From: an uncultured Planctomycetales bacterium | Lineage (GTDB): Bacteria > Omnitrophota > Gorgyraeia > Zapsychrales > Fredricksoniimonadaceae | Length of the DNA: 64,000 nt | Assembly: GCA_964572155.1 (NCBI GenBank) | Contig: CAZNDZ010000001.1 | Coordinates: 1,274,786-1,338,785, forward strand | Direction: 5' to 3' | Part shown: piece after piece, positions 1 through 64,000 of the stretch | How the letters are laid out: every line of letters begins with the position of its first letter | Position numbering within the stretch: position 1 is the stretch's first letter | The notes under the pieces: generated by a model | Databases searched by the model: none | What the model was told of the DNA's origin: nothing | What the model saw: only the letters and a program-made list of their open reading frames with translations | Made by a program: the position numbers and the translations under genes

Positions 1-626
1 CAAGAGGGATCATCGCTGCCAATGACGCTTTACTTTTTGGCATAGGTTTGGTTTTAATGGGTGTATTTATTTTAGTGATAAAGGTTAATTTATTAACCGC
101 GTTCTTGTGTTTGTTGACATCATTTTTATATGTTTTGGTGTATACGCCGATGAAGCGTTTAAGTTGGCTTAATACGACGATCGGTGCTATCCCAGGTGCT
201 TTACCACCGATGGGGGGTTGGGCTGCAGCAAGTAATTCTTTAGATGCTGGCGCGTGGGTTTTGTTCTTTATTTTATTTACATGGCAACATCCTCATTTTT
301 ACGCGATTGCTTGGATGTACAAGGAAGATTATAAAAAAGCAGGTTTTAAAATGCTGCCATGTGTCTACCCAGAGGGCAATTTAACCTATTATCAAATGAT
401 GGCCTTTAGTTTTGGTTGCATTGCATTTTCATTGTTGCCATCGATGATTGGGATGAGCGGTAAGATATATTTCTGGGGCGCGTTATCGCTTGGTGCGTTG
501 CTAGTTGTCCCAGCATTTTTGTTTAGTAAAAATTATTCCATACTCAGTGCCCGCAAGGTGCTTGCAGCGTCGGTCATTTATTTACCATTATTATTGCTGT
601 TTATTATCGCTGATGTCATTTTCTAA
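1..626 (+). CDS. ctaB: protoheme IX farnesyltransferase (heme O synthase), 3' portion; gene begins upstream of window
   Basis: Translation is a polytopic membrane protein with the conserved UbiA-family C-terminal region of CyoE/CtaB (…WQHPHFYAIAWMYKEDYKKAGFKML…); frame is open from the window edge. Confidence 0.8.
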   Translation, partial: RGIIAANDALLFGIGLVLMGVFILVIKVNLLTAFLCLLTSFLYVLVYTPMKRLSWLNTTIGAIPGALPPMGGWAAASNSLDAGAWVLFFILFTWQHPHFYAIAWMYKEDYKKAGFKMLPCVYPEGNLTYYQMMAFSFGCIAFSLLPSMIGMSGKIYFWGALSLGALLVVPAFLFSKNYSILSARKVLAASVIYLPLLLLFIIADVIF

Positions 627-1617
627 TCGTTTTATCATATCTCAAGTTCTTTTAGCAGCCATGGCATTGGCATTGTTTGTCACGTATAAAAACGTTGCGT
701 CAAACAGCCATTTACCGAAACTTGGGTTTGTACAAGATTTTTCGCTGACAAATCAAGATAACATTCCCACACAACTAAAAGACCTAAAGAATAAAGTTTG
801 GGTTGCTGATTTTGTTTTTACGACATGTTCAGGGATTTGTCCTAGCATGAGTAAGAACATGTCCGCCATGTCCAAGGTGTTTAATCATTATCCTGATGTG
901 CGCATGGTTTCATTTAGTGTTAATCCTGAAAATGATACCCCCGAGGTGTTAAAGAAATATGCCTCAAAATATGATGCGAATGATCGATGGGTATTTTTGA
1001 CAGGATCAAGGGATACCATCACGAAGCTCGCTGTTGAAAGTTTTAAGATGGGGGATATGAAAGAGATTGTGTTTCATTCAGCCATGTTTGTTTTAGTTGA
1101 TCGTAAAGGGCGTATTCGAGGCTATTATGATAGTGGGGATGCAAGTCGCATCGAACGTTTGCATCAGGACATCCCGTTATTACGTCGAGAATTGGATTTG
1201 CCCTTATTGCCAACCATCAATGCCACGTTAAATGCATTATCTGGGCTTATTTTGTTCTTTGGGTTTTTAGCCATTAAACGAAGGGATCAAGCGCTTCACA
1301 GGAAGTTGATGATGGCGGCCATTGGTAGTTCAGGGTTGTTTCTCGCTTGTTATTTGTATTATCATGCAACCAGCCACATCATCACGTATTACCAAGGACA
1401 AGGTATTTGGAGAACAATTTACTTTCTTGTGTTAGGAACTCACACACCGCTTGCAGCCTTGATTGTGCCATTCATATTTTTAGCTGTAAAACATGCCATT
1501 AAGGGTGATTTAGAGAAACATACGAAGATTACAAAGTGGCTTTATCCGACGTGGATGTACGTGTCGATTACAGGTGTGGTGGTATATTTAATGCTTTACG
1601 TTTTTAGACCGGCCTAG
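613..1617 (+). CDS. SCO1/SenC copper chaperone (CxxxC thioredoxin-like) fused to a C-terminal DUF420 membrane domain
   Basis: N-terminal signal anchor; CSGICP motif and SCO1-like fold region; C-terminal ~140 aa with 4 TM helices typical of DUF420 found in cytochrome oxidase clusters; internal ATG at 613 (track ORF begins earlier at 505). Confidence 0.75.
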   Translation: MSFSNRFIISQVLLAAMALALFVTYKNVASNSHLPKLGFVQDFSLTNQDNIPTQLKDLKNKVWVADFVFTTCSGICPSMSKNMSAMSKVFNHYPDVRMVSFSVNPENDTPEVLKKYASKYDANDRWVFLTGSRDTITKLAVESFKMGDMKEIVFHSAMFVLVDRKGRIRGYYDSGDASRIERLHQDIPLLRRELDLPLLPTINATLNALSGLILFFGFLAIKRRDQALHRKLMMAAIGSSGLFLACYLYYHATSHIITYYQGQGIWRTIYFLVLGTHTPLAALIVPFIFLAVKHAIKGDLEKHTKITKWLYPTWMYVSITGVVVYLMLYVFRPA

Positions 1618-1902
1618 TACGAAGTTGACCATCTTCTTTTGATATTCCCAGAAAAAGTTAAATTGTCCAAGCAGTGTTCCCCATAAGATAAGACCAATTT
1701 GATAAGTCCCCAAGGCCATGGGGATGTAACAGAGGATTTTAATCCAAAGCGGCGTTGAAGCTGTGATGCCAACTATTGGGAAGAAGAATTTACGGACAAA
1801 CATAATGGTTGATCCTGCCAGCGAAAAAGTTAGCATAATCAACCAGAAATCGCGATCACTGTTGATATGCCATTTAGATTTTAAATAAGTAATCCATTTC
1901 AT
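1588..1902 (-). CDS. hypothetical small membrane protein
   Basis: 104-aa ORF with 3 predicted hydrophobic helices; no recognisable family. Confidence 0.4.
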   Translation of the reverse strand: MKWITYLKSKWHINSDRDFWLIMLTFSLAGSTIMFVRKFFFPIVGITASTPLWIKILCYIPMALGTYQIGLILWGTLLGQFNFFWEYQKKMVNFVLGRSKNVKH

Positions 1903-2207
1903 GATAATCCTTTAAGATCCTGTAAGACTGTCTTTAGAAAAAATACACCAACAATAAGAACGATGATGGCGCTGATAGCTAATACAAAAATCATTTTAAG
2001 AAATCCATCGGCACCTGTATCAAATTTTAAAATGGTGCGTATTTTATCGTCGTTGTTGCTCATTTCACTTTAAGTAAATACGATTGAATGATCCAGCCTG
2101 CAATAAACAATATCCCAGACACTAAGAAAATGTTATGCGGCATTAGGTTGGGGTAATTTTTGATAAAGCCCCATGCCATGACAGTCAGCGCCGCTGCTTG
2201 AAATATT

Positions 2208-2699
2208 TTAGCTAGCCAATACATGCGTTTTTAAACCGGACATTTCTAAGACAACAAAGGTGTTTTCACGAAAACTTTGATGTTGAATCACTTTAGCGTA
2301 ACAGAAATGAATGATGCCAAGGAATAAAAGGCCTTGGTAAATAAAATGTGGGATCTTTCCTGTATCAGCAGCTCCATAAAGGATAAAGGCGATCATTAGG
2401 ATCATGATATTAAGTAATTGCGGCGGGTACATGGTGCGTTTGATTGTTATCATGCGTTTGTGAAAATCACCGTAAATTTTATGTTCTAACATGTATTCTT
2501 TAACACTAACCCCTGTGCCAACAAAGAAGAAAATGACCAGTGTCTCGGTAAAGAGGTAAATGATCGACGTTAAAATCAAAAAAGACATGGGAGAGGCCTT
2601 AAACACAAAGAATGGGTGCAGGCTTTGCAAAAAGACAATCCCTAGCATCACGAATGACGCTAGGGAGAATAAATAACAGCTATACATGAAAAACCACAT
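2208..2699 (-). CDS. hypothetical integral membrane protein
   Basis: 163-aa ORF with 4-5 hydrophobic helices; followed on the same strand by two sub-60-aa hydrophobic ORFs (about 2060-2179 and 1917-2061). Confidence 0.45.
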   Translation of the reverse strand: MWFFMYSCYLFSLASFVMLGIVFLQSLHPFFVFKASPMSFLILTSIIYLFTETLVIFFFVGTGVSVKEYMLEHKIYGDFHKRMITIKRTMYPPQLLNIMILMIAFILYGAADTGKIPHFIYQGLLFLGIIHFCYAKVIQHQSFRENTFVVLEMSGLKTHVLAS

Positions 2700-2706
2700 A
2701 ATGAAT

Positions 2707-2988
2707 TTACTTTGGTGGGGCTAACGGTGTTTTCTTCTCGTTGATCATGGGAAGTGATTTAGCTTTTTCAGCATTCATGGCAGCATAATCTTTGTACTTG
2801 CCAGGAAGGTCAGAATCAGAGTAAATCGCTTGAACAGGGCATTCTGGGATACATGCACCGCAATCGATACAAACTTCTGGATCAATAACGAGCATTTCAG
2901 CGTCTTCGTGGAAACAATCAACAGGACATACGGTGACGCAGTCAGTGTATTTACATTTGATACAGGGTTCGGTGACTATGTGAGCCAT
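2707..2988 (-). CDS. fdxA: 7Fe ferredoxin ([3Fe-4S][4Fe-4S], FdxA type)
   Basis: [18 protein letters not shown] … [12 protein letters not shown] cysteine pattern diagnostic of Azotobacter-type 7Fe ferredoxins. Confidence 0.85.
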
Positions 2989-3008
2989 GATAAATCTCCT
3001 TAGCTTAT

Positions 3009-4556
3009 TTAACTCAGTGATGATAATTCAGGCAACGGCGCATTTTTCTGATTTGAAACAGGGCGCGGTTGACGATTTAAAAATTTAGCTTCCAGCGTCT
3101 TATCTTTTTTCTCACCCTTGATAAAACGGATAAATTTTTGAATAAAATATTGGGTGAAAGCTTTTAAACCATGGACCTTGCGTAAAAAATCACCCATGGT
3201 GTTGATTGAAATAAGCATACGCCACATTTGCTTCGGACGCAAATAAAATTCTTTAAGGCCAATGTCAATATGTTCGTCGATGTCTTTATGGGAAAACTGA
3301 GGATAAGACAATAAGGTGCGTTGTTCGCCCGTCTTGGTTAACCAATCACGCCAATCTTTGGCTAAGATGTAGCCATTTTCTTTAGCCCACTTATACAGGG
3401 AAGTGCCAGGATAAGAGGCAACACCGGTAATTTGAATGGTATCAAGGGGCATGGATTTCGCAAAGTCGATTGTTTTGCGTGCAGAAGCCTTGGTTTCACC
3501 TGGAGCGCCAATCATGAAACAGCCATGGATGGTAAAGCCTAAGCGGTGAGCTTCTTTAGAATATTCACGGGCCATATCAACGCTAACACCGCCTTTGCGG
3601 ATAACGCGTAGATTTTCATCGGTCCCAAATTCAAAACCCGTCATGAGCATACGGCAACCAGCTTCTCTCATTAAGGGGAGTAAACTTAAATCGGTGTTGA
3701 CGCGCATATTGCAAGACCAAGAAATCTTCTTATTGATGCCTTTAGCAATGATCAAGTTGCAAACTTCCTTTACGTGCTTGGCTTCTGCTGCAAAGGTGTC
3801 TGTTTCAAACATGATCTCGCGGATCTGAGGATGAAGCTTGATGTCGTGTTCCATTTCAGCGACGACAAGTTCAGCCGTGCGATTGCGCAATTTATAACCA
3901 TACATGAGTTGTGGATCGCGGCAGAAGGTGCACGCATTGTTACAGCCACGACCAGTGATCAAAGTTAAGAATGGGAATTTCTTACCACCATCAGGATACC
4001 ATTCCGGCTGAATCAATTGCCAAGCTGGAAATGGCAGTAAGTTAACATCAATATCAGGACGGGGAAGGTTGCGAACAACGGTCCCATTTTTAATCCAACA
4101 TAAACCTAAATTTTTATCATCAGCAACACCGTTGGCTAAATCAAGCAAGGTGTAGTCATATTCTCGAGGGAGAATATAATCAACAACACCGCGACCGATT
4201 TCAAACGTATTATCAATTTCAGCCGTTGCATGTTGACCAACAAAGACAACGCGACAACCTGTTTTTTCTTTGATGATTTTAGCTTGTTCAATATCGGCAT
4301 AGATCGAAGGTGTTGTCACATGCATGACCAAAAGGTCAGGCTTGAGGGCAACGGTTGTTTCAATCGATTGTTCTTCAGTAAAATTGCGTGCTGCAGCCTC
4401 GACAAAATGCGTGTCATGCCCAGCATCAAGCAAGACTTGCGCCGCAGTGAGGAGATATTCCGGATGACGTTGCACACGCCCACGAGACTTAGCAGCCCAA
4501 CGCGCGACACGTACAAAGTTTTCACCAAAAGAGGGATTAAGAATTACGACTTTCAT
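3009..4556 (-). CDS. B12-binding-domain radical SAM protein (class B radical SAM)
   Basis: N-terminal cobalamin-binding Rossmann region followed by CNNACTFC (CxxxCxxC) radical SAM core; probable start MKVVILNP at 4556 (track ORF extends to 4628). Confidence 0.8.
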
Positions 4557-4651
4557 TGATTGATATACTACATTTATCTCATGTTCCCTGCAATAAGATT
4601 TTAAATTTTCTAAGATAGGAATCAACAATAACCATATCTTTTTCTATTGAA

Positions 4652-4700
4652 GGTTGACATATGTATATATCCATGATATACATTATTGTATGGATATTTA
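4652..4700 (+). promoter_or_regulatory. putative sigma70 promoter (TTGACA-17-TATACA) with an inverted-repeat operator atatccat…atggatat upstream of the brnT-brnA-like operon
   Basis: Read directly: ttgacatatgtatatatccatgatatacattattgtatggatat. Confidence 0.4.
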
Positions 4701-5004
4701 CTCAACATTGACAAATTGTGAAGGCTTTCAGTGGGATAAAGGTAATAATTTAAAAAGTTGGCTCAAGCATCATGTATCTGAAAGGGAGGCTGAGCAGGTA
4801 TTCTTTCATGAGCCATTATTAGTGGTGATTGATGAGAAGCATTCGCAATATGAAACTAGGTTTAGGGCAATGGGGTACACAGATAGGGGTAGATATTTAT
4901 ATATTGTATTTATGATTAGGGATAATTTGATTCGAGTGATATCTGCAAGAAGTATGAATGAGAAAGAGAGAGTGGTCTATGAAAAGTTTAAAACCGATGC
5001 CTAA
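4690..5004 (+). CDS. brnT: BrnT-family toxin (DUF497) of a type II TA module
   Basis: FQWDKGNNLKSWLKHHVSEREAEQVF… matches the BrnT/DUF497 signature; 4-nt-overlapping downstream RHH partner. Confidence 0.7.
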   Translation: MDIYSTLTNCEGFQWDKGNNLKSWLKHHVSEREAEQVFFHEPLLVVIDEKHSQYETRFRAMGYTDRGRYLYIVFMIRDNLIRVISARSMNEKERVVYEKFKTDA

Positions 5005-5248
5005 GTTTAAGACAGAAAAAGAAGAAAAAAAGTTTTGGCTGACACATGATTCCACAGAATATGTCGATTGGTCAAAAGCTCGCAAGGTTGTTTTTCCTAA
5101 TTTAAAACCAACCTATAAAAGTATTTCGTTGCGCCTATCAGCTTCAATGTTAGATCAGATCAAAGTTTTGGCAAATAAAAAAGATGTGCCATATCAGTCT
5201 TTAATGAAAGTTTACTTAGCTGAGAAAGTAAAAGAAGAATTGGCTTAA
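4979..5248 (+). CDS. brnA: BrnA-family antitoxin (CopG/RHH-like)
   Basis: …ISLRLSASMLDQIKVLANKKDVPYQSLMKVYLAEKV matches BrnA antitoxins; likely start MKSLKPMP at 4979. Confidence 0.65.
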   Translation: MKSLKPMPKFKTEKEEKKFWLTHDSTEYVDWSKARKVVFPNLKPTYKSISLRLSASMLDQIKVLANKKDVPYQSLMKVYLAEKVKEELA

Positions 5249-5315
5249 TTTCTTTTTTAAGATAAATAATAATTCTAGTGAATACGTAATCTAGACCATT
5301 TATAATCTAGATTAT

Positions 5316-8300
5316 ATGTTCAAGTCTTTAACTCATATTGGGCTAGCCCTAGCCCTAATTTTACCCCCATGGCCATTAACACATGCGCCAATCATCAAAC
5401 CATCATCAAATCTCTCATCAGCGACGATACCTGTGCTTGATGGTCAGCGTATAACACCCACAAGACCATTAATCTTTTCAGACACACTTAACGGTTTGAA
5501 TGTCACAACGACGATCACGCAAACTCAACAGCAATTAATTCAAGAAGTGCAGATGACTGGTTCAAAAGAGTCCGTACATTTCCGATTGATTCTCATTCCT
5601 AATGAATCAGAAGAATCATTCCTGCGTAGCCAAACACCTAAGTATTTGGCGAAGCAGGATGAATTTATCTTTTCACAAAAAATTCAAGATAATAAGATTT
5701 TAACCAAAGAATTAATTAATACTAAAACTCCAAATACAAAAAGCGGTAGTATTTATACTTGGCGATTGCTGACGGATGATCCTTTGGTAATGATGGATTT
5801 ACAAAGCACATCGGATGGCGGAGCGGATATTATTCGGGTGTTTGACGAACAACGTATTATCGTAGCGCATATTAAGCCTTTTATCTATTGGACAAAAACC
5901 CATCACCAAAAGGTAGCGGCAATCCAATTATCTAAAGATGCTTTGCAGAATTCTGTCATAGAATTATTAATCCATGAAGATCCAAGTGCTTATCCGTTAA
6001 CAATTGACCCTTCAATTGCATATGGCCAATGGTTGGGGGATGGAACTACAATAACAACTCGTGTTTTGGCTATAGCACTTGAACCTGTAACAGGAGAAAT
6101 ATATGCTGGCGGTTCAGCATCAGGGGTGATGGCAAATATTGGCACCATGGTAGGCACATTTAATGGTGAGACAAATGGCTTTGTTGTTGAAATAATAGGG
6201 GGTAATCCGCCGGCTATCAATTGGTATCATGATCTTGATGGTGCAGGGAATGATACAGTTCTAGCATTGGCTGTAAATGGTGATGAAATTTATGCGGGGG
6301 GGTATGCTAATTCATCAGATTCATGGGATAGCGCAGGATCAAATGTGGGTACAATGACTAATTCTGGTAATCCTGGAGAAGGGTTTATTGTTGAAATTGC
6401 GGATGGCGCGTCACCTACATTAAGCTGGCATATGTGGTTAGGGGGTGTTGGAGGTGATGCTGTTCGTGCTTTATCTATTAATGGCGATGAAATCTACGCA
6501 GCAGGAAGCAGTAATTCATCAGATTCATGGGATACCGCAGGTTTAGAGTTAGGCACATTGACCAATACATCTAACGAAGGCTTTGTTGTAGAAATTGCGG
6601 ATGGCGCGCCGCCTACGATCAATTGGCGTATGTGGGTGGGAGGGGAGGGCAGTGATATAATTTATGCGTTAACTATCAATGGTGATGAAATTTACGCAGG
6701 TGGATCTTCTACTTCAACAGGTTCTTGGGAAACATTAGGATCAACAGTTGGGACATTAACCAATACATCTGCCGAAGGCTTTGTTGTAGAAATTGCTGAT
6801 GGTGCGCCGCCTTCTATCAATTGGTGTATGTGGGTTGGTGGCGTTGGAATTGATATGGTTTATAGTTTAGCGGTTAATGGTGATGAAATTTATGCAGGAG
6901 GATATACTGATTCTTCTGCATCATGGGATACGGCAGGGTCGACGTTTGGAACTGTGACAAACACATTGACTAATGGTGAAGGCTTTGTGGTCGAAATAGC
7001 CGATGGTGGCCCGCCAACCTTGAATTGGCGCATGTTTATTGGTGGCAGGTCAGCTGAGATTATTAATGCTTTGAGTGTTAATGGTGATGAGATTTATGCC
7101 GGGGGGTATAGTAATAATTCAGCCAGTTGGGATACTGTTGGATCAACAGTTGGAACTCATACAAATAGCGCAACATCAGAAGGCTTTGTTGTAGAAATTA
7201 CGGATGGTAGTCCGCCTTCTTTAGCTTGGCGTGCGTGGATTGGTAATAATTTCACTAATAGTGCTGTTAATGGGTTAGCTATTAATGGCGATGTAATTTA
7301 CGCAGGCGGGTATACACAAGTTGGGACATTCAATTTGATGGAGACATTTACGGTTATTTCTGGTGCCGACACTCAGGGTCCTGGATGGATTGCACAATTA
7401 GATGATGCTGGTCCTCCAACTTATTACTGGTTACAGGCTTTTGGTGGAATTGGATCTTCTGCTGTGCGAGGAGTAGCGGTTAATGGGGATGAGATTTATG
7501 CAGGAGGGGAGGCATATTTGCAGAGTCCGGGTACTTTTTTTGAAGTTGGGACTGCGAACAGTCAGTTTTATGAAGCCTATGTTGTAGAAATTGCGGATGG
7601 CAGCACACCGTCCATAGTTTGGCGTATGTGGCTAGGGGGATCTGGGTATGATTTTCTTCGTACTTTAATAGTTAATGGCGATGAAATTTATGCGGGGGGG
7701 TATGCTAATTCATCAGATTCATGGGATACCGCAGGATCAAATGTGGGTACAATGACTAATTCTGGTAATCCTGGAGAAGGGTTTATTGTTGAAATTGCTG
7801 ATGGATCTCCACCTTCTTTGACATGGCGTATGTGGTTAGGTGGCGTTGGAAGTGATGTGGTTTATAGTTTAGCGGTTAATGGTGATGAAATTTATGCCGG
7901 GGGGTATACTGATTCATCAGATTCTTGGGAAACTGCAGGATCAACAGTGGGGACATTGACAAATACATTGGCTACTGGTGAAGGATTTGTGGTAGAAATT
8001 GCTGATGGATCTCCACCTTCTTTGACATGGCGTATGTGGTTAGGTGGTGTTGGAAGTGATGCGGTTTATGGTTTAGCGGTTAATGGTGATGAAATTTACG
8101 CAGGTGGATTTTCTAATTCATCAGATTCTTGGGATACTGTAGGATCAACAGTTGGGACATTGACCAATACATCTAACGAAGGCTTTGTTGTAGAAATTGC
8201 TGATGGTGCGCCGCCTTCTATCAATTGGCTTATGTGGGTTGGTGGTCTTGCACAAGACCAGGTTCGTGTTTTAAGTATTAATGGTGATGAAATCTATGCG

Positions 8301-8849
8301 GGTGGCACAACAACTTCATTATCCAGTTGGGATACCGCAGGATCAACAGTTGGAACATATGGAAGTACAGGTCAAGAAGGCTATATATTAGAAATCGCCG
8401 ATGGAGGACCACCAAATCTTGATTGGCTTATGTGGATTGGGGGTGATGGCGCTGATTATGTATTTACTTTAGCTGTTAATGGTGATGAAATCTATGGGGG
8501 TGGTGAGTTCAATTCATCCGATTCATGGGATACCGCAGGGTCTGAGTTGGGGACATTTACAAATTCAGGGACTTTCAGTGCATATATTGTAGAAATTGCG
8601 GATGGCGCGCCACCTTCGTTGACATGGCGTATGTGGATAAGTAGTGCTGGGTCTGACGCTGTATTAAATTTAACTGTTAATGGTGATGAAGTTTACGCAG
8701 GGGGGGTGATATCTTCATCTTCGCAGGGCCTTGAAGGGGTTTATCAAGGCACAAGATACGATTCTTCATCTGCTGCGTTTATTGTTGAGATTGCGGATGA
8801 TGCGACGGCGGCTAGTGTCAATGCATTGTTTTTTGGGACTGGGTTTTAA
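5316..8849 (+). CDS. secreted SBBP-like beta-propeller repeat protein (~16 tandem ~65-aa repeats)
   Basis: Signal peptide; repeated unit W-MWLGG-GSD-VY-LAVNGDEIYAGGYS-SSDSWDT-GSTVGTLTN-EGFVVEIADG-PPSL resembles the SBBP (PF06739) beta-propeller repeat; ~195-nt DNA periodicity with several near-identical copies. Confidence 0.75.
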   Translation: MFKSLTHIGLALALILPPWPLTHAPIIKPSSNLSSATIPVLDGQRITPTRPLIFSDTLNGLNVTTTITQTQQQLIQEVQMTGSKESVHFRLILIPNESEESFLRSQTPKYLAKQDEFIFSQKIQDNKILTKELINTKTPNTKSGSIYTWRLLTDDPLVMMDLQSTSDGGADIIRVFDEQRIIVAHIKPFIYWTKTHHQKVAAIQLSKDALQNSVIELLIHEDPSAYPLTIDPSIAYGQWLGDGTTITTRVLAIALEPVTGEIYAGGSASGVMANIGTMVGTFNGETNGFVVEIIGGNPPAINWYHDLDGAGNDTVLALAVNGDEIYAGGYANSSDSWDSAGSNVGTMTNSGNPGEGFIVEIADGASPTLSWHMWLGGVGGDAVRALSINGDEIYAAGSSNSSDSWDTAGLELGTLTNTSNEGFVVEIADGAPPTINWRMWVGGEGSDIIYALTINGDEIYAGGSSTSTGSWETLGSTVGTLTNTSAEGFVVEIADGAPPSINWCMWVGGVGIDMVYSLAVNGDEIYAGGYTDSSASWDTAGSTFGTVTNTLTNGEGFVVEIADGGPPTLNWRMFIGGRSAEIINALSVNGDEIYAGGYSNNSASWDTVGSTVGTHTNSATSEGFVVEITDGSPPSLAWRAWIGNNFTNSAVNGLAINGDVIYAGGYTQVGTFNLMETFTVISGADTQGPGWIAQLDDAGPPTYYWLQAFGGIGSSAVRGVAVNGDEIYAGGEAYLQSPGTFFEVGTANSQFYEAYVVEIADGSTPSIVWRMWLGGSGYDFLRTLIVNGDEIYAGGYANSSDSWDTAGSNVGTMTNSGNPGEGFIVEIADGSPPSLTWRMWLGGVGSDVVYSLAVNGDEIYAGGYTDSSDSWETAGSTVGTLTNTLATGEGFVVEIADGSPPSLTWRMWLGGVGSDAVYGLAVNGDEIYAGGFSNSSDSWDTVGSTVGTLTNTSNEGFVVEIADGAPPSINWLMWVGGLAQDQVRVLSINGDEIYAGGTTTSLSSWDTAGSTVGTYGSTGQEGYILEIADGGPPNLDWLMWIGGDGADYVFTLAVNGDEIYGGGEFNSSDSWDTAGSELGTFTNSGTFSAYIVEIADGAPPSLTWRMWISSAGSDAVLNLTVNGDEVYAGGVISSSSQGLEGVYQGTRYDSSSAAFIVEIADDATAASVNALFFGTGF

Positions 8850-8876
8850 AAACCGTGACACATTGGGTTTATAAGG
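8848..8876. repeat. direct repeat copy 1 (aaaaccgtgacacattgggttt + ataagg) flanking the DUF433/DUF5615 cassette
   Basis: Exact 22-nt match to 9560-9582. Confidence 0.7.
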
Positions 8877-8929
8877 TTGTCTTTAATGTGCGGTTGACGA
8901 GGGATGTTTGCCGTGTTAAACTTATTCTT

Positions 8930-9166
8930 ATGACTGAACAAACAATGCATAACTACATTACTGCTGACCCAAAAATTTGTTTCGGGAAACCTGTGTTTAA
9001 AGGTACTCGTATTGCTGTTTATTTGGTTCTAGAGTTGTTAGAAGCAGGGGTTACTGTTAAAGAAATCATCAGCGCGGATTATTATCCTAATCTAACGATG
9101 AAACATGTCCAAGCTGCACTACATTATGCTGTTCGTACAGCTCAAAACCAACACTCCTTTGTGTAA
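8930..9166 (+). CDS. DUF433 domain protein (putative antitoxin)
   Basis: ITADPKICFGKPVFKGTRIAVYLVLELLEAGVTVKEIISADYYPNLTMKHVQAAL is the canonical DUF433 signature; internal start at 8930. Confidence 0.7.
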   Translation: MTEQTMHNYITADPKICFGKPVFKGTRIAVYLVLELLEAGVTVKEIISADYYPNLTMKHVQAALHYAVRTAQNQHSFV

Positions 9167-9504
9167 TGCGTTTTATTGTTGATGAAAATATTCCAAGATT
9201 GCTTGTTATAAAATTGATTGAGCTAAAGCATGATGTCGTCCTTGCTCAACGTAATAAATCAGATATGGCAATTGCTCGGAAAGCTTTAACAGAAAAACGC
9301 ATTATCTTGACGTTAGATAAAGATTTTACAAATATAATCTTATTTCCTCCATCAAGGTTTAACATACTTTGTGTCGATATACACCCGCCAGAAAAGAACG
9401 TGATTACAAATACTGTGATTGATTTTATTGCAAAGATCAAACCATCCAACTTTAAAGGTCTGATTATTTTGAGCAAAGATGGGTATATTCGGCAAACAAA
9501 GTAA
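9166..9504 (+). CDS. DUF5615 (PIN-like) protein, partner of DUF433 (putative toxin)
   Basis: MRFIVDENIPRLL…; abuts the DUF433 gene (stop/start share one base), the standard DUF433-DUF5615 pairing. Confidence 0.65.
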   Translation: MRFIVDENIPRLLVIKLIELKHDVVLAQRNKSDMAIARKALTEKRIILTLDKDFTNIILFPPSRFNILCVDIHPPEKNVITNTVIDFIAKIKPSNFKGLIILSKDGYIRQTK

Positions 9505-9520
9505 GACAGAATTGTTTAAG

Positions 9521-9540
9521 ACCGCAAATTGCGGTTTTAA
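9521..9540 (+). terminator. weak hairpin (accgcaa-a-ttgcggt) followed by TTTT after the DUF5615 gene
   Basis: Read directly; short AT-poor loop, modest stem. Confidence 0.3.
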
Positions 9541-9559
9541 AAAAGATTCTACGATGCAG

Positions 9560-9588
9560 AAAACCGTGACACATTGGGTTTTAAGGTA
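9560..9588. repeat. direct repeat copy 2 (aaaaccgtgacacattgggttt + taagg)
   Basis: Matches 8848-8876. Confidence 0.7.
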
Positions 9589-9650
9589 AACTTTGAAGGT
9601 TATATAATTTTTGAAAATGTTTGATGAATTTGGTAGTATTAATCAGTGTT

Positions 9651-9728
9651 AACCGATTCCCCAAATCGGTCTAGTTTGCATGTGTAGTGAAATCCCCCGA
9701 AACTTAGGTTGAGTGTTTTTATTAATTT
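9651..9728 (+). promoter_or_regulatory. conserved upstream element copy A: 7-bp-stem hairpin with CCCCA loop, 19-nt gap, AAATCCCCCGAAACT box, T-rich + ATTAA
   Basis: Paralogous to 38573-38646. Confidence 0.5.
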
Positions 9729-9748
9729 CTTTATGTAGGGGGTAAACT

Positions 9749-10021
9749 GTGCAAATTAAGAAACGTGTTACTAAAAAATCTGCTGTGCTTTTTCCTGTAG
9801 AAATAATTCAAAGTAAGATTTATCTAATCCGTGGACAGAAAGTGATGCTTGATAGGGATTTGGCGGAGTTGTATGGTGATTCGGTGAAACGTCTTAAGCA
9901 ACAGGTTAAGCGAAACTTAAAGCGTTTTCCGGGCGATGACTTTATGTTTGAATTGACATGGGAAGAGACCGAATCTTTAAGGTCACAATTTGCAACCTTA
10001 AAAAGAGGCAAAAACAACTGA
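9749..10021 (+). pseudogene. ORF6N-domain (KilA-N-related DNA-binding) protein, truncated after ~90 aa; GTG start with AGGGGG RBS
   Basis: IRGQKVMLDRDLAELYGDSVKRLKQQVKRNLKRFPGDDFMFELTWEE…RSQFATLKRG is the ORF6N N-terminal motif; full-length members continue well beyond the point where this ORF stops. Confidence 0.5.
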
Positions 10022-10094
10022 CGTCTTGGATTCTTTGATCCGAAAAGTGTTGAAAAAGATACCAAATCTAAGCGAAAATAAATTAAGATAAGTT

Positions 10095-10787
10095 ATGTCA
10101 AAATTATTTCTTATTCCAAATGCAGTTGAAGAAACTCGAAAAATACCTTGTGGTTTTGATCCGAAGATTATTTCTCATTTGCGTGTGTTTTTTGTTGAAG
10201 AGCCAAAGGCGGCGCGAGCTTTATTGAAATCAATCTTGCCTGACTTTCCTTTATCCGAATGCCAATATCATGATTTAAATGAGCATACGACAGCTGTAGC
10301 TGTTAGAGAATATGGAAAAATTATTAAGTCTCACGATGTGGGGATTATTAGTGAATCTGGGTGTCCGTGTGTGGCTGACCCAGGGGCTGATTTAGTTTTA
10401 TTGGCTCATCAATTGAATGTTGAGGTTGTGCCTTTGGTTGGTCCGTCGTCGATCTTGCTGGCATTAATGTCCAGTGGGCTTAATGGGCAGAATTTTGCGT
10501 TTAATGGGTATTTGCCTAAAGATGAAAAAGATCGGGTGTCGAAAATTAAATTGTTGGAGCAGCGCGCGGTGAAGGAAGGACAAACGCAGATTTTTATGGA
10601 TACGCCGTATCGCAATACCAGCATGATGGAGCAATTGTTAAAGACTTTGGATGCCAAAACATTATTATGTGTGGCCTTAGATATTCAAGGAGCAGATCAG
10701 ATGATAAAGACGCAGCCTGTCAGCGAATGGCGAAAAGTGAATCTTCAATTGCCCAAGAAACCAGCTTTGTTTATAATAAATAAATGA
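10095..10787 (+). CDS. tetrapyrrole-methylase-fold SAM-dependent methyltransferase (RsmI/YraL-like)
   Basis: Conserved blocks (…SESGCPCVADPGADLV…VPLVGPSSILLALMSSGL…) align with the RsmI fold. Confidence 0.6.
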   Translation: MSKLFLIPNAVEETRKIPCGFDPKIISHLRVFFVEEPKAARALLKSILPDFPLSECQYHDLNEHTTAVAVREYGKIIKSHDVGIISESGCPCVADPGADLVLLAHQLNVEVVPLVGPSSILLALMSSGLNGQNFAFNGYLPKDEKDRVSKIKLLEQRAVKEGQTQIFMDTPYRNTSMMEQLLKTLDAKTLLCVALDIQGADQMIKTQPVSEWRKVNLQLPKKPALFIINK

Positions 10788-10806
10788 TTCTCAAAATGGA
10801 GGAAAA

Positions 10807-10992
10807 ATGATATCGATTAAGAAAAAAATGACAAAGATTATTGATGAACAGCCAGAAGATAGTTCTTATGAAGAGATTTTAAAAGAATTGGCTTTCGAAC
10901 GTATGGTTGAAAGAGGGTTAGCAGATTCTAGATCAGGAAAAACAGTTTCTGATGCACAATTAAAGAGAAGGATTAAATTGTGGCAGAAATAA
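10807..10992 (+). CDS. small antitoxin-like protein (addiction-module component) upstream of the ParE-like toxin
   Basis: 61 aa, acidic N-terminus; 13-nt overlap with the RelE/ParE gene. Confidence 0.5.
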   Translation: MISIKKKMTKIIDEQPEDSSYEEILKELAFERMVERGLADSRSGKTVSDAQLKRRIKLWQK

Positions 10993-11282
10993 GATGGACA
11001 AAAGAAGCAGAGAGTTGGCTTAAAGATATACATGATTATATTGCAACTGATAACCCGCGCGCTGCGATGAAAGTAGTTGAATCGATTTACGATAATGTGC
11101 AGTTATTAAAGAAACAACCAAACATAGGGCATCGTTATCATCGATATGCTCAAATAAATATTCGCGTCTTACTTCATGGTCATTATCGTATTGCGTATTT
11201 AATTAAAGATGATGAAAATATTGATATCTTGGGAGTGTTTCACGGATCTTTAGATATCGATCGGTATTTATTTACGAATTAA
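10980..11282 (+). CDS. RelE/ParE-family type II toxin
   Basis: …RWTKEAESWLKDIHDYIATDNPRAAMKVVESIYDNVQLLKKQPNIGHR…YRIAYLIKDDENIDILGVFH is the typical ParE-like pattern. Confidence 0.7.
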   Translation: MAEIRWTKEAESWLKDIHDYIATDNPRAAMKVVESIYDNVQLLKKQPNIGHRYHRYAQINIRVLLHGHYRIAYLIKDDENIDILGVFHGSLDIDRYLFTN

Positions 11283-11294
11283 TAGGAGAATCAT

Positions 11295-13997
11295 ATGGCC
11301 AGCTTTGATCAAAAATCCGTTAAGAAAACCCTTAAGATTAAAACAGCGTCTTACACAATGTATTCGCTGCCAAAATTAGCTAAAGATTTAAATAGAGATA
11401 TTAGCAAGTTGCCGTTTTCCATCCGTATTTTATTAGAATCCGCTATCCGTAATTTTGATAACTATCAAGTGACTCAAAAAGATATCGATACAATCATCAA
11501 TTGGAAACCCAATGAACGCAAAGATGAGATTGCTTTTAAACCTGGGCGTGTGGTGTTACAAGATTTCACTGGTGTTCCGTGTGTCGTCGATATGGCGGCC
11601 ATGCGTGACGCGATGAAGATGTTGGGTGGCGATATTAAAAAAATTAATCCTCAAGTTCAGTGCGACTTAGTTATTGATCACTCCGTGCAAGTCGATGCCT
11701 TTGGGACAAAGGATGCGTTGGCCCAAAACGTCAAGCTTGAGTTTGAACGTAACATCGAGCGTTATGAATTTTTAAAGTGGGGGCAAAGTGCCTTGCAAAA
11801 TTTCCGTGTGGTGCCACCTGCGACAGGGATTGTGCATCAAGTTAACTTAGAATATTTAGCTAAAGGTGTTTTGCAAAAGAAAGATGGCAAAGAAAAAGTT
11901 GCTTATCCCGATAGCTGTGTTGGTACAGATTCACACACGACCATGATCAATGGTTTAGGTGTTGTGGGTTGGGGGGTTGGCGGTATTGAAGCAGAATCGG
12001 TCATGCTTGGCGAACCCATTTATATGTTATTGCCCGAAGTGGTTGGTTTTAAATTAACAGGGGCGCTTAAAGAAGGGGTGACCGCAACGGATTTAGTTTT
12101 AACTGTTACCCAAATGTTACGTAAAAAAGGTGTGGTTGAAAAGTTTGTGGAATTCTTTGGTTCAGGTTTAGCGTCATTGTCACTGCCAGATCGTGCCACC
12201 ATTGCTAACATGGCACCAGAATATGGGGCAACCATTGGTTTATTTCCTGTCGATCAAGAAACATTGCATTTTTTAAAATTGTCAGGACGTACACCCGCAG
12301 AAGTTGACTTGGTTGAAAAATATAATAAAGAACAAGGTTTGTTCTATACGGATAAAACACCACAACCAGAATATAGCGACTTATTAGAACTTGATTTATC
12401 AACGGTTGAGCCTTGTTTGGCTGGTCCAAAGCGCCCACAAGACCGTGTGCCTTTGAAAGAATTAAAACAAAACTTCAAAGCCACATTAACGGCGGATGTG
12501 AAATCTCGTGGGTATGGATTAACAGAAGGTGATTTATCAAGAACAGCGACGGTTGTTAATGGCACAACCGAAGACATTGGTCATGGCGCTGTAGTTATTG
12601 CGGCGATCACCAGCTGTACAAATACATCAAACCCCTCAGTGTTGATTGGTGCAGGTTTGGTGGCTAAAAAAGCAGTTGAAAAAGGTTTAATGTCCCATAG
12701 CTATGTAAAAACATCCTTTGCTCCAGGGTCACAAGTTGTTCTAGATTATTTAAAAGGCGCAGGGTTAATGAAGTATTTAGAAAAATTAGGATTTAACATT
12801 GTTGGTTATGGTTGTACGACGTGTATTGGTAATTCAGGTCCATTGCCTGAACATGTTTCAAAAGCCATTGTCGATGGTAATCTTGTTGCCGCGGCGGTTT
12901 TATCCGGTAACAGAAATTTCGAAGGCCGTGTTAACCCGCATGCCAAAGCAAACTTCTTAGCGAGCCCACCGTTGGTTGTGGCCTATGCTTTAGCAGGGAC
13001 GGTCAATAAAGATTTAATCAATGAACCCTTAGGTCATGATAAAAAAGGCAATCCGGTCTATTTAAAAGACATTTGGCCAACTCAAAAAGAAATCAATGAT
13101 TTAGCTAAGAAATTTGTTAAGTCATCGATCTTTAAGGCGCGTTATAAAAATGTCGACAAAGGTAATAAGAATTGGAATGCGATTAAGTCCGTTAAATCCG
13201 ATTTATTTGCATGGGATGATAAGAGCACCTATATTCAAAACCCACCCTATTTCATTGGCATGAAACAGGAAGTTGTTCCGATTCAAACGGTGACTGGAGC
13301 AAAATGTTTGGTCATGGTCGCTGATTCGATCACAACGGATCATATTTCACCTGCAGGATCGATCACCAAAGATTCACCAGCTGGAAAATTCTTGCTTGAT
13401 AATGGCGTTGCACCAAAAGATTTTAACCAATACGGTGCTCGTCGTGGTAACGATAAAGTTATGACGCGCGGGACCTTTGCTAATATTCGTTTGCGCAACA
13501 TCATTGCCCCAGGCACCGAAGGTCCATGGACAACTTACTGGCCAACAGGTGAGAAGATGTTCATTTATGATGCAGCCATGAAGTACAAAGCGAGCAAGAC
13601 ACCGTTGGTAGTTTTAGCGGGTAAAGAATATGGTACGGGCTCATCACGTGATTGGGCAGCGAAGGGCACAACATTATTAGGTGTTAAAGCGGTTATTGCC
13701 GAAAGCTTCGAACGCATTCACCGCAGTAACTTGGTTGGTATGGGTGTTTTACCATGTCAGTTTATCAATGGGGCAACGGCGGCCTCTCATGGTCTTAAAG
13801 GTGATGAAACTTATGATTTTGTCGACTTAAATGATGATTTAAAACCTCGTCAGGAATTAACCATTAAAGTGACAGGGACAGATGGTGGTCATCAATTCAT
13901 CAAAGTCTTATCACGCGTCGATACACCGGTTGAAGTGGATTATTTACGTAACGGAGGCATCTTACAAACCGTGTTGCGTAAATTAGCAAAATCATAA
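11295..13997 (+). CDS. acnA: aconitate hydratase A
   Basis: 900 aa; characteristic aconitase motifs (…[13 protein letters not shown]…, …SCTNTSNP…, …[10 protein letters not shown]…, SR domain). Confidence 0.95.
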
Positions 13998-14006
13998 AGG
14001 GTTTAT

Positions 14007-14588
14007 ATGAAATTACTTTACACCAAACGCTCACCCTTTGCCCGCAAGGTTAGGGTGGTGGCTTTAGAAAAAAATATTACGCTCGATTATATTGACGAAG
14101 ATTTACAAAATAAGTCGGAGCAATTAAAGAAAGCCAACCCTATTGCAAAAGTTCCGACGCTGATCCTCGATAATGGGCAAACTATCTACGATTCTAAGGT
14201 CATTGTGCAGTATTTAGAACAACATTATCCAACGCCTGCATTAATTCCGACAGGTGAACAACGATTTGACGCGCTTAAAATGGAGGCCATGGCAGATGAT
14301 ATGGTTGTAAACGCGATTAATGCCTACATGGAAAAAATTAGACATCCAAAAGATTTTAATTTGCCCTTTATTAAAGGCCAAGAAGCGTCGATCTTAGCTG
14401 TTTTTGCACACCTTGAAGAAAATATTGCTGCGCTTAAAAGCATCCATGTTGGGACCATCAATGTTGCCTGCGCCATTGGGTATATCCAGTTTCGTTTGCC
14501 GCATTTAAAGCCCTCGGGTGCTTTAGCCGCATGGTTTGATAATATGTCCAAACGTCCAAGTTTTTCTCAAACCATGCCGGTGGCATAA
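14007..14588 (+). CDS. glutathione S-transferase family protein
   Basis: GST N-terminal thioredoxin-like motif (…KVPTLILDNGQTIYDSKVIVQYLE…). Confidence 0.75.
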   Translation: MKLLYTKRSPFARKVRVVALEKNITLDYIDEDLQNKSEQLKKANPIAKVPTLILDNGQTIYDSKVIVQYLEQHYPTPALIPTGEQRFDALKMEAMADDMVVNAINAYMEKIRHPKDFNLPFIKGQEASILAVFAHLEENIAALKSIHVGTINVACAIGYIQFRLPHLKPSGALAAWFDNMSKRPSFSQTMPVA

Positions 14589-15079
14589 TGGCACGCCGTC
14601 GTCTTGATTTTAGGCGTCAGGAACCAGTGACCTTACCAAATGGTCGCACCATTAAAATTTCCTACATCAATCATCCAGGTGCTGTCATCATCGCGCCATT
14701 TTTAAGTAAAGATAAAATATTGTTCATGAAACAATATAGGCCAGCACTTAAGAAATATATTTATGAATTACCCGCAGGCACACTTGATCCCAATGAATCA
14801 TTGTTAACATGCGCCAAACGTGAATTGATTGAAGAAACAGGGTACCGCACCTCAAAGATTAAGAAGATCGGTCAAATTTACCCTGTACCTGGTTACTCGA
14901 CGGAAATCATTCATATTTTCAAGGCAGAGAAGTTGGTGGCTGGTGTTGCAGAACCAGAAGTTTATGAAGTGATCAAACTTCACCCAATGACAAAAGCCCA
15001 AGTCGTTCGATTATTCAAAAAGGGTCAATTGCAGGATGGTAAAAGCATATGCGCTTTAACTTTTTGTGGTTGGCTATAA
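14588..15079 (+). CDS. NUDIX hydrolase
   Basis: Nudix box …GTLDPNESLLTCAKRELIEETGY…. Confidence 0.8.
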   Translation: MARRRLDFRRQEPVTLPNGRTIKISYINHPGAVIIAPFLSKDKILFMKQYRPALKKYIYELPAGTLDPNESLLTCAKRELIEETGYRTSKIKKIGQIYPVPGYSTEIIHIFKAEKLVAGVAEPEVYEVIKLHPMTKAQVVRLFKKGQLQDGKSICALTFCGWL

Positions 15080-15684
15080 TTCTATCTGGTTGTACAACTG
15101 TCCCAACATCCATTCAACGTCTTGATCCATCACATACTCAAGCCATTTTAGTAAAAGCATCAGGCATTCATGCAAAAGTTTCTTTGTGGGAAAGAAATAA
15201 AGCATGGATAAGGACCTATGCTGCCGATGCTGTCATTGGTCGAAATGGTTTAGCAAAAATTGATGCTAAAAAAGAAGGGGATGGTACAACCCCACAAGGT
15301 GTATTTAATCTCACCAGAGCTTTTGGCTATGACACAACGCTTGCAACAGGATTAAATTATCGTCAGGTGACCTCAGAAGATGTTTGGGTCGACGATGTAA
15401 ATTCAAACGATTATAATCAATGGGTTCAAACAACGACAGCAACTTCCTTTGAAAAATTGCGTAGGGATGATCATTTATATCGTATGGCTGCTGTCATTGA
15501 ATATAATACGGATACAATTGTCAAAGGCAATGGCAGCGCGATCTTCATGCACATCTGGCGAAAATATTATAAACCAACCGCGGGTTGTGTGGCCTTATCG
15601 GAAAGAAATTTAAAACGAATCTTATCAAAACTAAATGTTGAACGTAAACCAGTGATCATTCTCGAGGATTCTCATGGATCTTGA
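15049..15684 (+). CDS. L,D-transpeptidase family lipoprotein (YkuD domain)
   Basis: Lipobox LSGC; catalytic His/Cys motif …IFMHIW…PTAGCVAL. Confidence 0.75.
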   Translation: MRFNFLWLAIILSGCTTVPTSIQRLDPSHTQAILVKASGIHAKVSLWERNKAWIRTYAADAVIGRNGLAKIDAKKEGDGTTPQGVFNLTRAFGYDTTLATGLNYRQVTSEDVWVDDVNSNDYNQWVQTTTATSFEKLRRDDHLYRMAAVIEYNTDTIVKGNGSAIFMHIWRKYYKPTAGCVALSERNLKRILSKLNVERKPVIILEDSHGS

Positions 15685-15955
15685 ACAAGCCAATACAATG
15701 CAACTTAATGCCATGTTACAAATGGCAGGTGTAACAACCGCTAACGGTGGCATGAATTGGGGGAATATTATCGCAAATTTGATTTTTGGCGTGATTGGTA
15801 CGGTGGCGTTGATGTATGGTTGGAAGAATAAGTCGCCTAAACCTTTAGTTATTGGTATTGCGATGTCCATTTTTCCATTTTTTGTGAGTAATACAATTTT
15901 AGTGTTTATGATTGGTTTTGGACTAACAGCGTTGTTATACTTCTGGAGAGATTAA
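15674..15955 (+). CDS. hypothetical small membrane protein
   Basis: 93 aa, two hydrophobic helices. Confidence 0.45.
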   Translation: MDLEQANTMQLNAMLQMAGVTTANGGMNWGNIIANLIFGVIGTVALMYGWKNKSPKPLVIGIAMSIFPFFVSNTILVFMIGFGLTALLYFWRD

Positions 15956-15971
15956 ATTTAGGAGAAGCAAA

Positions 15972-16667
15972 ATGAAAACAAATAACGTTTTTATGTCTTT
16001 AAAAAATACCATCTTAACCCCGCTTGTGCAGGGCCTTTTGTTGATTATTCCTTTTTTCATCACGTGGCGTATTGCTGATAATTGGCATTTAAGTTTCTTC
16101 GTTGCCTGTCTGGTGTATTATTTTGTCATGGTCATGATGACCATTTTATTTTTGCGGGTATATATCACCATTTTTCCTTTTAATGAAGGCAAGTTTAATA
16201 ACCATGATCATCCCATGCAGTTTTATCATTGGAGTTTGTGGAGTTATTTGTATGCATCGAATTTGTTCTTTATTTCCGACAATATTTTGATCCCGCCGAT
16301 GTTTCGAAAAACAATCTACGGTTGGCTGGGTGCTAAAACAGGTAAGGGGATTTTGTTGATTTGCGCGACGATCAGTGATCCTGCTTTACTTGAAATCGAA
16401 GAAAATGTCATTATTGGTGAAGGTTCTGTTATTTTTGGCCACTTGATCACACCGCCAGATAAGTTGATGCTAGGCAAGGTTGTCATTAAGAAAGGTGCTT
16501 TAATTGGTGCTATGTCATTTATTTCTCCAGGTGTCACGATTGGGGAGAATTCATTGCTTAAGATGTCATCGGTTGTTTATCCTAATACGGTGATCCCACC
16601 CAATGAGGTTTGGGGCGGTAATCCTGCTGTTAAGATTAAAAATTTAGAAAAACATAACAATGATTAA
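15972..16667 (+). CDS. membrane-anchored hexapeptide-repeat (left-handed beta-helix) acyl/acetyltransferase
   Basis: N-terminal TM helices; C-terminal hexapeptide repeats (…IGEGSVIFGHLI…IGAMSFISPGVTIGENS…). Confidence 0.6.
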   Translation: MKTNNVFMSLKNTILTPLVQGLLLIIPFFITWRIADNWHLSFFVACLVYYFVMVMMTILFLRVYITIFPFNEGKFNNHDHPMQFYHWSLWSYLYASNLFFISDNILIPPMFRKTIYGWLGAKTGKGILLICATISDPALLEIEENVIIGEGSVIFGHLITPPDKLMLGKVVIKKGALIGAMSFISPGVTIGENSLLKMSSVVYPNTVIPPNEVWGGNPAVKIKNLEKHNND

Positions 16668-17268
16668 ATCACGTCGATTTGCTGTTATTTTAGCAGGCTG
16701 TGGCAATAAGGATGGGGCGGAGATTCAAGAAAGCGTCTTAACCTTGCTTGCCATAGATAAGGCAGGTCACACCTATCAATGTTTTGCGCCTGATGTGTCT
16801 CAGGTTCAAACGCTTAATTTCCTTACCAATGAACCCCTTAAAGAACAGCGTAATGTTTTACTTGAATCCGCGCGCATTGCAAGATCAAATATCAAGCCTT
16901 TGTCTGAGTATAAGCCGGAAGATTTTGATGTCCTGATTTTACCAGGCGGTTCAGGAGTTGCTTATAATTTGTGCACCTATGCGACTCAAAAGATGGATAT
17001 GAGCATCAATGACGAGGTCACCAAAGCTATTCTTTCAACGTACAATCTAAGTCGTCCTATTGGCGCTTTATGCATTGCTCCCGTCATGATTGCCAAATTA
17101 ATCCCAAAAGCCAATATCACGATCGGCCAAGACGTAAAACCGCAGGATGTTGTTATTGATACAACCCATAAAATTGTCACAACCCCGTGTTATATGGTTG
17201 AAGCAAAGATCAGTGACATTGCCATTGGCATTGAAAAATGCGTTTTAAGCTTGGTTGATCTCGCCTAA
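16660..17268 (+). CDS. elbB: DJ-1/PfpI-family glyoxalase ElbB
   Basis: Collinear with E. coli ElbB along full length (AVILAGCG…DGAEIQESVLTLLAI…CFAPD…NVL…ESARIAR…IVTTPCYM). Confidence 0.8.
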   Translation: MIKSRRFAVILAGCGNKDGAEIQESVLTLLAIDKAGHTYQCFAPDVSQVQTLNFLTNEPLKEQRNVLLESARIARSNIKPLSEYKPEDFDVLILPGGSGVAYNLCTYATQKMDMSINDEVTKAILSTYNLSRPIGALCIAPVMIAKLIPKANITIGQDVKPQDVVIDTTHKIVTTPCYMVEAKISDIAIGIEKCVLSLVDLA

Positions 17269-17276
17269 TCCAACCG

Positions 17277-17306
17277 TTGACACGCCTGCCCAACGCGCCT
17301 ATAATC
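17277..17306 (+). promoter_or_regulatory. consensus sigma70 promoter TTGACA-17-TATAAT followed by AGGAG RBS for leuC
   Basis: ttgacacgcctgcccaacgcgcctataat read directly; only ~30 nt of leader, no attenuator. Confidence 0.6.
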
Positions 17307-17337
17307 TTACCTTTACTAAAGCCGATAGGAGTAAGTT

Positions 17338-18735
17338 ATGAGTAAAACCATGTTTGAAAAAATTTGGAACGATCATTTGGTGCGCGATTCCCAAGGGGAT
17401 ACGTCGATTATCTATATTGATCTGCATTTAATTCACGAAGTCACGTCCCCGCAAGCATTTGCAGCATTGCGTGAAACAAAGCGCACGGTTAGAAAACCTC
17501 AAAATACCTTTGCGACCATGGACCATAATGTGAGCACTAAAACCAAGGATATCACCAAGGTAGAGGCTTCTTCACGTAATCAAATGGATACATTGTCTCA
17601 AAATTGCGTTGAGTTTGGCGTTACATTATATGATTTTACTAACGAAAACCAAGGCATTGTGCACGTCATTGGACCCGAGCAAGGTTTGACATTGCCAGGG
17701 ATGACCATAGTTTGTGGGGACTCACATACCGCAACACATGGTGCTTTTGGGGCTTTGGCTTTTGGTATCGGCACCTCAGAAGTCGAACATGTCTTGGCCA
17801 CACAAACATTGCAACAGAATAAACCCAAGACCATGTTGATCAACATCGACGGTCAATTGCCAAAAGCATCGACGGCCAAGGATATTATCCTTTATATCAT
17901 CGGCAAAATCGGTACAGCTGGTGGTACAGGTTATGTTATTGAATATGCTGGTTCAGCGATCCGTGCCTTATCTATGGAAGCGCGCATGACCATTTGCAAT
18001 ATGTCAATCGAAGCGGGTGCCCGTGCAGGCATGATTGCACCAGATGACATTACTTTTGAATATATCCAAGGTAAAGATTTTGCACCTAAGGGTGAAGATT
18101 GGAAGAAAGCTGTCGCTAATTGGAAAACATTACCGTCGGATAAAGATGCTAAATTTGATTTTGTTTTAAATATCAAAGCAGAAGATATTAAGCCTCAAGT
18201 CACTTGGGGAACAAGTCCAGGCCAAGTCACATCCGTTGATGGTGTGGTGCCAGATCCGGAAAGCTTTACGAACCCCGTTGATCGCACTGCCGCGCGCAAT
18301 GCCTTAGCCTATATGCAATTAACACCAGGGACAAAAATCAGCGATATTAAAATTGATAAGGTTTTTATTGGTTCATGTACAAATGGCCGCATGGAAGACT
18401 TGCGTGCCGCGGCACAAATGGTCATTGGTAAACGCGTTGCCCCAGGGGTTACGGCGATTGTTGTCCCAGGTTCTGGCCGTGTGCGCAAGCAAGCCATCAA
18501 AGAAGGCTTGGATAAGATCTTTGTCGATGCTGGTTTTGAATGGCGTTATGCGGGTTGTTCCATGTGTTTAGGGATGAATGATGATCAATTAAAAAAAGGT
18601 GAACGCTGTGCCTCGTCGAGCAATCGTAACTTCGAAGGGCGTCAAGGCCCAGGGGGCTTAACCCATTTGATGGGACCAGAAATGGCCGCGGTTGCCGCGT
18701 TAACAGGAAAAATTACGGATATCAGAAAGATATAA
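17338..18735 (+). CDS. leuC: 3-isopropylmalate dehydratase large subunit
   Basis: Aconitase-family large subunit with LeuC-specific blocks. Confidence 0.95.
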
Positions 18736-18737
18736 TT

Positions 18738-19355
18738 ATGGAACCATTTAAAACACATACAGGCATTGCTTTACCACTTAACCGCGTGAACGTTGACACC
18801 GACGCGATCATCCCAAAGCAATTTTTGCGTAAGATTGACCGCAAAGGTTTCGGACAGCATTTATTCCATGAATGGCGTTATTTAGATTATGAAGGCACCA
18901 AAGAAAATCCTGATTTCTTAATGAACCAAGAGCCATATCGTAAGGCAACGGTTTTACTTGCCCGTGATAACTTTGGTTGTGGTTCTAGCCGTGAACATGC
19001 GCCATGGGCTTTGGATGATTTTGGTTTTAAAGTCATCATTGCGCCAAGTTTTGCCGATATCTTTTATAACAATTGCGTTAAGAACGGAATTCTCTTAGTG
19101 CGGCTAAAGTCAAAAGAGGTTGATGAAATTTTTGATTTTGTTGAAAAGAATAAGGGCGCCAAGATCGTTGCTGATTTACCGTCACAAAAAGTCACGGCCA
19201 ATGGTAAATCCTATGGTTTTGAGATCAGTCCGTTTAATAAAGAATGTTTGATCAAAGGCTTAGATGGCATTGGTTGGACATTGCAATTCAATGAACGTAT
19301 TGCACAATACGAAACAAAATTACAGCAAGAAAAACCTTGGTTAGTGAGGAAATAA
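18738..19355 (+). CDS. leuD: 3-isopropylmalate dehydratase small subunit
   Basis: Swivel-domain protein immediately after leuC. Confidence 0.9.
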
Positions 19356-21037
19356 TGGCTGATATACGTAAATATTCTTCGATTGTCATGGATGGGTATG
19401 ACCGTGCACCGTCGCGTGCCATGTTGCGTGCTGTTGGTTTTAAAGATGAAGATTTTAAAAAACCACAAATTGGGATTGCATCCACTTGGGCAGAAGTAAC
19501 GCCGTGTAACATGCACATCAATGATTTAGCACGTTATGCCGCCAATGGGGTTAATGCTTCCGGCGGTAAAGCGGTAACATTTAATACCATCACAATTTCT
19601 GATGGTATATCCATGGGATCTGAGGGCATGAAATACTCGCTCGTGTCCCGTGAAGTGATTGCAGATTCTATTGAAACGGTTGTGGGTTGCCAAGGTTTTG
19701 ATGGGGTCGTTGCTATCGGTGGTTGTGATAAAAACATGCCTGGCTGTTTAATGGCCATGGCCCGTTTAAATCGTCCTGGTGTTTTTGTTTATGGCGGAAC
19801 TATTTTACCTGGTTGTTATAATCAAAAGAATATTGACGTGGTTTCCGTATTTGAAGCGGTTGGAAAGTATGCCGCGAAAAAGATCGATGCCAAAGAATTA
19901 CATGGCATTGAAAGTTGCGCTATCCCTGGGCCCGGTTCTTGCGGGGGTATGTACACAGCCAATACCATGGCGTCTGCCATTGAAGCTTTAGGTATGAGCT
20001 TGCCCAATAGTTCAGCTCAAGCAGCCATTTCTAAAGAGAAGAATGATGATTGCAAAGCAGCAGGTAAAGCAGTTTTAGATTTACTAAAGAAAAATATTCG
20101 TCCTCGAGATATCATGACCAAGAAGGCGTTTGAAAATGCCATCACGGTTTTAACGGCTCTTGGTGGATCAACCAATGCCGTGTTGCATTTACCTGCTATA
20201 GCACATGCGGCTGGTGTTAAATTATCCATTGATGATTTTACCCGCGTCGGACGTCGTGCCCCTGTGTTGGCTGATTTAAAACCATCCGGTCGTTTTGTCA
20301 TGGCGGAATTAGTTAAGATCGGTGGAACATTGCCGCTCATGAAAATGTTGTTGGATAAAGGTTTGTTGCACGGCGACTGTATGACCGTGACAGGCCGGAC
20401 ACTTAAAGAAAATTTAAAAGACGTGAAACCCTATCCTGCAGGACAAGAAATCATAAGACCATTTGATAATCCAATTAAGAAAGAAAGTCATTTGGTTATC
20501 ATGTACGGTAATTTAGCGTCGCAAGGTGCTGTTGCTAAGATTTCTGGAAAAGAAGGTTTGCTATTTACAGGTACAGCGAAAGTGTACGAATCAGAAGAAC
20601 AAGGTTTAAAAGCAATCCTCGATGGTAAAATTAAAAAAGGTGATGTGATTGTCATCCGTTACGAAGGTCCTAAGGGTGGCCCTGGAATGCGTGAGATGTT
20701 ATCTCCAACATCTGCGATCATGGGACGAGGTTTGGGCAAAGATGTGGCATTAATCACCGATGGACGATTCTCTGGCGGTAGCCATGGGTTTGTGGTTGGT
20801 CATATAACTCCTGAAGCTTTTGAAGGTGGTTTACTTGCCATAGTGCGCGACGGTGATGAAATCACCATTGATGCGAAAAAACGTTCGATCGATTTAAATG
20901 TGCCTGCAACTGAGATCAAAGCGCGCTTAAAGAAGTGGCATCAACCAAAACCTAAATATACGCATGGTGTTTTAGCAAAATATGCTAAACTTGTTAGTAG
21001 CGCATCATTAGGTGCGGTTACAGATAAGGATCTTTAA
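19355..21037 (+). CDS. ilvD: dihydroxy-acid dehydratase
   Basis: IlvD/EDD family motifs (CDKNMPG, …SGGSHGF…); start MADIRKY overlapping the leuD stop by 1 nt. Confidence 0.95.
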
Positions 21038-22104
21038 TGGCTGGAAATTCATTCGGAGATTTATTTAAAATAACAACATTTGGCGAAAGTCATGGTCCTG
21101 CCATTGGTGTTGTCATCGACGGTGTTCCTGCGAATATTAAATTATCCGAAAGCGACATCCAGGTTGATTTGGATCGTCGCCGCCCAGGTCAAAGTAAGAT
21201 TACAACCCAGCGTCAAGAAGGTGATAAGGTTGAAATTTTATCCGGTGTGTTTGAAGGTAAAACCACAGGCGTTCCTTTGGCTTTACTCATCCGCAATCAA
21301 GATCAACGTTCTAAAGATTATGAAAACATCAAGAATGTGTTTCGTCCAGGCCACGCGGACTTTACCTATTTAGCCAAATACGGCATCCGTGATTATCGTG
21401 GTGGCGGTCGTTCTTCTGGTCGAGAAACTGCCTGCCGCGTGGCAGCAGGGGCTGTGGCTAAAAAGATTTTAAAGAAATATAAAATTGATATCATCGTCTA
21501 CACCTTAGCGGTGGGTGATATTTATGCCAAGAACATTGATTTTAAAAATATCGAAAAGAATATGGTTCGTACCGCAGATGCTAAGGCTGCAGAAAAAATG
21601 ATTGAACGCATTGAAGCAGTGCGTAAAAAAGGCGATTCCATTGGTGGTATTTTGCAATGCGTGATCAAAGGTGTTCCCGTTGGTTTGGGCGATCCTTGTT
21701 TTGATAAATTAAATGCCAAGTTAGCCCATGCGCTCATGTCGATAGCGACCGTTAAAGGCATTGAATTTGGTGAAGGCTTTAATGCTAGCCAAATGTTAGG
21801 CAGTCAACATAATGATCCTTTTACCGTTAAAGGTGGTAAAGCTGCTTTAAAGAGTAATCATGCTGGTGGCATTTTAGGTGGTATATCAACAGGTGCTGAT
21901 ATTAATATTCGTATGGCATTGAAACCACCATCATCGATAGCCCAAAAACAAAAGAGCATTAACGAAGATTTAGAAATTGTTGACACGCAAGTAAAGGGAC
22001 GTCATGACCCATGCCTTTGCCCAAGGGTTGTTCCGGTTGCAGAAGCTATGATTGCCTTAACCTTGGTTGATCGGCTCATGATCCAACACGCCTCGAAGAT
22101 TTAA
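21037..22104 (+). CDS. aroC: chorismate synthase
   Basis: Full-length AroC signature. Confidence 0.95.
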   Translation: MAGNSFGDLFKITTFGESHGPAIGVVIDGVPANIKLSESDIQVDLDRRRPGQSKITTQRQEGDKVEILSGVFEGKTTGVPLALLIRNQDQRSKDYENIKNVFRPGHADFTYLAKYGIRDYRGGGRSSGRETACRVAAGAVAKKILKKYKIDIIVYTLAVGDIYAKNIDFKNIEKNMVRTADAKAAEKMIERIEAVRKKGDSIGGILQCVIKGVPVGLGDPCFDKLNAKLAHALMSIATVKGIEFGEGFNASQMLGSQHNDPFTVKGGKAALKSNHAGGILGGISTGADINIRMALKPPSSIAQKQKSINEDLEIVDTQVKGRHDPCLCPRVVPVAEAMIALTLVDRLMIQHASKI

Positions 22105-22973
22105 TGTCACAAACTCATCCAAAAGTCATACTCATTTCAGGAACATCTAGTGGTTTTGGTCTATTCTTTGCTGCACGTTTGGCAGAACGTGGTCACATCG
22201 TTTATGCCACCATGCGTGATACATCCAAGAAACAAGATTTAGAAGAAGTTGTTTTGCGTAGAGGAGCTAATGTCACGATATGTGCAATGGATGTGACAAA
22301 GACAGATAGCATTGACGCTGTGATCAAAAATATTTTGGATAAACATAAGCGCATTGACGTGGTTATTAATAATGCCGGCGCAGCTTTAGGTGGTTTCTTT
22401 GAAGATTTAGATACCGATCAAATGCGCCAGCTCATGGAAACAAATTTTTGGGGCGCGGTGAATATTTGCCGCTATGTAACACCCTTGATGCGTCAACAAA
22501 AACAGGGCATGATCATCAACGTTTCTAGCATTGCAGGTCAAACAGCTAGCCCTGCTTTAAGTGCGTATAATGCAACAAAGTGGGCGATGGAAGGTTTTAG
22601 TGAAAGTTTGTATTATGAATTAAAACGTTTTGGGGTGCACGTGGTCTTAGTTGAGCCAGGCAGTTATCCGACAAAGATTTTTGCTTCTAACGCTTTGGTT
22701 GGCAAGCGTTCGCATGATATGAACAGTCCATATTTTGATTATTCAAAACGCTTAGAAAGTTTTGTAAAAAGTTTTCATGAAAAAAGCAAACGTGATCCCG
22801 AAGATGTGGCGCGCTTGGTTGAAAACATCATTCATACAGAAAATCCTAAGTTGCGTTACATTTCAGATCCGTCATCGTGGTTGCGTGTGATGACAAGTAA
22901 AATTATTCCGCCATCGTGGTATCGTTTTATATATGAAAAGGTGATTTATGGAAAAACAAAACACACCGTATAA
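22104..22973 (+). CDS. SDR-family oxidoreductase
   Basis: TGTSSGFG glycine motif, YxxxK active site. Confidence 0.8.
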   Translation: MSQTHPKVILISGTSSGFGLFFAARLAERGHIVYATMRDTSKKQDLEEVVLRRGANVTICAMDVTKTDSIDAVIKNILDKHKRIDVVINNAGAALGGFFEDLDTDQMRQLMETNFWGAVNICRYVTPLMRQQKQGMIINVSSIAGQTASPALSAYNATKWAMEGFSESLYYELKRFGVHVVLVEPGSYPTKIFASNALVGKRSHDMNSPYFDYSKRLESFVKSFHEKSKRDPEDVARLVENIIHTENPKLRYISDPSSWLRVMTSKIIPPSWYRFIYEKVIYGKTKHTV

Positions 22974-23232
22974 GCGTCAAATCTTTGTTTGCACACATAA
23001 TGCCAATGGCGAAAAGGCTTCCTGTGGCGATCATCACGGTGAGGCTATTTTTAAAGAATTACGTGAAATTGCCAAAATGCGCAAGTTGCACCCCATGATC
23101 CGTGTGGCTCAAGCCAAGTGTTTGGGGCAATGTGAACGCGGGGCAAACATCATGATTTACCCCGAAAATATTTACCTCTCCAAAGTAAGTCCCGCAGATG
23201 TGCAAAGTATTGCTGATCAATACATTGCATAA
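22948..23232 (+). CDS. thioredoxin-like [2Fe-2S] ferredoxin-domain protein
   Basis: Cys pattern C…C…C…C (…FVCTHNANGEKASCGD…CLGQCERG). Confidence 0.65.
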   Translation: MEKQNTPYKRQIFVCTHNANGEKASCGDHHGEAIFKELREIAKMRKLHPMIRVAQAKCLGQCERGANIMIYPENIYLSKVSPADVQSIADQYIA

Positions 23233-23351
23233 AAAAATATCATCCTTGTATTGAATTTTATTTTAGGTGTTCTATACTTTAAATAGAAATGCTGTAAACT
23301 AAGCATTATCAATTATTTTCGATAAAATATTTTATTTGTACGAGGTGAACT

Positions 23352-25205
23352 ATGAGCATGTTTGATAAAAACATAAGCCAAGAAAAACTTAAAAGCCTTG
23401 AATTTGCAGAAGCAGCACGTGAAATGGAATGGAAGTCTCCCAGTTTTGCCCAACAAATTTTCCAAGGTACGCCCAATTTTGATTTAATTTATCCATTTCC
23501 TGCTCAAAGTGCTGAAGAAAAAAAAGCTGGTGATGAGTACCTGTTAAAAATAGAAAAATTCCTTAAAGAAAATTTAAATCCTGATGAAGTAGATCGCACC
23601 GGTCAAATCCCTGACAAAGTTATGAAGGGTTTGGGAGAAATGGGGGCATTTGCACTCAAAATCCCAAAAGAATATGGCGGTGTTGGATTCACGCAATACA
23701 ATTATAATCGCGTCATGCATTTGGTAAGTTCCTATTGTGCATCGACGGCTGTTTTATTATCTGCCCACCAAAGCATTGGTGTTCCACAGCCATTAAAACT
23801 ATTTGGTACTCCCGAGCAAAAGAAAAAATATTTACCCATGTTTGCCAAAGGTGCAGTGTCAGCTTTTGCGTTAACGGAACCAACCGTAGGTTCTGATCCA
23901 CGCAATATGAAAACAACGGCAACTTTAAGTGAAGATGGTAAGAGCTATATTTTAAACGGCGAGAAATTATGGTGCACCAATGGTCTTGTTGCAGATGTTT
24001 TAGTTGTCATGGCGGTGACCCCACCTAAGATCATTAAGGGTAAAGAAATCAAACAGATCACAGCATTTATCGTCGAAGCAAATTCACCAGGCATTGAAAA
24101 AGTTCATCGTTGTCATTTCATGGGTTTGCATGGCATTCAAAATGGTTTGATCAATTTTAAAAATGTTGTCGTTCCAAAAGAAAATATTATTTTAGGTGAA
24201 GGTGAAGGTTTAAAGCTTGCATTAATGACCTTAAATACAGGTCGTTTAACATTACCTGCCGCATCCGCGGGTGTGTGTAAATGGTGTTTGAATGTAGCAC
24301 GTATTTGGTCAACCAAACGGCAACAATGGGGTGGGCCAATCGGCGAACACGAAGCCATTGCCTTAAAGTTAAATTATATTGCTAGCCATACTTTTGCGAT
24401 TGATGCCGTAACATGGTTATGTTCATCATTAGCGGATGATCATAAAAGAGATATTCGCTTAGAAGCAGCCATGGCGAAATATTTTACGACAGAAGTTTCT
24501 TGGAAGATTTGTGATGAGACATTGCAAATTCGAGGGGGAAGTGGTTATGAATCTGCCTCGTCATTGGCTGGTCGTGGCGTTGATTATTGGCCAGTTGAGC
24601 GTGTACTGCGCGATATTCGTATCAATCGCATCATTGAAGGTACTAGTGAAATCATGCATTTGTTCATTGCCCGTGAAGCATTGGATTTGCATTTATCGCT
24701 CATGAAGCCTTTGATCAGCGGCAAAACGCCACCAGATAAAATGATTATGGCGGCATTTAAAATGTTAGGATTTTATGCCACATGGTATCCAAAATTATGG
24801 TTACCATCCTTCTCCGGCGGAAGTGTTAGCAAATTACCTGCACCGCTTGATGGGCATATGAATTATGTTTTAGATGCCAGCAAACGTTTGGCCCGTTACA
24901 CATTCCATCAAATGGCACAATATCAACAAAAACTTGAAAGCAAACAAAGTATTTTAAGTCGTGTTGTAAACATTGGGACGGAATTATTTGCCATGTCTTG
25001 CACATGCACCTACGCCGACATGCAAATTAAAAATGGCAATAAGAATGCCGTTGAATTGGCAGATAATTTCTGTATGGATGCTCGCAAGCGCATTGAAGCA
25101 TTCTTTTTAGAAACACAGGGCAACGAAGATTTAAAACAACTTAAGACAGCCAAGAAAATCTTAGCCCAAGAATTTGAATGGCTAGAAAATGAAATCATAA
25201 AATGA
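23352..25205 (+). CDS. long-chain acyl-CoA dehydrogenase family protein
   Basis: ACAD N-terminal, middle and C-terminal domains plus a ~180-aa C-terminal extension. Confidence 0.85.
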   Translation: MSMFDKNISQEKLKSLEFAEAAREMEWKSPSFAQQIFQGTPNFDLIYPFPAQSAEEKKAGDEYLLKIEKFLKENLNPDEVDRTGQIPDKVMKGLGEMGAFALKIPKEYGGVGFTQYNYNRVMHLVSSYCASTAVLLSAHQSIGVPQPLKLFGTPEQKKKYLPMFAKGAVSAFALTEPTVGSDPRNMKTTATLSEDGKSYILNGEKLWCTNGLVADVLVVMAVTPPKIIKGKEIKQITAFIVEANSPGIEKVHRCHFMGLHGIQNGLINFKNVVVPKENIILGEGEGLKLALMTLNTGRLTLPAASAGVCKWCLNVARIWSTKRQQWGGPIGEHEAIALKLNYIASHTFAIDAVTWLCSSLADDHKRDIRLEAAMAKYFTTEVSWKICDETLQIRGGSGYESASSLAGRGVDYWPVERVLRDIRINRIIEGTSEIMHLFIAREALDLHLSLMKPLISGKTPPDKMIMAAFKMLGFYATWYPKLWLPSFSGGSVSKLPAPLDGHMNYVLDASKRLARYTFHQMAQYQQKLESKQSILSRVVNIGTELFAMSCTCTYADMQIKNGNKNAVELADNFCMDARKRIEAFFLETQGNEDLKQLKTAKKILAQEFEWLENEIIK

Positions 25206-27340
25206 CAGCTTTGCCGTCATACTTAAATAAGTTAACCATCCTCAAGCAAATCCCGATTTTTTCGGGATTAAATTGGTTTGAACTTAACCGCATTGCCCGT
25301 AGCAGTGATCTTGTTGAATTTAGCAAAGGGGACACGATTTGCAAACAAGGCTCACCGGCAGATGCGTTCTATGCGCTTATCTCTGGGCGTATTCAATCCT
25401 ATACATTAAATATGATGAGCCAAAAGGAAGAGATGGACCTGATCATGCGCGGCATGCATTTTGGTATCATTTCAACCTTAACTGGCGAGAATCATTCACA
25501 TACCTACGAAGCCATCAATGATTCAGTTGTTATCCGTATCACAAAAGAAAATTTTGATAAGTTGCTTAAATCAACGCCTAAGATGGCGATTGCCTTAAGT
25601 CAAAATTTATCACAGCGCATTCGCAAGCATGTTACCCGTACGCGTGATACTCAAGAGAGTACGATCATTGCTGTGTATGCGCCACTTAAAGGATCGGGTA
25701 GTTCAACATATGCAGCTAATTTAGCGATTCATTTAAAAGAACAAAGTGAACGCAAGGTGCTTTTGTTAAGTCTATCGTCGGATCAAAACGATCAACGCAT
25801 TGATTTAGCCACCATTGTCTATGATCATCATAAGATTCTTGCAAGTATCATCAAAGGCCCATTGCCCATTGATATTCTAAGTGTCAAATTTGATAAGACC
25901 AATGCGGCCGTCTTAAATAAAATCAGCCAGTTTATTAGCGCACCCGTTAATGATTACAATTACATCGTCCTCGATCTACCCAATGAAATGGATGATGTGG
26001 TTATGAAAATTTTAACTCAATCAGATATCATTCACTTAGTGACGGTTGATCGTGCCAAAGATTTAGAAATGACCCGCCAAGTTTTAGATCGTCTTATTCT
26101 GACATTGAAAGATAGATTCCATCCGGAAAACATTCAAGTCTTAATTAGCGGCATGCATCCTGAAAAGAATTTATCCAGCGAAGAAATTAAGCACGTGCTT
26201 AGTTACGATATTTTCATGTCCTTGCCTCACTTAGATGTTAATCAGTTTAAATCCATTGAGATTAATGCAGGCATGACCATTGTTGAGGTTTCTAAGGACA
26301 CGGATTATTCTCGCGTTATCCGTCATTTATCCCGACGTATCAGTGGTGTGATGGTTGGTATTGTTTTAGGTGGAGGTGCTGCGCTTGGCATGGCACACAT
26401 CGGTGTTATCCGTGTCTTAGAACGTGAAGGCATACCGATTGATGTCATTGTTGGCAGTAGCATGGGCGGGCTTGTGGGGGCTGTGTGGGCCATTGGCAAT
26501 AAAGCTGATGAGTTAGAGAAATGTGGTCGAGAGTTTGAAAATAAAGCAGGCTTGGTTAAGATTTTTGATCCACCGTGGTTAAACGTATTTATATTATTGG
26601 TGGGAGTTTTTCTTTTGTTTATATTCAAATTTCATTTCTGGGCTGTATTCACCATTATTTTTGGAATGCCTTTGGTTGTATTTACAGTTCCTGGTTTGGT
26701 TGAAGGTCGAGGCATTGCCCGATGGTTACGCAGTAAGCTTGGGAATAAAACATTTCATGATGTGAAAATCCCATTTAAGTTGGTTGCGTATGATTTGTTG
26801 CGTCGTAAAGAATTAATCCTAGATAAAGGCGGGTTGGTTGAAGCTGTTAGTAAAACCATCGCGATCCCAGGTGTCATTTTTCCAATCCTAGAAAATGATC
26901 AAATGATCATTGATGGTGGCGTTCTTAATCCATTACCGACGAATGTCTTGGTTGATATGGGCGTTAAGAAAATCATTGCGGTCAATGTGTTGCAGTCGCC
27001 GCAAGATGCAGAGTATACCGCTGAATTAGAAAAAGAACGTCACAATAAGTTGCTTCAAATACCATTTAATAAGTATCCAATGCAATATATTGGCATTCGT
27101 CTTGGCAATCTTTTAAGCAAACATCTTACACCAAACGTTGCTGATATCATCGTTAGAACATTACAAGCTTCCGAATACGTTTTAGCAGAGGCTAGCGGTA
27201 AACAAGCTGATGTTTTGATTCACCCTGATCTTCGCGGGATTAATTGGTTTGAGTTGTATGAGGTTAATCAGTTGATTGCACGAGGAGAAGAGGCCACTGT
27301 AAAAGCCCTTCCTGCCATTAAAGAATTAGTCAAAAGATAG
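25202..27340 (+). CDS. cyclic-nucleotide-binding domain + degenerate ParA/MinD-like P-loop domain + patatin-like phospholipase (NTE-like), with a two-helix TM insert in the patatin domain
   Basis: cNMP-binding fold at the N-terminus; IIAVYAPLKGSGSSTYAANLAI resembles a MinD/ParA Walker A lacking the Lys/Thr; patatin motifs GGGAALG, GSSMG, DGG all present. Confidence 0.75.
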   Translation: MTALPSYLNKLTILKQIPIFSGLNWFELNRIARSSDLVEFSKGDTICKQGSPADAFYALISGRIQSYTLNMMSQKEEMDLIMRGMHFGIISTLTGENHSHTYEAINDSVVIRITKENFDKLLKSTPKMAIALSQNLSQRIRKHVTRTRDTQESTIIAVYAPLKGSGSSTYAANLAIHLKEQSERKVLLLSLSSDQNDQRIDLATIVYDHHKILASIIKGPLPIDILSVKFDKTNAAVLNKISQFISAPVNDYNYIVLDLPNEMDDVVMKILTQSDIIHLVTVDRAKDLEMTRQVLDRLILTLKDRFHPENIQVLISGMHPEKNLSSEEIKHVLSYDIFMSLPHLDVNQFKSIEINAGMTIVEVSKDTDYSRVIRHLSRRISGVMVGIVLGGGAALGMAHIGVIRVLEREGIPIDVIVGSSMGGLVGAVWAIGNKADELEKCGREFENKAGLVKIFDPPWLNVFILLVGVFLLFIFKFHFWAVFTIIFGMPLVVFTVPGLVEGRGIARWLRSKLGNKTFHDVKIPFKLVAYDLLRRKELILDKGGLVEAVSKTIAIPGVIFPILENDQMIIDGGVLNPLPTNVLVDMGVKKIIAVNVLQSPQDAEYTAELEKERHNKLLQIPFNKYPMQYIGIRLGNLLSKHLTPNVADIIVRTLQASEYVLAEASGKQADVLIHPDLRGINWFELYEVNQLIARGEEATVKALPAIKELVKR

Positions 27341-27353
27341 GTCGTTTGATATA

Positions 27354-29384
27354 ATGACCCCTATGGCAAATCCCATAAAAGTAGGTTCACGCAAAAGTCC
27401 TTTAGCTTTAGCTCAAATCAAAGAAGTTTTTGATGTGCTTAAGGCTACTTCTTCTTTTGAAGTCACAACGTTTGATACCGCCGGTGATATTGATAAAACT
27501 ACGTCGCTGACCACTAACCCAGCAGATGATTTTTTTACCGACGAGCTTGACCGTGCTTTACTTAATAAAACCATTGATGTTGCCATTCATAGTGCCAAAG
27601 ACTTACCTAAAGTTATTCCTCAAGGGCTTGCGATATTTGCGCTCACAGCTGTCTTAGATGACACCGATGCATGGGTTGGTCGTTGTCCGTGGGCTAATTT
27701 GCCCAAAGGGGCGCGTGTTGGCACCAGTAGTCAGTTAAGACAGCAGCAAACCAAGGAATTACATCCCACCGCACAGATCGTTGATGTGCGCGGCACCATC
27801 CAAGAACGCATAGATTTGGTAAAACAAGGTAAGATCGACGGCATTATTGTTGCAACCTGTGCGTTGAAACGTTTAAAGCTGACAGACATGATCACAGATG
27901 TTTTGCCTTGGGAAGGCATGCCATTGCAAGGTCAGTTGGCGATTGTTGGACGTGCTGATGACATGATCCTTAAACGTTTATTTGCGCCACTCGATGTTCG
28001 TCTCACATACGGCAAAGTATTGTTGGTTGGTGCGGGCCCAGGAGATCCAAATTTAATCACGTTAAAAGCCATTGAAGCATTGCGCAAAGCAGATTGTGTG
28101 ATGTACGACTATTTGGTGAATAAAGATTTATTGCAGTATGCGCCACATGCAACACATATCTTTACAGGAAAGCGCAAAAAAGATCATAGTTTAACCCAAG
28201 CCCAATTATCGACCATGTTAAAAACCAAGGCGATGCAAGGGATCAATGTGGTGCGCCTCAAAGGCGGGGATCCACTCATTTTTGGTCGTGGGGCAGATGA
28301 AATCAATTATTTGCGTAGTTATCACATTGATGTGGAGATTATCCCAGGGGTTAGTTCAGCAACGGGTATACCATCGCTGTTGGGCGTACCTTTAACGGCT
28401 CGTGGGATTGCAACGTCGGTAGCCTTTATCAGCGCTCATAGCGAAGATGAAGATGTTAAAGGCCCGCAACCGATTGTGATTCCTAAATGTGACACCGTTG
28501 TTTTCTTGATGGGATTAAGTAAAATTTATGAAATCATTGCCACATTAAAAAAAGACGGATGGTCGCTTACTACACCCCTGATGATTGTAGCCAATGGCAC
28601 CCGCGATAATGAGCAAATTGTTACAGGAACATTGGGAACCATTGAAAATATTGTTAAAGAATCGATGATCTCGCCTCCGGCGCTGATCATTGTCGGTAAC
28701 ACCGTTAACTTTTACGGCCAGCAGCGCAAGAAAACATATTTACATACGGGAACACATCCGATGTTGTATCAAACTTTAGGTAAGATTATTTCTTGGCCGA
28801 TGATTGAGATGCAGCCGGTTCAATTATCAGAAGGTGATCGTGAGCGGTTTGGTAAAGAATTTGACGCGTCGAGTATGGTGATTTTAACATCCCCAAGTGC
28901 TGTTAATCATTTTGTACCGATCATTTCCTCCATACGCAGTCAGCATCACTTAAAAGAGAAAATATTTGCTGTCATTGGTCAGCACTCTGCACAAGTCTTT
29001 GCAAGTTATGGCGGGCATGCACATATCATTGCTGATGAAGAAACAGCTCAAGGTTTATTCAAGACCTTAAGTGCCGTCATGGATTTTAAAGGTAAGAATA
29101 TTTTCTTCCCAAGATCATCCATTCCTAATCCATTTTTAATCGATGCCTTGCGTGAACATGGGGCGACGGTGTATGAATGGGCTGTTTATAACAATATAAA
29201 ACCAAAACGTGGGCCTTTGCCTACAGAACATGTCGATGGCGTCATCTTTACAAGCCCTTCAACCGTTTTTAATTTCTTAGAAGAATATGAAACAATTCCC
29301 AGCCATTGGGATATTTTAGCCAAAGGCCCCGTCACACACAAAGCTTTACGAGAAGCGGGGTACCGTAGTAAGATAATGATATGA
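27354..29384 (+). CDS. fusion protein: HemC-like domains 1-2 + uroporphyrinogen-III C-methyltransferase (CobA/SUMT) + uroporphyrinogen-III synthase (HemD)
   Basis: N-terminal ~215 aa collinear with porphobilinogen deaminase domains 1-2 (GSRKSPLALAQ…HSAKD…VGTSSQLRQ…); then GKVLLVGAGPGDP SUMT domain; C-terminal HemD-like ~230 aa. Confidence 0.75.
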   Translation: MTPMANPIKVGSRKSPLALAQIKEVFDVLKATSSFEVTTFDTAGDIDKTTSLTTNPADDFFTDELDRALLNKTIDVAIHSAKDLPKVIPQGLAIFALTAVLDDTDAWVGRCPWANLPKGARVGTSSQLRQQQTKELHPTAQIVDVRGTIQERIDLVKQGKIDGIIVATCALKRLKLTDMITDVLPWEGMPLQGQLAIVGRADDMILKRLFAPLDVRLTYGKVLLVGAGPGDPNLITLKAIEALRKADCVMYDYLVNKDLLQYAPHATHIFTGKRKKDHSLTQAQLSTMLKTKAMQGINVVRLKGGDPLIFGRGADEINYLRSYHIDVEIIPGVSSATGIPSLLGVPLTARGIATSVAFISAHSEDEDVKGPQPIVIPKCDTVVFLMGLSKIYEIIATLKKDGWSLTTPLMIVANGTRDNEQIVTGTLGTIENIVKESMISPPALIIVGNTVNFYGQQRKKTYLHTGTHPMLYQTLGKIISWPMIEMQPVQLSEGDRERFGKEFDASSMVILTSPSAVNHFVPIISSIRSQHHLKEKIFAVIGQHSAQVFASYGGHAHIIADEETAQGLFKTLSAVMDFKGKNIFFPRSSIPNPFLIDALREHGATVYEWAVYNNIKPKRGPLPTEHVDGVIFTSPSTVFNFLEEYETIPSHWDILAKGPVTHKALREAGYRSKIMI

Positions 29385-30343
29385 GTATAAGACCACGACG
29401 ATTACGAACAACCCCAAGTTTAAGAGATTTGGTTGCAGAGCATCATCTCAATGCAACGGATGTAATTTTGCCTTTTTTTGTGATTGAGGGTAAGAACAAG
29501 AAAGAAACGATAGCATCCATGCCTGGCGTTTACCGCTTTACCATTGATTTGCTTTTAAAAGAGGTGGAATTGTTTATTCGCAGCGGTGGTCGTGCGGCTA
29601 TTTTATTTGGTCTTAGTGATAAAAAAGACAATGCTGGTAAATATGCCGTTTCATCTAAAGCTGTTGTGCCCATGGCCATTGCGGCTATTAAGAAAAATTT
29701 CCCGAATTTTTTATTATTCTCCGACGTGTGTTTATGTGCCTATTTGTCACATGGTCATTGTGGTATTTTGCATGATGGCAAGATTGATAATGATGCCTCA
29801 TTACCTGTGTTAACGGATATGGCGGTTGCTCATGCGAATGCCGGTATTGATGTGGTGGCGCCCTCAGATATGATGGATGGCCGCGTAAAAGCCATACGCG
29901 AAGGTTTAGATAAAAATGGTTTTAAAGATACAGGGATCTTATCCTATGCTGTTAAGTATGCCTCAGCTTATTATGGCCCATTTCGAGATGCCGCTAACTG
30001 TGCGCCTGGGTTTGGGGATAGAAAATCCTATCAAATGGATCCAGCCAATGCTAAAGAAGCTTTAAAAGAAGCGCGGCAAGATATTAGCGAGGGGGCAGAC
30101 ATGGTCATGGTTAAGCCTGCCTTGGCCTACATGGATATCATCCGACTAATTGCTCAAGATACGACCGTGCCTGTTGTTGCTTATAATGTTAGTGGTGAGT
30201 ATAGCATGGTCAAAGCAGCGGCTCAAAAAGGTTGGATCGACGAGAAAGCTGTTGTTTTAGAATCATTATTAGGGTTTAAACGTGCAGGTGCTAGCAGCAT
30301 TATTACCTATCATGCGAAAGATGTTCTTGGATGGCTAAAGTAA
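29381..30343 (+). CDS. hemB: porphobilinogen synthase (delta-aminolevulinic acid dehydratase)
   Basis: Full-length HemB with active-site lysines region. Confidence 0.9.
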   Translation: MSIRPRRLRTTPSLRDLVAEHHLNATDVILPFFVIEGKNKKETIASMPGVYRFTIDLLLKEVELFIRSGGRAAILFGLSDKKDNAGKYAVSSKAVVPMAIAAIKKNFPNFLLFSDVCLCAYLSHGHCGILHDGKIDNDASLPVLTDMAVAHANAGIDVVAPSDMMDGRVKAIREGLDKNGFKDTGILSYAVKYASAYYGPFRDAANCAPGFGDRKSYQMDPANAKEALKEARQDISEGADMVMVKPALAYMDIIRLIAQDTTVPVVAYNVSGEYSMVKAAAQKGWIDEKAVVLESLLGFKRAGASSIITYHAKDVLGWLK

Positions 30344-31626
30344 AAAATCCTATTTCATCAAAAATATTTGAACAAGGTCGACATTTCCTAGTTGGTGGCG
30401 TTAATAGCCCTGTGCGTGCATTTAATGCGGTGGGTGGGAATCCATTGGTCATGGAACGTGGTCTTGGCAGTCAAATGTTTGATGTCGATGGCAATGCCTA
30501 CACTGATTATTGTCTGGCATGGGGTGCGTTAATCCTTGGTCATAATCATCCAGATGTCAGAAAAGCAGCAACGACATCGATTAGCCTTGGCAGTAGCTTT
30601 GGTACAACCACGAAACCAGAAGTTGAGATTGCAGAATTTATTTGCAAGCATGTGCCCTCGATTGAGAAAATTCGATTTGTAAATTCAGGAACAGAAGCCA
30701 CCATGAGTGCTATTCGATTGGCTAGAGGATTTACAGGTCGCAGTAAGGTTTTAAAATTCGACGGTTGCTATCATGGGCATGTGGATGATTTACTCGCTAG
30801 TGCAGGTTCAGGGGTGGCCAGTTTACCAGCGTCGAGTAGCCAAGGCATACCCGCATCACATTTACAAAACACCTTAAGCATTCCTTACAATGATGTGAAT
30901 GAACTTAACTTAATTGTTGAACGCCATTATAAAGACATTGCCGCCGTGATTGTTGAGCCTGTTGCAGGGAACATGGGTGTCATTTTACCTAATCATCATT
31001 TTCTAAAAGCCTTGCGTCAGATAACCAAGAAATACAATATTGTGCTCATCTTTGATGAAGTTATGTCGGGTTTTAGACCTGGTTTAGGTTGTGTTCAGGA
31101 AGATTTAGGTGTTATCCCAGATATGACCTGTTTAGGTAAAATCATCGGCGGGGGGTACCCTGTTGGTGCTTATGGTGGCCGCAAAGATATTATGGATCAT
31201 TTGGCGCCCTTAGGTAAAACTTATCAGGCAGGGACATTTGCAGGTAATCCATTGGCGATGCGTGCAGGGCTTGCGACGCTCAAGAATTTAAATAAGACTT
31301 TGTATAAAGATTTAAAAATAAAATGTGATACCTTTGTAAAATCGACCAATGCGTTTTTTCAAAAGAATAATATTGATGCCCACTTTGTTTCCTATCACAG
31401 TATGATTAGCATTCGTTTTAGAAAAGAAGCAGTGACAGATTATGCTCAAGCGCAAGTTGCTGCTCAAGATCCTGTCTATGCTCAATTATTTCATGAACTA
31501 TTAGCACAAAGTGTTTACTGGCCACCAGCAAATTTAGAGACCTTTTTTGTTTCAGCGAAACATACTGCTAAAGACTTAACTCATTTACAAAAAATTATCG
31601 AGAGGTTTTATGGAAACATCGGTTAG
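30331..31626 (+). CDS. hemL: glutamate-1-semialdehyde 2,1-aminomutase
   Basis: Class III aminotransferase with HemL-specific blocks. Confidence 0.9.
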   Translation: MAKVKNPISSKIFEQGRHFLVGGVNSPVRAFNAVGGNPLVMERGLGSQMFDVDGNAYTDYCLAWGALILGHNHPDVRKAATTSISLGSSFGTTTKPEVEIAEFICKHVPSIEKIRFVNSGTEATMSAIRLARGFTGRSKVLKFDGCYHGHVDDLLASAGSGVASLPASSSQGIPASHLQNTLSIPYNDVNELNLIVERHYKDIAAVIVEPVAGNMGVILPNHHFLKALRQITKKYNIVLIFDEVMSGFRPGLGCVQEDLGVIPDMTCLGKIIGGGYPVGAYGGRKDIMDHLAPLGKTYQAGTFAGNPLAMRAGLATLKNLNKTLYKDLKIKCDTFVKSTNAFFQKNNIDAHFVSYHSMISIRFRKEAVTDYAQAQVAAQDPVYAQLFHELLAQSVYWPPANLETFFVSAKHTAKDLTHLQKIIERFYGNIG

Positions 31627-31951
31627 ACCTTGGGGTAAATATCATAAATTTCACCAAGAAGATGGCGTTTGGGTAAAACGTGTTGAAGTAAATCCGTTGG
31701 GCCGACTAAGCCTTCAAAAGCATCAACATCGCTCGGAGAAATGGATTGTTGTTGCAGGTTGTGGTGTTGCAACTGTAGATGGTAAAGAATTAACCATCGA
31801 GTTTGGTTCGGTTGTTGATATACCATTAGGTGCAATTCATCGCATTGCCAACACTGGCCACGAGCAATTGGTCTTTATTGAAGTGGCAACAGGAAAATAT
31901 TTAGGGGAAGATGATATCATTCGCATTGAAGATGACTATGCTAGGAAATAA
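31610..31951 (+). CDS. cupin-domain protein (type II phosphomannose isomerase C-terminal-like)
   Basis: RPWGKY…W…K…V.P…LSLQ.H.HR.E.W.VV.G double-stranded beta-helix motif. Confidence 0.65.
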   Translation: METSVRPWGKYHKFHQEDGVWVKRVEVNPLGRLSLQKHQHRSEKWIVVAGCGVATVDGKELTIEFGSVVDIPLGAIHRIANTGHEQLVFIEVATGKYLGEDDIIRIEDDYARK

Positions 31952-31970
31952 TAATGAAAGGAACGCTTAA

Positions 31971-32393
31971 ATGAGCTTGAATACCGTTAATATCATGGGG
32001 AACTTAACCAAGGATCCTGAAATTAAAAGCACACCATCAGGAAAATCTGTTTGCAGCATGTCCATTGCTAATAATCGTATTTACTCAAAAAACAATCAGC
32101 GTGTGACGGAAGTGTCATATTTTGATGTTGAAGTTTGGGGTCCGATTGCTGAGAATTGCGCTAAGTATTTGAAAAAAGGTAGCGGCATTATCGTTGAAGG
32201 GCGTTTGAAGCAAGACCGTTGGGAAAAAGATGGTAAAACACAAAGCCGTGTTCGCATCAGTGCTAACACAATTCACTTCATGCCTAAAAAAGGCGAAGAA
32301 GGTGGCGCTCCTCAAGGCCGCGGTGATGTAAATAGCGCCTTAGATGCTTCTGTAGATTCCATGAGACCAGAAGATATTGCTTGGGAAGAATAA
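31971..32393 (+). CDS. ssb: single-stranded DNA-binding protein
   Basis: OB-fold SSB N-terminus, Gly-rich linker, acidic tail (ends …EDIAWEE rather than DDDIPF). Confidence 0.85.
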   Translation: MSLNTVNIMGNLTKDPEIKSTPSGKSVCSMSIANNRIYSKNNQRVTEVSYFDVEVWGPIAENCAKYLKKGSGIIVEGRLKQDRWEKDGKTQSRVRISANTIHFMPKKGEEGGAPQGRGDVNSALDASVDSMRPEDIAWEE

Positions 32394-32401
32394 GCTGCTC
32401 C

Positions 32402-33364
32402 ATGAGAAAAATTGCTGCATTGTTCATACTATCCTGCGTAATTTCAGCTAGCCTCGCTCATGCAAGTGTAAAACAAAACTCATTTGTTCCTCCAAAGGGA
32501 AACACCTTGCTCATCATTGGACAAGATGGGAACACCATTGATGCGTATGTTGATAAAACAGGCAATAAGCCTGCCGGGGTGATGATTTATACGTCGGTGC
32601 AAAAGATGGAAGGTTTGGTGTCATCTATAGATATCGGCGCAGGTCCACAATACGGAAATGATTTATTAGAAAAGCATCCGTGGGGTGTTGTCCAAATCGG
32701 TTTGTATATGGTGGATGCATTAACTGACATCACCACAGGCATGTATGATCAGAATTTGTTGATTTTAGCGAACTGGTTAAAGCAAGCCAATCGACCAGTA
32801 TATTTGCGCATTGGTTATGAATTTGATAATCCTGAGAATCGCTACGAGCCTAAGGCTTATGCTAAAGCGTTTATTTATATCGTTGATTACTTGCGGAAGA
32901 ATAATGTAAAGAATGCTGCATATGTTTGGCATTCTTATACAGCGGCTAAGAAGCCATATCCATGGGAAGATTATTACCCAGGGGATGACTATGTTGATTG
33001 GTTTGGGAGTTCAATTTTTTCGACAGGCAATTTACCCTATGCTGCGGAATTTATCGCTTACGCTAAACGCCAGCATAAGCCGTTTATGATTGCGGAATCA
33101 ACGCCAAGTGGGATGTTTACGGTTCATGGCAAGAAAGACTGGTTTAATCATGTGTTTCGATTTATCGAGCAAAATAATGTTGAAGCATTCTGTTACATTA
33201 ATTCTAATTGGGATGAATTACCCATGTACAAAGGTCAAGGTTGGGGAGATGCGCGGGTGCAAAAAGATCCTATGATCCTTAAACTTTGGTTAGAGGCCAT
33301 TCATAAACGCCGATATCTTAAATCTTCGTCAAGTTTGTTTTATACGTTAGGATGGCGCAATTAA
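32402..33364 (+). CDS. secreted glycoside hydrolase family 26 (mannanase-like) protein
   Basis: Signal peptide; GH26 blocks (…YLRIGYEFDNPEN…, …YPGDDYVDWFG…). Confidence 0.65.
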   Translation: MRKIAALFILSCVISASLAHASVKQNSFVPPKGNTLLIIGQDGNTIDAYVDKTGNKPAGVMIYTSVQKMEGLVSSIDIGAGPQYGNDLLEKHPWGVVQIGLYMVDALTDITTGMYDQNLLILANWLKQANRPVYLRIGYEFDNPENRYEPKAYAKAFIYIVDYLRKNNVKNAAYVWHSYTAAKKPYPWEDYYPGDDYVDWFGSSIFSTGNLPYAAEFIAYAKRQHKPFMIAESTPSGMFTVHGKKDWFNHVFRFIEQNNVEAFCYINSNWDELPMYKGQGWGDARVQKDPMILKLWLEAIHKRRYLKSSSSLFYTLGWRN

Positions 33365-33365
33365 G

Positions 33366-34976
33366 ATGAATGACACACAACTTCAAGAAATATCACGCCG
33401 TCGTACGTTTGCCATCATCTCGCATCCCGACGCAGGTAAAACAACCTTAACAGAGAAACTATTGTTATATGGCGGTGCGCTTGACTTGGCTGGTTCAGTT
33501 ACTGCCAAAAAGAAGCAACGCGAAACTGCATCTGATTGGATGGAGTTAGAAAAGAAACGCGGCATTTCCATTTCATCAACGGTGTTGCAATTCGAATACG
33601 ATGATTTTCGCCTCAACCTGCTAGATACCCCAGGGCATAAAGATTTCTCTGAAGATACCTATCGTGTGTTAATGGCGGTCGACGCGGTTATCATGGTCAT
33701 CGATGCGGGTAAAGGTATTGAAAGTCAAACACGCAAACTATTTGAAATTTGTAGCAAGCGCGGTATTCCCATTTTTACGTTCATGAATAAGTTAGATCGG
33801 CCCTCAAAACCACCACTGGAACTCATTGATCAATTAGAAAAAGTTTTAAATCTTCATGCTTTCCCAATTAATTGGCCGATGGGTAATGGTCCTGAATTTA
33901 AAGGAATTTATGACAGAGTTAACAAAGAAGTGCATTTATTTGAACGCACCCCAGGCGGGTCGTATCGAGCGCCTGTATCAGTCCATGGCTTGCATGATCC
34001 TAAGGTTAAAGAAATGCTCTATGACCGCACGTATAATGAGGTGATTGAAGAATTAGAGATGTTAGACGGTGCACACGGCGGGTTTGACATAAAAGCCGTA
34101 CTAGCTGGCAAGACAACGCCTGTATTTTTTGGGAGTGCTGCCAACAACTTTGGTGTGGAATTTTTATTGCGTGGTTTCTTGCAACATTCCATGGCACCAA
34201 CGCCAAGAAAAAATAATGCCGGTGAGATTGTTCCACTCGATAGCCCACATTTTTCAGGATTTATTTTCAAAGTTCAAACCAATATGAATCCGCTGCATCG
34301 TGATCGCGTAGTTTTTGCCCGTGTTTGTTCTGGAAGATTTTTTAGGAATATCCCTGTGTTTCATGCGCGATCCGGTAAAGAAATTAAGATTTCAGATTCC
34401 TTTAACCTTTTTGGCCGCGACAGAGAAGTCATGCACGAAGCTTACCCAGGGGATATTATTGGTTTTGTTACCAAACTTGATTTTCGTATTGGGGACACCA
34501 TTAGCACAGATCCTAATTTACAATTCGATGCCATCACACGTTTTGCCCCTGAATGTTTTGCGGTGTTGCATAATAGTGCCGCTTCGTCGTATAAATCTTT
34601 TCGCAAGGGCTTGGAACATTTGCTTGCTGAAGACATTGTGCAATCATTTACCGTGCAAGATTTTGGTAGTAGCACACCAATGCTTGGTGCCGTTGGTATG
34701 TTGCAATATGAAGTCTTGCAGTATCGACTCAAAGACGAGTATGGGGCAACGACGGAACTTGAGATGAAACCGTGGAAAATCTTACGTTGGATTGATTCAC
34801 CGCTTCCTGATAAAGATCTTAAAGCATCATTACCAAATGGTTGTGCGTTAGGGCAAGATGATCAGAATCGTCGGGTGATCCTTTTTCCAACGGATTGGGC
34901 TTTAAAATATTTCATGTCTAATAATCCAACATTAACCATTGTTGACACACCCATTAAAGAACCGATAAACAAATGA
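33366..34976 (+). CDS. prfC: peptide chain release factor 3
   Basis: Translational GTPase with RF3-specific N-terminus (RRTFAIISHPDAGKTTLTEKLL). Confidence 0.95.
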   Translation: MNDTQLQEISRRRTFAIISHPDAGKTTLTEKLLLYGGALDLAGSVTAKKKQRETASDWMELEKKRGISISSTVLQFEYDDFRLNLLDTPGHKDFSEDTYRVLMAVDAVIMVIDAGKGIESQTRKLFEICSKRGIPIFTFMNKLDRPSKPPLELIDQLEKVLNLHAFPINWPMGNGPEFKGIYDRVNKEVHLFERTPGGSYRAPVSVHGLHDPKVKEMLYDRTYNEVIEELEMLDGAHGGFDIKAVLAGKTTPVFFGSAANNFGVEFLLRGFLQHSMAPTPRKNNAGEIVPLDSPHFSGFIFKVQTNMNPLHRDRVVFARVCSGRFFRNIPVFHARSGKEIKISDSFNLFGRDREVMHEAYPGDIIGFVTKLDFRIGDTISTDPNLQFDAITRFAPECFAVLHNSAASSYKSFRKGLEHLLAEDIVQSFTVQDFGSSTPMLGAVGMLQYEVLQYRLKDEYGATTELEMKPWKILRWIDSPLPDKDLKASLPNGCALGQDDQNRRVILFPTDWALKYFMSNNPTLTIVDTPIKEPINK

Positions 34977-35233
34977 TCGTTTGGCCACAAGACATTCAAC
35001 AGAAATTTGATTACATCATAGAAAAAATTCCCGTATTTTTGCGCAGCATTGCTAAAGACAGGGTTGCAAAAAAGGCAGAAGTGTTGGTTCAAAAGGAAGG
35101 TCGTAGCGAAGTCACAGAAAAAGATTTAGTCGATGCATTCTTGCTTGAAACACCGTTTGGATTTCACGGACCATTAAAAACCGATATGCAAGAATTAGGC
35201 ATAGATTACACTAAATACGGACACTCAAAATAA
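34973..35233 (+). CDS. PCP-reductase-domain family small protein
   Basis: W…KIPVFLRSIAKDRVAKKAEVLVQKEGRSEVTEKDL matches the PCP_red (PF08369) domain. Confidence 0.5.
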   Translation: MIVWPQDIQQKFDYIIEKIPVFLRSIAKDRVAKKAEVLVQKEGRSEVTEKDLVDAFLLETPFGFHGPLKTDMQELGIDYTKYGHSK

Positions 35234-35234
35234 T

Positions 35235-35480
35235 ATGAAAAATCGCTTAGATTTACTCGATTGGATTGTAGAAGCCTTAAACGCGTTAAACGGCAGTGCT
35301 CAAATCAAAAAGGTCTTAGAAAAAATTTGGGAATTGCATGATCGCGAGATCATTGATAGTGGTGGTTTTCATTTTACGTGGCAAGAAGATGCTAAATGGG
35401 CAGCGACGCAATTAAGGGCTAAAGGTATTTTGAAAGAAGGTAAGGCAACATCAAAGCAGGTGTGGGAGCTAAAGAAATAA
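35235..35480 (+). CDS. Mrr-N-like winged-helix domain protein (stand-alone)
   Basis: LLDWIVEALNALNGSAQIKKVLEKI…AATQLRAKGIL…G.W.L resembles the Mrr restriction-enzyme N-terminal wHTH domain. Confidence 0.45.
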   Translation: MKNRLDLLDWIVEALNALNGSAQIKKVLEKIWELHDREIIDSGGFHFTWQEDAKWAATQLRAKGILKEGKATSKQVWELKK

Positions 35481-35514
35481 GGACAAGCCTGATCTCCAAG
35501 ACTTGCCCTTATTG

Positions 35515-35574
35515 TTATTTCTTCTTGCCGCCTTTTTTCTTTAAAATCTTATTCTTAGGATTCTTATCGCCCAT
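35515..35574 (-). CDS. tiny highly basic 19-aa ORF (MGDKNPKNKILKKKGGKKK) with consensus AGGAGG RBS
   Basis: Found by eye; perfect Shine-Dalgarno 7 nt upstream; not in ORF track because under 60 aa. Confidence 0.3.
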   Translation of the reverse strand: MGDKNPKNKILKKKGGKKK

Positions 35575-35657
35575 ATGTTCCTCCTGTTAGGTTTAATATA
35601 ACAATGGTCGATTGTAGCATCTAATCAAGATCAACTGTGAAATAGAAAATATATTAC

Positions 35658-35909
35658 ATGGATTACATTTACGAAACATTAGGTTGGATAGGTACGCTGA
35701 CATTTGTTTTAGCATATTTGGGAGTTTCGACGGGTAAGCTAAAAGCAGATTCATATCTATATCAATGGATGAATTTAGGCGGGGCGATTGCTATAGGCTT
35801 TAGTGTTTTTGTTAAACAAGCATGGCCAGCTTTTGTATTGGAAGTAGTCTGGTGCGCCATTGCTATCTATGCGTTGGTGCGGTTATTTCTTCAACGAAGG
35901 AAATCATAA
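35658..35909 (+). CDS. hypothetical small membrane protein
   Basis: 83 aa, 3 hydrophobic helices. Confidence 0.45.
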   Translation: MDYIYETLGWIGTLTFVLAYLGVSTGKLKADSYLYQWMNLGGAIAIGFSVFVKQAWPAFVLEVVWCAIAIYALVRLFLQRRKS

Positions 35910-35918
35910 GGATGGTTT

Positions 35919-36467
35919 ATGTCGACTCAAGAAGATGATTTAACACCTGTTGAACGTTCACGGGGTGTAACGATGTGGGCAGCAGCTTTCATTTTTTATG
36001 CAACGTGGTCCATGTTGGCGCTACTAAAGAACCCTATTAAAATATCGATGTTTAAGTTCTTTTTTGTTCTTCAAATTATTGGGTATTTGGCTGCAGGAAT
36101 TTATATTTTACAATTAAAAGAATTTGCTCGAAAACTCGTTATCGCCTTGGCCATTATAGGTTGTATTAGTGCGGTTTTCTTATTGCCTAAACAAATGAAG
36201 ATGATCCAAGAAATTCGCTCTTTTTATCAAGAAAAGGTGGATGAAAGCTATGAAAATCGTCGACAACAGATCATGAAAAAGACGAAGCCAGAATTTCAAC
36301 AAGAAGAGTTAAGTCGCTTAGATAAGGAACAAAAAGAAGCCAATGCCTTAATGCCACAATTACTAAACACTGTTGTGATCATTGGCGCGGCAGGGACCAT
36401 CATAATCAACGGTATCATCATTTTCTATTTTATGCGTCCAAAGGTTAAAAGGCAGTTTATCAATTAA
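35919..36467 (+). CDS. hypothetical membrane protein
   Basis: 182 aa, multiple TM helices with a charged loop. Confidence 0.45.
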   Translation: MSTQEDDLTPVERSRGVTMWAAAFIFYATWSMLALLKNPIKISMFKFFFVLQIIGYLAAGIYILQLKEFARKLVIALAIIGCISAVFLLPKQMKMIQEIRSFYQEKVDESYENRRQQIMKKTKPEFQQEELSRLDKEQKEANALMPQLLNTVVIIGAAGTIIINGIIIFYFMRPKVKRQFIN

Positions 36468-37227
36468 GGATAGAGTTTCGGTAGGTGTAGTATTCTTGCA
36501 TGATCTTATTTGCAGCAATGGCATAACTTTTGGTTGGATCGCTCACCTGATTGGCCATGATAAGGCCTAATAACAAACCATCTTCGTTTAGAACTGGCCC
36601 GCCACTATCGCCTTCTTTTAAAGGGATATTCATCTTAAGAATAGCAACCTTATCCGTTGTTGCATCTTTATAAACCTCAATAATTTTTCCACGTTTGGCT
36701 GTTTCATTCTCAAGTGTTCCGTTAGCGAATGCCAAGACACGGCTGCCTATTTGAATATTAGTGGCATCACCCATGGCAATAGCGTTTAATGAATGATCGG
36801 TTGTGATTTTTAGTAAACATAAATCATCGGTCTTGCTGGATCTTAATTTTTTAGCTTCTAGTATTTGCCCATTATGCAGCATCACATAAATGTGTTGAGG
36901 GGAGTTTCCAACCACATGTTTATTGGTAACAATGATTCCTTGTGCATCGATCACGATGCCTTGACCATAGCGTTCTGCTTTTCCACTAGATAATTTTCCG
37001 TTATGGGATTGAATATGGCCTGCATCAACCGCTCGGATATTTACAAAAGAAGCTTCAGTGTCTGTGTTGGAATGCTTGATATATTTACGTGCTAGTGATA
37101 CTAACACCTCTGAATCAGGCAAAGGTGTAACCGACAACGTTTGCGCATAGATTGGACTAGCCAACATAAAGCATACAAAAGGCACGTATAGAGAACGATA
37201 TATTTTCCAAACCATTTTTCTACTCAT
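36460..37227 (-). CDS. secreted trypsin-like (S1 family) serine protease
   Basis: Signal peptide; His (TNKHVV), Asp and GDSGGP catalytic triad motifs. Confidence 0.8.
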   Translation of the reverse strand: MSRKMVWKIYRSLYVPFVCFMLASPIYAQTLSVTPLPDSEVLVSLARKYIKHSNTDTEASFVNIRAVDAGHIQSHNGKLSSGKAERYGQGIVIDAQGIIVTNKHVVGNSPQHIYVMLHNGQILEAKKLRSSKTDDLCLLKITTDHSLNAIAMGDATNIQIGSRVLAFANGTLENETAKRGKIIEVYKDATTDKVAILKMNIPLKEGDSGGPVLNEDGLLLGLIMANQVSDPTKSYAIAANKIMQEYYTYRNSILN

Positions 37228-37434
37228 AAAAACACCTTATGAGAGTATATACCGCCAAAGCCATGAAAAAGGCTGATTAGGGCTACGACGAGAAAGCGTT
37301 TTTCTAGATTGTTGTAACTGTATAGCTTCTATGTGATTAAGCCATATTTCGAAGGAAAAATACTTAACAAATCACCCTTGAGGTCTTGACAGGAGGGGTG
37401 TATATTACCTTAAAGTTAGAAACTAGGAGGCTCA

Positions 37435-37881
37435 ATGGCTACAAATACTGTTAGGTTGCATCGTGTGTTAAAAACAAACCCTGAGAAATTATATCGCGCC
37501 TTTGTTGAGCCTGAAGCCTTGGCCCAATGGATCCCACCATATGGTTTTATCTGTAAAGTTCATCATCTCGACGCAAAAGTCGGAGGAACATATAAATCAT
37601 CGTTTACCAATTTTGGCACGGGTCAAACGCATACTTTTGGAGGCACCTATAAAGAATTAGTGCCAGGGCAACGCTTGGTATATTCCGATAAATTTGAAGA
37701 TCCTAATTTGGTTGGAGAAATTACCGTCACCATCACCATGAAGAAAGTTTTGTGCGGCACTGAATTAAACATCCTCCAAGAAAACATTCCTGCGGCCATC
37801 CCTGTTGAAATGTGTTATTTGGGTTGGCAAGAATCTCTTACTAAATTAGCTCAACTGGTGGAACCTGTAATCGCTGGATAA
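37435..37881 (+). CDS. SRPBCC-family protein (AHSA1-like)
   Basis: START/Bet-v1-like fold family pattern. Confidence 0.6.
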
Positions 37882-37885
37882 TCTC

Positions 37886-38305
37886 ATGAAAAATTTCCGC
37901 AAAGAACTCTGGTTTAACACCAAAACACGTCGGGCTTATATTAATATCACCTCACAGGTTCAAGATGCGATCAATGATAGCGGCATCAAAGAGGGTTTGT
38001 GTTTGGTTAATGCCATGCATATAAGCGCGTCGGTTTATATCAATGATGATGAAAGTGGTCTTTTGCACGATTATGACCGATGGCTAGAAGGTTTAGCCCC
38101 GCATGCTCCTGTTTCGCAATACAAGCATAATGACACCGGTGAAGACAATGCCGACGCCCACTTAAAACGCCAAATCATGGGCCGCGAGGTGACAGTGGCC
38201 GTTACCAATGGCAAATTAGATTTTGGACCATGGGAACAAATTTTTTATGGAGAATTCGATGGTATGCGCAAGAAAAGGGTTTTAATTAAAATCATTGGTG
38301 AATAA
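37886..38305 (+). CDS. yjbQ: secondary thiamine-phosphate synthase enzyme YjbQ (UPF0047)
   Basis: Full-length collinearity with YjbQ family. Confidence 0.75.
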
Positions 38306-38315
38306 AACTAACCGC

Positions 38316-38543
38316 ATGCAGATAACCATAAAAGTCATCCCAGCCGCCCGTCAAAATCTTTTCAAAGAAGAGGGTGACATCATCAAAGTCTATCTAACAG
38401 CCCCAGCCGTAGACGGTAAAGCCAATTCAGCCTTGATCAAATTCTTATCTAAGCACTATAATGTCAATGTAAGTCGTATTGAAATCCTTAAAGGTAATAA
38501 AGCTAAAATCAAAGTTGTGTCTATAGATAAGAATATTGCTTGA
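38316..38543 (+). CDS. DUF167 (YggU) family protein
   Basis: …VYLTAPAVDGKANSALIKFLSKHYNV… signature; internal start at 38316. Confidence 0.65.
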   Translation: MQITIKVIPAARQNLFKEEGDIIKVYLTAPAVDGKANSALIKFLSKHYNVNVSRIEILKGNKAKIKVVSIDKNIA

Positions 38544-38572
38544 TTTTGATGTTTATGGTATAAAAACTTCAA

Positions 38573-38646
38573 ACAGTTTCCCCCAAAACTGTATAAAATT
38601 ATCAATATATTCAAATCCCCCGAAAACTCATTTTTTTATTAACTTG
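38573..38646 (+). promoter_or_regulatory. conserved upstream element copy B: 7-bp-stem hairpin with CCCCCA loop, 20-nt gap, AAATCCCCCGAAAACT box, T-rich + ATTAA
   Basis: Paralogous to 9651-9728 with compensatory stem changes. Confidence 0.5.
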
Positions 38647-38700
38647 AAAACGCCCATTAATGTGATACAATTGTATATACAAATGGGTTAGAAGGGGAAT

Positions 38701-38970
38701 ATGGATAGAATTCGCTTCAGCCCAATTAAAGATTTTCTAATAAAGCAGAAATATGGCGTCTCATTTGAAGATGTATTAAGTGGTGAATTGGTTGATGAAA
38801 TTGAACATCCAAAGAGAACTAATCAGAAGATATTGATTTTTGAATATAAGAATTACCTTTGGTCGATTCCATTTGTAGTTGAACACAAGGGGATTTTCTT
38901 GAAAACACTGTATCCTAGTCGTAAATTAATGAAACGATACAAAAGAGGAAAAAATGATAAAGAAATATAA
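38701..38970 (+). CDS. BrnT-like (DUF497) toxin, second copy of the family
   Basis: …KQKYGVSFEDVLSGELVDEIEHPK…ILIFEYKNYLWSIPFVVEHKGIFLKTLYPSRK matches the BrnT pattern; overlaps downstream RHH gene. Confidence 0.55.
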   Translation: MDRIRFSPIKDFLIKQKYGVSFEDVLSGELVDEIEHPKRTNQKILIFEYKNYLWSIPFVVEHKGIFLKTLYPSRKLMKRYKRGKNDKEI

Positions 38971-39208
38971 TTTATCCAAATATGAGCAATCTATTGAAAA
39001 CACTATTGATGAATACGTTCCTGTATCTAGAGCTAAGTTTGAAGCAACGAAGAAAATGTTCGAAGCTAGAAAAAAGAATGCTGTTTTAAATATTAGAATC
39101 AATCAAGGTGATTTAGATAGTCTTAAGGACAAAGCAAAGAAATTAGGTGTTAAATATCAAACTTTTATTACAGAAATCCTTCATAAAGTAGCCATCACAG
39201 GTGAATAA
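38954..39208 (+). CDS. BrnA-like RHH antitoxin
   Basis: …[33 protein letters not shown]…. Confidence 0.55.
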
Positions 39209-39419
39209 CCAAATCCACAATCCAGATCCTCTGCACGGCGTAACCCTCGAGATGATCCTCACCCGACTGGTAGAAAAGTATGGGTGGGAGGGGATGTATA
39301 ATCATGTTAAGATCAATTGTTTTCAAAAAGACCCAAGCATCAAATCAAGTCTAACTTTTCTTAGAAAAACACCGTGGGCCAGAGACAAGGTCGAAACCTT
39401 GTATCTTAAAACCTTTTGA
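39201..39419 (+). CDS. DUF2132 (VF530-like) protein
   Basis: [21 protein letters not shown]…[26 protein letters not shown]. Confidence 0.6.
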
Positions 39420-39428
39420 GGACAACCT

Positions 39429-39770
39429 ATGCAAGACCGCGCCAGATTTCAAGATAAACGCAAAGAACAACGCGTTGCCGTCACAGCCAAGATCAAAATT
39501 AGCATTGGCACCCAGCTCACTGTCGAAGGCCAAATCAAAGATATAACCCTCAATAGCGCATTTATAACCATGCGCAACAATATTTATCTTAATAGCAACG
39601 ATACGATATCTTACGAATTCGAAGTAACGCTAGACGGAAAGCTTTGTATTTTTAAAGGAAATGCATATGTCACACGTATAGTTAAAGGCGAAGGGTTTGT
39701 TATCAGTTTTCTTAAAATGGATGAAGCATCTTTGAATAATCTTAAGAAATTACTAAATATTTCGTATTAA
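39429..39770 (+). CDS. PilZ-domain protein (putative c-di-GMP receptor)
   Basis: RxxxR-like KRKEQR and D-x-S-x-x motif (DITLNSAF) in a PilZ-sized protein. Confidence 0.55.
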   Translation: MQDRARFQDKRKEQRVAVTAKIKISIGTQLTVEGQIKDITLNSAFITMRNNIYLNSNDTISYEFEVTLDGKLCIFKGNAYVTRIVKGEGFVISFLKMDEASLNNLKKLLNISY

Positions 39771-39788
39771 TAAAAGGCAGGATGATTA

Positions 39789-40016
39789 ATGCTTAACAAT
39801 AATGACATCATGAAAAAGCTGCGCGTGGCGCTCAAACTTAAAGATACAGACATCATTGAAATCTTAGAACTTGCAGAATTTAAATCCACACCAACCGAAC
39901 TCTCAGCGATCTTTCGCAAAGAAGACCATCCAAACTATATGCCCTGCGGCGATCAAATTTTAAGACGTTTTCTCGATGGTCTTATTATTCGTAATAGAGG
40001 TAAAAGGGATGTATGA
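39789..40016 (+). CDS. DUF1456 (YehS-like) protein, single-repeat version
   Basis: MLNNNDIMKKLRVALKLKDTDIIEI…KEDHPNYMPCGDQILRRFLDGLII. Confidence 0.65.
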   Translation: MLNNNDIMKKLRVALKLKDTDIIEILELAEFKSTPTELSAIFRKEDHPNYMPCGDQILRRFLDGLIIRNRGKRDV

Positions 40017-40804
40017 ACCACAACGATTTAATTAAAGAACAATTTGATAAACAATCAGCCACGTTTGGCACCATGGCGGGTCATCATGATGCTTTGGATA
40101 TGATTGTGAAGTTAAGCCAAACCACATCAAAAGACACTGTCTTAGATGTGGCCTGTGGTCCTGGAATTGTGGCGTGTGCATTTGCTAAAGTTGCCTCAAA
40201 AGTACGCGGCATCGACCTTGTCCCTGCCATGATCGAACGTGCTAAAGAATCCCAAAAAGCTCAAGGCCTAACGAACATGAGTTGGGACATTGGTCATGTT
40301 AGCCCATTACCCTACGAACACTGCTCATATTCAATCGTAGTCAGCCGATTTGCCTTTCACCACTTCATGGATCCTCAAGCCGTCCTTGAAGAAATGACAA
40401 GAGTGGCAAAGTGGGAGGGTAGGGTTGTCGTCGTTGATGTTTTCATGACCAACCAAATACAAGCCACTGCCTACGACGCCATGGAAAAACTACGCGACCC
40501 GTCACATACACATGCACTTTTGCTCGAAGAATTAGACAATTTCTTTAAGAAATCAGAATTAACCGTTATTGAGAAAAAATTCTATCGCCTACCAGTCGAA
40601 GTAGACGAACTCCTAAAAGCCACATTAACCCCAGCTAAAGAAGCCGAAGCATTTAAAAATATCGTTCAAGCCGATGTGGGTATCAATAAATTAGGCATTG
40701 AAGCGAAAATTAATGACGGAAAGCTATGTTTTTCATTTTCGATTGTGATAATGGTGGGGCAAAAGCTACCACCGGCAAATTATGGGATAAGCTGTTGTAA
40801 TTAA
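40013..40804 (+). CDS. class I SAM-dependent methyltransferase
   Basis: VLDVACGPGIV motif I; Methyltransf_11-like. Confidence 0.8.
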   Translation: MNHNDLIKEQFDKQSATFGTMAGHHDALDMIVKLSQTTSKDTVLDVACGPGIVACAFAKVASKVRGIDLVPAMIERAKESQKAQGLTNMSWDIGHVSPLPYEHCSYSIVVSRFAFHHFMDPQAVLEEMTRVAKWEGRVVVVDVFMTNQIQATAYDAMEKLRDPSHTHALLLEELDNFFKKSELTVIEKKFYRLPVEVDELLKATLTPAKEAEAFKNIVQADVGINKLGIEAKINDGKLCFSFSIVIMVGQKLPPANYGISCCN

Positions 40805-41015
40805 AAAAGGTGAAAATAAATCTATTTTCATCTTTTTAGATTTTTTCCCAACAGGACCATTAAGTGAATACATGATCTTAATGTTGCCAGTATTCATATA
40901 ACGAAGAGTTGGTACACAAAGAATTCTTGCGTAAAGAAAAGCTTGTGTTATCTTATTCTAAAAGTCAGACCAGCTTTCCCTTCAACCGTATTCCTTTATT
41001 AAAAGGAGCCCCGCT

Positions 41016-41156
41016 ATGAAGATCACTACTTTAACGATCATACTATTAATAGGCATCTTTACATTTTCTCAATTGGCCCAAGCAAAAGGGCGAACTGGGA
41101 GTCATCGGACTTATCATGGTCATGGGAAGGGGAGTTTCTATAAGGGTGGAAAATAG
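41016..41156 (+). CDS. small secreted peptide (46 aa): signal peptide + Gly/His/Lys/Tyr-rich 23-aa mature region
   Basis: AAAAGGAG RBS 6 nt upstream of ATG; MKITTLTIILLIGIFTFSQLAQA|KGRTGSHRTYHGHGKGSFYKGGK; not in ORF track (under 60 aa). Confidence 0.4.
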   Translation: MKITTLTIILLIGIFTFSQLAQAKGRTGSHRTYHGHGKGSFYKGGK

Positions 41157-41172
41157 GGAATGGAGTTTCAAT

Positions 41173-41658
41173 ATGTTTGAACAATTCAGAAATCATCCAG
41201 AATTGAAATGGAATGCTTCTCCAGCTGGACAATTCTATTCAGACGCTGATAGGTTGAATATAAATATTAATTTGAAAGATTTCACTCTAGAAAGAATAGT
41301 TGATTTAAGAGAACAGGTTGAGAATGAGGGCTCTGCTAAGCTAATGTTAATTGGAAGCAGTAACACAAATATATTTGTATATGGTCCAAATAATTTAATA
41401 AATCTTTTGTATCATACATTACAGAGATACAAGGCAAGATTCTGGTCCAAAATAATTAATATTACTTTAAACGATCATCAGAATTGCGCTAACTTGTTAG
41501 TTCCTACGAAATGTGATCCATGGGTTATTGATAAACTTGAATTAAAAGAGATGAAGAGGGGGGCGGTTACGCCATGCACTACTACTTCCGATTTAGAAAA
41601 AATTTATGAAATATGTGTTCATTGTGAGAATTTTTTAAAAGAAAGGGATCTTCGTTAA
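41173..41658 (+). CDS. hypothetical protein, first large gene of the TIR cassette
   Basis: No recognisable domain; track ORF starts at 41116 but would overlap the peptide gene, so an internal start (41173) is assumed. Confidence 0.45.
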   Translation: MFEQFRNHPELKWNASPAGQFYSDADRLNININLKDFTLERIVDLREQVENEGSAKLMLIGSSNTNIFVYGPNNLINLLYHTLQRYKARFWSKIINITLNDHQNCANLLVPTKCDPWVIDKLELKEMKRGAVTPCTTTSDLEKIYEICVHCENFLKERDLR

Positions 41659-41666
41659 GGTCTAAA

Positions 41667-42554
41667 ATGGAAAAAATATTTCAGTATGATGTAACCTTAA
41701 GTTTTGCAGGCGAAGATCGTAAATATGTAGAGCAAGTTGCTCAAAAACTCAAGGCGCAAGAAATTAAAGTTCATTATGATGAATTTAATGAAATTGATGC
41801 TTGGGGGAAAAATTTACCAGAAAATTTTGACCGTATCTATCGAAAAGACTCTCGTTTCTGTGTCATGTTTATTTCCGGAGACTACGCTAAGAAAGCTTGG
41901 CCCACCTTTGAAAAAAGAAGCGCTTTAGACCGAGAAGTTATCGAAAATGGTTATATTCTTCCAGCTCGTTTTGACGATACAGAAGTTTTAGGAATTCCGC
42001 CTTCCAAGTCTTATATTGATCTTCGTAAATATAGCCCTAATGAATTCGCTGAACTGATTATTAAAAAAATAAGTAAGACTCAATCAATAAAAAATGTGTT
42101 TGAAACAACAGCTTTTCGCCGTCCCAAGATCACCAAATCATTCGATCCTTATAAAGAATCACAAGTTTGGGTAGAATATCTGATTAAAGAGTTAGAGAGT
42201 CGTTGTGAAGATTCAGGAATATCTTTTAGTCATTTTCTTCGCGATGGTAAACAATGTTTAAGATTTGTAATTAACGGCAAACCTGTTTATTCCATTAATA
42301 TTAAATCAGGCTCTCTTTATTTGGACCAAGGATTAAGTTTTAGTTATGCGCATGGAGAAATGTCAGCAATTCTAGATGGCATTAATGCATTTGGTGAATT
42401 TGATTGGAATAAAGACAGGGAATGTATAGTTTTAAAACTTAATGATTTTAGTGTTTTTTCTCGGTCATCTAGCGAACGGCAAGAATTTACGAAACTAGAA
42501 TTTCTTGATTACATTTGGGAAAAAGTTTGTAACGCCACAGAAGAAAAAATGTAA
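41667..42554 (+). CDS. TIR-domain protein with unknown ~150-aa C-terminal domain
   Basis: YDVTLSFAGEDRKYVEQVAQKL…IKVHYDEFNEIDAWGKNL…SRFCVMFISGDYAKKAWPTFE closely follows the DVFLSFRGEDTR … S-x-NYA-S-WCL-EL TIR pattern. Confidence 0.75.
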   Translation: MEKIFQYDVTLSFAGEDRKYVEQVAQKLKAQEIKVHYDEFNEIDAWGKNLPENFDRIYRKDSRFCVMFISGDYAKKAWPTFEKRSALDREVIENGYILPARFDDTEVLGIPPSKSYIDLRKYSPNEFAELIIKKISKTQSIKNVFETTAFRRPKITKSFDPYKESQVWVEYLIKELESRCEDSGISFSHFLRDGKQCLRFVINGKPVYSINIKSGSLYLDQGLSFSYAHGEMSAILDGINAFGEFDWNKDRECIVLKLNDFSVFSRSSSERQEFTKLEFLDYIWEKVCNATEEKM

Positions 42555-42613
42555 GGAAAGACTCCCCATATTAATGAGCAGCTCTTACATAACTAATAAG
42601 AAAATCTATTTAA

Positions 42614-43372
42614 ATGTACCCTAAGCATTTTTTTGAACAATTTTGGGAATCTGAACAACGAAATGAATTATTTGTTTGTATGCCATTTCATAGTTCTTTA
42701 AATTATCGTTTTAACCAAGTAATTAAAGTCGCTGCTAAAAAGGCAGGTTTCGATAACGCCATAAGAGTTGACGAGGATACCTCAGGAAATGTAATAATCA
42801 CAAAAATTTTAGATGGAATTGCAAATTCAAAAATGGTTTTAGTTGATTTATCAGACGATCCAAGTTGCAAAGAACGACATGTAAATGGAAATGTTTTATA
42901 TGAAGCAGGTATCGTTCATGCTATTAGAGAACCTGATGCATTAATAATTGTACGAGATCAAGGTCCTGAAGGTGTCGATTTTGATATTCGAGGATTTACA
43001 ATTAATACGCCGCCTAATAATGTTATTGAAGAAAAATGGTTGATTGAATTATTGAAGAATAGTCTAGAAAATTATCAATGGTTTATTGGAAAGCGAATAA
43101 AGTCTACGGCAGAATTAATTGATGATATTAGTTTGCTTCTTATGGCTAAATATGGAGGTGATAAGAATACTTCAACACATTTTAATAGTGCTAATATGGA
43201 TGCAAAGTATAAGATATCTATTATGAGGCTTTTAGAATTAGGAATTTTAAGATTTCAAACTGCAAGAAATAATAACCCTTTAGAGCATGCTTATCATTGG
43301 ACTGATTTTGGTTATGAAGTAATGAAATATCTTCACATAGAAAGGCAAAATCCTGGTATTCGCTTATCATGA
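42614..43372 (+). CDS. nucleoside 2-deoxyribosyltransferase-like / SLOG-class Rossmannoid domain protein with unknown C-terminal domain
   Basis: LFVCMPF… then …MVLVDLSDDPS…NGNVLYEAGIVHAIREPDALIIV mirrors the NDT (PF05014) signature ADLSG…NPNVMYELGYAHALGKPV. Confidence 0.55.
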   Translation: MYPKHFFEQFWESEQRNELFVCMPFHSSLNYRFNQVIKVAAKKAGFDNAIRVDEDTSGNVIITKILDGIANSKMVLVDLSDDPSCKERHVNGNVLYEAGIVHAIREPDALIIVRDQGPEGVDFDIRGFTINTPPNNVIEEKWLIELLKNSLENYQWFIGKRIKSTAELIDDISLLLMAKYGGDKNTSTHFNSANMDAKYKISIMRLLELGILRFQTARNNNPLEHAYHWTDFGYEVMKYLHIERQNPGIRLS

Positions 43373-44049
43373 CAACATTAGAAATAATTGATAATGTTAA
43401 AGAGCGTGGGTGGACATTTCGCCAAAGATTTAAAGGGAAAAGTAATAAAATCCTACTTATTTTTTCAAAAAGAAGTGCCGAAGATTATGGAGAAAGGAAT
43501 TGTGTGAATTTTTATGCTCTTAAAATCGATCACGCAAATAGCTATTCTGATATTTATTTTAAATATGCAATTACAGCGAGTGCTTTAGCTACACAAAAAA
43601 TAGCAGATATAGTAGGTGATCCTGAAGCTTATATTATTAATTCCGGCTTGTTTCGTTTTAAAAAATTATTAAAAGATAGCGATGAAGTTCGTAAGTTCCC
43701 TGATTTATTGCTGAGTAGCGATTCTTCTGAATCGGAATATGCTATAGATTTACTTCAAGGATTAGATATAGAAATAAATAGAGTACGTTTTGAAGTCCTT
43801 GATTTTTTAAGACGTAATAAATATTTGGGTAGAGAATCATTAAATCTTATAGAGATTGCAGATGTGATTTGTTCAGACCAAACTATAGTTGATACCGTTT
43901 ATCGTGACTTTGAAGAAAATGGCCTTATTAAAGGAGCTTACGGAAATAAAGGTGTAAAAATTACTGTAGAAGGTGAAAAATATTTAGAAAAAATTAAAAA
44001 TGAGCAAATGGGTATAAACTTTGGTTCAGAAGGAACCCATAAATGGTAG
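43369..44049 (+). CDS. hypothetical protein, last gene of cassette (start overlaps previous stop)
   Basis: No recognisable domain; C-terminal region could be wHTH-like. Confidence 0.45.
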   Translation: MTTLEIIDNVKERGWTFRQRFKGKSNKILLIFSKRSAEDYGERNCVNFYALKIDHANSYSDIYFKYAITASALATQKIADIVGDPEAYIINSGLFRFKKLLKDSDEVRKFPDLLLSSDSSESEYAIDLLQGLDIEINRVRFEVLDFLRRNKYLGRESLNLIEIADVICSDQTIVDTVYRDFEENGLIKGAYGNKGVKITVEGEKYLEKIKNEQMGINFGSEGTHKW

Positions 44050-44129
44050 AGTAAGTCGCAATATTAACTTCCTATAATATATGTTATGTTAAGTAGTTAT
44101 ATAGGAAAGTGCTAAAATAGGCAAAAAAT

Positions 44130-44156
44130 AACCCCTTGGTTTCCCAAGGGGTTTTT
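44130..44156. terminator. strong bidirectional rho-independent terminator (10-bp GC-rich stem aaccccttgg/ccaaggggtt, loop tttc, T-tracts both sides)
   Basis: Read directly between convergent genes. Confidence 0.8.
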
Positions 44157-44172
44157 AGTTGAATCTTTTTAC

Positions 44173-44577
44173 TTACTTGCTCTTTCTATCTAAGCCACAT
44201 CCATCATATTTGCTTGTATATAACCCTACGCATGCGATCAGGATAAAGATGTAGATGTCTGCGGATGATTGTCTTGCTACTGTTAGACCGAAACCTAATG
44301 TGATTAGTACTACTGCGGTGAAGATCCATGCTTCTTTGAGTTTCATGCCAACAAGTAGCCATATTGGTATGATGGCTTCTGCGACTGGTAAAACATAGAC
44401 ATATGGCCTTAATAGCCATGCTGGTAATGGCGTGTCTTTAAACATGCCGCCAACCATGCCTACATAGTGGTCAAAATCCATGAATTTGCCTAAAGCAGCA
44501 ACTGCAAATAACGCGGCTATGGCAACGCGTAAAATAATTGAAATCCAACCTAATTCGCTATTTTCTTTTTTATTCAT
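44173..44577 (-). CDS. DoxX-family membrane protein
   Basis: 4-TM small protein with DoxX-like layout. Confidence 0.55.
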   Translation of the reverse strand: MNKKENSELGWISIILRVAIAALFAVAALGKFMDFDHYVGMVGGMFKDTPLPAWLLRPYVYVLPVAEAIIPIWLLVGMKLKEAWIFTAVVLITLGFGLTVARQSSADIYIFILIACVGLYTSKYDGCGLDRKSK

Positions 44578-44587
44578 AAATCCTCCT

Positions 44588-45133
44588 TTAAATATTTAAT
44601 AAATAACCGTTTTCTTTAAGCCAGCGTTCGTCTTTTTTATAATCTGGTATTAGATTTTCAACTTCTTGCCAGAATTTCCTTGAATGATTCTTTTGTTTGA
44701 TATGCATGAGTTCATGCACGACAACGTAATCAATAACCCTGTAAGGCGCTAAAATTAATCGCCATGTGAAGTTTAAACTATCTTGAGCACCACATGAACC
44801 CCAACGTGTATTGGCATTATTTACTTTGACAGATTTATAGGTTAATCCAGCCATATCAGCATAGTGTTTTACTCTATCATTAAAATAGACTAATGCTTTG
44901 GCCCTATAAGCTGATTTCTCGTCGTCAGTTAAGGCAATTTTAGGGACATTTTGACGGTTGCGCAATAGTTCTTGTGTTTTTGTGATCCATTGTTCTTTTT
45001 TTATAATGATGCGCTCAATATCATCAACGCTAACCCATTTAGGCGCACGCACAATCAATTGCGCTTCTGGAGTTATGCGTAGTCCAATGCTGCGCCGTTT
45101 AGAACGGATGATTTGATCGATTTTAATACTCAT
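44588..45133 (-). CDS. YgjP-like M48-related metal-dependent hydrolase (DUF45)
   Basis: HELMH zinc motif in a DUF45-sized protein. Confidence 0.75.
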   Translation of the reverse strand: MSIKIDQIIRSKRRSIGLRITPEAQLIVRAPKWVSVDDIERIIIKKEQWITKTQELLRNRQNVPKIALTDDEKSAYRAKALVYFNDRVKHYADMAGLTYKSVKVNNANTRWGSCGAQDSLNFTWRLILAPYRVIDYVVVHELMHIKQKNHSRKFWQEVENLIPDYKKDERWLKENGYLLNI

Positions 45134-45877
45134 TTAATAACGCACCTTGATTAAACATAGGCCATGGCTCGGAGCTGTTTTGGTTTCTACCAAACGGTTC
45201 TTCGCTTTAAGAATTTCTTTGATCTTTGCTTTAGTCAGCGTTCCGCCGCCAACTTCGATTAAAGCACCAACGATATTCCTGACCATTTTATATAAGAAAC
45301 CATCCGAGGTGATGGAAATTTTAATCAAATCCCCCTCTTTAATGACACTCAAATGAGAAATGGTGCGTATGGTATTTACAATTTTAGAGCGATCCGATGC
45401 ACTTTGAAACGATTTAAAATCATGCTTACCCTTAAAAACACCTGCAGCACTGCGCATTTTAGAGATATTTAAGGGATTTGGATAAAAATATGCACGGTCA
45501 TGCCACATGGGCGACGGGTTTAGGCGGTTTAAGATGGTATATTGATAGGTTTTATCTTTAACACTTTTTTGAGCGTGAAAATTAAGGGGCACTTCTTTAA
45601 GATCTACAACAGCAACATCTTTGTCGAGGAAAGAATTAAGCGCCTTTAAGATGAGCGCCGTATCCATGGTTGTTGCCACTTTAAAGTGCGCCACTTGTGC
45701 TGTGGCATGAACGCCACTGTCTGTGCGTCCAGATGCATGACAATGAATCTTCTGCTTGAAAATACGTTCTAGTTTTTCTTCAATATGATTTTGAATTGTA
45801 CGAAAACCATTGGCTTGGGTTTGCCAGCCGCAGAATTGGGTGCCCACATATTCCAAGGTCAATTTAAAATTGCGCAT
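45134..45877 (-). CDS. truA: tRNA pseudouridine(38-40) synthase
   Basis: Full-length TruA signature incl. catalytic Asp region (…GRTDSGVHA…). Confidence 0.9.
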   Translation of the reverse strand: MRNFKLTLEYVGTQFCGWQTQANGFRTIQNHIEEKLERIFKQKIHCHASGRTDSGVHATAQVAHFKVATTMDTALILKALNSFLDKDVAVVDLKEVPLNFHAQKSVKDKTYQYTILNRLNPSPMWHDRAYFYPNPLNISKMRSAAGVFKGKHDFKSFQSASDRSKIVNTIRTISHLSVIKEGDLIKISITSDGFLYKMVRNIVGALIEVGGGTLTKAKIKEILKAKNRLVETKTAPSHGLCLIKVRY

Positions 45878-45885
45878 GGTCTCAC

Positions 45886-47463
45886 TTAACGCAGCGGTAA
45901 TTCAATTAAGAATTCCGTGCCATTGTCTTCGTCGGCATCAACAATGATTTTCCCTTGATGATTCTGTATTACCGATAATGCAGCAAATAATTTTAAACCT
46001 GACACATAATCCGCATTCTTAAAGAATGGCTTAAAGACTTCTTTGGATTCCTTTGGAGTTAACCCTAAACCTGAATGGCGAATGCTTAAATTGATCCATT
46101 TTGAATCAAAGTCTAAAGAAATAAAAATGTCCCCGCCATGACGACCAACAACAGTAATGCAGTGATCGAATATAGCCCAAAGCGCTGTTTCTAAATGATG
46201 CCGAGAGGCATTAATTTTAATGATTTCACCGGGTTGATAATACCGAAACACCAATGGTTTTTTAACTTGCTCTAACTTCTCAATGGATTCTTCTGTCCGC
46301 TTCGCAATGATTTCTATTAATTCTGTAATATTAAATTGGTTCAATTCCATTTTAATAGGCTGCGTATATTCTTTGAGTTGGTTTAAAATATCAGTTAGAT
46401 ATATCGCATCTTGCTCGATTGGTGATTGTGTTGAAAAAGCATTGATGCGCGATAAAGGCTCATCTAATTCTTTCATCATCAAATCAGTCACCTCATCGAA
46501 TGATTTATACCGCATCATGGCCGCAATTTGATCATGCATGCTCTTATTTTCGATTGAGATCTGATTGATAGATTTTTTATAGATAAACCGCTCAACCAAT
46601 GACTGGGCAAATCGAAATACAGGAATACTCATGATGGAAATTAAGATCAGCACAAAAAATGAGGCTGAATTTGATTTATAGCCAAATAAATACTGCAAAT
46701 ATCGCTCGATGCCATAAATATAAATTAAAAATAGCGACGATAATAATAAAATGGAGATAGAAAAAGCGGCATTGCGTTTGATCACGATATGAATTTCCAT
46801 GAGCTGATAACGCACAATGGAATATGCAATGATTAATAAACTAATAGGAATTAAATACACCCCCCACGGATATACAGGGATATTAAGCATAGGCAAAAAG
46901 GCATCAACAGCCCCTATCACCCCAATGGCGGACCCAAAAAATAAATATTTTAATTGCTTTCGCTTCTCTTTGGCTGATTTTCGATATTTACGGTGAATTA
47001 AACTTAGACCGTAACCCATCAGCAATAAGAACCAGAAAGGCAGAAAATAAAATAATATGCCTGGCTGACAGCTATAACGCATAGTCTGTGCTGTGGTCAC
47101 ATTTGAGATAAACAATTTTGGCGCCATGATGACAGCAAGAGCATAGGCAATTGTAATAAGGTAATATAAGAACAACTCAGTCTTCTTTTGATCTAATCGG
47201 CCTGTGAACAAGACAGCGAAATGAAAGAATAATACTGGGATAAAAATAGCGGCGGAATTGAGTGTTAAGCTGTAATAATACGCAGAACTCCAATCATATG
47301 AAGTTAATGATAAGAAAAGATACATCCCCATTAAACCAATGATTAAAGAAATAAGACCAGACAACCCTTTTAACAAATTCCAAGGCGGGACCAATAAAAC
47401 AAATCCTGCATTGATAAATGAGGCAAGGCAAACCAATAAGCTAGCTAAAGATAAATGATCCAT
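45886..47463 (-). CDS. polytopic membrane sensor kinase-like protein (HATPase_c C-terminus)
   Basis: ~300 aa of TM helices then ATP-binding G-boxes (…RHSGLGL…); phospho-acceptor His box not obvious. Confidence 0.55.
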   Translation of the reverse strand: MDHLSLASLLVCLASFINAGFVLLVPPWNLLKGLSGLISLIIGLMGMYLFLSLTSYDWSSAYYYSLTLNSAAIFIPVLFFHFAVLFTGRLDQKKTELFLYYLITIAYALAVIMAPKLFISNVTTAQTMRYSCQPGILFYFLPFWFLLLMGYGLSLIHRKYRKSAKEKRKQLKYLFFGSAIGVIGAVDAFLPMLNIPVYPWGVYLIPISLLIIAYSIVRYQLMEIHIVIKRNAAFSISILLLSSLFLIYIYGIERYLQYLFGYKSNSASFFVLILISIMSIPVFRFAQSLVERFIYKKSINQISIENKSMHDQIAAMMRYKSFDEVTDLMMKELDEPLSRINAFSTQSPIEQDAIYLTDILNQLKEYTQPIKMELNQFNITELIEIIAKRTEESIEKLEQVKKPLVFRYYQPGEIIKINASRHHLETALWAIFDHCITVVGRHGGDIFISLDFDSKWINLSIRHSGLGLTPKESKEVFKPFFKNADYVSGLKLFAALSVIQNHQGKIIVDADEDNGTEFLIELPLR

Positions 47464-47470
47464 AGAGGTT

Positions 47471-47878
47471 TTATATTGTGATCTGTTCTGGAGTTCTTCC
47501 GTGCGGGGTCATCGCCTCAACAGCTTTGATCGTGATCACAGCCAGATGATAATTAGGATCCGCGGGTCCTGCAAAATATTGACGCAACATCGGTACATTT
47601 TCAAAAACGATTTCTTTCTTCTTTAAATCATCGCTTAATACAGCAGTACCCGAAGCGCGGCAATACCACATTTTACGGTCAACAAAACATACTTCGACAT
47701 TAGGATTAGCCTTTAACTGCGGAATTGTCCTTGAACGTCCCAACATGGCCAATAACAACTCCCCTTCTTCTGTTAAATAGGGCATCATGGGGCGAACGCG
47801 GGGTTGATTGCCCTCTGTTGTGGCTAAAAACCCAAACCCTGCATCACGGATAATATCAATGGCTTCTTCTGTTGTCAT
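47471..47878 (-). CDS. pyridoxamine 5'-phosphate oxidase-family FMN-binding protein
   Basis: Split-barrel PNPOx-like family pattern. Confidence 0.6.
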   Translation of the reverse strand: MTTEEAIDIIRDAGFGFLATTEGNQPRVRPMMPYLTEEGELLLAMLGRSRTIPQLKANPNVEVCFVDRKMWYCRASGTAVLSDDLKKKEIVFENVPMLRQYFAGPADPNYHLAVITIKAVEAMTPHGRTPEQITI

Positions 47879-47881
47879 ATG

Positions 47882-48691
47882 CTATTCCTTTTCAATAATG
47901 CCTTTAAACTTGGATGTACCAATTTTTTCTTGATTCTTTACGGCAACTAATTGCGCACAAATTGAGACGGCAATTTCTTCTGGTGTTTCACTGCCAATAT
48001 CAATGCCCATAGGAATTGATACACGTTTTAATAATTTATCGTTAATACCAGCATCTTTTAAACGTTTAAAAAACTTCACACGCTTCGGCTGACTTGAAAT
48101 AACACCGATATAACCTGCATCAGATTTAATGACAGCTTTTAAACATTCAAAATCTTGCTCATTGCCTTGCGTGACTATTGTTATAAAGGTATTGGCATTA
48201 ATAGCTAACTTAGCTAATTCTTTAGCATGTTGGCCTAAAATAACTTTATCTACGTGGGGAAATCTCTTTTTCGTCGCAAATGCTTTACGATCATCTATCA
48301 CTGTGACATGAAACTTTAAGACTTTTGCAAGCCATGAAAGAGGTAAAGCGATATGTCCGGCACCACAAATGATTAATCGCGACGCACTAAAAACAGGCTC
48401 GATAAAAACTTTCATTTGCCCGCCACAAACAGACTCACCTTCTCGACCAAAATAATTATACGTGACTGTCTGGGGTTTGTGGGTCTTTAGACTTTTTAAA
48501 CATTCTGCAATGGCAGCCTTTTCATTACGACCACCACCGATGGTTCCCCACGAAGAACCATCTTCAAACACAATCATTTTTGCGCCTGCTTTACGCGGGG
48601 TGCCTTTAAGTGTGGTTTCAACCACCGTGGCAAAGGCATACGGCTTTCCAACTTGACTGCAAGCAATGGCGCGAGAAAGAATGTCTTCCAA
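47882..48691 (-). CDS. XdhC/CoxI-family molybdenum-hydroxylase accessory protein
   Basis: XdhC N-terminal and Rossmann-like C-terminal domains (…ICGAGHIA…). Confidence 0.8.
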   Translation of the reverse strand: MEDILSRAIACSQVGKPYAFATVVETTLKGTPRKAGAKMIVFEDGSSWGTIGGGRNEKAAIAECLKSLKTHKPQTVTYNYFGREGESVCGGQMKVFIEPVFSASRLIICGAGHIALPLSWLAKVLKFHVTVIDDRKAFATKKRFPHVDKVILGQHAKELAKLAINANTFITIVTQGNEQDFECLKAVIKSDAGYIGVISSQPKRVKFFKRLKDAGINDKLLKRVSIPMGIDIGSETPEEIAVSICAQLVAVKNQEKIGTSKFKGIIEKE

Positions 48692-48692
48692 T

Positions 48693-49238
48693 TTATTTTA
48701 CGTAGGCTTTAAGAATCTTTTGTTCTGTAACAGGACGGTCACCTGCACCTGTCGTCGTATTCTCAATGGCTGCAACAGCTTCATAACCCTTAACCACACG
48801 ACCAAAAATCGTATGACGGTTATTTAACCAAGGTGTAGCTGCGGTTGTGATAAAGAATTGGCTGCCGTTGGTGCCTGGTCCTGCGTTAGCCATGGCTAAA
48901 ATACCTTTATCGCTGAACGTTAAATTTGGCGCAAATTCATCTTCAAATTTACCACCCCAAAGGCTTTCACCACCACGGCCTGTACCGGTTGGATCGCCAC
49001 CTTGGATCATGAAATTCTTAATGACGCGATGAAAAATCAATCCGTCGTAATAACCTTTTTTGATCAACCCAACAAAGTTTTCAACAGTTTTTGGAGCTTC
49101 CTTAGAATACAATTCAATCTCAACATCCCCTTGGCTGGTTTGTAATACGGCAATCGTAGGCATTTCATCTCCTTGTACATTAGTTAATACAGTAAATGGT
49201 AATAACATGATCGATAACGCTAAAAAAAGTTTACGCAT
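48693..49238 (-). CDS. ppiA: secreted cyclophilin-type peptidyl-prolyl cis-trans isomerase
   Basis: Signal peptide + cyclophilin motifs (…FHRVIKNFMIQGGDP…). Confidence 0.9.
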   Translation of the reverse strand: MRKLFLALSIMLLPFTVLTNVQGDEMPTIAVLQTSQGDVEIELYSKEAPKTVENFVGLIKKGYYDGLIFHRVIKNFMIQGGDPTGTGRGGESLWGGKFEDEFAPNLTFSDKGILAMANAGPGTNGSQFFITTAATPWLNNRHTIFGRVVKGYEAVAAIENTTTGAGDRPVTEQKILKAYVK

Positions 49239-49659
49239 CTGCCTTCTCCTTGTAATAGTTGCGGAATGCTCGTAATTGTTCCCGCAGGTGTTTTATTTCT
49301 TCATCCATAATGTTTTTAACGTTCTCAAACTCTTTGCGATGTGAGCGCTCATTATCTAATTGTGTTTGTAGACGGTCAATGGTTTTATTTTTTTCGAATA
49401 ATAATGCTTCTAATTTTTGGATTTTATCTGAACCTGCAAATGAAACAGGCTCATCGTGAATATAATCTCGCTGCGGCATTTCAACACGTGGTGCATCAAC
49501 AACTATTTGTTCATGCGTCACATCTTCACGCAAATGTGGTTTAGCCCAAGGAAAATTAAATTGCGGCTTGCCAACTTTGACATACATTTCTGGCCATAAT
49601 AATCGATAGGCGGTAAAAAGTCCTACGCAAACAATCAGGGAAAAAATTAAAAGGTACAT
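49231..49659 (-). CDS. membrane-anchored coiled-coil protein, hypothetical
   Basis: N-terminal TM helix, C-terminal heptad-rich region. Confidence 0.45.
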   Translation of the reverse strand: MYLLIFSLIVCVGLFTAYRLLWPEMYVKVGKPQFNFPWAKPHLREDVTHEQIVVDAPRVEMPQRDYIHDEPVSFAGSDKIQKLEALLFEKNKTIDRLQTQLDNERSHRKEFENVKNIMDEEIKHLREQLRAFRNYYKEKADA

Positions 49660-49685
49660 AGGATAAAATGTTATATAATTAAACA

Positions 49686-50264
49686 ATGATTACAGCAATT
49701 TTATTGAGTGCCGGCGAGAGCATTCGTTTTGGCTCCCCTAAAGCATTGGCACACTTAAACAATACAACAGCCATTGAACATATTCAACAAAAGCTTTTAA
49801 TTTCATGCGTGGATGAAATTGTTATTGTTTTAGGTGCGCATCAGCCTCGGATAACACCCTTTATATTAAATCATAAAAAGATTAAAGTTGTCTATAATAA
49901 TGATTATAAGCTTGGGCAAATTTCTTCGATTCAATGTGGATTAAAAGCATGTCTTAACAGCGACGCTGTTCTTATTTGGCCTGTGGACTGCCCGATGATC
50001 TTATCCTCAACCGTTGACCTAATTGCCGCAGCGTTCCAAGAATCACACACCCAAATCATTATCCCCACCCATCACGGCAAACGCGGTCATCCGCCGTTGT
50101 TGGCCAAATCTCTCTATCAAGATATTTTAACAATACCCACGACACAAGGATTAAACATCTTGTTTAAGAATCATTCGAATTTGTTAATAGAAATAGAAGA
50201 TCAGGGTATTGTAGAAAGCTTCAATACCCCAGAAGAATTACAGAATTTAAAGCGATTATTTTAG
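49686..50264 (+). CDS. MobA-like NTP transferase (molybdenum cofactor cytidylyltransferase MocA-like)
   Basis: AILLSAGESIRFG…K nucleotidyltransferase motif; adjacent to the Mo-hydroxylase cluster. Confidence 0.7.
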   Translation: MITAILLSAGESIRFGSPKALAHLNNTTAIEHIQQKLLISCVDEIVIVLGAHQPRITPFILNHKKIKVVYNNDYKLGQISSIQCGLKACLNSDAVLIWPVDCPMILSSTVDLIAAAFQESHTQIIIPTHHGKRGHPPLLAKSLYQDILTIPTTQGLNILFKNHSNLLIEIEDQGIVESFNTPEELQNLKRLF

Positions 50265-50636
50265 GACTAAAACTTTTGCAGAGTATTGGCAACGGATATA
50301 CGCATTACCTAAAAGTTTTTCTAATTTAGCACTTTTCCAAGCACCACCAGAGTTAACTTTTACGTCGGTAATGATATCCCCACCTAAGATGGCAGCTTCT
50401 TGTTTTAATTTAGGCAAGACATCTTCTAAGTTTTGGCGACGTTCGGTTGTGACCATGACTTCACCAATTTCAACAGAAGGTTGTTCGACTTTTTCTAAGT
50501 ACTGAACTTCATCAATGGATTTCTTTGGTGTATAGAAATCTTGGGTTGTGTCTTTAGAATCAATTTGGTAAACCGTGCAACCTGCAAAGGTGCCGGTTAA
50601 TAAAATTAGGGATAAGATGGCTTTAAGGTTTTTCAT
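50256..50636 (-). CDS. lipoprotein, BhsA/YdgH-like (DUF1471-like) tentative
   Basis: Lipobox LLTGTFAGC; C-terminal …VNSGG…A.A..Y-like segment. Confidence 0.45.
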   Translation of the reverse strand: MKNLKAILSLILLTGTFAGCTVYQIDSKDTTQDFYTPKKSIDEVQYLEKVEQPSVEIGEVMVTTERRQNLEDVLPKLKQEAAILGGDIITDVKVNSGGAWKSAKLEKLLGNAYIRCQYSAKVLVLK

Positions 50637-50678
50637 AGTCTTTAATTATATATTGAAATTACTTTCTGACAATAGAAA

Positions 50679-53009
50679 TTATTTCATTTCTTTATTTTTT
50701 AGTGCCTTGATAATTTTTTCAGGTGTGATGGGTAAGTCCCAAATGCGCACACCAATGGCATCTTCGACCGCATTGGCTATGGCTGCTGAGGTTGGTAATA
50801 ACGATGCCTCACCCATCCCCTTTGCCCCAAATGGTCCTTCCGGATCATTGGTTTCAATTAAAATGGAATTCATTTTTGGAATACCAATCGAACGCGGCAC
50901 ACGGTAACCTGCAAAATTAGGATTAAGGACGCGCCCATTTTTAAATCTTAAATCTTCGTAGAAAGTATAGCCGATGCCCATGGCTAAGGAACCTTCGATT
51001 TGCGCTTCAACCGATTGTGGGTTGATGGCTTTGCCAATATCATGCGCATCCCATAATTCTAAAAGCTTTACTTCACCGGTGTCTGTATCAACTTCGACTT
51101 CCGCAATCTGTGCTTCAAAACCATAACTCCCTGATACGTTGCCTTCACCGGTTCGAAAATCAATCGGGGTTGTCTTTGGATTATAACTGCCACGGCCAAT
51201 GATTTGTTTGCCATAGTTAAAGGAATAGCAAAGTTCAAGGGCTTTATCAAAGGTCATTAATTTCTTACCATCTTTTTTAAAGATGACTTGTTCAGCTTTG
51301 ATGTCTAAATCGTCGATTGAAATTTTATGTTCTTTGGCAACAATTTCTAAGATTTGTAATTTGGCATCACGACCACCTAAGAAGGCGGCATTTCCAGAAA
51401 TAAAGGTCACACGGCTGGCAAATGATCCTGTATCAAACGGTGTGATTTCTGTGTCCCCTGCCTTACATTTGATGCGGCTAAAACTAACACCTAAGGCATG
51501 CGCTGCAATTTGGGATAAAGCAGTGTTTGATCCTTGCCCTGTATCCGCAGCTCCGGTAAATAGGTAAACAGATCCATCTTCTTCCACTTTAACGATAGCG
51601 CCGGCACTTTCATGCGACTTATACATTTTTGAGCCCATGACATCCGCGGCAATGCCAATGCCAAGCCCACGTTTTAAATGTTTTTGTTTGCCATGCTTCT
51701 CTGACCATTTAGCGGCAGCACACGCTTGTTCAATGCAATCTTTTAGACCATTGGTGGTCAAATGCATTTTATTGATCGTGGTCATATTGGCATGAGTAAT
51801 ATTTTTCAGACGAAATTCAACAGGGTCCATGCCAATGGCATTGGCTATTAAATCCATGTGGGATTCAATGGCAAAACCACTTTGAACTCCGCCAAAACCA
51901 CGCATCGCACCACTGATGGGATTATTGGTATAGACGCGATACCCTGTCATGCGAAAATGTTGTAATTTATAAACCATGAAAATGCGCATCATGGCCGCGG
52001 CCAAAACGGTTGGGCCATAGCTACAATACGCACCACCATCTGCTAAGACTTCACCCGTCATGGCCAAAATGGTGCCATCTTTTTTAACACCGGTTTTGAC
52101 ACGATAAATCATGCCATGTTTACGACGGGTTGTAGAAAATTCTTCTTCGCGGGTTAAAACAATTTTAACAGGTAGTCCGCCTGCTTTTTTAGATAACATG
52201 CATGCAGCAAAATCCATGGGCAACATCTCAAGCTTGCCACCAAAACCACCACCCGTCGGCATTTTAATGACGCGGATATCATTTAAATCCATCTTTAAGG
52301 TCTTTGCCAATGCTTCACGGCATTTAAAAGGTGCTTGGGACGATGACCACAAGGTGATTTTATTGGTGAATGTTTCCCATTGCCCGATACAAACATGCGG
52401 CTCCATGGGTGATGGGTGTGCAACTGGGCACCAGAATTTATCTTCGCGCACATAGTCGGCTTCTTTCATGACGCGCTCAGGATTACCGAAATTAACCGGT
52501 AAAATGACGGCAATATTATTTAAGGATTCATGAATTTGGGGAGCACCTGGTTTAATCGCTTCTTCGATTTCAAAGACCCCTGGTAAAACTTCATATTTTA
52601 CGTCGATTAATTTTAAGGCCGCATCTGCTGTTTCTTCGTCAATGGCTGCAACACCTGCCACTTCATCTCCGATATAACGCACCTTTTCACTCTCAAGCGC
52701 CATTTGATCTACGGTGTGTGGAAAGAAATATTCATTAGAACCGAATTTAATTTTATAAGTGTCTTTATGGGTAACAATTGCCTTGACCCCTGGCAAACTT
52801 TCAGCTTTTGTTGTATCAATGCTGATGATTTTGGCATGCGGATGTGGTGAGCGCAGCATTTTACCAATCAACATCCCTGGGAAGCTTAAATCAAAGGCAT
52901 ACTTTAATTGACCTGTCACAACCCCGCGTCCTTCTAAGCGAGGCACGCTTTTTCCAACGGGATCCACGTATGCATCTGAAAATTTGGATTTAGCTGCTGT
53001 TAAAGCCAT
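50679..53009 (-). CDS. molybdopterin-binding large subunit of a xanthine-dehydrogenase/CO-dehydrogenase-family hydroxylase
   Basis: Ald_Xan_dh_C and MoCoBD domains; probable start MALTAAK at 53009 (track ORF begins 53108). Confidence 0.85.
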   Translation of the reverse strand: MALTAAKSKFSDAYVDPVGKSVPRLEGRGVVTGQLKYAFDLSFPGMLIGKMLRSPHPHAKIISIDTTKAESLPGVKAIVTHKDTYKIKFGSNEYFFPHTVDQMALESEKVRYIGDEVAGVAAIDEETADAALKLIDVKYEVLPGVFEIEEAIKPGAPQIHESLNNIAVILPVNFGNPERVMKEADYVREDKFWCPVAHPSPMEPHVCIGQWETFTNKITLWSSSQAPFKCREALAKTLKMDLNDIRVIKMPTGGGFGGKLEMLPMDFAACMLSKKAGGLPVKIVLTREEEFSTTRRKHGMIYRVKTGVKKDGTILAMTGEVLADGGAYCSYGPTVLAAAMMRIFMVYKLQHFRMTGYRVYTNNPISGAMRGFGGVQSGFAIESHMDLIANAIGMDPVEFRLKNITHANMTTINKMHLTTNGLKDCIEQACAAAKWSEKHGKQKHLKRGLGIGIAADVMGSKMYKSHESAGAIVKVEEDGSVYLFTGAADTGQGSNTALSQIAAHALGVSFSRIKCKAGDTEITPFDTGSFASRVTFISGNAAFLGGRDAKLQILEIVAKEHKISIDDLDIKAEQVIFKKDGKKLMTFDKALELCYSFNYGKQIIGRGSYNPKTTPIDFRTGEGNVSGSYGFEAQIAEVEVDTDTGEVKLLELWDAHDIGKAINPQSVEAQIEGSLAMGIGYTFYEDLRFKNGRVLNPNFAGYRVPRSIGIPKMNSILIETNDPEGPFGAKGMGEASLLPTSAAIANAVEDAIGVRIWDLPITPEKIIKALKNKEMK

Positions 53010-53010
53010 G

Positions 53011-53478
53011 TTATTTCCCCGCCATGATTTTGCCTGCGTGTTTGACAGCTTCAAAAATCTTTGGATACCCTGCGCAACGGCAAATATTGCCATCAAGCGC
53101 GTATTCAATTTCTTCTTGGGTCGGATTAGGATTTTTATTAAGCAAAGCTTGTGATGACATGATCATACCTGGGATGCAAAAACCACATTGGGATGAACCA
53201 TGCTCGATGAACGCTTGTTGAATTGGTGCTAAAGTATCCCCATCTGCCAAACCTTCGATCGTCGTAATGCTTTTACCTTCTAAATTTGACGCTAAGGTAA
53301 TACAGGATAAAACTGCTTTACCGTCGATGATGCAAGTGCATGTGCCACATTCGCTTTCTTGGCAGGCGGTTTTTGTTCCAGTTAAAGTGAGCTTGTCACG
53401 TAATACTTCTAATAAGGTCTCATTCCCTTTTAATTCTAGGGTGTGCGATTTCTTATTGATATTTAGAGTTATATTCAT
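53011..53478 (-). CDS. [2Fe-2S]-binding small subunit of the molybdenum hydroxylase
   Basis: Two [2Fe-2S] cysteine clusters (CQESECGTCTC … CGFCIPG). Confidence 0.9.
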   Translation of the reverse strand: MNITLNINKKSHTLELKGNETLLEVLRDKLTLTGTKTACQESECGTCTCIIDGKAVLSCITLASNLEGKSITTIEGLADGDTLAPIQQAFIEHGSSQCGFCIPGMIMSSQALLNKNPNPTQEEIEYALDGNICRCAGYPKIFEAVKHAGKIMAGK

Positions 53479-54323
53479 GCGGCTCCTTGAAGTTCAACAA
53501 TGGCTTGTTTTAAACTGACACGAAACATATGTTGTTTATATTCAGAGCTACGAACGTCATAAATATCTTTTGTGAGATGATCCATGGCCAATGTTGCTAA
53601 ATCTTCGCTTGGTTTAGCATTATTTAAAAAGTTTTCAAGCGCGGTGTCCCGTTGAGCAAAAGCAGTTCCATTATTTACACCAACGCGTGTATTCGACCAC
53701 TGTTTATTATTCAATTCTGTTGAAACGCATATGGCTAATAGGGGCACATCCACGTGTAATGTTTTCTTAACCCGTCGATACGTTGTTTTAGCTGACGGAT
53801 TATGTGGGATGGTCACGTGTGAAAATAAAGCCTCACACCTTGCGGCATTCTTAAAGAAATCTTCGCAAGAAACAGAACTTTCAACGCCATCAGCTGATAA
53901 GAAATGCATGGTGGCATTCAATGCAATCATGGTAGCACCCATCTCTGTCCACGTATAACGACATGTTAAATTACCGCCAATGGTTGCCATGTTGCGAATG
54001 GGGTTTGTTGAAATATTACGGCAAACCTGATGTAGCACTTTTAAATTATCTTTTAATAAAGAGCTCTCTAATAGATCGTTTACCGTGGTCATGGCTTTGA
54101 TGGTAAGCATCCCATCTTTAAGAGCCACACCTTTTAACTCATCAATCTTGGCCAAAGATAAAACGTTCTTTGCTGTCTTAGTACCCTTGGTTTTAAGTAG
54201 CTTTAAACTATTTAAAATAAAGGTCCCTCCAGCTAAAACCTTAACGTCCTCGAGTTCCTTATAGAGTCGTGCGGCTTCTTTTGTGCTGGTCGGTAAATGT
54301 AATTGAAATTGGTTAAGCAACAT
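53475..54323 (-). CDS. FAD-binding medium subunit of the molybdenum hydroxylase
   Basis: FAD_binding_5 / CO_deh_flav_C pattern. Confidence 0.85.
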   Translation of the reverse strand: MLLNQFQLHLPTSTKEAARLYKELEDVKVLAGGTFILNSLKLLKTKGTKTAKNVLSLAKIDELKGVALKDGMLTIKAMTTVNDLLESSLLKDNLKVLHQVCRNISTNPIRNMATIGGNLTCRYTWTEMGATMIALNATMHFLSADGVESSVSCEDFFKNAARCEALFSHVTIPHNPSAKTTYRRVKKTLHVDVPLLAICVSTELNNKQWSNTRVGVNNGTAFAQRDTALENFLNNAKPSEDLATLAMDHLTKDIYDVRSSEYKQHMFRVSLKQAIVELQGAA

Positions 54324-54331
54324 GGGCGTTA

Positions 54332-55012
54332 TTATAACAAATTAATGACTTCCGGCGGTAGACTTTTTAATACTTGGGTTCCCAAAACCTTAATGGACCA
54401 ACGCAATACCATGAGCTTCCGTTTAAGCCTAGCATCAGGCGTTGAAACATCTGCTAAACGGCGCTTTGATAAGAAGAAAAGCTTTCGTAAGGTATTAAAT
54501 ACCACACGCGCTTCACGTGGACGAACACTGGTTTTGGTTATTTCAGAAATATTATCATAGGCCAAAGCACTAACCACGCGGTTATAGTGATCAAGCTTTT
54601 GAATCAACGCAGGAACCATGGTTTCAAAGTATTGATACCGGTCGAGAACAATTAAGGTGTGCATGATTTCAACTTGAATAAACGGTGAATCCGCACGGTT
54701 CATGCGACGGATTAAATTCTTGATGATGGTTGGTTTCTCATCCTTGAAGATCTCTGAGCCATATTTTTGTTTAAAAACACGGATAGCCGCGGTGCACTTA
54801 TAGGCACCCAATGAATCATCCGCGATCATGGCTAACAATGTTTCTTTTGATTCAGTGGCGTATTTATCTGTATAACCATTGATCAAAGCTAAATCATCAA
54901 AGATGGCGTCGCGGCCTAATTCCACCCCTTCAACAGGCGAACTTTGAGCTTTCACTGCGTGTGGAAGCAAGCTAAGACATAGGATGATGGCTATGATACA
55001 AGCTTTTATCAT
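54332..55012 (-). CDS. secreted hypothetical protein
   Basis: Signal peptide; no recognisable family. Confidence 0.5.
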   Translation of the reverse strand: MIKACIIAIILCLSLLPHAVKAQSSPVEGVELGRDAIFDDLALINGYTDKYATESKETLLAMIADDSLGAYKCTAAIRVFKQKYGSEIFKDEKPTIIKNLIRRMNRADSPFIQVEIMHTLIVLDRYQYFETMVPALIQKLDHYNRVVSALAYDNISEITKTSVRPREARVVFNTLRKLFFLSKRRLADVSTPDARLKRKLMVLRWSIKVLGTQVLKSLPPEVINLL

Positions 55013-55845
55013 AATGAAAAATCCAATGAAATATCAATCGCCAAACGTTGTTGGGTTAAACTGCCAACTGAAATGCGTTCAACACCACATGCTGCATATT
55101 TTTTTACCGTCAATAAATTAATACCACCCGATGATTCCAATAAAATTTTAGGATTGGTGGCATTGCGCATTTTAACGGCTGCTGTTGTTTGTTCTGGCGT
55201 CATATTGTCTAACAAAATGATATCAGCTTTAGAGGTTAATGCTAACCGTAATTGATCTAATGTATCAACTTCTAAAACAATTTTTTTAGTTGTTCGCTTT
55301 CGTACAAGATCAACCAACGTTATTGGGTTTTTATCAAGCACATAGTGATTGTCTTTGATCATCACCATGGAAGATAAATCAAAGCGATGGTTTACGCCAC
55401 CGCCAACACGTACAGCATATCGGTCAAGTACGCGCAACATGGGGGTTGTCTTACGGGTGTCCATGATCGCCACACGATGCGGTAAAATGGCTTTCACATA
55501 ATGATTGGTGTTGGTGGCAATGCTACTTAAATAGGTTAAGAAATTAATGGCCACACGCTCTGCTGTTAATAAAGCACGGGTGCGCCCTTTAATGGTTGCA
55601 ATCACTGTTTTAGGTTTTAGTCGGTCCCCGTCATTGTAAAAGGCTTTGAATTGTATGGATGGATCAAGCTTTTTAAAAGCAGCTTTGGCAAAATTTAAAC
55701 CACATAAAATGCCGTCTGATTTGAAAATGAGTGATGCACTTGAGACATGGTCTTTGGGGATTAAGGTGTTGGTCGACACATCCCCTGCTCCGATGTCTTC
55801 TTTAAGGCTTAAGGCAACGATTTCATTTAATGTTGATGTTTTCAT
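55009..55845 (-). CDS. nadC: nicotinate-nucleotide pyrophosphorylase [carboxylating]
   Basis: Full-length QPRTase signature. Confidence 0.9.
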   Translation of the reverse strand: MKTSTLNEIVALSLKEDIGAGDVSTNTLIPKDHVSSASLIFKSDGILCGLNFAKAAFKKLDPSIQFKAFYNDGDRLKPKTVIATIKGRTRALLTAERVAINFLTYLSSIATNTNHYVKAILPHRVAIMDTRKTTPMLRVLDRYAVRVGGGVNHRFDLSSMVMIKDNHYVLDKNPITLVDLVRKRTTKKIVLEVDTLDQLRLALTSKADIILLDNMTPEQTTAAVKMRNATNPKILLESSGGINLLTVKKYAACGVERISVGSLTQQRLAIDISLDFSL

Positions 55846-58475
55846 TATGAAATATTTTTTAAAACAAGCCTTAATTCGTCAGCTTCTTTGGAAAGCGTTG
55901 CTAAACGTTCTTTTTCTTTTTCAATAACGTCGACAGGTGCTTTTGATACAAATGCTTCATTGCTTAAACGTCCTGACAATGATGTAATGGCTTTCACTTT
56001 ACTATCCAAATCCGCCTGCAATTTTTTCTTTTCAGCATCTAGATCAACAATACCTTTTAAAGGAATATAAATCTTGGATGTCCCAACTAAAGCTAACGCC
56101 GCATCTTTGATCGACAGAGCATTTTTATCAATCCGCAAATCATTGATCTTAGCCAAACGTTTAATATCGTCGGCATTTTGCTTTAAAATCTGTTCGTCAT
56201 CAGCAATGATCAATACATCCACATCTTGCCCTTGTTTGATATTCCACTGCATGCGCACACCACGGATCGCGCGGATGATATCAATCACACTTTGCATTTG
56301 ATCAAAAGCTTGTTGATCGATAAGTTTGACAGGAACAGTCGGCCAAGAGGCAACAGATAGACATGCGTCAGATGTTTTAAAATGACTATAGAGTTCTTCA
56401 GTCACAAACGGGATAAACGGGTGCAATAACTTTAGGGATTCTTTTAAGACATATAATGCTGTTGCAGCAATCGCCGGTTGATCAAATTTGGACTTGATGA
56501 GTTCCAAATACCAGTCACAATAATCCCCCCAGAAAAAGTCCTGAGCGGCCACTTCAGCGTCAGAGTAACGGAATGTTTCAATGCAGTCCGCAACTTTCTT
56601 AATGGTTAAATCCATCCGCCCGATAATCCAACGTGAAGGCAAATCTAATTGAGCAACGTCAATATGTTCATAGGCTTTTGCATTAAGAGCGCTTTGAGTA
56701 TTGGTAAATACCAAGCGTGACGCATTCCAGATTTTGTTAGCGAAATTACGACCAATTTCGAATTTTTCTTTTGAAATGTAAATATCTTGGCCAGAATTAA
56801 TGATCAAACTAAAACGCAAGGCATCCGCGCCGTATTCAGCGATGATTTCAAGAGGGTCTAAGGCATTGCCAAGTGACTTTGACATCTTGCGGCCTTTGGC
56901 ATCACGCACGGTGCCGTGGATATAAACCTCTGTAAATGGGGCTTTGCCCATAAATTCATACCCTGCCATGATCATGCGCGCAACCCAAAAGAAAATGATT
57001 TCCGACGCGGTAAACAAGGTGTTGGTTGGATAAAAATATTCCAAGTCCTGATTCTTTTGTGGCCAGCCCAGTGTCGCAAAAGGCCATAACCATGACGAGA
57101 ACCATGTGTCGAGAACATCTTCATCTTGACGCAACGGCACATCTTTGCCATGTTTCACAAAAGCTAGTTTTTTAGCTTCCGCCTCACTGCGTGCAACAAA
57201 AACATTATCATCCGCGTCATACCAAACAGGGATGCGATGCCCCCACCAGATCTGACGCGAAATACACCAATCACGAATACCATCCATCCAATTGAGATAA
57301 AACTTTTCAAAACGGGCTGGACGAATGACGATTGAACTATCGCGCACTGCATCGGTTGCAGGTTTCGCCAATGGCGCCATTTTAACGAACCATTGTTTAG
57401 ATAAATATGGCTCAACAACGGTGTCACATCGATAGCAATGCCCAACACTTAATTTATGGTCTTCAATCTTAACCATAAATCCTTCTGCTTCTAATTGAGC
57501 AATCAATTTCTTACGGGCTTCAAAACGATCTAAATTATTATATGTGGTCCCTGCTTTTTCATTGAGACGGCCGTCGGGATGCATGATATTGATAAATTCT
57601 AAGTTATGACGCTGACCCATGGCAAAGTCATTGGGATCATGAGCCGGCGTTACCTTAACAGCCCCGCTACCAAACTCGGATGTGACATAATCATCCGCAA
57701 TGATTTTGATTTCACGGTTGATAATAGGCACAATCAAGGTCTTTCCCACAAAAGCTTTATAACGTTCATCGGATGGATTCACCGCAACAGCTGTATCGCC
57801 CAACATAGTTTCTGGACGTGTGGTTGCTACAATAATCTCTTGTGAAGGATCATTCTTAAAGGCATAGCGAATATGGTACAACTTGCCATTTTTTTCTTGA
57901 TGCTCAGCTTCTTCGTCGGACAATGCCGTTTGGCAACGCGGGCACCAATTGATGATGTATTTGCCTTGATAGATTAAGCCCTTGTCGTATAGGCGAATAA
58001 ATGCTTCTTTAACAGCATCGCTATAAGCATCATCCATGGTAAAACGGGTGCGTGGCCAGTCGCAAGATGAACCTAGCTTTTCTAATTGATGGATGATGGT
58101 GCCGCCGTATTCTTGCTTCCACGCCCATAATCGCTTGATAAATTCTTCACGGCCTAAATCATCACGGCGCTTACCCTCTTTGGCTAATTGTTTTTCAACA
58201 ACATTTTGAGTGGCAATCCCCGCATGATCTGTACCTGCCATCCATAACGCTTCGTACCCATTCATACGTTTGTAACGAATTAAGATATCTTGCAATGTAT
58301 TATTGAGCGCATGACCCATGTGCAAGATGCCTGTCACATTGGGCGGCGGTATCATCACAGTAAATGATTTTCTAGATGGGTTGGCCACAGCATGAAAGGT
58401 GTTATTATCCTTCCATACTTTAAGCCACTTTGCCTCGTTTTCTGCAAAGTTATAACGGGGATCTAAGCCTGACAT
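55845..58475 (-). CDS. valS: valine--tRNA ligase
   Basis: Class I aaRS HIGH (HMGH) and KMSKS motifs, ValRS anticodon-binding and coiled-coil C-terminus. Confidence 0.95.
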   Translation of the reverse strand: MSGLDPRYNFAENEAKWLKVWKDNNTFHAVANPSRKSFTVMIPPPNVTGILHMGHALNNTLQDILIRYKRMNGYEALWMAGTDHAGIATQNVVEKQLAKEGKRRDDLGREEFIKRLWAWKQEYGGTIIHQLEKLGSSCDWPRTRFTMDDAYSDAVKEAFIRLYDKGLIYQGKYIINWCPRCQTALSDEEAEHQEKNGKLYHIRYAFKNDPSQEIIVATTRPETMLGDTAVAVNPSDERYKAFVGKTLIVPIINREIKIIADDYVTSEFGSGAVKVTPAHDPNDFAMGQRHNLEFINIMHPDGRLNEKAGTTYNNLDRFEARKKLIAQLEAEGFMVKIEDHKLSVGHCYRCDTVVEPYLSKQWFVKMAPLAKPATDAVRDSSIVIRPARFEKFYLNWMDGIRDWCISRQIWWGHRIPVWYDADDNVFVARSEAEAKKLAFVKHGKDVPLRQDEDVLDTWFSSWLWPFATLGWPQKNQDLEYFYPTNTLFTASEIIFFWVARMIMAGYEFMGKAPFTEVYIHGTVRDAKGRKMSKSLGNALDPLEIIAEYGADALRFSLIINSGQDIYISKEKFEIGRNFANKIWNASRLVFTNTQSALNAKAYEHIDVAQLDLPSRWIIGRMDLTIKKVADCIETFRYSDAEVAAQDFFWGDYCDWYLELIKSKFDQPAIAATALYVLKESLKLLHPFIPFVTEELYSHFKTSDACLSVASWPTVPVKLIDQQAFDQMQSVIDIIRAIRGVRMQWNIKQGQDVDVLIIADDEQILKQNADDIKRLAKINDLRIDKNALSIKDAALALVGTSKIYIPLKGIVDLDAEKKKLQADLDSKVKAITSLSGRLSNEAFVSKAPVDVIEKEKERLATLSKEADELRLVLKNIS

Positions 58476-60040
58476 TATTTTTGACTTTTTAGCAGTTTAT
58501 ATTCAATTGCGTCGACCAAAGCTTCCCAGCTGGCTTCAATCACATTTTCATGCACGCCAACCGTTGTCCACGAATCATGCTCATCTTGTGATTCAATGAG
58601 AACGCGCACGCGAGCTCCGGTCCCTTGCTTTGTATCTAAAACACGCACCTTATAATCTGCTAAATGCACATTTTCAATGTACGGATAGAATTTTTTTAAG
58701 GCGGTGCGTAGTCCACGATCCAAAACTTCAATTGGCCCATGCCCTTCGACATTGGCCATCTCATCATGACCATTCACCTTTAAACGCACAGATGCATGCG
58801 CAATAACTTTATCTTCGGCTGTTTTCTCAGTTAAGACTTTGAAACTCTCCAACTTAAAAAAAGGCTTATAAAGTTTAAGACGACGCTTCATGAACAATTC
58901 AAATGACGCATCAGCGCCTTCAAATTGATAGCCTTGATATTCTTTTTCTTGAAGCTCTTTCATGATGGCTTTGGCTTCATTGGAATTCTTATCAAGCGTG
59001 ATATTCATCTTTTGTGCTTTTAAAATGATGGGCATCTTGCCAGCTAGCTCTGATGTCAGTAACCGACGGTGATTGCCAACGATTTCTGGATCAATGTGCT
59101 CATAGGCCTTTGGATTCTTAAGCATGGCATCAATGTGCACCCCACCTTTATGGGCGAATGCTGAGTGACCGATGAATGCATGATTATTGCTCAAAGTATA
59201 ATTACTTATCTCGCTGATGTAATATGCAGCATCCATAAGTTGTTTGATTTTATTATCTGGGATGCTTTTTTGTTTCATCTTGGTAAATAAAATGGCCATG
59301 ATGGTGCACAAGTCTGCATTACCACAACGTTCACCTAAACCATTGAACGTCCCTTGGACTTGGATACATCCTGCATTGATCGCCGCTAAAGAATTGGCAA
59401 CAGCTAAATCTTGATCATTATGGGTATGAATGCCCAATTGAATTTTGATTTTCTTACGCACATCTTTGACAATCTTAGTGATTTCTTCCGGCAATGTTCC
59501 CCCGTTGGTGTCACACAAGATGATGGCATCTGCTTTCGCTTTTTGTGCGGCTAAAATTGTTTTGATCGCATAGCTTGGATTATTCTTGTAACCATCAAAG
59601 AAATGCTCCGCATCATAAAAGACTTCACGCTTATGCTTTTTTAAGAACAAGACGGAATCTTCGATCATTTTTAAGTTTTCTTCCAACGTCGTCTTGATCA
59701 CATCCTTGACATGCAAATCCCAGCTCTTACCAAAGATGGTTACTGTCGGTGTGCTGGAGGCAATCAACTCATTTAAATTGGCATCATCTTCAGGTTTAAT
59801 ATTAGCCCGACGGGTGGATCCAAAAGCTGCTAATTTGGCTGTTTTAAGCTTACGGGTTTTCATCACCTCAAAGAATTCTTTATCTTTGGGATTAGACCCA
59901 GGCCAGCCACCTTCAATGTAATGAATGCCTAATTCATCAAGTTTTTCAGTGATCTTAATTTTATCCGCAACCGTGTACGAAACGCCTTCTGTTTGAGAGC
60001 CGTCGCGCAACGTTGTGTCGTAGATGATTATTTTTGTCAT
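58475..60040 (-). CDS. cimA: (R)-citramalate synthase / 2-isopropylmalate-synthase family
   Basis: DTTLRDGSQ HMGL-like motif, LeuA-dimer regulatory C-terminus; size and context (with leuCD elsewhere) favour CimA; probable start MTKIIIYD. Confidence 0.75.
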   Translation of the reverse strand: MTKIIIYDTTLRDGSQTEGVSYTVADKIKITEKLDELGIHYIEGGWPGSNPKDKEFFEVMKTRKLKTAKLAAFGSTRRANIKPEDDANLNELIASSTPTVTIFGKSWDLHVKDVIKTTLEENLKMIEDSVLFLKKHKREVFYDAEHFFDGYKNNPSYAIKTILAAQKAKADAIILCDTNGGTLPEEITKIVKDVRKKIKIQLGIHTHNDQDLAVANSLAAINAGCIQVQGTFNGLGERCGNADLCTIMAILFTKMKQKSIPDNKIKQLMDAAYYISEISNYTLSNNHAFIGHSAFAHKGGVHIDAMLKNPKAYEHIDPEIVGNHRRLLTSELAGKMPIILKAQKMNITLDKNSNEAKAIMKELQEKEYQGYQFEGADASFELFMKRRLKLYKPFFKLESFKVLTEKTAEDKVIAHASVRLKVNGHDEMANVEGHGPIEVLDRGLRTALKKFYPYIENVHLADYKVRVLDTKQGTGARVRVLIESQDEHDSWTTVGVHENVIEASWEALVDAIEYKLLKSQK

Positions 60041-60041
60041 A

Positions 60042-61265
60042 TTAGATTTGCTCAAGTTTAAATGCCTTATGTAATGATTTGATCGCTTTATCTGCGACAT
60101 CTTGTTGAATGATACAAGAAACACTGATTTCCGACGTTGAGATCATTTCAATATTGATGTGATTATCGGCCAAGGTCTTAAACATCTTGGCTGCAATACC
60201 ACTATGAGAACGCATCCCTGAACCTACTAAAGAAACACGGGCCACATTGCGGTCTTCTAAAATTTCACCAGCTCCGATGCGATCGCCAATAGCCTTAGTT
60301 GCTTTAATGGCTTTATTTAAATCAGCCTTAGGCACCGTAAAAGAAATATCCGACAATTTATCGTGTGGTACATTTTGAACAATGGTGTCAACATTGATGC
60401 CATCTTTGGAAATTTGTTCAAAGATTTTAGCAGCAATGCCTGGTTTATCTGGTACAGAACAGATGGTGATTTTTGCTTCATTTTTGTTACAGGTTACGCC
60501 GCGGACAGCGATTTCTTCCATTTTCTCATTATCTTTAACGATCATAGTTCCTTCCTCCTTTGAAAAGCTTGAACGCACATGTAAGGGTATATTAAAACGT
60601 TTGGCAACTTCGATGGAACGCGCTTGCATGACTTGCGCACCCAAGGACGCCATTTCTAACATTTCTTCAAATGTGATCTTCTTAATCTTCTTTGCTTCTG
60701 GCACAATGCGTGGATCTGTTGTGTAAATCCCATCAACGTCAGTATAAATTTCACAGACCTTAGCTTTTAAGGCCTTGGCTAAAGCAACTGCTGTTAAATC
60801 AGAACCACCGCGACCAAGGGTTGTGATGTCATCTTCCGACGTGACACCTTGATAACCAGCCACAATGACAATCTTACCTTGCTTGAATGCTTTATTGATA
60901 CGTTTGCCATCGATGGTTATGATGCGTGCCTTGGTGTGTGTCTTATCGGTCTTAATGCCAACTTGTCGACCTGTAAATGAAATGGCTTCATGACCTAGTG
61001 ATTTAATCGCAATGGCCAAAAGTGCGCATGATATTTGCTCACCTGTTGATAACAACATGTCCATCTCACGGTCAGGTGGATTCGTGTTTAATTGCAAGGC
61101 CAAGGCTTCTAATTCGTCGGTCGTGTCCCCTAATGCTGAAACAACAACCGCGATATCCATATTCTTGTTTTTGTAAGCCACAACCCGAGAGGCAACATTT
61201 TTTATGCGCTCGATATTCGCAACCGACGAACCACCAAACTTTTGAACGATGATTTCTTTGTCCAT
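60042..61265 (-). CDS. lysC: aspartate kinase (monofunctional)
   Basis: Amino-acid-kinase fold with two C-terminal ACT domains. Confidence 0.9.
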   Translation of the reverse strand: MDKEIIVQKFGGSSVANIERIKNVASRVVAYKNKNMDIAVVVSALGDTTDELEALALQLNTNPPDREMDMLLSTGEQISCALLAIAIKSLGHEAISFTGRQVGIKTDKTHTKARIITIDGKRINKAFKQGKIVIVAGYQGVTSEDDITTLGRGGSDLTAVALAKALKAKVCEIYTDVDGIYTTDPRIVPEAKKIKKITFEEMLEMASLGAQVMQARSIEVAKRFNIPLHVRSSFSKEEGTMIVKDNEKMEEIAVRGVTCNKNEAKITICSVPDKPGIAAKIFEQISKDGINVDTIVQNVPHDKLSDISFTVPKADLNKAIKATKAIGDRIGAGEILEDRNVARVSLVGSGMRSHSGIAAKMFKTLADNHINIEMISTSEISVSCIIQQDVADKAIKSLHKAFKLEQI

Positions 61266-61267
61266 AA

Positions 61268-62470
61268 TTATCCTTCCTTAACACTTAAAAAGTATTGAAT
61301 TAAATCTCTGCCGCTTTTAAAACTAACCCCTGACGCTGCTGCTGTTTCAGAATACACAGGGATATGATTTGCGATAATCCCTTCGCCATACATTACAAAA
61401 GGCACAGGATCGCTGGTGTGCACGCGCTTTAAAACAGGTGTTGGATGATCCGGCGCCACTAAAATACGTACATCTTTATGCTGTTTAGCATAACTTAGAA
61501 TAGGACCTACAACATCATGATCAATTTTTTCAATGCAATCTTTCTTTGCTTGCCAGTCGCCATTATGCCCTGCTTCATCTGGGGACTCAATATGCACATA
61601 GACGTAATCATTTTTACTTAAAGAATCTAAGGCGTAATCTGCTTTACCCCGATAATTCGTATCATAATATCCATTAGCACCTGGAACCGTAATGACATTT
61701 AAACCAGCCAATCGACCTATGCCATTGACTAAATCAACTGCTGAGATCACGGACCCACTTAAACCAAATTCTTTTTTAAAGTTTTGTAATTCGGGCTTAT
61801 TACCTTGACCCCAAAGCCAAATCATCGTCGCTGGATTATCATTACAACTGACACGCAATTTATTGATGGGATGGTCATCTAAAATAGCCTTAGAACGTTC
61901 CATAATATTAAGCAACATATCCGCTTGTGGTCCTGATGGCAAAAAAGATGCGATCGGTTGATTTAAAATATTATGCGGTGGCGTTGTCTTAACCTTTAAC
62001 ATGCGCTCCACATTGATGGTCTTAACAACTAAAATATGTCGGTAGCTTTTTCCTACATAAAAACGAACATCAGGCCAAGAAAGACCACGTTCTAAATATT
62101 CAATTAAGTTTTCCGCTTCTTCCGTCGTGATATGCCCTGCACTGTAATCCAACATGCGACCATCTTTGATGGTGACTAAGTTACAACGCAATGCGACTTC
62201 ATCGACATCTAGCAAAATGCCTAGGTTTGCTGCTTCCAAGGGCGCTCGCCCTGAGAAATTTAACGCGGGGTCATAACCCATCAGGGCTAGGTTACCGATA
62301 TCTGAACCAGCTGGCAATCCGTCTGGGATTGTTTGTACCATGCCTGAGAAACCATGCGCCGACAAGTAATCCATGTTAGGCGTTTTCGATGCTTCAAGTG
62401 GCGTTTTATTATTTAATTGGGCAACTGGCTCATCGGCCATGCCGTCTGGTACTATAACAATAAATTTCAC
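61268..62470 (-). CDS. cofactor-independent phosphoglycerate-mutase-family protein (ApgM-like); candidate non-canonical homoserine kinase
   Basis: Archaeal-type iPGM family blocks; sits between lysC and thrC as in Bacteroidetes thr operons. Confidence 0.7.
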   Translation of the reverse strand: MKFIVIVPDGMADEPVAQLNNKTPLEASKTPNMDYLSAHGFSGMVQTIPDGLPAGSDIGNLALMGYDPALNFSGRAPLEAANLGILLDVDEVALRCNLVTIKDGRMLDYSAGHITTEEAENLIEYLERGLSWPDVRFYVGKSYRHILVVKTINVERMLKVKTTPPHNILNQPIASFLPSGPQADMLLNIMERSKAILDDHPINKLRVSCNDNPATMIWLWGQGNKPELQNFKKEFGLSGSVISAVDLVNGIGRLAGLNVITVPGANGYYDTNYRGKADYALDSLSKNDYVYVHIESPDEAGHNGDWQAKKDCIEKIDHDVVGPILSYAKQHKDVRILVAPDHPTPVLKRVHTSDPVPFVMYGEGIIANHIPVYSETAAASGVSFKSGRDLIQYFLSVKEG

Positions 62471-63087
62471 AATAATGTCCTTACAAGTTTTTTGGCAATA
62501 TCTGCTTTGTGTGTTGATGACGCCATGATTTCAAAATCTGCATTTAAAATATAACCTCGATAGGATGGCTCGGTTTGATTCGCTAAAACCAAATCACATC
62601 CTGCATCTGTAAAAAGCTTTGACGTTAGATCACGCAAATTTTTTGGACTTACGGTCGATTCTAACTTAAATCCTACTAAAAAACTTTGTGGTGCCCACTG
62701 TTTGATCAAGGAAATCAGTTTTACAGTAGGAGTTAATGCTAAATTCAATGCATTTGCAGATGAAATCTTGCCTTTTACCACCGTCTTAAGTTTGTAATCA
62801 GAAACAGCTGCTGCGTGCACAATAACATCGTACTTCTTACCGCATTCTTGTTTTAAAACTTTTGCAAGCTCGTCAAAATAATTGTATTTGATCACACGGA
62901 TGTTGCTTAAATCTGCAGCATCTGTCACTGGTCCTTGTATGACCGTAACCTTGGCTTTATGCGCCCTAAATGCTTGGGCTATCAAATGACCCATTTGACC
63001 ACTTGAAACATTGCTGATCACGCGCACGTCATCAATAGGTACCCAGGTTGGACCGCACGTGATGAGTACTTTCATGCTACAAACCAA
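62467..63087 (-). CDS. stand-alone CoaB-like (phosphopantothenate--cysteine ligase domain, DFP family) protein
   Basis: …[25 protein letters not shown]…[15 protein letters not shown]…LVGFKLES collinear with the CoaB half of CoaBC. Confidence 0.65.
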
Positions 63088-64000
63088 TCTCTTTTAAAAT
63101 CTTTGAACGCTCAGCAGGAACAACAACTGGCTGTGGCAAATCATGCATGGCGGTTTTAGGATCTTTAAGACCGTGTCCTGTGACCGTACAAACAATGCGC
63201 TTACCTTCATGACCTTTAAAATACCCTGACTTACTAAGCTTAATGATCCCTGCAACCGACGCTGCCGATGCAGGTTCTACAAACACCCCTGTTTGAGCCG
63301 CGAGCAAATGATACGCTGCTAAAATTTCTTCATCTGTGACACTATCAATCAAACCTTTGCTTTGATCACGAGCAGCCAACGCTTGTTGCCAGCTAGCCGG
63401 ATTACCAATGCGAATTGCAGTTGCAATAGTTTCAGGATTTGGTACAGGTTTTCCAAGAACAATCGGCGCAGAACCAGCTGCTTGAAAACCTAACATCCGT
63501 GGCAATGTTTGTGACTTACCTTTTAAATTATATTCCGTATAACCCTTCCAGTAAGCAGTGATATTGCCCGCATTACCAACGGGAATAGCATGAAACTCAG
63601 GGGCATCCCCAAAGAAATCACAAACTTCAAATGCTGCTGTTTTTTGGCCTTCAATGCGAAATGGGTTTAAAGAATTAACTAATTCAACAGGATAATTGGT
63701 TGTAATATCCTTAACTAAATTCAGCGCATCATCAAAATTACCATCAATCGCAATGACTTGTGCTTGATGGATCATAGCTTGGGCTAATTTGCCTAAAGCA
63801 ATGTTGCCATTCGGTATTAATACAACACATTTCATCCCTGCTCGAACTGAATATGCTGCAGCAGATGCTGATGTATTTCCTGTTGAGGCACACATGACAA
63901 TTTTTGCGCCCTTTTCCTTAGCTTTGGAAATCGCCATGGTCATGCCGCGATCTTTGAATGATCCCGTCGGGTTCAAACCTTCACACTTTAAGAAAACTTG
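63077..64000 (-). CDS. thrC: threonine synthase, N-terminus beyond window end
   Basis: PLP-fold with [10 protein letters not shown] lysine motif; frame stays open to the window edge. Confidence 0.85.

Follow-up and report, generated by a model that had tools for sequence, protein, structure and literature searches.

Toxin-antitoxin (TA) pairs are regarded as mobile, and for the naked pairs on chromosomes, which have neither a transposase nor an integrase close by, the route of entry is rarely visible. A locus in the 64-kb stretch of DNA analyzed here (the window) raises the question of how such a pair came to lie between two copies of a short direct repeat. The initial annotation proposed a site-specific insertion and a mobile TA cassette. 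The locus is best read as a horizontal insertion, now fixed, that produced a long target duplication: the TA module probably inserted horizontally into a native site downstream of a repeat-protein gene and duplicated ~28 nt of that target.

The sequence AAAACCGTGACACATTGGGTTT is an exact 22-nt direct repeat with two copies in the entire window (8849-8870 and 9560-9581), and when up to three mismatches are allowed there are still two matches (0.00 in 100 shuffled sequences). Allowing one 1-nt indel extends the repeat to AAAACCGTGACACATTGGGTTT(A)TAAGGT, and repeat search and boundary comparison delimit a left copy of 29 nt (AAAACCGTGACACATTGGGTTTATAAGGT; 8849-8877, plus strand) and a right copy of 28 nt (AAAACCGTGACACATTGGGTTTTAAGGT; 9560-9587, plus strand). 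The initial annotation was right that direct repeats bracket the cassette, while its limits for them (8848-8876 and 9560-9588) are refined to these positions. Similarity of the flanks beyond the 28-29 nt does not exceed the level in shuffled sequences, which rules out a longer, degenerate duplication. Across the window, no other non-coding direct repeat of ≥18 nt has its copies within 5 kb of each other; the only further pair matches at 17 of 18 positions and is intragenic. A common intergenic motif had been named as the observation that would undermine the proposal. The repeat is not common in the window, where a test for dispersed (REP-like) repeats likewise returned two copies only, nor in two large collections of genomes and metagenome contigs, both without this species and genus, in which an exact 20-mer of the repeat had no match. 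The 17-nt core of the motif has three matches in viral contigs, which we take as chance because none extends past 17 nt.

The left copy shares the final base of the TAA stop codon (8847-8849) of the repeat-protein gene. The right copy starts 55 nt and ends 83-84 nt past the stop codon of the DUF5615 gene (9502-9504), so the 84 nt given earlier measures to where the repeat ends and not to where it starts. A near-palindrome, GGTTTT/AAAAACC, lies across the first of these stop codons (8842-8854). It had been described as the perfect palindrome ggttttaaaacc; the palindrome is present, but its letters are GGTTTTAAAAACC, with one extra A. Its centre (8847/8848) is 1 nt away from two independent breakpoints. 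The ends of the motif itself form a dyad, AAAACC...GGTTTT, about an 11-nt centre. Neither copy folds significantly by itself (z +1.15 and -0.58), an Rfam scan of the window, motif included, came back empty, and there are no tRNA or tmRNA genes in the window, leaving the motif without a tRNA neighbor.

Between the two copies lie 682 bp (8878-9559, plus strand) with a GC content of 35%, compared with 40-43% in the adjoining genes. This insert holds a complete TA module with its own promoter and hairpin, and its gene content is limited to the two TA genes. The promoter is a sigma-70-like site (TTGACG-17-TAAACT, with TG ahead of the second hexamer; 8894-8922, plus strand) found by promoter scan, in a region where promoter-like matches are no more common than in shuffled sequence; among homologous cassettes, DNA was available for three, and in each the TTGACG hexamer is located ~36-38 nt 5' of the antitoxin ATG. 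A possible operator-like sequence is present at 8907-8921. The first gene (8930-9166, plus strand) encodes a DUF433 (COG2442) antitoxin of 78 aa (Pfam PF04255, E 8.4e-22, profile positions 1-56 of 56) that also matches PDB 2GA1 (E 3.3e-5) and, weakly, a chain of VapBC49. The second (9166-9504, plus strand) encodes a DUF5615 PIN-like toxin of 112 aa (PF18480, E 1.3e-14), with weak PIN_10 and Mut7-C matches below the cut-offs. The earlier description of a TA-like pair of these two families is thus borne out by Pfam. Only 10 relatives of the toxin were recovered by a word-indexed search of 5.8 billion proteins; residues D6, E7, D33 and D51, which are presumably the catalytic ones, are invariant across 10 homologues. 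The genes are co-oriented, antitoxin first, and the toxin ATG overlaps the antitoxin TAA by 1 nt (TAATG, 9164-9168). Given the full-length domain matches, the invariant acidic residues and the 1-nt stop/start overlap, both genes of the module are intact.

A strong hairpin (TTTAAGACCGCA-AAT-TGCGGTTTTAAA; 9515-9541, plus strand), with a run of four T in its 3' arm, follows the toxin gene and is the main helix of a 78-nt stretch (9515-9592) with a folding energy of -19 kcal/mol (z -3.0). It is likely the terminator of the cassette, although a simple terminator scan, which needs five T after the stem, does not call it. Both genes and the hairpin therefore fall inside the 682 bp, as the initial annotation had stated. 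The ends of the insert (TGTCTTTAAT... and ...CTACGATGCAG) bear no terminal inverted repeats; a subterminal inverted match (13 of 15 positions, ~30 nt inside each end, p ~0.005) is not trusted alone.

DUF433/COG2442 antitoxins and PIN-family toxins constitute a predicted type II TA family (Makarova, Wolf and Koonin 2009, PMC2701414). The module resembles this family in that two small, overlapping genes with a promoter of their own encode the same two domains in antitoxin-toxin order, and three characters of a type II system are found in it: a DUF433 domain, a PIN-like toxin with acidic residues and a coupled, antitoxin-first gene pair. Solved examples are the antitoxin domain in PDB 2GA1 and the VapBC49 pair of Mycobacterium tuberculosis (PDB 5AF3). 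The toxin encoded here differs in belonging to the DUF5615 branch, for which no solved relative is detectable by sequence.

The module is embedded in a variable neighborhood. Its upstream neighbor (5316-8849, plus strand) encodes a protein of 1177 aa with ~12-13 tandem repeats of 66 aa and no Pfam match; this gene is present in L011, the closest relative found, and missing from more distant relatives. Directly after the right copy comes a second stretch that is missing from L011 (9588-10094, plus strand; GC 35%); it lies outside the repeats and contains a promoter-like site (9611-9639, plus strand) and a gene for an ORF6N-domain protein of 90 aa (9749-10021, plus strand). The view that the ORF6N gene is a truncated remnant is unsupported, since many homologues are as short (78-110 aa). 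Next is the gene for an RsmI-like 16S rRNA methyltransferase (10095-10787, plus strand), which served as the conserved downstream anchor for finding relatives; the best RsmI match in the genome and metagenome contig collections is 68% identical. A second TA pair (10807-11282, plus strand; a 61-aa partner and a ParE/RelE-family toxin) is situated between rsmI and acnA. This parDE-like pair is missing from every relative examined, and there is no comparable duplication at its edges, just a 9-nt inverted repeat. In more distant relatives the order is radical-SAM gene, rsmI and acnA with nothing between them, which is why we regard the spacer between the radical-SAM gene and rsmI as a place that gathers accessory DNA.

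Look-up of an empty site in relatives, the check proposed at the outset, gave a positive result in L011, although the comparison rests on this one informative and distant relative (RsmI 76% identical). In L011 an 81-nt spacer is all that separates the repeat-protein gene from rsmI, and there are no DUF433/DUF5615 genes. The spacer holds one copy of the motif (GGTTTTTAAAAACCGCGACACATTG, 16 of 17 nt, plus the adjoining palindrome, kept as GGTTTTT/AAAAACC) at the orthologous position, and by our own arithmetic the chance of such a match in 81 nt is ~5e-7. Motif and palindrome are nearly unchanged, compared with ~75% identity in the adjoining coding DNA. Since GGTTT(A)TAAGGT, the terminal 11 nt of the repeat, is unrecognizable in L011, the full 28 nt cannot be demonstrated to have existed before the insertion. 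The single-copy, cassette-free site nevertheless supports the site-specific insertion that was first proposed. We infer that the direction of change was insertion and not loss in the relative: loss in the L011 lineage by recombination between two copies would leave the same single copy, but an insertion with duplication would have had to precede it. The stretch with the ORF6N gene is missing from L011 yet lies outside the repeats, and at least two events are therefore needed.

Homologous cassettes indicate which part of the locus moved. Two of them (L010 and L106, with toxin identities of 76% and 57%) occur in other gene contexts and have the TTGACG promoter hexamer in common with the cassette studied here. 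Neither the motif nor a flanking repeat is found beside them, at this toxin identity of just 57-76%, and on these grounds we consider it unlikely that the motif travels with the cassette. Because the homologous cassettes share the hexamer but occur elsewhere without the motif, the mobile unit would extend from promoter to stop, and the motif would be part of the target; the sequences thus favor a repeat that represents the target over a site carried by the cassette. As for a vehicle, a tblastn search with the toxin gave 0 matches in 72,556 plasmids and 0 in 50,697 phages. A search of the available papers found no account of TA cassettes with long target duplications.

Within the species the arrangement appears to be stable. 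The cassette and both copies of the repeat are identical in the nine loci retrieved, which represent seven distinct contigs, each from a different one of seven runs. Cassette and both copies are present in all conspecific contigs that extend across the site, and four contigs (L001, L003, L004 and L100) traverse both copies unbranched, with no excision allele seen. Of the earlier notion of a mobile TA cassette, the past insertion is supported by the empty site in L011, while ongoing mobility is not in evidence, since the covering conspecific contigs all have the cassette and both copies. The two copies are probably scars and not working sites. A polymorphic junction (11003/8847), detected in at least one sample, with three or more being probable, has its breakpoint 2 nt from the left repeat, which hints at a fragile or recombinogenic site.

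Several known classes of element resemble the locus in part. Pfam domain searches detected no integrase, recombinase or transposase among ORFs of ≥120 aa in the 64-kb window, in keeping with the earlier statement that none is adjacent, and there are no casposase or cas genes in the window. Integrative elements that use host Xer recombination at dif (IMEX) and plasmid dif modules of Acinetobacter, some of which carry TA pairs, are similar in that 28-nt sites flank a module without a recombinase, and the window does hold the replication terminus. A GC-skew maximum and switch with convergent genes occurs at ~44 kb, and the sequence at 44067-44094 matches three dif sequences at 20-24 of 28 positions; it is a canonical dif. 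The motif, in contrast, agrees with dif at 12-15 of 28 positions, a level that other window sequence reaches as well, and the cassette (8.9-9.6 kb) is 35 kb from dif; a dif/Xer element is rejected for these reasons. Chromosomal integron cassettes with TA genes, as in the Vibrio superintegron, share the ~0.7-kb TA unit with its own promoter, the bracketing repeats and a co-oriented small unit that follows. Integron attC sites are 55-140 nt long and have RYYYAAC and GTTRRRY cores. The repeat here is 28 nt, has two copies only, and occurs in L011 without any cassette, and the boundaries (TTTTA/AAAACC, AAGGT/TGTC, GCAG/AAAACC and AAGGT/AAAC) contain neither core; an integron attC is rejected on boundary sequence, on the length of 28-29 nt and on the lack of an integrase in the window.

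Comparable in setting are naked chromosomal TA pairs and small cassettes, such as ccdO157 of Escherichia coli (located between folA and apaH) and the 'minimal mobile elements' of Neisseria; in these, a variable spacer holds zero, one or several units and no mobility gene. Such units are attributed to homologous recombination within the genes on either side and are not known to carry a long target duplication, whereas the junctions described here are marked by a 28-nt duplication. Transposition also doubles native sequence around an insert and leaves a single-copy empty site in a relative, as observed here. Target duplications are 2-14 bp for insertion sequences and ~14-15 bp for casposons, and Cas1-Cas2 duplicates a CRISPR repeat of 23-50 bp. 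The 28 nt of this locus are far more than ordinary transposases produce, and neither terminal inverted repeats nor a transposase, casposase or cas gene accompanies them; judged as an insertion sequence, transposon or MITE, the element has the duplication and the empty site, the former of atypical length, but lacks inverted ends and a transposase. Judged as an element bounded by attL and attR, it has an identical core on both sides that is single in the empty site, but no recombinase gene inside. A duplication of this length excludes ordinary transposases and simple homologous replacement, and points either to breaks with a wide stagger or to the core of a recombination site.

That the repeat could be a coincidence or an assembly artefact was considered because the genome is of the metagenome type; nothing supports it positively, the 100 shuffles gave no match, and the same two copies recur in nine loci from seven independent contigs and seven runs, which makes it practically negligible. 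A mis-join caused by the repeat in the Logan assemblies is excluded in that 22-29 nt is shorter than the 31-mers that we assume these assemblies use. More deserving of attention, though unlikely, is a site-specific recombination system with the 28 nt as its common core (attL/attR-like, or a capture site comparable to attC/attI or Xer sites). A recombinase encoded elsewhere would then insert circular, promoter-bearing cassettes, and the TA pair, and perhaps the ORF6N unit, would be successive captures. The sharp limits of identity, as expected of a core, and the dyad around the 11-nt centre are consistent with this, as are the start of the second inserted unit directly after the second copy, the polymorphic junction 2 nt off the left edge of the motif (at least one sample, probably three or more) and the way in which the motif outlasts the surrounding DNA in L011, which suggests a function. 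On the other hand, that junction lies outside the motif and not at its centre, where a tyrosine recombinase exchanges strands, and there is no third copy behind the ORF6N unit and no excision allele in any sample. The motif is also missing from the flanks of homologous cassettes and is a poor match to dif beside the canonical site at the GC-skew switch, the boundaries lack GTTRRRY/RYYYAAC, the cassette, in contrast to those of integrons, brings its own promoter, and the ORFs of ≥120 aa in the 64 kb include no recombinase or transposase.

Conservation of the motif and palindrome in L011, next to coding DNA of ~75% identity, could alternatively reflect a regulatory or 3'-end element of the resident genes (e.g., a site 5' of the rsmI promoter to which a protein binds, or the terminus of the repeat-protein mRNA), with the second copy retained for its usefulness and not derived from the entry of the cassette. 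A promoter-like -35 hexamer (TTGATA, 3055-3060) shares bases with the end of the L011 motif, and each copy in the window is 45-51 nt upstream of a promoter-like site. We give this account little credence: it leaves a sharply bounded duplicate around foreign DNA unexplained, the motif has neither significant structure nor an Rfam match, promoter-like matches in the region are as common in shuffles, and such an element is compatible with the insertion as a description of the target before it was hit. It also seems improbable that palindrome and motif together form a working hot spot of recombination or cleavage that captured the ORF6N unit first and the TA pair later; in this reading the enzyme would be encoded elsewhere in the small genome, the platform would be unrelated to integrons or Xer, and the 11003/8847 junction, seen in several metagenomes, would be a present-day product.

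Under the preferred reading, horizontal insertion with duplication of the target, a compact and self-sufficient type II TA module (promoter, DUF433/COG2442 antitoxin, coupled DUF5615 nuclease toxin and hairpin) would have been acquired and would have landed in native sequence just 3' of the repeat-protein gene, within the variable interval that separates the radical-SAM gene from rsmI. Integration would have doubled ~28 nt of the target, leaving one copy on each side of the 682-bp insert. We infer that the duplication arose from staggered breaks and fill-in: the strands may have been broken ~28 nt apart, with one break at the centre of the GGTTTT/AAAAACC palindrome, and the gaps then filled in. 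The agent could have been an enzyme acting in trans, or else break repair or template switching. In its present state the module would be a fixed chromosomal addiction or stress/defense module. In this family a labile antitoxin represses the promoter and neutralizes the nuclease, and the DUF433 protein would be expected to do the same here.

Since both junctions, the duplicated target and the empty site are preserved, each step of the event can be retraced at the level of single bases. Taken singly, it is a fairly ordinary if well-documented example and introduces no new principle. A second, polymorphic rearrangement has its breakpoint in the same handful of bases. If other genomes of the lineage show the same signature at other cassettes, this would offer a testable mechanism by which small defense or addiction modules colonize the reduced genomes of uncultured bacteria, and the locus itself is a clean record of the entry of a selfish gene pair into a chromosome.

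The initial annotation had placed a direct repeat at the edges of a small gene cassette, and this was confirmed: AAAACCGTGACACATTGGGTTT occurs as exact 22-nt copies at 8849-8870 and 9560-9581. With up to 3 mismatches allowed, no further match occurs on either strand of the 64-kb window, and shuffled sequence gave none (0/100 dinucleotide-preserving shuffles). If one 1-nt indel is admitted, the identity extends through (A)TAAGGT to 29 nt on the left (8849-8877) and 28 nt on the right (9560-9587), and this indel is the sole difference between the copies. Local alignment scores on either side of these limits are no higher than those of shuffled sequence; the repeat is therefore sharply bounded. 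It is also the sole non-coding direct repeat of at least 18 nt with copies no more than 5 kb apart in the entire window. On the left, the copy overlaps by one base the end of the TAA stop codon of a gene encoding a 1177-aa repeat protein; on the right, it starts 55 nt past the stop codon of DUF5615, the cassette's second gene. Both copies are unchanged in nine retrieved conspecific loci (including L001-L006, L100 and L103), representing seven distinct contigs from seven sequencing runs, as the same contig was viewed more than once. The adjoining palindrome, described earlier as perfect, is in fact GGTTTTAAAAACC (8842-8854), with one extra A.

The DNA between the copies (682 bp, 8878-9559) comprises a sigma-70-like promoter (TTGACG-17-TAAACT, 8894-8922), a gene for a 78-aa DUF433 protein (8930-9166; Pfam E 8e-22 over the entire profile; PDB 2GA1, E 3e-5), a gene for a 112-aa DUF5615 protein (9166-9504; E 1e-14, with weak PIN_10 and Mut7-C matches), the ATG of which overlaps the TAA of the DUF433 gene, and a strong hairpin (9515-9541, z -3.0). 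Residues D6, E7, D33 and D51 of the DUF5615 protein are invariant in an alignment of ten relatives found among 5.8 billion proteins, the pattern that would be expected for a PIN-like nuclease. DUF433 (COG2442) genes beside PIN-family genes form a predicted type II toxin-antitoxin family (PMC2701414), and the pairing is common in cyanobacteria (PMC4963859); based on sequence, the gene pair is a putative new member of this family. Plasmid and phage collections yielded no relatives of the toxin. GC content is 35% in the insert vs. 40% in rsmI and 43% in the repeat-protein gene. Between the promoter hexamers, TTTGCCGTGTTAAAC (8907-8921) matches the reverse complement of the hairpin 5' arm (9514-9528) at 13/15 positions (p ~0.005), each element lying ~30 nt inside its insert end; this could reflect an operator, a subterminal feature of an element or chance.

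For comparison with relatives, the locus was anchored on the RsmI-like methyltransferase gene (10095-10787). The closest RsmI outside the species (P0002, 76% identical) is encoded on L011, a 13-kb metagenome contig syntenic with the window (repeat-protein gene, rsmI, acnA, GST, NUDIX, YkuD and leucine genes). Here the initial annotation's proposed check, a single-copy, cassette-free site in a relative, found its match. In L011, a spacer of 81 nt separates the end of the repeat-protein gene (3027) from the start of rsmI (3109); this spacer, which begins AATTAGGTTTTTAAAAACCGCGACACATTGATATC, holds a single copy of the motif (16/17 to AAAACCGTGACACATTG) plus the adjoining palindrome, and by our own arithmetic the chance of a 17-mer with at most 1 mismatch in such a spacer is ~5e-7. 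The DUF433/DUF5615 pair, the ORF6N gene and the parDE-like pair that the window has between rsmI and acnA are all missing from L011. In relatives with RsmI 68-71% identical, an opposite-strand radical-SAM gene is followed directly by rsmI and acnA, with neither the repeat-protein gene nor the motif. Together with L011, these relatives indicate that the radical-SAM/rsmI spacer gained DNA stepwise; the repeat-protein gene with its terminal motif would have come first, followed by the DNA unique to the window's species. The motif is near-perfectly conserved in L011 while the coding DNA beside it is only ~75% identical, suggesting that the motif had a function of its own, possibly as a site overlapping the rsmI promoter or as the upstream transcript end.

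Several known integration systems were compared with the locus. The cumulative GC skew peaks at ~44 kb, where gene orientation flips from + to -, and a canonical dif site (ACTTCCTATAA-TATATG-TTATGTTAAGT, 44067-44094; 24/28 to the Bacillus subtilis dif) lies exactly at this peak, in a spacer between convergent genes; the window therefore spans the replication terminus. Xer/dif was rejected for the cassette, the motif matching dif sequences at only 12-15/28 positions. Directly beside dif is a stretch of 31% GC (41116-44049), possibly a terminus-associated defence islet, that carries a gene for a TIR-domain protein (41667-42551) together with three ORFs lacking Pfam matches. An integron was also rejected: unlike integron cassettes, the cassette has its own promoter, its repeat is far shorter than attC, its four boundaries have no GTTRRRY/RYYYAAC cores, and an integrase is absent. 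As to tRNA-targeting islands, the window has no tRNA or tmRNA gene and no Rfam family; as to transposons, the insert has no terminal inverted repeats. Pfam scans of ORFs of at least 120 aa across the 64-kb window, supplemented by a precomputed table for 11.3-20.8 kb, found no recombinase or transposase, in agreement with the earlier observation that none is adjacent; nothing was recovered beyond housekeeping genes, one TIR-domain gene and three small toxin-antitoxin-like pairs.

Other accessory genes occur nearby. The repeat-protein gene (5316-8849) encodes ~12-13 tandem 66-aa repeats (...VNGDEIYAGG...SWDTAGS...GFVVEIADG...), has no Pfam match and occurs only in the window's species and L011; Logan assemblies break within it. 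Not enclosed by the repeats, and missing from L011, is a gene for a 90-aa ORF6N-domain protein (9749-10021) that has a promoter-like site of its own. Homologues of this gene occur very widely, often at a similarly short length (78-110 aa), and truncation is therefore not needed to explain its size. Separated from rsmI and acnA by spacers of 19 nt and 12 nt is a parDE-like pair (10807-11282; a 61-aa partner and a ParE/RelE-family toxin) that is absent in every relative examined; it has a perfect 9-nt inverted repeat at its edges (ATGATTCTC / GAGAATCAT; 10784-10792, 11286-11294) and no long direct repeat. A third toxin-antitoxin pair may be formed by two small overlapping ORFs of 89 and 84 aa (38701-39208), the second of which weakly matches CopG-antitoxin and BrnA; no flanking repeat was detected. 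When strains are compared from 8783 to ~11700 (L002/L103 and L105 vs. the window), the entire accessory block, comprising both toxin-antitoxin pairs as well as ORF6N and rsmI, shows 100% identity in strains that are 3-8% different inside acnA, which suggests that the block spread recently by recombination or that acnA is a mosaic.

A second rearrangement touches the palindrome. In the conspecific contig L005 (run DRR623197), window positions 10974-11003 (the end of the parD-like gene and the first eight parE codons) are fused directly to 8847-10049, with 8847 in the repeat-protein gene stop codon. L105, from the same run, has the same first base and continues normally into parE; the two share exactly 30 nt (L105 1-30; the junction lies in L005 1-33) and then diverge, as they would where an assembly graph of 31-mers genuinely branches (we assume k = 31 for the Logan assemblies). 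L007 and L009, from two other runs, end exactly at 11003. At least one sample (DRR623197) therefore contains both the 11003|8847 junction and the normal arrangement, and the variant is probably present in three or more, as contig ends point to two or three other runs. The 2157 bp from 8847 to 11003 would be either duplicated in tandem or circularized in this variant, and the joined ends share no microhomology. On the left, the break (8846|8847) falls 1 nt off the palindrome centre and 2 nt off the boundary at which the repeat starts (8848|8849); thus two independent events broke the DNA no more than 2 nt apart, which hints that the palindrome is prone to breakage or targeted by an enzyme. The end of L005 (10049) and the start of L009 (10020) overlap by 30 nt just past the ORF6N stop, near where similarity to the L011 rsmI-upstream region resumes; this implies a further graph branch, hence a further allele.

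The locus combines a duplicated target and an intact module with an empty site in L011 and no mobility genes among ORFs of at least 120 aa within 64 kb, and we consider it probable that the cassette inserted, duplicated a native target and has since become fixed. In the mechanism that we prefer, breaks on two strands ~28 nt apart, one at the palindrome centre, would allow the cassette to integrate at staggered ends, and fill-in would then duplicate the target. The agent might be an enzyme supplied in trans; alternatively, a foreign fragment might have been captured during break repair or by template switching. The two copies are probably scars, as no contig holds an excision allele. The direction of the event is an inference: loss from L011 by recombination between copies would leave the same single copy, although it would still presuppose an original insertion. 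With a single indel between the copies, the event may be recent or the motif may be under constraint. Of the homologous cassettes elsewhere, L010 (toxin 76% identical; order dnaJ, zinc-ribbon gene, DUF433, DUF5615) and L106 (toxin 57% identical; adjoining a large opposite-strand gene) resemble the window's cassette at the DNA level in the coding region only. All three have TTGACG ~36-38 nt upstream of the antitoxin ATG, and neither homologue has the motif (up to 4 mismatches) or a flanking direct repeat of at least 9 nt, so promoter to stop appears to be the recurring unit and the motif a property of the target. This comparison, weak because the homologues are distant, favours target duplication over a cassette-borne recombination core.

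Alternatively, the motif could be a genuine recombination site at which a recombinase encoded far away acts, which we regard as unlikely. An own function of the motif would be compatible with this as with target duplication. A hot spot for cassette capture, served by an enzyme encoded elsewhere in the genome, appears quite improbable. Judged by the names that its distant homologues carry, the uncultured organism probably belongs to Omnitrophota or a neighbouring group. Toxin-antitoxin pairs in conserved spacers with no mobility gene are already known; the long target duplication joined to a preserved empty site is unusual and informative, although it is a single event.

Follow-up and report, generated by a model that had tools for sequence, protein, structure and literature searches.

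A C-rich hairpin-and-box element shared by ORF6N and BrnT-like/CopG genes: candidate core of a portable leader that sequesters the ribosome-binding site

The staphylococcal small RNAs RNAIII and RsaE carry C-rich (UCCC) loops that act in trans as anti-Shine-Dalgarno sequences against G-rich ribosome-binding sites. The preQ1-I riboswitch is a small element that sequesters the Shine-Dalgarno (SD) sequence and has a hairpin with conserved loop cytosines, and the PemK motif is an Rfam leader motif found before toxin genes. In the aapA3/IsoA3 system of Helicobacter pylori, hairpins in the 5' UTR of the type I toxin mRNA sequester the SD sequence (PMC6733600). Cis sequences of that leader pair with the SD in more than one anti-SD copy, and the message is left untranslated. 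T4-type phages possess regulatory cassettes called PeSL (promoter-early stem-loop), in which a strong sigma-70 promoter and a terminator stem-loop are repeated before accessory ORFs in hyperplastic regions of the phage genome (PMC2839356, PMC4122927). The attC sites of integrons, located 3' of the cassette ORF, measure 55-140 nt; each is an imperfect palindrome that has RYYYAAC/GTTRRRY cores and contains extrahelical bases.

Here we describe an element that would work similarly to these systems and belongs to a different family from all of them. It occurs twice in the window, by which we mean the whole 64-kb stretch of DNA that was analysed, a compact bacterial chromosome segment of 40% G+C with several type II toxin-antitoxin pairs (Table 1). 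One copy, el1, lies downstream of a DUF5615 gene and its terminator-like palindrome and upstream of a truncated ORF6N gene. The other, el2, precedes a BrnT-like/CopG cassette, and its hairpin begins 30 nt past the stop codon of a DUF167/YggU gene. The distance from element to start codon is 22 nt in el1 and 55 nt in el2. A first-pass annotation had located the two copies at 9651-9728 and 38573-38646 and had described a common order of hairpin, spacer, box and U-rich segment; direct reading confirmed all of this.

As in the aapA3/IsoA3 leader, sequences of the element would pair in cis with the SD, and more than one anti-SD copy is present. That system, however, is of type I, with a peptide toxin, an antisense RNA antitoxin and family-specific leaders, whereas the module described here is shared by unrelated genes, those of a type II BrnT-like/CopG system and of an ORF6N DNA-binding protein; no antisense RNA is evident here, and there is no sequence similarity. 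With PeSL it has in common that short composite modules (promoter, stem-loop, SD) stand before unrelated small accessory ORFs and undergo modular exchange. PeSL stem-loops, in contrast, are G/C-rich transcription terminators that overlap or adjoin the promoter in phage genomes, whereas here a weak A/U-rich stem without a U-tract is combined with a conserved C-rich loop and C-box on a bacterial chromosome. The resemblance is functional and is not one of membership: a promoter-like site is adjacent in some copies only, the stem-loop is not terminator-like, and none was found in the viral contigs examined. The likeness to attC sites lies in a conserved structure with variable sequence, adjoining small promoter-poor cassette genes that are often toxin-antitoxin pairs. 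Membership was rejected here as well: the stems are perfect and of 6-8 bp, with no cores and no bulged bases, no integron integrase is nearby, and the element is linked to the downstream gene, with which it stays while the upstream gene changes (L098 versus L099, below). The C-rich anti-SD motifs of RNAIII and RsaE are alike, but here the motif would act in cis, on the target's own leader. Like preQ1-I and the PemK motif, the element is a small hairpin with loop cytosines before an SD that would be masked, or a leader tied to toxin genes; at 70-120 nt, its hairpin stands much farther from the SD than that of preQ1-I does, and it shows no evident ligand pocket. Mechanistically the element is of a known kind; as an RNA motif it is new, and unusually portable.

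Table 1. Coordinates of the two elements, their neighbouring features and the toxin-antitoxin pairs of the window
Feature	Position	Strand	Basis or remark
BrnT/CopG pair	4654-5248		
DUF433/DUF5615 pair	8855-9504		
el1 candidate sigma-70-type promoter, TTGAAA-17-TAGTAT, TG two bases before second hexamer	9611..9639	+	consensus match
el1 hairpin P1, ACCGATT / loop CCCCA / AATCGGT	9652-9670 (5' arm 9652-9658, 3' arm 9664-9670)	+	read directly
el1 variable spacer, 19 nt	9671..9689	+	position between P1 and C-box
el1 C-box AAATCCCCCGAAA, proposed anti-SD sequence	9690-9702	+	exact box shared with el2
el1 U-rich segment TTTTTATTAAT	9716-9726	+	common to el1, el2 and L103
el1 G-rich SD, GGGGG	9738-9742	+	read directly
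Truncated ORF6N gene	9749-10021 (GTG start 9749-9751)	+	downstream of el1
ParE pair	10807-11282		
el2 hairpin P1, ACAGTTT / loop CCCCCA / AAACTGT	38573-38592 (arms 38573-38579, 38586-38592)	+	read directly
el2 variable spacer, 20 nt	38593..38612	+	read directly
el2 C-box AAATCCCCCGAAA	38613-38625	+	same exact box as el1
el2 U-rich segment TTTTTATTAAC	38633-38643	+	similar to el1 segment
Toxin-antitoxin cassette's own promoter, TTGAAA-16-TACAAT, TG before second hexamer	38644..38687	+	consensus match
Palindromes over cassette promoter: TACAATTGTA; CCCATT/AATGGG	38666-38675; 38653-38658 and 38682-38687		outside the shared module
el2 G-rich SD, GGGG	38694-38697	+	read directly
BrnT-like/CopG pair	38701-39208		
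BrnT-like toxin gene	38701-38970 (ATG 38701-38703)	+	downstream of el2
CopG-like antitoxin gene	38954-39208	+	follows BrnT-like toxin gene

Several other features of the neighbourhood deserve a brief description. The terminator-like palindrome after the DUF5615 gene spans 9512-9544 (inverted repeat I2) with a 29-nt core at 9515-9543. A second 29-nt palindrome, 72% identical to this core, lies at 9976-10004 inside the ORF6N gene, where it codes for ESLRSQFATLK. It directly precedes the truncation point, at which ...LKRG is followed by KNN and a stop, and where homologues have EHIKYLPYAFTEQG; the truncation may have originated in an event at this palindrome. The closest ORF6N homologues (P0058-P0176) are 78-158 aa long and very variable, and their C-terminal ends differ, so that the subfamily either undergoes frequent truncation or frameshifting or represents a short ORF6N-only form. 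Upstream of the DUF433/DUF5615 pair, a 1177-aa protein (5316-8849) consists of about 20 tandem repeats of about 50 aa (motif ...VNGDEIYAGG...SWDTAGS.VGT.TN...GFVVEIADG.PPS..W), and its GG codons are the source of most G-runs in the window. The 89-aa BrnT-like protein has no Pfam match of its own, and its BrnT-likeness is recognized only through distant homologues that carry PF04365/DUF497. As listed, a VF530-family ORF (39201-39419) and the CopG antitoxin gene have 8 nt in common at the end of the latter, so that the right edge of the cassette meets the next gene without a spacer. Just past this cassette, an islet at 41116-44049 contains a TIR_2-domain protein (41667-42554) and two ORFs without a Pfam match, and a protein at 42614-43372 has a weak match to CAP12/Pycsar-type TIR; the islet may be a defence islet.

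Within the window the two copies stand out. The exact 13-nt box AAATCCCCCGAAA occurs twice, against 0.00 expected from 100 shuffles, and a U-rich 13-mer, TTTTTATTAAYTT, also twice, against 0.09 expected. On both strands together, the window has just three perfect hairpins that combine a stem of at least 6 bp with a CCCC loop, and two of them are those of el1 and el2. The stems of el1 and el2 had been reported to differ and yet to pair perfectly, and this is borne out: two of the seven positions differ, and both differences are compensated. Outside the shared blocks, the intergenic regions of el1 and el2 allow no alignment.

Contigs encoding close homologues of the two downstream proteins were fetched, and together with one locus from a metagenome scan they yielded seven further copies in unrelated environmental contigs, four before close ORF6N homologues and three before close BrnT-like/CopG homologues. 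The nine-copy set thus comprises an ORF6N type (el1, L053, L102, L103, and L191) and a BrnT-like type (el2, L098, L099, and L101), and in all nine the module is upstream of the gene and on its sense strand. The three closest BrnT-like/CopG cassettes all carry it. L098 and L099 (71% identity) have the hairpins TCCGAT-UCCCC-ATCGGA and ATCCGAT-CCCCA-ATCGGAT with the box AAATCCCCCTGAAAAA, and L101 (65% identity) has AAATCCTT-CCTCC-AAGGATTT with the box AAATTCCCCCAATAAA. On the ORF6N side, the closest homologues with the module sit in quite different neighbourhoods. Their hairpins and boxes are ATCTTT-CCCCC-AAGGAT and AAATTCCCCCAAGG in L102, ATTTGAT-UCCCC-ATCGGAT and AAATTCCCCAAAA in L103, and AATCTGATT-UCCCC-AATCAGATT and AAATCCCAAATAG in L191. 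The metagenome locus L053, also before an ORF6N homologue, was recovered by a structure-aware rescan of all fetched loci. Near-identical YjbQ proteins and the BrnT-like homologues come from sources that name them Candidatus Omnitrophica, which makes the organism of the window a probable member of Omnitrophota.

The combined hairpin-plus-box pattern is essentially confined to module sites in the approximately 1 Mb of fetched loci. A genome-wide pattern search, proposed in the first-pass annotation, was run on a genome and a metagenome collection, from both of which the window's own DNA is absent. The strict pattern gave three matches among species-representative genomes (the window's own genome not included), all without a hairpin, and the relaxed pattern gave 81 matches in the metagenome collection, of which one, L053, was genuine after hairpin screening; most of the remaining ones represent a single recurrent gut-bacterial locus. 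The module was found in none of 80 viral ORF6N-encoding loci, and two module-derived pattern scans of the viral collection returned chance matches only. Near-identical Logan contigs all carry identical elements and are thus uninformative on strain-level polymorphism. The claim that the element is common to two unrelated cassettes therefore holds here and in other organisms, and the possibility that only two copies exist or that additional ones are unpaired is contradicted by seven more copies, all with the hairpin.

Evidence for the hairpin comes from covariation over these copies. In an alignment anchored on the loop, an arrangement that favours pairing, all 54 cells of the six inner base pairs in the nine copies are paired; shuffling of the 3' letters leaves a mean of 33. 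Counted with the pair-counting tool on this loop-anchored alignment, 96.8% of the cells are paired, compared with 61.7% in the shuffles, and 0 of 500 shuffles reach the observed value. Changes on both sides are seen at six of the seven pairs, with up to six pair types at one position, and the covariation score is 1.00 (control, 0.26). Displacing the partner by 1-3 columns leaves 16-55% of the cells paired. L098 and L099 are near-duplicates, so the copies amount to about eight independent ones. The first-pass annotation had taken the compensatory stem change as a sign of selection on structure. Two copies could not establish such selection; the seven further copies do, and the element is conserved with its structure under selection. 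Chance resemblance, or a neutral leftover of one duplication within the genome, would account for the presence of only two copies in the 64-kb window and for strict collection scans that gave almost only chance matches. It is refuted by the excess of the box over expectation and by the covarying stems of seven copies elsewhere, and we give it practically no weight.

The stems of the hairpins contain five G.U cells, which would become C.A mismatches on the opposite strand. This assigns the structure to the sense strand and makes RNA the simplest reading. The P1 loop is C-rich in every copy (CCCCA/CCCCCA, UCCCC, CCCCC, or CCUCC), and the CCUCC loop of L101 is the anti-SD sequence itself. Three options had been offered for the element, an RNA leader, a small RNA and a DNA hairpin. 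These are narrowed towards the RNA leader by its position, always on the sense strand and just 5' of the gene.

The element is coupled to an unusual type of ribosome-binding site. All nine module genes have GGGG or GGGGG 3-7 nt 5' of the start codon. Among the 61 genes of the window, GGGG occurs within 20 nt of the start in two, exactly those that follow el1 and el2. Three BrnT-like cassettes lacking the module (L185, L195, and L197; 53-57% identity) have no G-rich SD and retain only a palindromic promoter, TTGACA...TACAAT, a few bases 5' of the ATG. The C-rich module and the G-rich SD therefore come and go together. This coupling had been overlooked in the first-pass annotation, as had the position of el2 on the 5' side of the toxin-antitoxin cassette's own promoter/operator. 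With only about 14 nt between the -10 and the ATG, the mRNA of the module-less homologues would be nearly leaderless. Module-less cassettes also adjoin a tRNA gene or fragment (L185 2322-2408; L195 1-30), which suggests tRNA-adjacent insertion of the BrnT-like cassette family in other lineages.

Structure predictions are consistent with direct pairing of the two sequences. The C-box pairs with the G-run in all nine copies, both in minimum-free-energy folds and in two consensus folds. Partition functions give a pairing probability of 0.98 for el1, 1.00 for el2, and at least 0.93 in seven of the nine leaders, while the pairing predicted for L103 and L191 is weak (0.22 and 0.31), all values to be read with the caveat that any C-run folds onto any G-run in silico. 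In those seven leaders, removal of the module raises the probability that the SD is unpaired from 0.00 to 0.23-0.60. Mutation of the box in silico shifts the pairing to the hairpin loop in some copies. In el1, the minimum-free-energy structures from RNAfold also predict that the spacer pairs around the start codon (9749-9760). The helix of box and SD does not vary, being C-run with G-run throughout, and for this reason draws its support from co-occurrence and not from covariation. Complementarity to the SD that is maintained in evolution is a feature of the class of SD-sequestering leaders, and it is found here. The chances are, in our view, about even that a portable sense-strand 5' leader sequesters the ribosome-binding site and has this element as its conserved core.

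Masking of the SD alone does not explain the conservation of the AAAU prefix of the box or that of the C-rich loop, since SD pairing needs neither. A trans-acting host factor, be it an RNA-binding protein or a small RNA rich in G, might bind the C-rich loop and the box and so co-regulate the accessory genes, with SD masking secondary or absent. The module subtypes are independent of gene family (el1 groups with el2, L053 with L098/L099, and L101 with L102), as if they tracked a lineage-specific partner. No candidate partner was found, however, the idea that the subtype follows the host rests on one genome with two copies, and the strict coupling to a G-rich SD is more simply explained by cis pairing. 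We regard control by such a factor as unlikely.

If the element is a leader, it should be transcribed together with the gene. Candidate promoters were called as consensus matches, which are at least as numerous in shuffles as in the region; with this limit, sigma-70-like promoters end 11-16 nt 5' of the hairpin in several copies, which favours the RNA-leader option. In the ORF6N type, such sites end 11-12 nt 5' of the hairpin in el1 (12 nt) and in L102 (TTGTCT-16-TATAAT), and consensus scans found nothing comparable in the interval from box to start codon. Provided that the gene is expressed, the module would thus form part of its 5' UTR. In L099, a site TTTACA-16-TAACAT with TG before the second hexamer ends 16 nt 5' of the hairpin.

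The toxin-antitoxin type has a strong conserved promoter between the box and the SD, 28-29 nt 5' of the ATG. This promoter is 3' of the box, so that the module would be present only on longer transcripts, and the main mRNA may never contain it. The cassette promoter and its palindromes are outside the shared module; the promoter recurs in conserved form in L098, L099, and L101 as well as in L185, L195, and L197, which lack the module. The palindromes on it are likely the antitoxin operator. The module itself was rejected as a type II toxin-antitoxin operator: the operator-like palindromes are separate from it (38653-38687), it ends about 20 nt 5' of the -35, and it also precedes ORF6N genes, which have no such promoter.

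The promoter-like sites just 5' of the hairpin in some copies, together with the U-rich run after the box in el1, el2, L102, and L103, might be taken to delimit a stand-alone small RNA of about 70-80 nt ending in the U-rich stretch, or else the element might be the 3' end or terminator of the upstream gene. Both are very improbable. There is no G+C-rich stem before the U-run, and no U-tract behind the hairpin; the el1 element alone folds no better than shuffles (z = -0.23); and the upstream gene differs in every copy, while the downstream gene family and the SD are constant. Scans for terminator-like sites around el1 and el2 found none, and an intrinsic terminator was rejected, the stems being A/U-rich and followed by CUAGUUUG or AUAAAAUU.

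Searches for known RNA families were negative. Rfam 15 gave no gathering-level match in the whole window, and permissive scans of el1 and el2 gave only 14-18 bits, compared with gathering scores of 39-176 bits. Nothing overlapped the module at six other module loci, no family matched any copy even at E up to 1-10, and a tRNA/tmRNA scan returned nothing. A conserved upstream small ORF over the box was also rejected: the short ATG frames of el1 and L098/L099 differ in their phase relative to the box, and el2 and L101 have none. Sigma-54, PmrA-type, dif/Xer, oriT and CRISPR-repeat readings did not fit in spacing or consensus.

Comparison of the copies indicates that the module moves between genes. 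L098 and L099 have the same toxin and share the downstream sequence; the first base of the hairpin is precisely where their homology sets in, the left flanks being unrelated. L101, of the BrnT-like type, and L102, of the ORF6N type, share 34 of 38 bases from hairpin to box, and here both flanks and genes are unrelated. The module of L053 (ORF6N) is closest to those of L098/L099 (BrnT-like), with TCTAACCAAAA in common after the box, and el1 and el2, which reside in one genome, share the exact 13-nt box and the segment TTTTTATTAAY. Module subtypes thus cut across gene families, which points to exchange between the ORF6N and BrnT-like families. In L101 (200-335) and L098 (~1410-1450 and ~1640-1680) the cassettes are flanked by palindromic units, CTGTCATTCTGAGC... 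/ GGATTCCCGCTTTCGCGGGAATGACAG, which look like REP-like intergenic repeats of those organisms.

Sharp boundaries at the hairpin and bases shared between otherwise unrelated loci would also be expected of a junction acting at the DNA level, either a folded hairpin recognized by a recombinase or a patch of homology for cassette swapping like PeSL. As with the attC sites of integrons, the structure is retained although the stem sequence varies freely, and the genes concerned are accessory. Such a junction nevertheless seems improbable. No second site, terminal repeat or target duplication is present at the far ends of the cassettes, where only short repeats at chance level were found around either one, and no recombinase, integrase or transposase is among the called genes of the module loci. 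There are no attC cores, a stem of 6-8 bp is very short by the standards of recombination sites, and the viral contigs matching the two module-derived patterns contained no copy. The coupling to a G-rich SD would also be left unexplained. Homologous exchange at a conserved regulatory patch, on the other hand, is compatible with the leader model and is no true alternative to it. An empty-site comparison through YjbQ orthologues found a different gene order in the relatives L192 and L193, which therefore reveal no insertion boundaries.

For the leader that sequesters the ribosome-binding site, the following mechanism is proposed. The transcript would begin at, or close to, P1, a hairpin of 6-8 bp with free stem sequence and a C-rich loop. 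Next, 5-20 nt 3' of P1, comes the C-box, AAAU(U)C3-5, and the G-rich SD, GGGG(G), lies 33-75 nt 3' of the C-box. The C-box would pair with the G-run of the SD, and the P1 loop could serve as a second anti-SD copy. Pairing of box and SD would close an A/U-rich loop and hide the ribosome-binding site, and translation of the small gene would be throttled. In the ORF6N type, the whole leader would be the 5' UTR of the mRNA. In the BrnT-like/CopG type, the mask would be present only on transcripts begun upstream, whether at a promoter preceding the hairpin or by read-through out of the adjoining gene. The toxin gene would thereby have the module as its translational insulator, while the operator-controlled promoter of the cassette would yield an unmasked message. 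In this scheme we infer the transcription start sites, the pairing in the cell, the repression and the signal that relieves it.

If this model holds, the element is a compact, transferable translational mask that has been adopted by different accessory genes. A toxin, which is dangerous when translated early, would be insulated by it from read-through transcription. Translational control of this sort is well known for type I toxins and is not usually considered for type II systems. The exchange of the module between unrelated genes is a bacterial chromosomal counterpart of the gene-shuffling regulatory cassettes of T4-type phages. Its small size and the clear logic of C-box and G-rich SD make for easy testing with heterologous reporters. 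It is also conceivable, if doubtful, that the hairpin-plus-C-box of about 40-60 nt is a self-contained cassette repeatedly transplanted between unrelated small accessory genes in Omnitrophota-like lineages, tracking its host and not the gene behind it, and read by a lineage-specific trans-acting partner. If true, this would reveal a hidden post-transcriptional regulon of mobile and defence-type genes in an uncultured phylum. Should the leader model hold, the element would be among the very few structured regulatory RNA candidates for Omnitrophota-like uncultured bacteria.

Follow-up and report, generated by a model that had tools for sequence, protein, structure and literature searches.

Can a porphobilinogen (PBG) deaminase without its cofactor-bearing third domain still build hydroxymethylbilane? 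The question is raised by a gene in the 64-kb stretch of DNA analysed here (the window), in which the first two HemC domains run directly into CobA and HemD (Table 1). To our knowledge, every characterised hydroxymethylbilane synthase (HMBS) polymerises on a dipyrromethane primer that it makes itself and attaches covalently, and this primer is regarded as universal among such enzymes.

Table 1. The fusion gene, its parts and marker codons, and the two genes behind it (positions in the 64-kb window)
Feature	Position	Strand	Details
HemC(D1-D2)-CobA-HemD fusion ORF	27354..29384	+	676 aa, ATG start, stop codon included
PBG deaminase domains 1 and 2 (substrate cleft)	27354..28010	+	aa 1-219; PF01379 E=5.7e-51
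D59 codon, class-specific lid-loop Asp	27528..27530	+	Asp 127/142, Asn 15/142 short-class
D83 codon, catalytic Asp (E. coli D84 / human D99)	27600..27602	+	141/142 short-class
L128 codon, E. coli R131 / human R149 position	27735..27737	+	Leu here
C169 codon (E. coli A172)	27858..27860	+	weak candidate alternative attachment site
CobA/SUMT domain	28011..28730	+	aa 220-459, GAGPGD SAM motif; PF00590 E=5.6e-48
Short CobA-HemD linker	28731..28781	+	aa 460-476
HemD (uroporphyrinogen-III synthase)	28782..29381	+	aa 477-676; PF02602 E=2.6e-30
hemB, porphobilinogen synthase	29381..30343	+	320 aa; PF00490 E=1.5e-141
hemL, glutamate-1-semialdehyde aminomutase-type class III aminotransferase	30331..31626	+	431 aa; PF00202 E=5.4e-71

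We scanned the fusion against Pfam and curated family profiles and compared its AlphaFold2 model (pLDDT 93.7) with solved structures. The Pfam scan matched PF01379 at aa 8-204 (profile positions 1-203 of 207, 173 bits), PF00590 at aa 221-430, and PF02602 at aa 477-673 (profile positions 13-218 of 231, 105.7 bits against a gathering score of 27.5), the last being the C-terminal HemD domain that an earlier, sequence-only reading of this DNA had named. That reading had also taken the first ~215 aa to be collinear with HemC domains 1 and 2 and the chain to switch directly into CobA; both statements hold, as aa 5-216 correspond to E. coli HemC 3-222 and the SUMT match to solved structures begins at about aa 208-220. 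The CobA part exceeded its curated cut-offs (NF004790, 253 vs 198 bits; TIGR01469, 249 vs 185 bits), carries GAGPGD as an invariant GxGxGD SAM loop, and was placed on 1s4d by Foldseek with an rmsd of 2.1-2.4 Å and a TM-score relative to the target of 0.80-0.84; the SUMT module of CysG (1PJQ) was also among its best Foldseek and NCBIfam matches. The HemD part scored under the NCBIfam HemD equivalog cut-offs (86 vs 275 bits). Mean identity was 59% for the HemC part (HemC'), 63% for CobA and 49% for HemD, and columns conserved at 90% or more made up 36%, 42% and 26% of these parts, respectively. HemC' is thus conserved like CobA and more than HemD.

A homolog search returned 5,956 matches at E<=1e-10, and the best 120 of them have an architecture identical to that of the window fusion; the named homologs are Candidatus Omnitrophota metagenome-assembled genomes at 53-60% identity. 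The identical protein is present on 8 contigs, and the four listed come from four different sequencing runs. These results confirm that the ORF is a true in-frame fusion of three consecutive tetrapyrrole-pathway enzymes. The architecture had been called unusual, which remains correct against characterised enzymes but does not describe a large conserved family with 5,956 matches.

The Pfam scan found no PF03900 (HemC domain 3) in the 676-aa fusion, and the TIGR00212 hemC profile was matched only over positions 1-220 of 293. The HemC' part ends where domain 1 meets domain 3 in canonical HemC. The junction reads ...DDMILKRLFAPLDVRLTY on the HemC side and GKVLLVGAGPGDP on the CobA side, and domain 1 ends its final helix only ~5 residues ahead of the opening strand of CobA, which leaves no space for a domain 3 of ~90 aa. 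We built a custom domain-3 HMM from 33 canonical HemC tails, in all of which (33/33) the cofactor Cys, the thioether anchor of dipyrromethane, lies within GGCQVP. This HMM recovered 55 canonical controls with E values from 9e-8 to 1e-29 and below, and returned nothing from the six-frame translation of the 64-kb window (best E=2.1), from 397 related proteins (best E=0.52) or from the six frames of two chlamydial loci. The AlphaFold2 model superposed on E. coli PBGD (1pda) at 2.0 Å over 227 columns; the TM-score, normalised to the target, reached only 0.65, since nothing in the fusion corresponds to the target's third domain. Taken with a boundary near E. coli residue 222, the missing PF03900 match and the null HMM result uphold the earlier claim that domain 3 and its Cys242 equivalent are absent; the divergent, hidden domain 3 that would have overturned it appeared in neither the profile nor the structure comparison. 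The idea of a hidden or separately encoded domain 3 was rejected, as Pfam gave no such match and neither did the custom HMM in the six frames of the window and of the chlamydial loci.

hemB and hemL are translationally coupled downstream of the fusion: the hemB ATG overlaps the fusion stop codon (ATGA) and the hemL start overlaps the end of hemB. Their immediate downstream position, noted in the sequence-only reading, is thereby substantiated, together with their PF00490 and PF00202 matches. The gene order of the window equals the canonical order HemC (there with domain 3), CobA-HemD, HemB, HemL, which occurs, among the matches listed, in Clostridia, Nitrospirota, Desulfobacterota, Chloroflexota and others. 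Canonical hemC is present in Omnitrophota too, in at least one genome (L075). Among the other window genes scanned (64 kb), no second gene with PF01379 or PF03900 was found. In Pfam analysis of 30 further ORFs plus the annotation of 17-40 kb, the only other tetrapyrrole-type match was a weak TP_methylase-like ORF at 10095-10787; hemA, hemC, hemE and ahb genes were all absent from that set.

We compared 142 short-class (domain-3-less) HemC sequences with 56 canonical ones. In a tree, one bipartition divides the two sets (198/198), although sampling short-class sequences for their likeness to the query biases such a tree toward apparent monophyly. The short sequences have as their signature D/N59, A170, L191 and an end at the domain 1/domain 3 boundary, and the window module fits it. 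By sequence, therefore, the window HemC module belongs to a coherent clade of domain-3-less HemC. The Chlamydiota proteins returned are short, stand-alone and encoded next to hemD, with the two genes overlapping in both chlamydial loci examined (Parachlamydia and Estrella). Fused forms, with the short HemC joined to HemA, SirC, CobA and/or HemD, occur in Omnitrophota, Elusimicrobiota and Margulisiibacteriota; HemA-HemC'-CobA-HemD is one of them, and about two thirds of the short-HemC representatives include HemD. Some of the fusions contain a sulfite/nitrite-reductase domain, which belongs to a siroheme-dependent family. The short HemC is thus constantly next to, or part of one chain with, other enzymes of the tetrapyrrole pathway. 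The clade already has an automatic annotation as hydroxymethylbilane synthase, NF002202; the window module matched positions 19-233 of 241 at 185.5 bits, under the 251-bit cut-off, and so represents a sister group of the chlamydial equivalog and not a member. In a full-text literature search, neither a report on HmbS without domain 3 nor enzymology for any member of the short clade came up.

The residues R13, S15, Q21, S80, K82, D83, S125, S126, R129, R146, R152, A167, R173, Q192 and G193 are each kept in 139-142 of the 142 short-class sequences. They match the substrate site and most pyrrole-site contacts given for human HMBS (PMC7959689 Table 2), and the Asp at the D83 position (human D99) has a catalytic role (PMC7959689). 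The catalytic Asp is therefore kept across the short clade, as is every residue of the substrate site and of pyrrole site 1. The features specific to the cofactor behaved differently. Position 59, which is Gly in 51/56 canonical sequences, is Asp or Asn in the short class, the canonical lid-loop Lys beside it is lost, and the net charge of the lid loop goes from +1.2 in canonical enzymes to -0.4. Of the Arg pair R131/R132 that binds cofactor ring c1 and is invariant in canonical enzymes, the fusion keeps R132 as R129 and has L128 in place of R131. The R131 position (human R149) makes its contact with the acetate of ring c1 (PMC7959689 Table 2), and Arg stands there in 56/56 canonical and 64/142 short-class sequences. 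These results indicate that the cofactor-specific features of the short clade are lost (conserved Cys, lid-loop Lys) or relaxed (c1-ring Arg).

No Cys column is conserved clade-wide in short-class HemC, and 15/120 chlamydial-type clusters have no Cys at all. We considered three positions of the fusion family as alternative attachment sites. C248 of the CobA part is specific to the query's sub-clade: when wider triple-fusion representatives were matched approximately by motif, most showed Val there. At position 465, the conserved linker Cys, the window protein itself has Thr. Both were rejected. C169, at least 90% conserved in alignment A1, is taken up below.

Given that the catalytic and substrate apparatus is kept and that the module fills the hemC slot of a conserved operon, the N-terminal module most likely performs the PBG-polymerising step, as far as sequence can tell. 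We infer from the want of a conserved thiol that it would do so without a tethered dipyrromethane primer. Our main reading is that the module probably forms hydroxymethylbilane without a Cys-linked primer and hands the product to the fused HemD, with a probability of roughly 0.55. The fusion would then be a trifunctional enzyme leading from porphobilinogen, supplied by the co-transcribed HemB, to precorrin-2: the N-terminal module would polymerise PBG, cyclisation of the linear product to uroporphyrinogen III would fall to the C-terminal HemD, and the central CobA would then methylate the macrocycle at C2 and C7. The first PBG may serve as chain starter, bound non-covalently in the pyrrole sites with its aminomethyl group possibly held by the new conserved lid-loop Asp, and the conserved Asp83/Arg apparatus would extend the chain. 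The coupled HemD would receive the tetrapyrrole directly, be it hydroxymethylbilane, aminomethylbilane or the azafulvene of the latter, and ring closure by HemD may replace domain 3 in setting chain length and release. As for origin, hemC may have been joined in frame to cobA-hemD within the widespread hemC, cobA-hemD, hemB, hemL operon, with the loss of domain 3 predating that joining in the lineage. That the whole short clade, the Chlamydiota form and the fused forms of Omnitrophota, Elusimicrobiota and Margulisiibacteriota alike, makes linear tetrapyrrole primer-free, with free PBG as starter and coupled HemD for chain length and release, is a tentative extension to which we give slightly less than even odds. 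In canonical HMBS the Cys and the cofactor are essential and substitutions of E. coli R131 yield apo-enzyme, and for this reason we know of no precedent for a cofactor-free mechanism.

Several other explanations bear on this reading. A canonical three-domain HemC might lie elsewhere in the genome, leaving the N-terminal module as a non-polymerising binder of PBG or bilane that channels to HemD/CobA or regulates. The canonical hemC of the Omnitrophota genome L075, the invariance of the cofactor Cys in canonical HemC (33/33) and a search scope of 64 kb speak for it. Against it, Asp83 and every substrate-site residue are kept in 139-142/142 sequences from several phyla, which exceeds the needs of binding; the module occupies the hemC slot of a conserved operon; the short HemC is the sole HemC-like element in the HemA-HemC'-CobA-HemD and chlamydial hemC'-hemD operons; and neither PF01379/PF03900 in the other window genes scanned nor a domain 3 in six frames was found. 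We regard this explanation as unlikely. A domain 3 or Cys-bearing analogue supplied in trans, by an unrecognisably diverged protein or by HemD itself, appears considerably less probable still: HemD is fused in about two thirds of representatives and overlaps in both chlamydial loci, and the 64 kb searched are part of a genome, but neither the window nor the two chlamydial loci contain an ORF resembling domain 3, and across the fusion family the HemD and CobA parts lack an invariant Cys. The unusual architecture is all that would prompt a reading as an assembly artefact or as a pseudogene left by a recent deletion; it is refuted by the homologs of the same architecture, by the 8 contigs, and by the strong per-domain conservation and confident fold, and its probability is close to nil.

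The primer might instead still be covalent, on a relocated C169. This position is Cys in 114/120 triple fusions and 48/52 of their representatives, against Ala in 55/56 canonical enzymes; its Cys appears together with loss of the R131-equivalent Arg, suggesting a remodelled c1 site; and the AlphaFold2 model puts it at the N-terminus of helix 168-173, adjoining A167. The backbone NH of the Ala two positions before C169 binds the acetate of the pyrrole-site 1 ring (PMC7959689). The position nevertheless varies among the 120 triple fusions (Ile in three, Ser in two, Ala in one), and of 141 sequences over the short clade 70 have Cys there and 62 Ala, Val and Ile occurring as well; outside the triple fusions the residue is Ala, Val or Ile, as expected of a buried small hydrophobic position. 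A relocated Cys would also leave the Cys-free chlamydial members unexplained. With six of the 120 triple fusions lacking it and Ala, Val or Ile elsewhere, C169 was rejected as a clade-wide cofactor Cys, and for the window enzyme we judge a C169-bound primer improbable, if somewhat less so than a domain 3 supplied in trans.

The short clade lends itself to a direct test of whether a route without a primer, or with a different one, exists at a step common to heme, siroheme, chlorophyll and B12 synthesis; its make-up suggests that the linear tetrapyrrole is built by a non-textbook mechanism. Database names of the fusions give only "uroporphyrinogen-III C-methyltransferase" or "methyltransferase/synthase", and those of the related two-domain forms only "uroporphyrinogen-III synthase" or "glutamyl-tRNA reductase", so that hemC could be scored as missing in pathway reconstructions of Omnitrophota and related uncultured phyla. 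In Chlamydiota, a mechanistically distinct HemC, if true, could be a selective drug target.

Among known systems, canonical HemC/HmbS (E. coli 1PDA, V. cholerae 5H6O, human 3ECR) shares the fold of domains 1-2 with the window module (rmsd 2.0-2.2 Å, 32-34% identity), and the two agree in the catalytic Asp, in the Arg, Ser and Gln of the substrate site and in pyrrole site 1. Every solved HMBS structure comprises three domains and bears its cofactor on a Cys conserved in domain 3 (PMC7959689), whereas the window module has neither domain 3 nor the dipyrromethane Cys, lacks the lid-loop Lys, has gained a conserved Asp and carries Leu for the c1-ring Arg. The chlamydial short HMBS (NF002202/PRK01066; Estrella lausannensis, Parachlamydia sp. 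AcF125) belongs to the same domain-3-less clade and is likewise hemD-coupled; unlike the window module, it stands alone at ~215-240 aa, keeps the Arg that matches E. coli R131 and has Ala where the window module has C169. Bifunctional CobA-HemD fusions show the same CobA-HemD order with hemB and hemL downstream, but their genomes carry a separate hemC of ~300-320 aa with domain 3, while the hemC of the window is fused and without it. In CysG siroheme synthase (S. enterica 1PJQ) a homologous SUMT is, as in the window fusion, joined to other pathway activities; its partner is precorrin-2 dehydrogenase/ferrochelatase, acting downstream of SUMT, whereas the HmbS-like and UroS partners in the window represent the two upstream steps.

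The fusion ORF, whose coordinates agreed exactly with the sequence-only reading and whose product has 676 aa, carried three Pfam domains, PF01379, PF00590 and PF02602, and no other notable domain (see table). The analysis confirmed the C-terminal HemD domain proposed earlier, as well as the immediately downstream hemB and hemL, which lie in overlapping reading frames. The 712-aa protein encoded directly upstream has an unusual signalling-lipase architecture, and its adjacency to the fusion was kept on related contigs.

Features of the fusion ORF and of other parts of the window (nucleotide positions in the window; aa positions in the fusion protein)
Feature	Position	Strand	Description
Fusion ORF	27354..29384	+	HemC(domains 1-2)-CobA-HemD, 676 aa
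PF01379 Porphobil_deam	aa 8-204		profile positions 1-203/207 (Pfam)
PF00590 TP_methylase	aa 221-430		Pfam
PF02602 HEM4	aa 477-673		Pfam
hemB	29381-30343	+	overlaps fusion stop codon (ATGA)
hemL	30331-31626	+	overlaps hemB end
712-aa protein	25202-27340	+	cyclic-nucleotide-binding domain, weak ParA/MinD-like P-loop region, patatin phospholipase
SCO1/SenC-DUF420	505-1617	+	SCO1/SenC copper chaperone fused to DUF420
Radical SAM protein	3009-4628	-	B12-binding domain, 539 aa
1177-aa ORF	5316-8849	+	very high GC-skew stretch (0.33 at 6-8 kb); no Pfam match at E ≤ 0.001
230-aa ORF	10095-10787	+	weak PF00590 TP_methylase match, 29.2 bits (cut-off 27.8)
Two ORFs	42614-43372, 43369-44049		in ~30% GC patch at 42.5-44 kb; no Pfam match
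GC-skew flip	42500-44200		positive to negative; cumulative peak ~44 kb
Molybdoenzyme genes	50679-54323, 47882-48691	-	xanthine-dehydrogenase/CO-dehydrogenase family: large MoCoBD subunit, FAD-binding subunit, XdhC maturation factor

Pfam detected no C-terminal HemC domain (PF03900) in the fusion protein, which covered only positions 1-220 of 293 in the full-length NCBIfam hemC model TIGR00212. Alignment to solved structures matched aa 5-216 with E. coli HemC residues 3-222, in agreement with the domain 1-2 boundary read from the sequence, while SUMT/CysG structure matches started at about aa 203-220. The junction between the short HemC module (HemC', aa 1-219) and CobA reads ...DDMILKRLFAPLDVRLTY followed by GKVLLVGAGPGDP, with ~5 residues between the last domain-1 helix and the first CobA strand. 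Among the matches listed, a genome-collection scan returned loci with a canonical, three-domain hemC (~300-320 aa) directly upstream of cobA-hemD. We built a domain-3 HMM from 33 canonical HemC tails cut from such loci, and the alignment showed the cofactor Cys in 33/33 (motif GGCQVP). With every heuristic filter disabled and a threshold of E ≤ 10, the HMM found 55 canonical HemC ORFs as a positive control, including some outside its building set (E 9e-8 to 1e-29 and below). It gave only noise against the six-frame translation of seven related loci and the whole 64-kb window, no frame of which held a domain 3 (best E = 2.1), and against all 397 collected related proteins (best E = 0.52). No second PF01379 or PF03900 gene was present among the other window genes scanned. 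An AlphaFold2 model of the fusion from 90 homologs (mean pLDDT 93.7, pTM 0.76) superposed its N-module on E. coli PBGD 1pda at 2.0 Å (227 columns); the target-relative TM-score was just 0.65 because the third domain of 1pda had no partner. The middle module matched SUMT 1s4d at 2.1-2.4 Å. A divergent domain 3 overlooked by the sequence-only reading was thus sought by both HMM and model and not found, and domain 3 is missing.

The identical fusion protein was called on 8 contigs, and the four shown represent four different sequencing runs. A search of 5.8 billion proteins yielded 5,956 homologs at E ≤ 1e-10. The best 120 had the same three Pfam domains (120/120) in ~650-700 aa, and the named ones were Candidatus Omnitrophota/Omnitrophica MAGs (53-60% identity to the window protein), which suggests an Omnitrophota-related source for the window. 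Across these 120, identity to the window protein averaged 59% for HemC', 63% for CobA and 49% for HemD, and 36%, 42% and 26% of their columns, respectively, were at least 90% conserved; HemC' is therefore conserved as well as CobA and better than HemD. An assembly artefact or pseudogene was ruled out by the 8 contigs, the 5,956 homologs and the per-domain conservation. A HemC without domain 3 fused to CobA-HemD had been described as unusual, which holds against characterised enzymes, but it is not rare given 5,956 homologs: the triple fusion is a common Omnitrophota gene.

Window aa 1-219, used as the query in an exhaustive phmmer search of 1.84 billion cluster representatives, had 253 matches below 1e-30, and the best 150 were essentially all domain-3-less, with PF03900 in 0/20 of those scanned by Pfam. 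These 150 representatives comprised HemC'-CobA-HemD (52 plus 2 variants), HemC'-HemD (48; named members Candidatus Omnitrophota), stand-alone HemC' of ~215-230 aa (21), HemC'-CobA (14), and HemC' placed C-terminal to HemA and/or a SirC-like NAD_binding_7 domain (7; named HemA-HemC' members Elusimicrobiota). One protein of 860 aa from Candidatus Margulisiibacteriota combined HemA-HemC'-CobA-HemD. Stand-alone HemC' occurred in Chlamydiota (Estrella lausannensis, Parachlamydia sp. AcF125, Waddliaceae, Parachlamydiaceae) and one Verrucomicrobiota MAG. In the Parachlamydia and Estrella loci, the short hemC overlaps a 213-215-aa hemD in the order rnc-radA-hemC'-hemD, and no domain-3 ORF was found nearby. 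In a neighbour-joining tree of domains 1-2, which was unrooted and whose short sequences were picked by similarity to the query (biased sampling), one bipartition split 142/142 short from 56/56 canonical sequences.

Several proteins showed further arrangements. One 841-aa protein (P0181; Pfam) joins a domain-3-less HemC to a NIR_SIR 4Fe-4S (nitrite/sulfite-reductase) domain and TusA, a striking Rosetta-stone link to a siroheme-dependent enzyme family. A 510-aa HemC'-HemD protein (P0128) has a ~107-aa stretch between its domains (aa 211-319) that matched neither PF03900 nor the domain-3 HMM. HemC-CobA fusions are also encoded in a Kiritimatiellae MAG (L012), where ~5 residues between the HemC and CobA matches mark it as domain-3-less, and in a Lentisphaerae MAG (L071), where the gap is ~160 residues and the protein is absent from the listed domain-3 HMM matches; the latter may represent an intermediate, or another type of fusion, in further PVC-group phyla.

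Residue roles were taken from human HMBS (PMC7959689, Table 2), and E. coli positions were assigned by our own mapping from the alignments to solved structures. The substrate site was kept (human R26, S28, Q34, D99, R173 and R167 = window R13, S15, Q21, D83, R152 and R146), as were pyrrole site 1 and most of site 2 (human K98, S96, R150, A189-NH, R195, G218-NH, S146 and S147 = window K82, S80, R129, A167, R173, G193, S125 and S126). Conservation of these residues reached 139-142 of 142 in the short class and was equal in canonical sequences. The short class lacks domain 3 and hence its Cys, and the domain-3 Arg residues that stabilise the cofactor (PMC7959689) are gone with it. The E. coli R131 position (human R149), which binds the acetate of cofactor ring c1 (PMC7959689), was Arg in 56/56 canonical versus 64/142 short sequences and in 3/52 triple-fusion representatives; it is Leu128 in the window. 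At the lid-loop position of E. coli K59, Lys/Arg was present in 50/56 canonical sequences and lost in the short class; the next residue was Gly in 51/56 canonical sequences versus Asp (127/142) or Asn (15/142) in short ones, and mean lid-loop charge fell from +1.2 to -0.4. As judged from these alignments, features that hold the tethered dipyrromethane are gone in the short class, while those that bind and deaminate PBG remain.

On the most economical reading, the fusion would convert PBG to precorrin-2 at its three joined active sites, and the N-module would supply the hydroxymethylbilane-forming activity of the organism. No alignment column in the short HemC clade holds a conserved Cys; 15/120 chlamydial-type clusters are entirely free of Cys, and the HemC' part lacks it in 4/141 representatives. 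With no conserved thiol in the clade, the N-module probably works without a covalent primer. Free PBG in the pyrrole site would start the chain, the new conserved lid-loop Asp59 may hold its free aminomethyl group, and, as in canonical enzymes, Asp83 with the Arg cluster would drive the repeated deamination and condensation. The coupled HemD would take the tetrapyrrole (hydroxymethylbilane, aminomethylbilane or its azafulvene) and close the ring, substituting for domain 3 in chain-length control and release. Aminomethylbilane is a substrate for deaminase/cosynthetase preparations. That short HemC is regularly adjacent or fused to HemD and other pathway enzymes fits this proposal without proving it.

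The N-module could instead be only a binding or channeling module, with a canonical hemC elsewhere in the genome, as one Omnitrophota MAG (L075) does have. We consider this unlikely, as the N-module retains all catalytic residues and holds canonical hemC's operon position: the window order [HemC'-CobA-HemD], HemB, HemL parallels HemC(+domain 3), CobA-HemD, HemB, HemL, found in many phyla (complete in loci L008, L037 and L061, partial in ~40 more loci listed). Relocation of the covalent primer to C169, which is Cys in 114/120 triple fusions versus Ala in 55/56 canonical sequences, seems improbable: Ile, Ser and Ala substitutions occur among triple fusions, the position is Ala, Val or Ile elsewhere in the clade, and some chlamydial proteins contain no Cys at all, so that C169 resembles a buried small residue more than an attachment site. 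Supply of domain 3 in trans is more doubtful still, given that the HMM searches (window, seven related loci, 397 proteins) and the Cys survey yielded no candidate.

Elsewhere in the window, the SCO1/SenC-DUF420 protein suggests heme-copper oxidase assembly and, with it, a probable requirement for heme rather than for siroheme or B12 alone. The B12-binding radical SAM protein implies cobalamin use, which bears on the fate of precorrin-2 made by the fusion. The 230-aa ORF is the window's second tetrapyrrole-methylase-fold protein and may be RsmI-like or another non-tetrapyrrole member. Exactly at the skew peak the genes converge, those up to 44049 lying on the + strand and those from 44173 on the - strand; the region looks like a replication terminus.

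A full-text literature search found no paper noting or explaining the missing HemC cofactor domain, and in a 2026 heme-biosynthesis review "domain 3", "third domain" and Chlamydia were absent and fusions were mentioned just for other enzymes. Triple-fusion homologs are named just "uroporphyrinogen-III C-methyltransferase" or "methyltransferase/synthase" in databases. The chlamydial short proteins are known as database entries, already called hydroxymethylbilane synthase by automated annotation; their form is described by NCBIfam NF002202, a "hydroxymethylbilane synthase" equivalog model of 241 positions, of which the window module matched positions 19-233 at 185 bits, below the 251-bit cut-off. 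According to a 2021 structural paper (PMC7959689), every known HMBS structure has three domains and bears the cofactor on a conserved Cys of domain 3. What makes the finding interesting is less the triple fusion as such than what it implies about mechanism across the whole domain-3-less clade.

Follow-up and report, generated by a model that had tools for sequence, protein, structure and literature searches.

Five open reading frames, here called pep46, pA, TIR295, pC and pD, were found on the + strand of the window (the whole stretch of DNA analysed, 64,000 nt in length), with coordinates matching those of an earlier sequence-only reading, which had described a tightly packed, co-directional, AT-rich cassette closed by a strong bidirectional terminator and lying between a methyltransferase gene and a convergent DoxX gene; all of these features were recovered. 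Gaps of 8 bp (pA/TIR295) and 59 bp (TIR295/pC) were followed by an ATGA overlap of the pC stop with the pD start. GC content was 0.324 in the block and 0.400 on average over the window, and none of the other non-overlapping segments of equal size was below 0.370. GC3 of pA, TIR295, pC and pD was 0.17–0.27, compared with 0.31–0.40 in neighbouring genes, and was split inside the block (0.23–0.27 for pA and TIR295, 0.17–0.18 for pC and pD). The intrinsic terminator (44130–44153), which scored on both strands, has a 10-bp stem (six G-C pairs) between a preceding A-run and a following T-run and ends both the block and the convergent gene, which encodes a MauE/DoxX membrane protein; the gene on the other flank encodes a Methyltransf_11-type SAM methyltransferase. 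Because the four genes are tightly packed and share a single terminator, co-transcription is probable and lineage-specific cooperation is possible. Signs of insertion were missing at the block: neither a tRNA nor an integrase nor convincing direct repeats on its flanks were found. No contig was found that carried the identical flanking methyltransferase without the block, the window contained no match to an Rfam RNA family, and sigma-70-like promoter sites were less frequent than in shuffled controls, with the region upstream of the block giving none. The stretch from about 41160 to 44050 has the look of a small anti-phage island gained by horizontal transfer.

The first frame, pep46 (41016–41156, +), encodes 46 aa whose N-terminus resembles a signal peptide and whose tail is rich in Gly, His and Lys; a strong SD sequence (AAAGGAG) lies 6–7 nt upstream of the start. 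The product had been taken for a secreted peptide belonging to the cassette, a view not borne out by its GC (0.40) and GC3 (0.383), which were the same as in native genes; no homologue was present in any fetched locus and no link to the other genes was detected. The native composition of pep46 sets the compositional boundary at about 41160 rather than at 41016, and pep46 adjoins the block but is probably not one of the acquired genes. Public gene calls start pA (41173–41658, +; full frame 41116–41658) at the ATG at 41173, which has GGAG upstream and yields 161 aa. pA lies 8 bp upstream of TIR295, has a GC3 of 0.265 and is an orphan: Pfam, PADLOC and NCBIfam searches returned zero matches, and no homologue was found in other fetched loci, plasmids or viral contigs.

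TIR295 (41667–42554, +; 295 aa) combines a TIR_2 domain (aa ~6–130) with a conserved C-terminal domain (aa ~160–295). The clear TIR domain assigned to this protein before was upheld, since TIR_2 (PF13676) scored above the Pfam gathering threshold and a catalytic-position Glu82, invariant in the family, was present. The C-terminal domain has a frataxin/CyaY-like helix/antiparallel-sheet/helix fold and gave no match in phages. ThsB1 and PDC-S66 models were matched weakly, residues 6–99 aligning with positions 148–239 of the 282 positions of PDC-S66 (6e-18), a match that did not extend over the full length. TIR295 belongs to a large, uncharacterised TIR family with the frataxin-like domain, and close relatives sit within type I R-M operons, 3' of hsdM and 5' of a conserved 47-aa zinc-ribbon gene. 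This zinc-ribbon partner was kept in 8/8 close relatives having downstream DNA (many loci are short contigs, and at least 1 kb of downstream DNA was available in only about 8) and is absent from the window. Neighbours of TIR295 relatives included HsdM (7 loci), BREX PglZ/BrxL, a DUF4062-STAND protein, CBASS, ThsB TIRs and AbiE. A literature search on TIR genes lying within type I R-M operons found nothing specific to this family. The window copy is a solo TIR295 preceded by the orphan pA, its usual family partners lost.

pC (42614–43372, +; 252 aa) consists of a TIR/NDT-superfamily N-domain (aa 1–134; invariant D78, N93, E97 and R105) and a helical, winged-helix-like C-domain (aa ~140–240; invariant R205 and W229). 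The catalytic-type Glu97 is conserved within an NDT/Rcl-like NVLYELG motif, whose longer form NGNVLYELG resembles the Rcl/NDT catalytic-Glu motif. The only Pfam family touched was PF10137 (CAP12/Pycsar effector TIR), at 17.1 bits for the whole protein and 18.7 for the N-domain alone against a gathering threshold of 24.7; about 10 of 101 pC homologues carried a precomputed PF10137 match. Cap12 TIR-STING was both the best Foldseek match (SfSTING, 4e-4) and the only PDB profile match (E 0.28), and NVLYELG of pC aligned with NVVFEFG of SfSTING. The non-catalytic domain of pC occupies the position that STING has in TIR-STING. The sequence-only reading had called this protein NDT/SLOG-like: the TIR/NDT Rossmannoid fold and conserved Glu hold, and the SLOG part does not, the nearest proteins being Cap12/Pycsar effector-type TIRs. 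A SLOG/LOG sensor with a GGxGT-type loop was ruled out by fold and profile evidence, profile–profile comparison with canonical TIR_2 was negative, and assignment to DUF4062/Swarozyc failed (no PF13271 match; hhalign probability 0.1 for the pC profile against a DUF4062 N-terminus). The family forms about 100 clusters in Planctomycetota, Zixibacteria, CPR bacteria and DPANN archaea and gave no match on plasmids. Its members adjoin a TdeIII REase, DNA methylases, Mrr, GmrSD (2 loci), Vsr, an Lhr helicase and integrases; all-versus-all BLAST found no constant neighbour, only small clusters (TdeIII REase and integrase, 3 loci each).

pD (43369–44049, +; 226 aa) has an unassigned N-domain (aa ~1–145) and a weak winged-HTH region (aa ~155–215), with weak MarR, Crp, CggR_N and HVO_A0261_N HTH matches at its C-terminus. 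The family is rare, with 27 relatives among 1.84 billion representatives. At least 12 of 21 relatives carry the pD module joined to a C-terminal TIR (TIR_2) of the PDC-S66/ThsB1 class, and the TIR domains of these fusions match the C-terminal TIR region of PDC-S66 at 1e-40 to 1e-63; in one relative the module is fused to a PDC-M14B-like domain. pC and pD form a pair, being translationally coupled in the window and neighbours once more in Planctomycetia (loci L003 and L108–L110; 68% and 44% identity), there in two different upstream contexts, one with MmeI-type R-M and DarT/DarG. Adjacency was found in these two lineages only; most pC homologues, including short forms (P0008), are without pD, and an HMM of the pD module found no pD-like gene near other pC or TIR295 loci besides the window and the Planctomycetia loci. 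Fusion of the pD module to TIR in further genomes suggests that the pD-type protein serves as a sensor or adaptor. The proposal that the NDT-like protein is the sensor or processor and another protein the effector is therefore probably reversed, pC being enzyme-like and pD being TIR-fused elsewhere.

Co-occurrence was analysed in about 50 loci, namely about 29 pC loci (DNA up to 10 kb each side) and about 22 full-length TIR295 loci. No TIR_2 protein was found by phmmer in the fetched DNA of the pC loci (0/29), and none of the roughly 22 TIR295 loci contained pA, pC or pD. Both families do lie in defence islands with variable neighbours. The reading we favour, with reasonable though not high confidence, is that two independent TIR-superfamily modules, not one system, stand side by side in a horizontally acquired defence islet. 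Module 1 would be TIR295, a stand-alone TIR with a frataxin-like domain acting separately as a self-contained sensor-plus-NADase; stand-alone TIRs have been treated as likely NAD+-depleting effectors (bioRxiv 10.64898/2025.12.03.692087). Module 2 would be pC–pD, a Cap12/PycTIR-class TIR/NDT-like N-glycosidase (Glu97) with its sensor/adaptor. In the proposed course of events pD and/or the C-domain of pC would sense a phage cue, recognition would bring pC into an active assembly, presumably through contact between the two proteins, and active pC would hydrolyse NAD+ or a related nucleotide, leading to abortive infection and a stop of phage growth. pC is probably a TIR-like N-glycosidase that depletes NAD+, the putative substrate. 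A precedent for a single protein comprising a TIR-like NADase and an auxiliary sensor is provided by Swarozyc/DUF4062 (bioRxiv 10.64898/2026.05.01.722283).

An alternative that we hold to be unlikely is that pC acts not as an NADase but as a nucleotide N-glycosidase of the NDT/Rcl/MilB type; by itself or together with pD it would defend through hydrolysis of (modified) deoxynucleotides or through base excision, while its winged-helix domain would bind nucleic acid. The resemblance of its Glu motif to that of Rcl/NDT, a Dorea phage protein with the same domain and a weak match to PF05014 (NDT), and the modified-DNA-recognising enzymes GmrSD and Mrr among the neighbours would fit, whereas neither pC nor its sub-domain has a Pfam match to PF05014, the sole family touched is PF10137, for which several homologues pass, and the structural and PDB profile matches lead to Cap12 TIR-STING.

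A single Thoeris-like system, in which an NAD+-derived signal from TIR295 is bound or processed by pC and passed to pD or pA as effector, had been put forward earlier and is now improbable. Co-directional close packing, common low GC, one terminator, the catalytic-type Glu of TIR295 with its weak ThsB1 and PDC-S66 matches, and the likeness of pC to Cap12 TIR-STING, whose C-terminal domain reads a nucleotide signal, are in its favour, and the missing zinc-ribbon partner leaves TIR295 room for a new one. Against it stand the zero co-occurrence in both sets of loci, the non-SLOG fold of pC, the existence of pC homologues without a TIR_2 gene (phmmer) or cyclase (annotated neighbours), Planctomycetia pC–pD pairs without TIR295, the unequal GC3 of the two block halves, and the pD–TIR fusion, which is the build of ThsB-like sensors, not effectors. 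Outside this genome TIR295 was with pC, pD or pA in none of the loci analysed, so that the cassette is not conserved as a unit and the defining feature of Thoeris, a TIR (ThsB) gene conserved beside its cognate effector gene as used in bioRxiv 10.64898/2025.12.03.692087, fails.

We are similarly doubtful that pD is a winged-helix repressor of the cassette with pC and TIR295 acting alone, or that the block is a decaying, functionless remnant. The weak MarR, CggR_N and Crp signals in pD, the many pC homologues lacking pD, the loss of the usual TIR295 partners and the orphan status of pA would agree with this, but covalent joining of pD modules to TIR or PDC-M14B-like domains is atypical for a simple repressor, all reading frames of the block are intact, the window copies keep the family-invariant residues, and pC and pD are translationally coupled. 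Very improbable, finally, is a TIR295 that lost its partners and was rewired to pC–pD, its NAD+-derived signal being read by the pC non-catalytic domain or by pD to switch on the Cap12-class enzyme, which, if true, would be a TIR-to-TIR signalling cascade without SLOG, Macro or cyclase.

TIR-superfamily enzymes play a central part in bacterial, plant and animal immunity, and new sensor–effector pairings keep yielding new triggers and signals. The analysis brings out three uncharacterised families: pC, the pD module (TIR-fused or beside pC), and the frataxin-like-domain TIR with a zinc-ribbon partner. Because pD exists both split and fused, a two-component TIR-like system follows as a clean and testable prediction, and the locus as a whole teaches that tight, operon-like packing of genes in a defence islet does not count as evidence that they form one system.

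Compared with Thoeris (ThsB plus ThsA-type effector), TIR295 likewise belongs to TIR_2 and carries the catalytic Glu, and pD–TIR fusions match ThsB1 and PDC-S66 over the TIR part, but neither SLOG nor Macro nor any further known signal-binding effector domain was found in the cassette and TIR295 stands next to no conserved cassette gene. The PADLOC candidate PDC-S66, a single-gene TIR, resembles TIR295 in its C-terminal TIR region; matches were confined to this part of the model (positions ~128–280 of 282), whereas TIR295 carries its TIR N-terminally with a different second domain, and pD itself matches nothing. From NDT/Rcl (DNPH1)/MilB hydrolases pC differs in lacking a PF05014 sequence-profile match and in its context, which is defence/R-M islands instead of nucleotide salvage or antibiotic biosynthesis. 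The N-domain of pC has its closest counterparts in Cap12 (TIR-STING)/PycTIR of CBASS/Pycsar (PF10137), with which pC shares its domain order, a TIR-like enzyme at the N-terminus and a non-catalytic domain at the C-terminus; unlike these, pC has a helical, winged-helix-like C-domain in place of a STING, SAVED or cNMP-binding domain, scores below the Pfam cutoff, has the separate partner gene pD, and is accompanied by no CD-NTase or pyrimidine cyclase in the cassette or among the annotated neighbours of its homologues. Swarozyc/DUF4062 (NIR), found in defence islands, joins a catalytic-Glu TIR-like domain to an auxiliary domain sensing a phage protein (bioRxiv 10.64898/2026.05.01.722283), which is the logic proposed here for pC and TIR295; the auxiliary domains of these two differ from it, and pC has an extra coupled partner gene. 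We regard both modules as uncharacterised variants of already known TIR-type defence.

The five co-directional ORFs of the sequence-only reading were all recovered on the + strand as described: pep46, a 46-aa peptide (41016-41156); pA, an orphan protein (ORF 41116-41658; start at 41173 in public gene calls, giving 161 aa); TIR295, a 295-aa TIR_2 protein with a frataxin-like C-terminal domain (41667-42554); pC, a 252-aa protein of the TIR/NDT superfamily (42614-43372); and pD, a 226-aa protein (43369-44049). Gaps of 8 bp and 59 bp separate TIR295 from pA and pC respectively, and the stop of pC and start of pD share an ATGA. The proposed bidirectional terminator was likewise found, as a 10-bp G+C-rich hairpin between an A-run and a T-run (44130-44153) that scored on both strands. 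GC content was 0.324 in the block and 0.400 in the window, where no non-overlapping stretch of the same size fell below 0.370. The description as an AT-rich cassette held for pA, TIR295, pC and pD (GC3 0.265, 0.226, 0.178 and 0.172; adjoining genes 0.31-0.40), not for pep46, whose GC3 of 0.383 is native in composition and which therefore probably lies outside the acquired DNA. A strong SD precedes pep46, whose signal-peptide-like N-terminus (…FSQLAQA/KG) leads into a 23-aa tail rich in Gly, His and Lys; it had no homologues in any fetched locus, and by BLASTP and phmmer against six-frame ORFs of these loci both pA and pep46 were restricted to the window's own organism. No tRNA, integrase or flanking repeat was found at the block, no empty-site contig was recovered, and the whole window (1-64000) contained 0 tRNA genes and 0 Rfam families at gathering threshold. 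A second AT-rich islet (38250-39250, GC 0.29-0.34) carries overlapping ORFs of 89 aa and 84 aa (38701-38970 and 38954-39208); the 84-aa protein passed the CopG_antitoxin Pfam cutoff at 30.2 bits and matched BrnA weakly. The pair is probably a type II toxin-antitoxin system by sequence, which suggests that the stretch gathers acquired genes.

Linkage was analysed by BLASTP, phmmer and a pD-module HMM against six-frame ORFs of 24 genome loci plus 5 more for pC, and of 80 metagenome loci (19 full-length) plus 3 more for TIR295 relatives. No TIR_2 protein was found in the pC loci, and no pA, pC or pD in the TIR295 loci, so the cassette is not conserved as a unit. The defence-island setting was borne out. 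In close relatives of TIR295 (55-68% identity), the gene begins at the hsdM stop or overlaps it, inside type I R-M operons, and in all eight cases with downstream DNA a conserved zinc-ribbon ORF of ~47 aa (KCKRC...FEPGEAE...CPEC) comes after it at a distance of no more than about 15 bp, an arrangement that looks like a candidate two-gene module within R-M systems; both hsdM and the zinc-ribbon gene are missing from the window. TIR295 relatives with the zinc-ribbon ORF behind them were seen in loci L028, L030-L033, L037 and L112-L114 (e.g. L112 5001-6047), most of these relatives lying directly after hsdM. L112 (1-10888) is a dense defence island made up of CBASS (SMODS, HORMA, AAA+), a type I R-M operon with the TIR295-like and zinc-ribbon genes inside, and then three ThsB_TIR/TIR_2 genes. 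Further TIR295 relatives adjoin BREX PglZ/BrxL, a DUF4062-STAND protein, CBASS, ThsB TIR genes and AbiE; pC relatives adjoin TdeIII restriction endonucleases, DNA methylases, Mrr, GmrSD, Vsr, an Lhr helicase and integrases, and no single neighbour recurs throughout the fetched loci. Given these varied defence neighbours, both families behave as self-contained defence-island genes.

Three weak, concordant lines of sequence and model comparison would place the pC N-domain nearest to the Cap12/PycTIR class. PF10137 was the sole Pfam family touched (17-19 bits, cutoff 24.7) and is annotated on several homologues; SfSTING was the sole PDB profile match, with NVLYELG aligned to NVVFEFG; and the top Foldseek matches were SfSTING and other TIR-STING structures (4e-4). 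The SLOG-like assignment was abandoned, as no search result contained a SLOG or LOG structure or family. The C-terminal part (three or four helices, then a beta-hairpin) had no Pfam match and looks like a winged helix by secondary structure alone. Most homologues (about 275-290 aa) end in a conserved tail of ~30 aa (…EFEKS-PEY…ALKA…; columns ~320-372 of the family alignment), which many pD-less homologues carry and which is missing in short forms, including the window protein and the Planctomycetia proteins paired with pD; one short form (P0008) lacks both tail and pD. Dorea phage DO134P1 (OP172779.1) encodes, upstream of its terminase genes, a 289-aa hypothetical protein (L117 3465-4334) with 33% identity to the pC N-domain over aa 19-140 and weak matches to PF05014 (NDT) and PF10137, bridging both families.

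A word-indexed search gave no pD relatives; phmmer run exhaustively against 1.84 billion representatives gave 27. The nearest (44% identity) is the next gene after a pC homologue of 68% identity in Planctomycetia; this pair is present on three contigs in two different upstream contexts, which indicates an adjoining variable defence hotspot. In L108 (1-6684) and L109 (=L003; 1-6125) pC-pD and the downstream genes are shared; upstream lie either pyruvate:ferredoxin oxidoreductase genes, or an MmeI-type R-M gene, DarT, a Macro (DarG-like) gene and two unknown genes. Most other pD relatives carry a C-terminal TIR_2 domain or are truncated within it, and this TIR strongly matched the PADLOC PDC-S66 and ThsB1 models, in the TIR part only. 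P0239 (412 aa) ends instead in a PDC-M14B-like domain (PADLOC candidate), so the pD module has at least two kinds of predicted C-terminal partner. Winged-HTH signals in the module were weak, and pD is absent from most pC homologues. Modules of the pD type are fused to TIR elsewhere, pD adjoins a TIR-like gene in two phyla, and in the window the two are translationally coupled; together these observations identify pD as a putative partner of TIR-superfamily enzymes, a candidate sensor or adaptor module and not the effector once sought among the unknown proteins.

In TIR-STING, ligand binding by the C-domain leads to filament formation and NADase activity. In Swarozyc, a TIR-like NADase detects the phage portal through an auxiliary domain (bioRxiv 10.64898/2026.05.01.722283). 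By analogy with both, we infer that a phage component would be recognised by pD and/or the pC C-domain, whereupon pC would assemble into an active N-glycosidase and deplete NAD+; TIR295 probably acts likewise but on its own, with the frataxin-like domain as sensor. The pC substrate may instead be a nucleotide, since MilB, Rcl and NDT are structurally as close to pC as TIR domains are.

PADLOC 2.0 matched none of the pC, pD or TIR295 families as such, apart from the generic TIR part, and no paper describing these families was found. Two concrete, testable candidates are the pC-pD pair, together with its Rosetta-stone fusions, and the hsdM-TIR-zinc-ribbon arrangement. The defining features of Thoeris are a TIR gene with a conserved effector neighbour and signal binding by that effector (bioRxiv 10.64898/2025.12.03.692087); the block has neither, which speaks against the single new Thoeris-like signalling system first proposed. 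The block reads best as a pair of TIR-superfamily abortive-infection modules side by side, each an uncharacterised variant.
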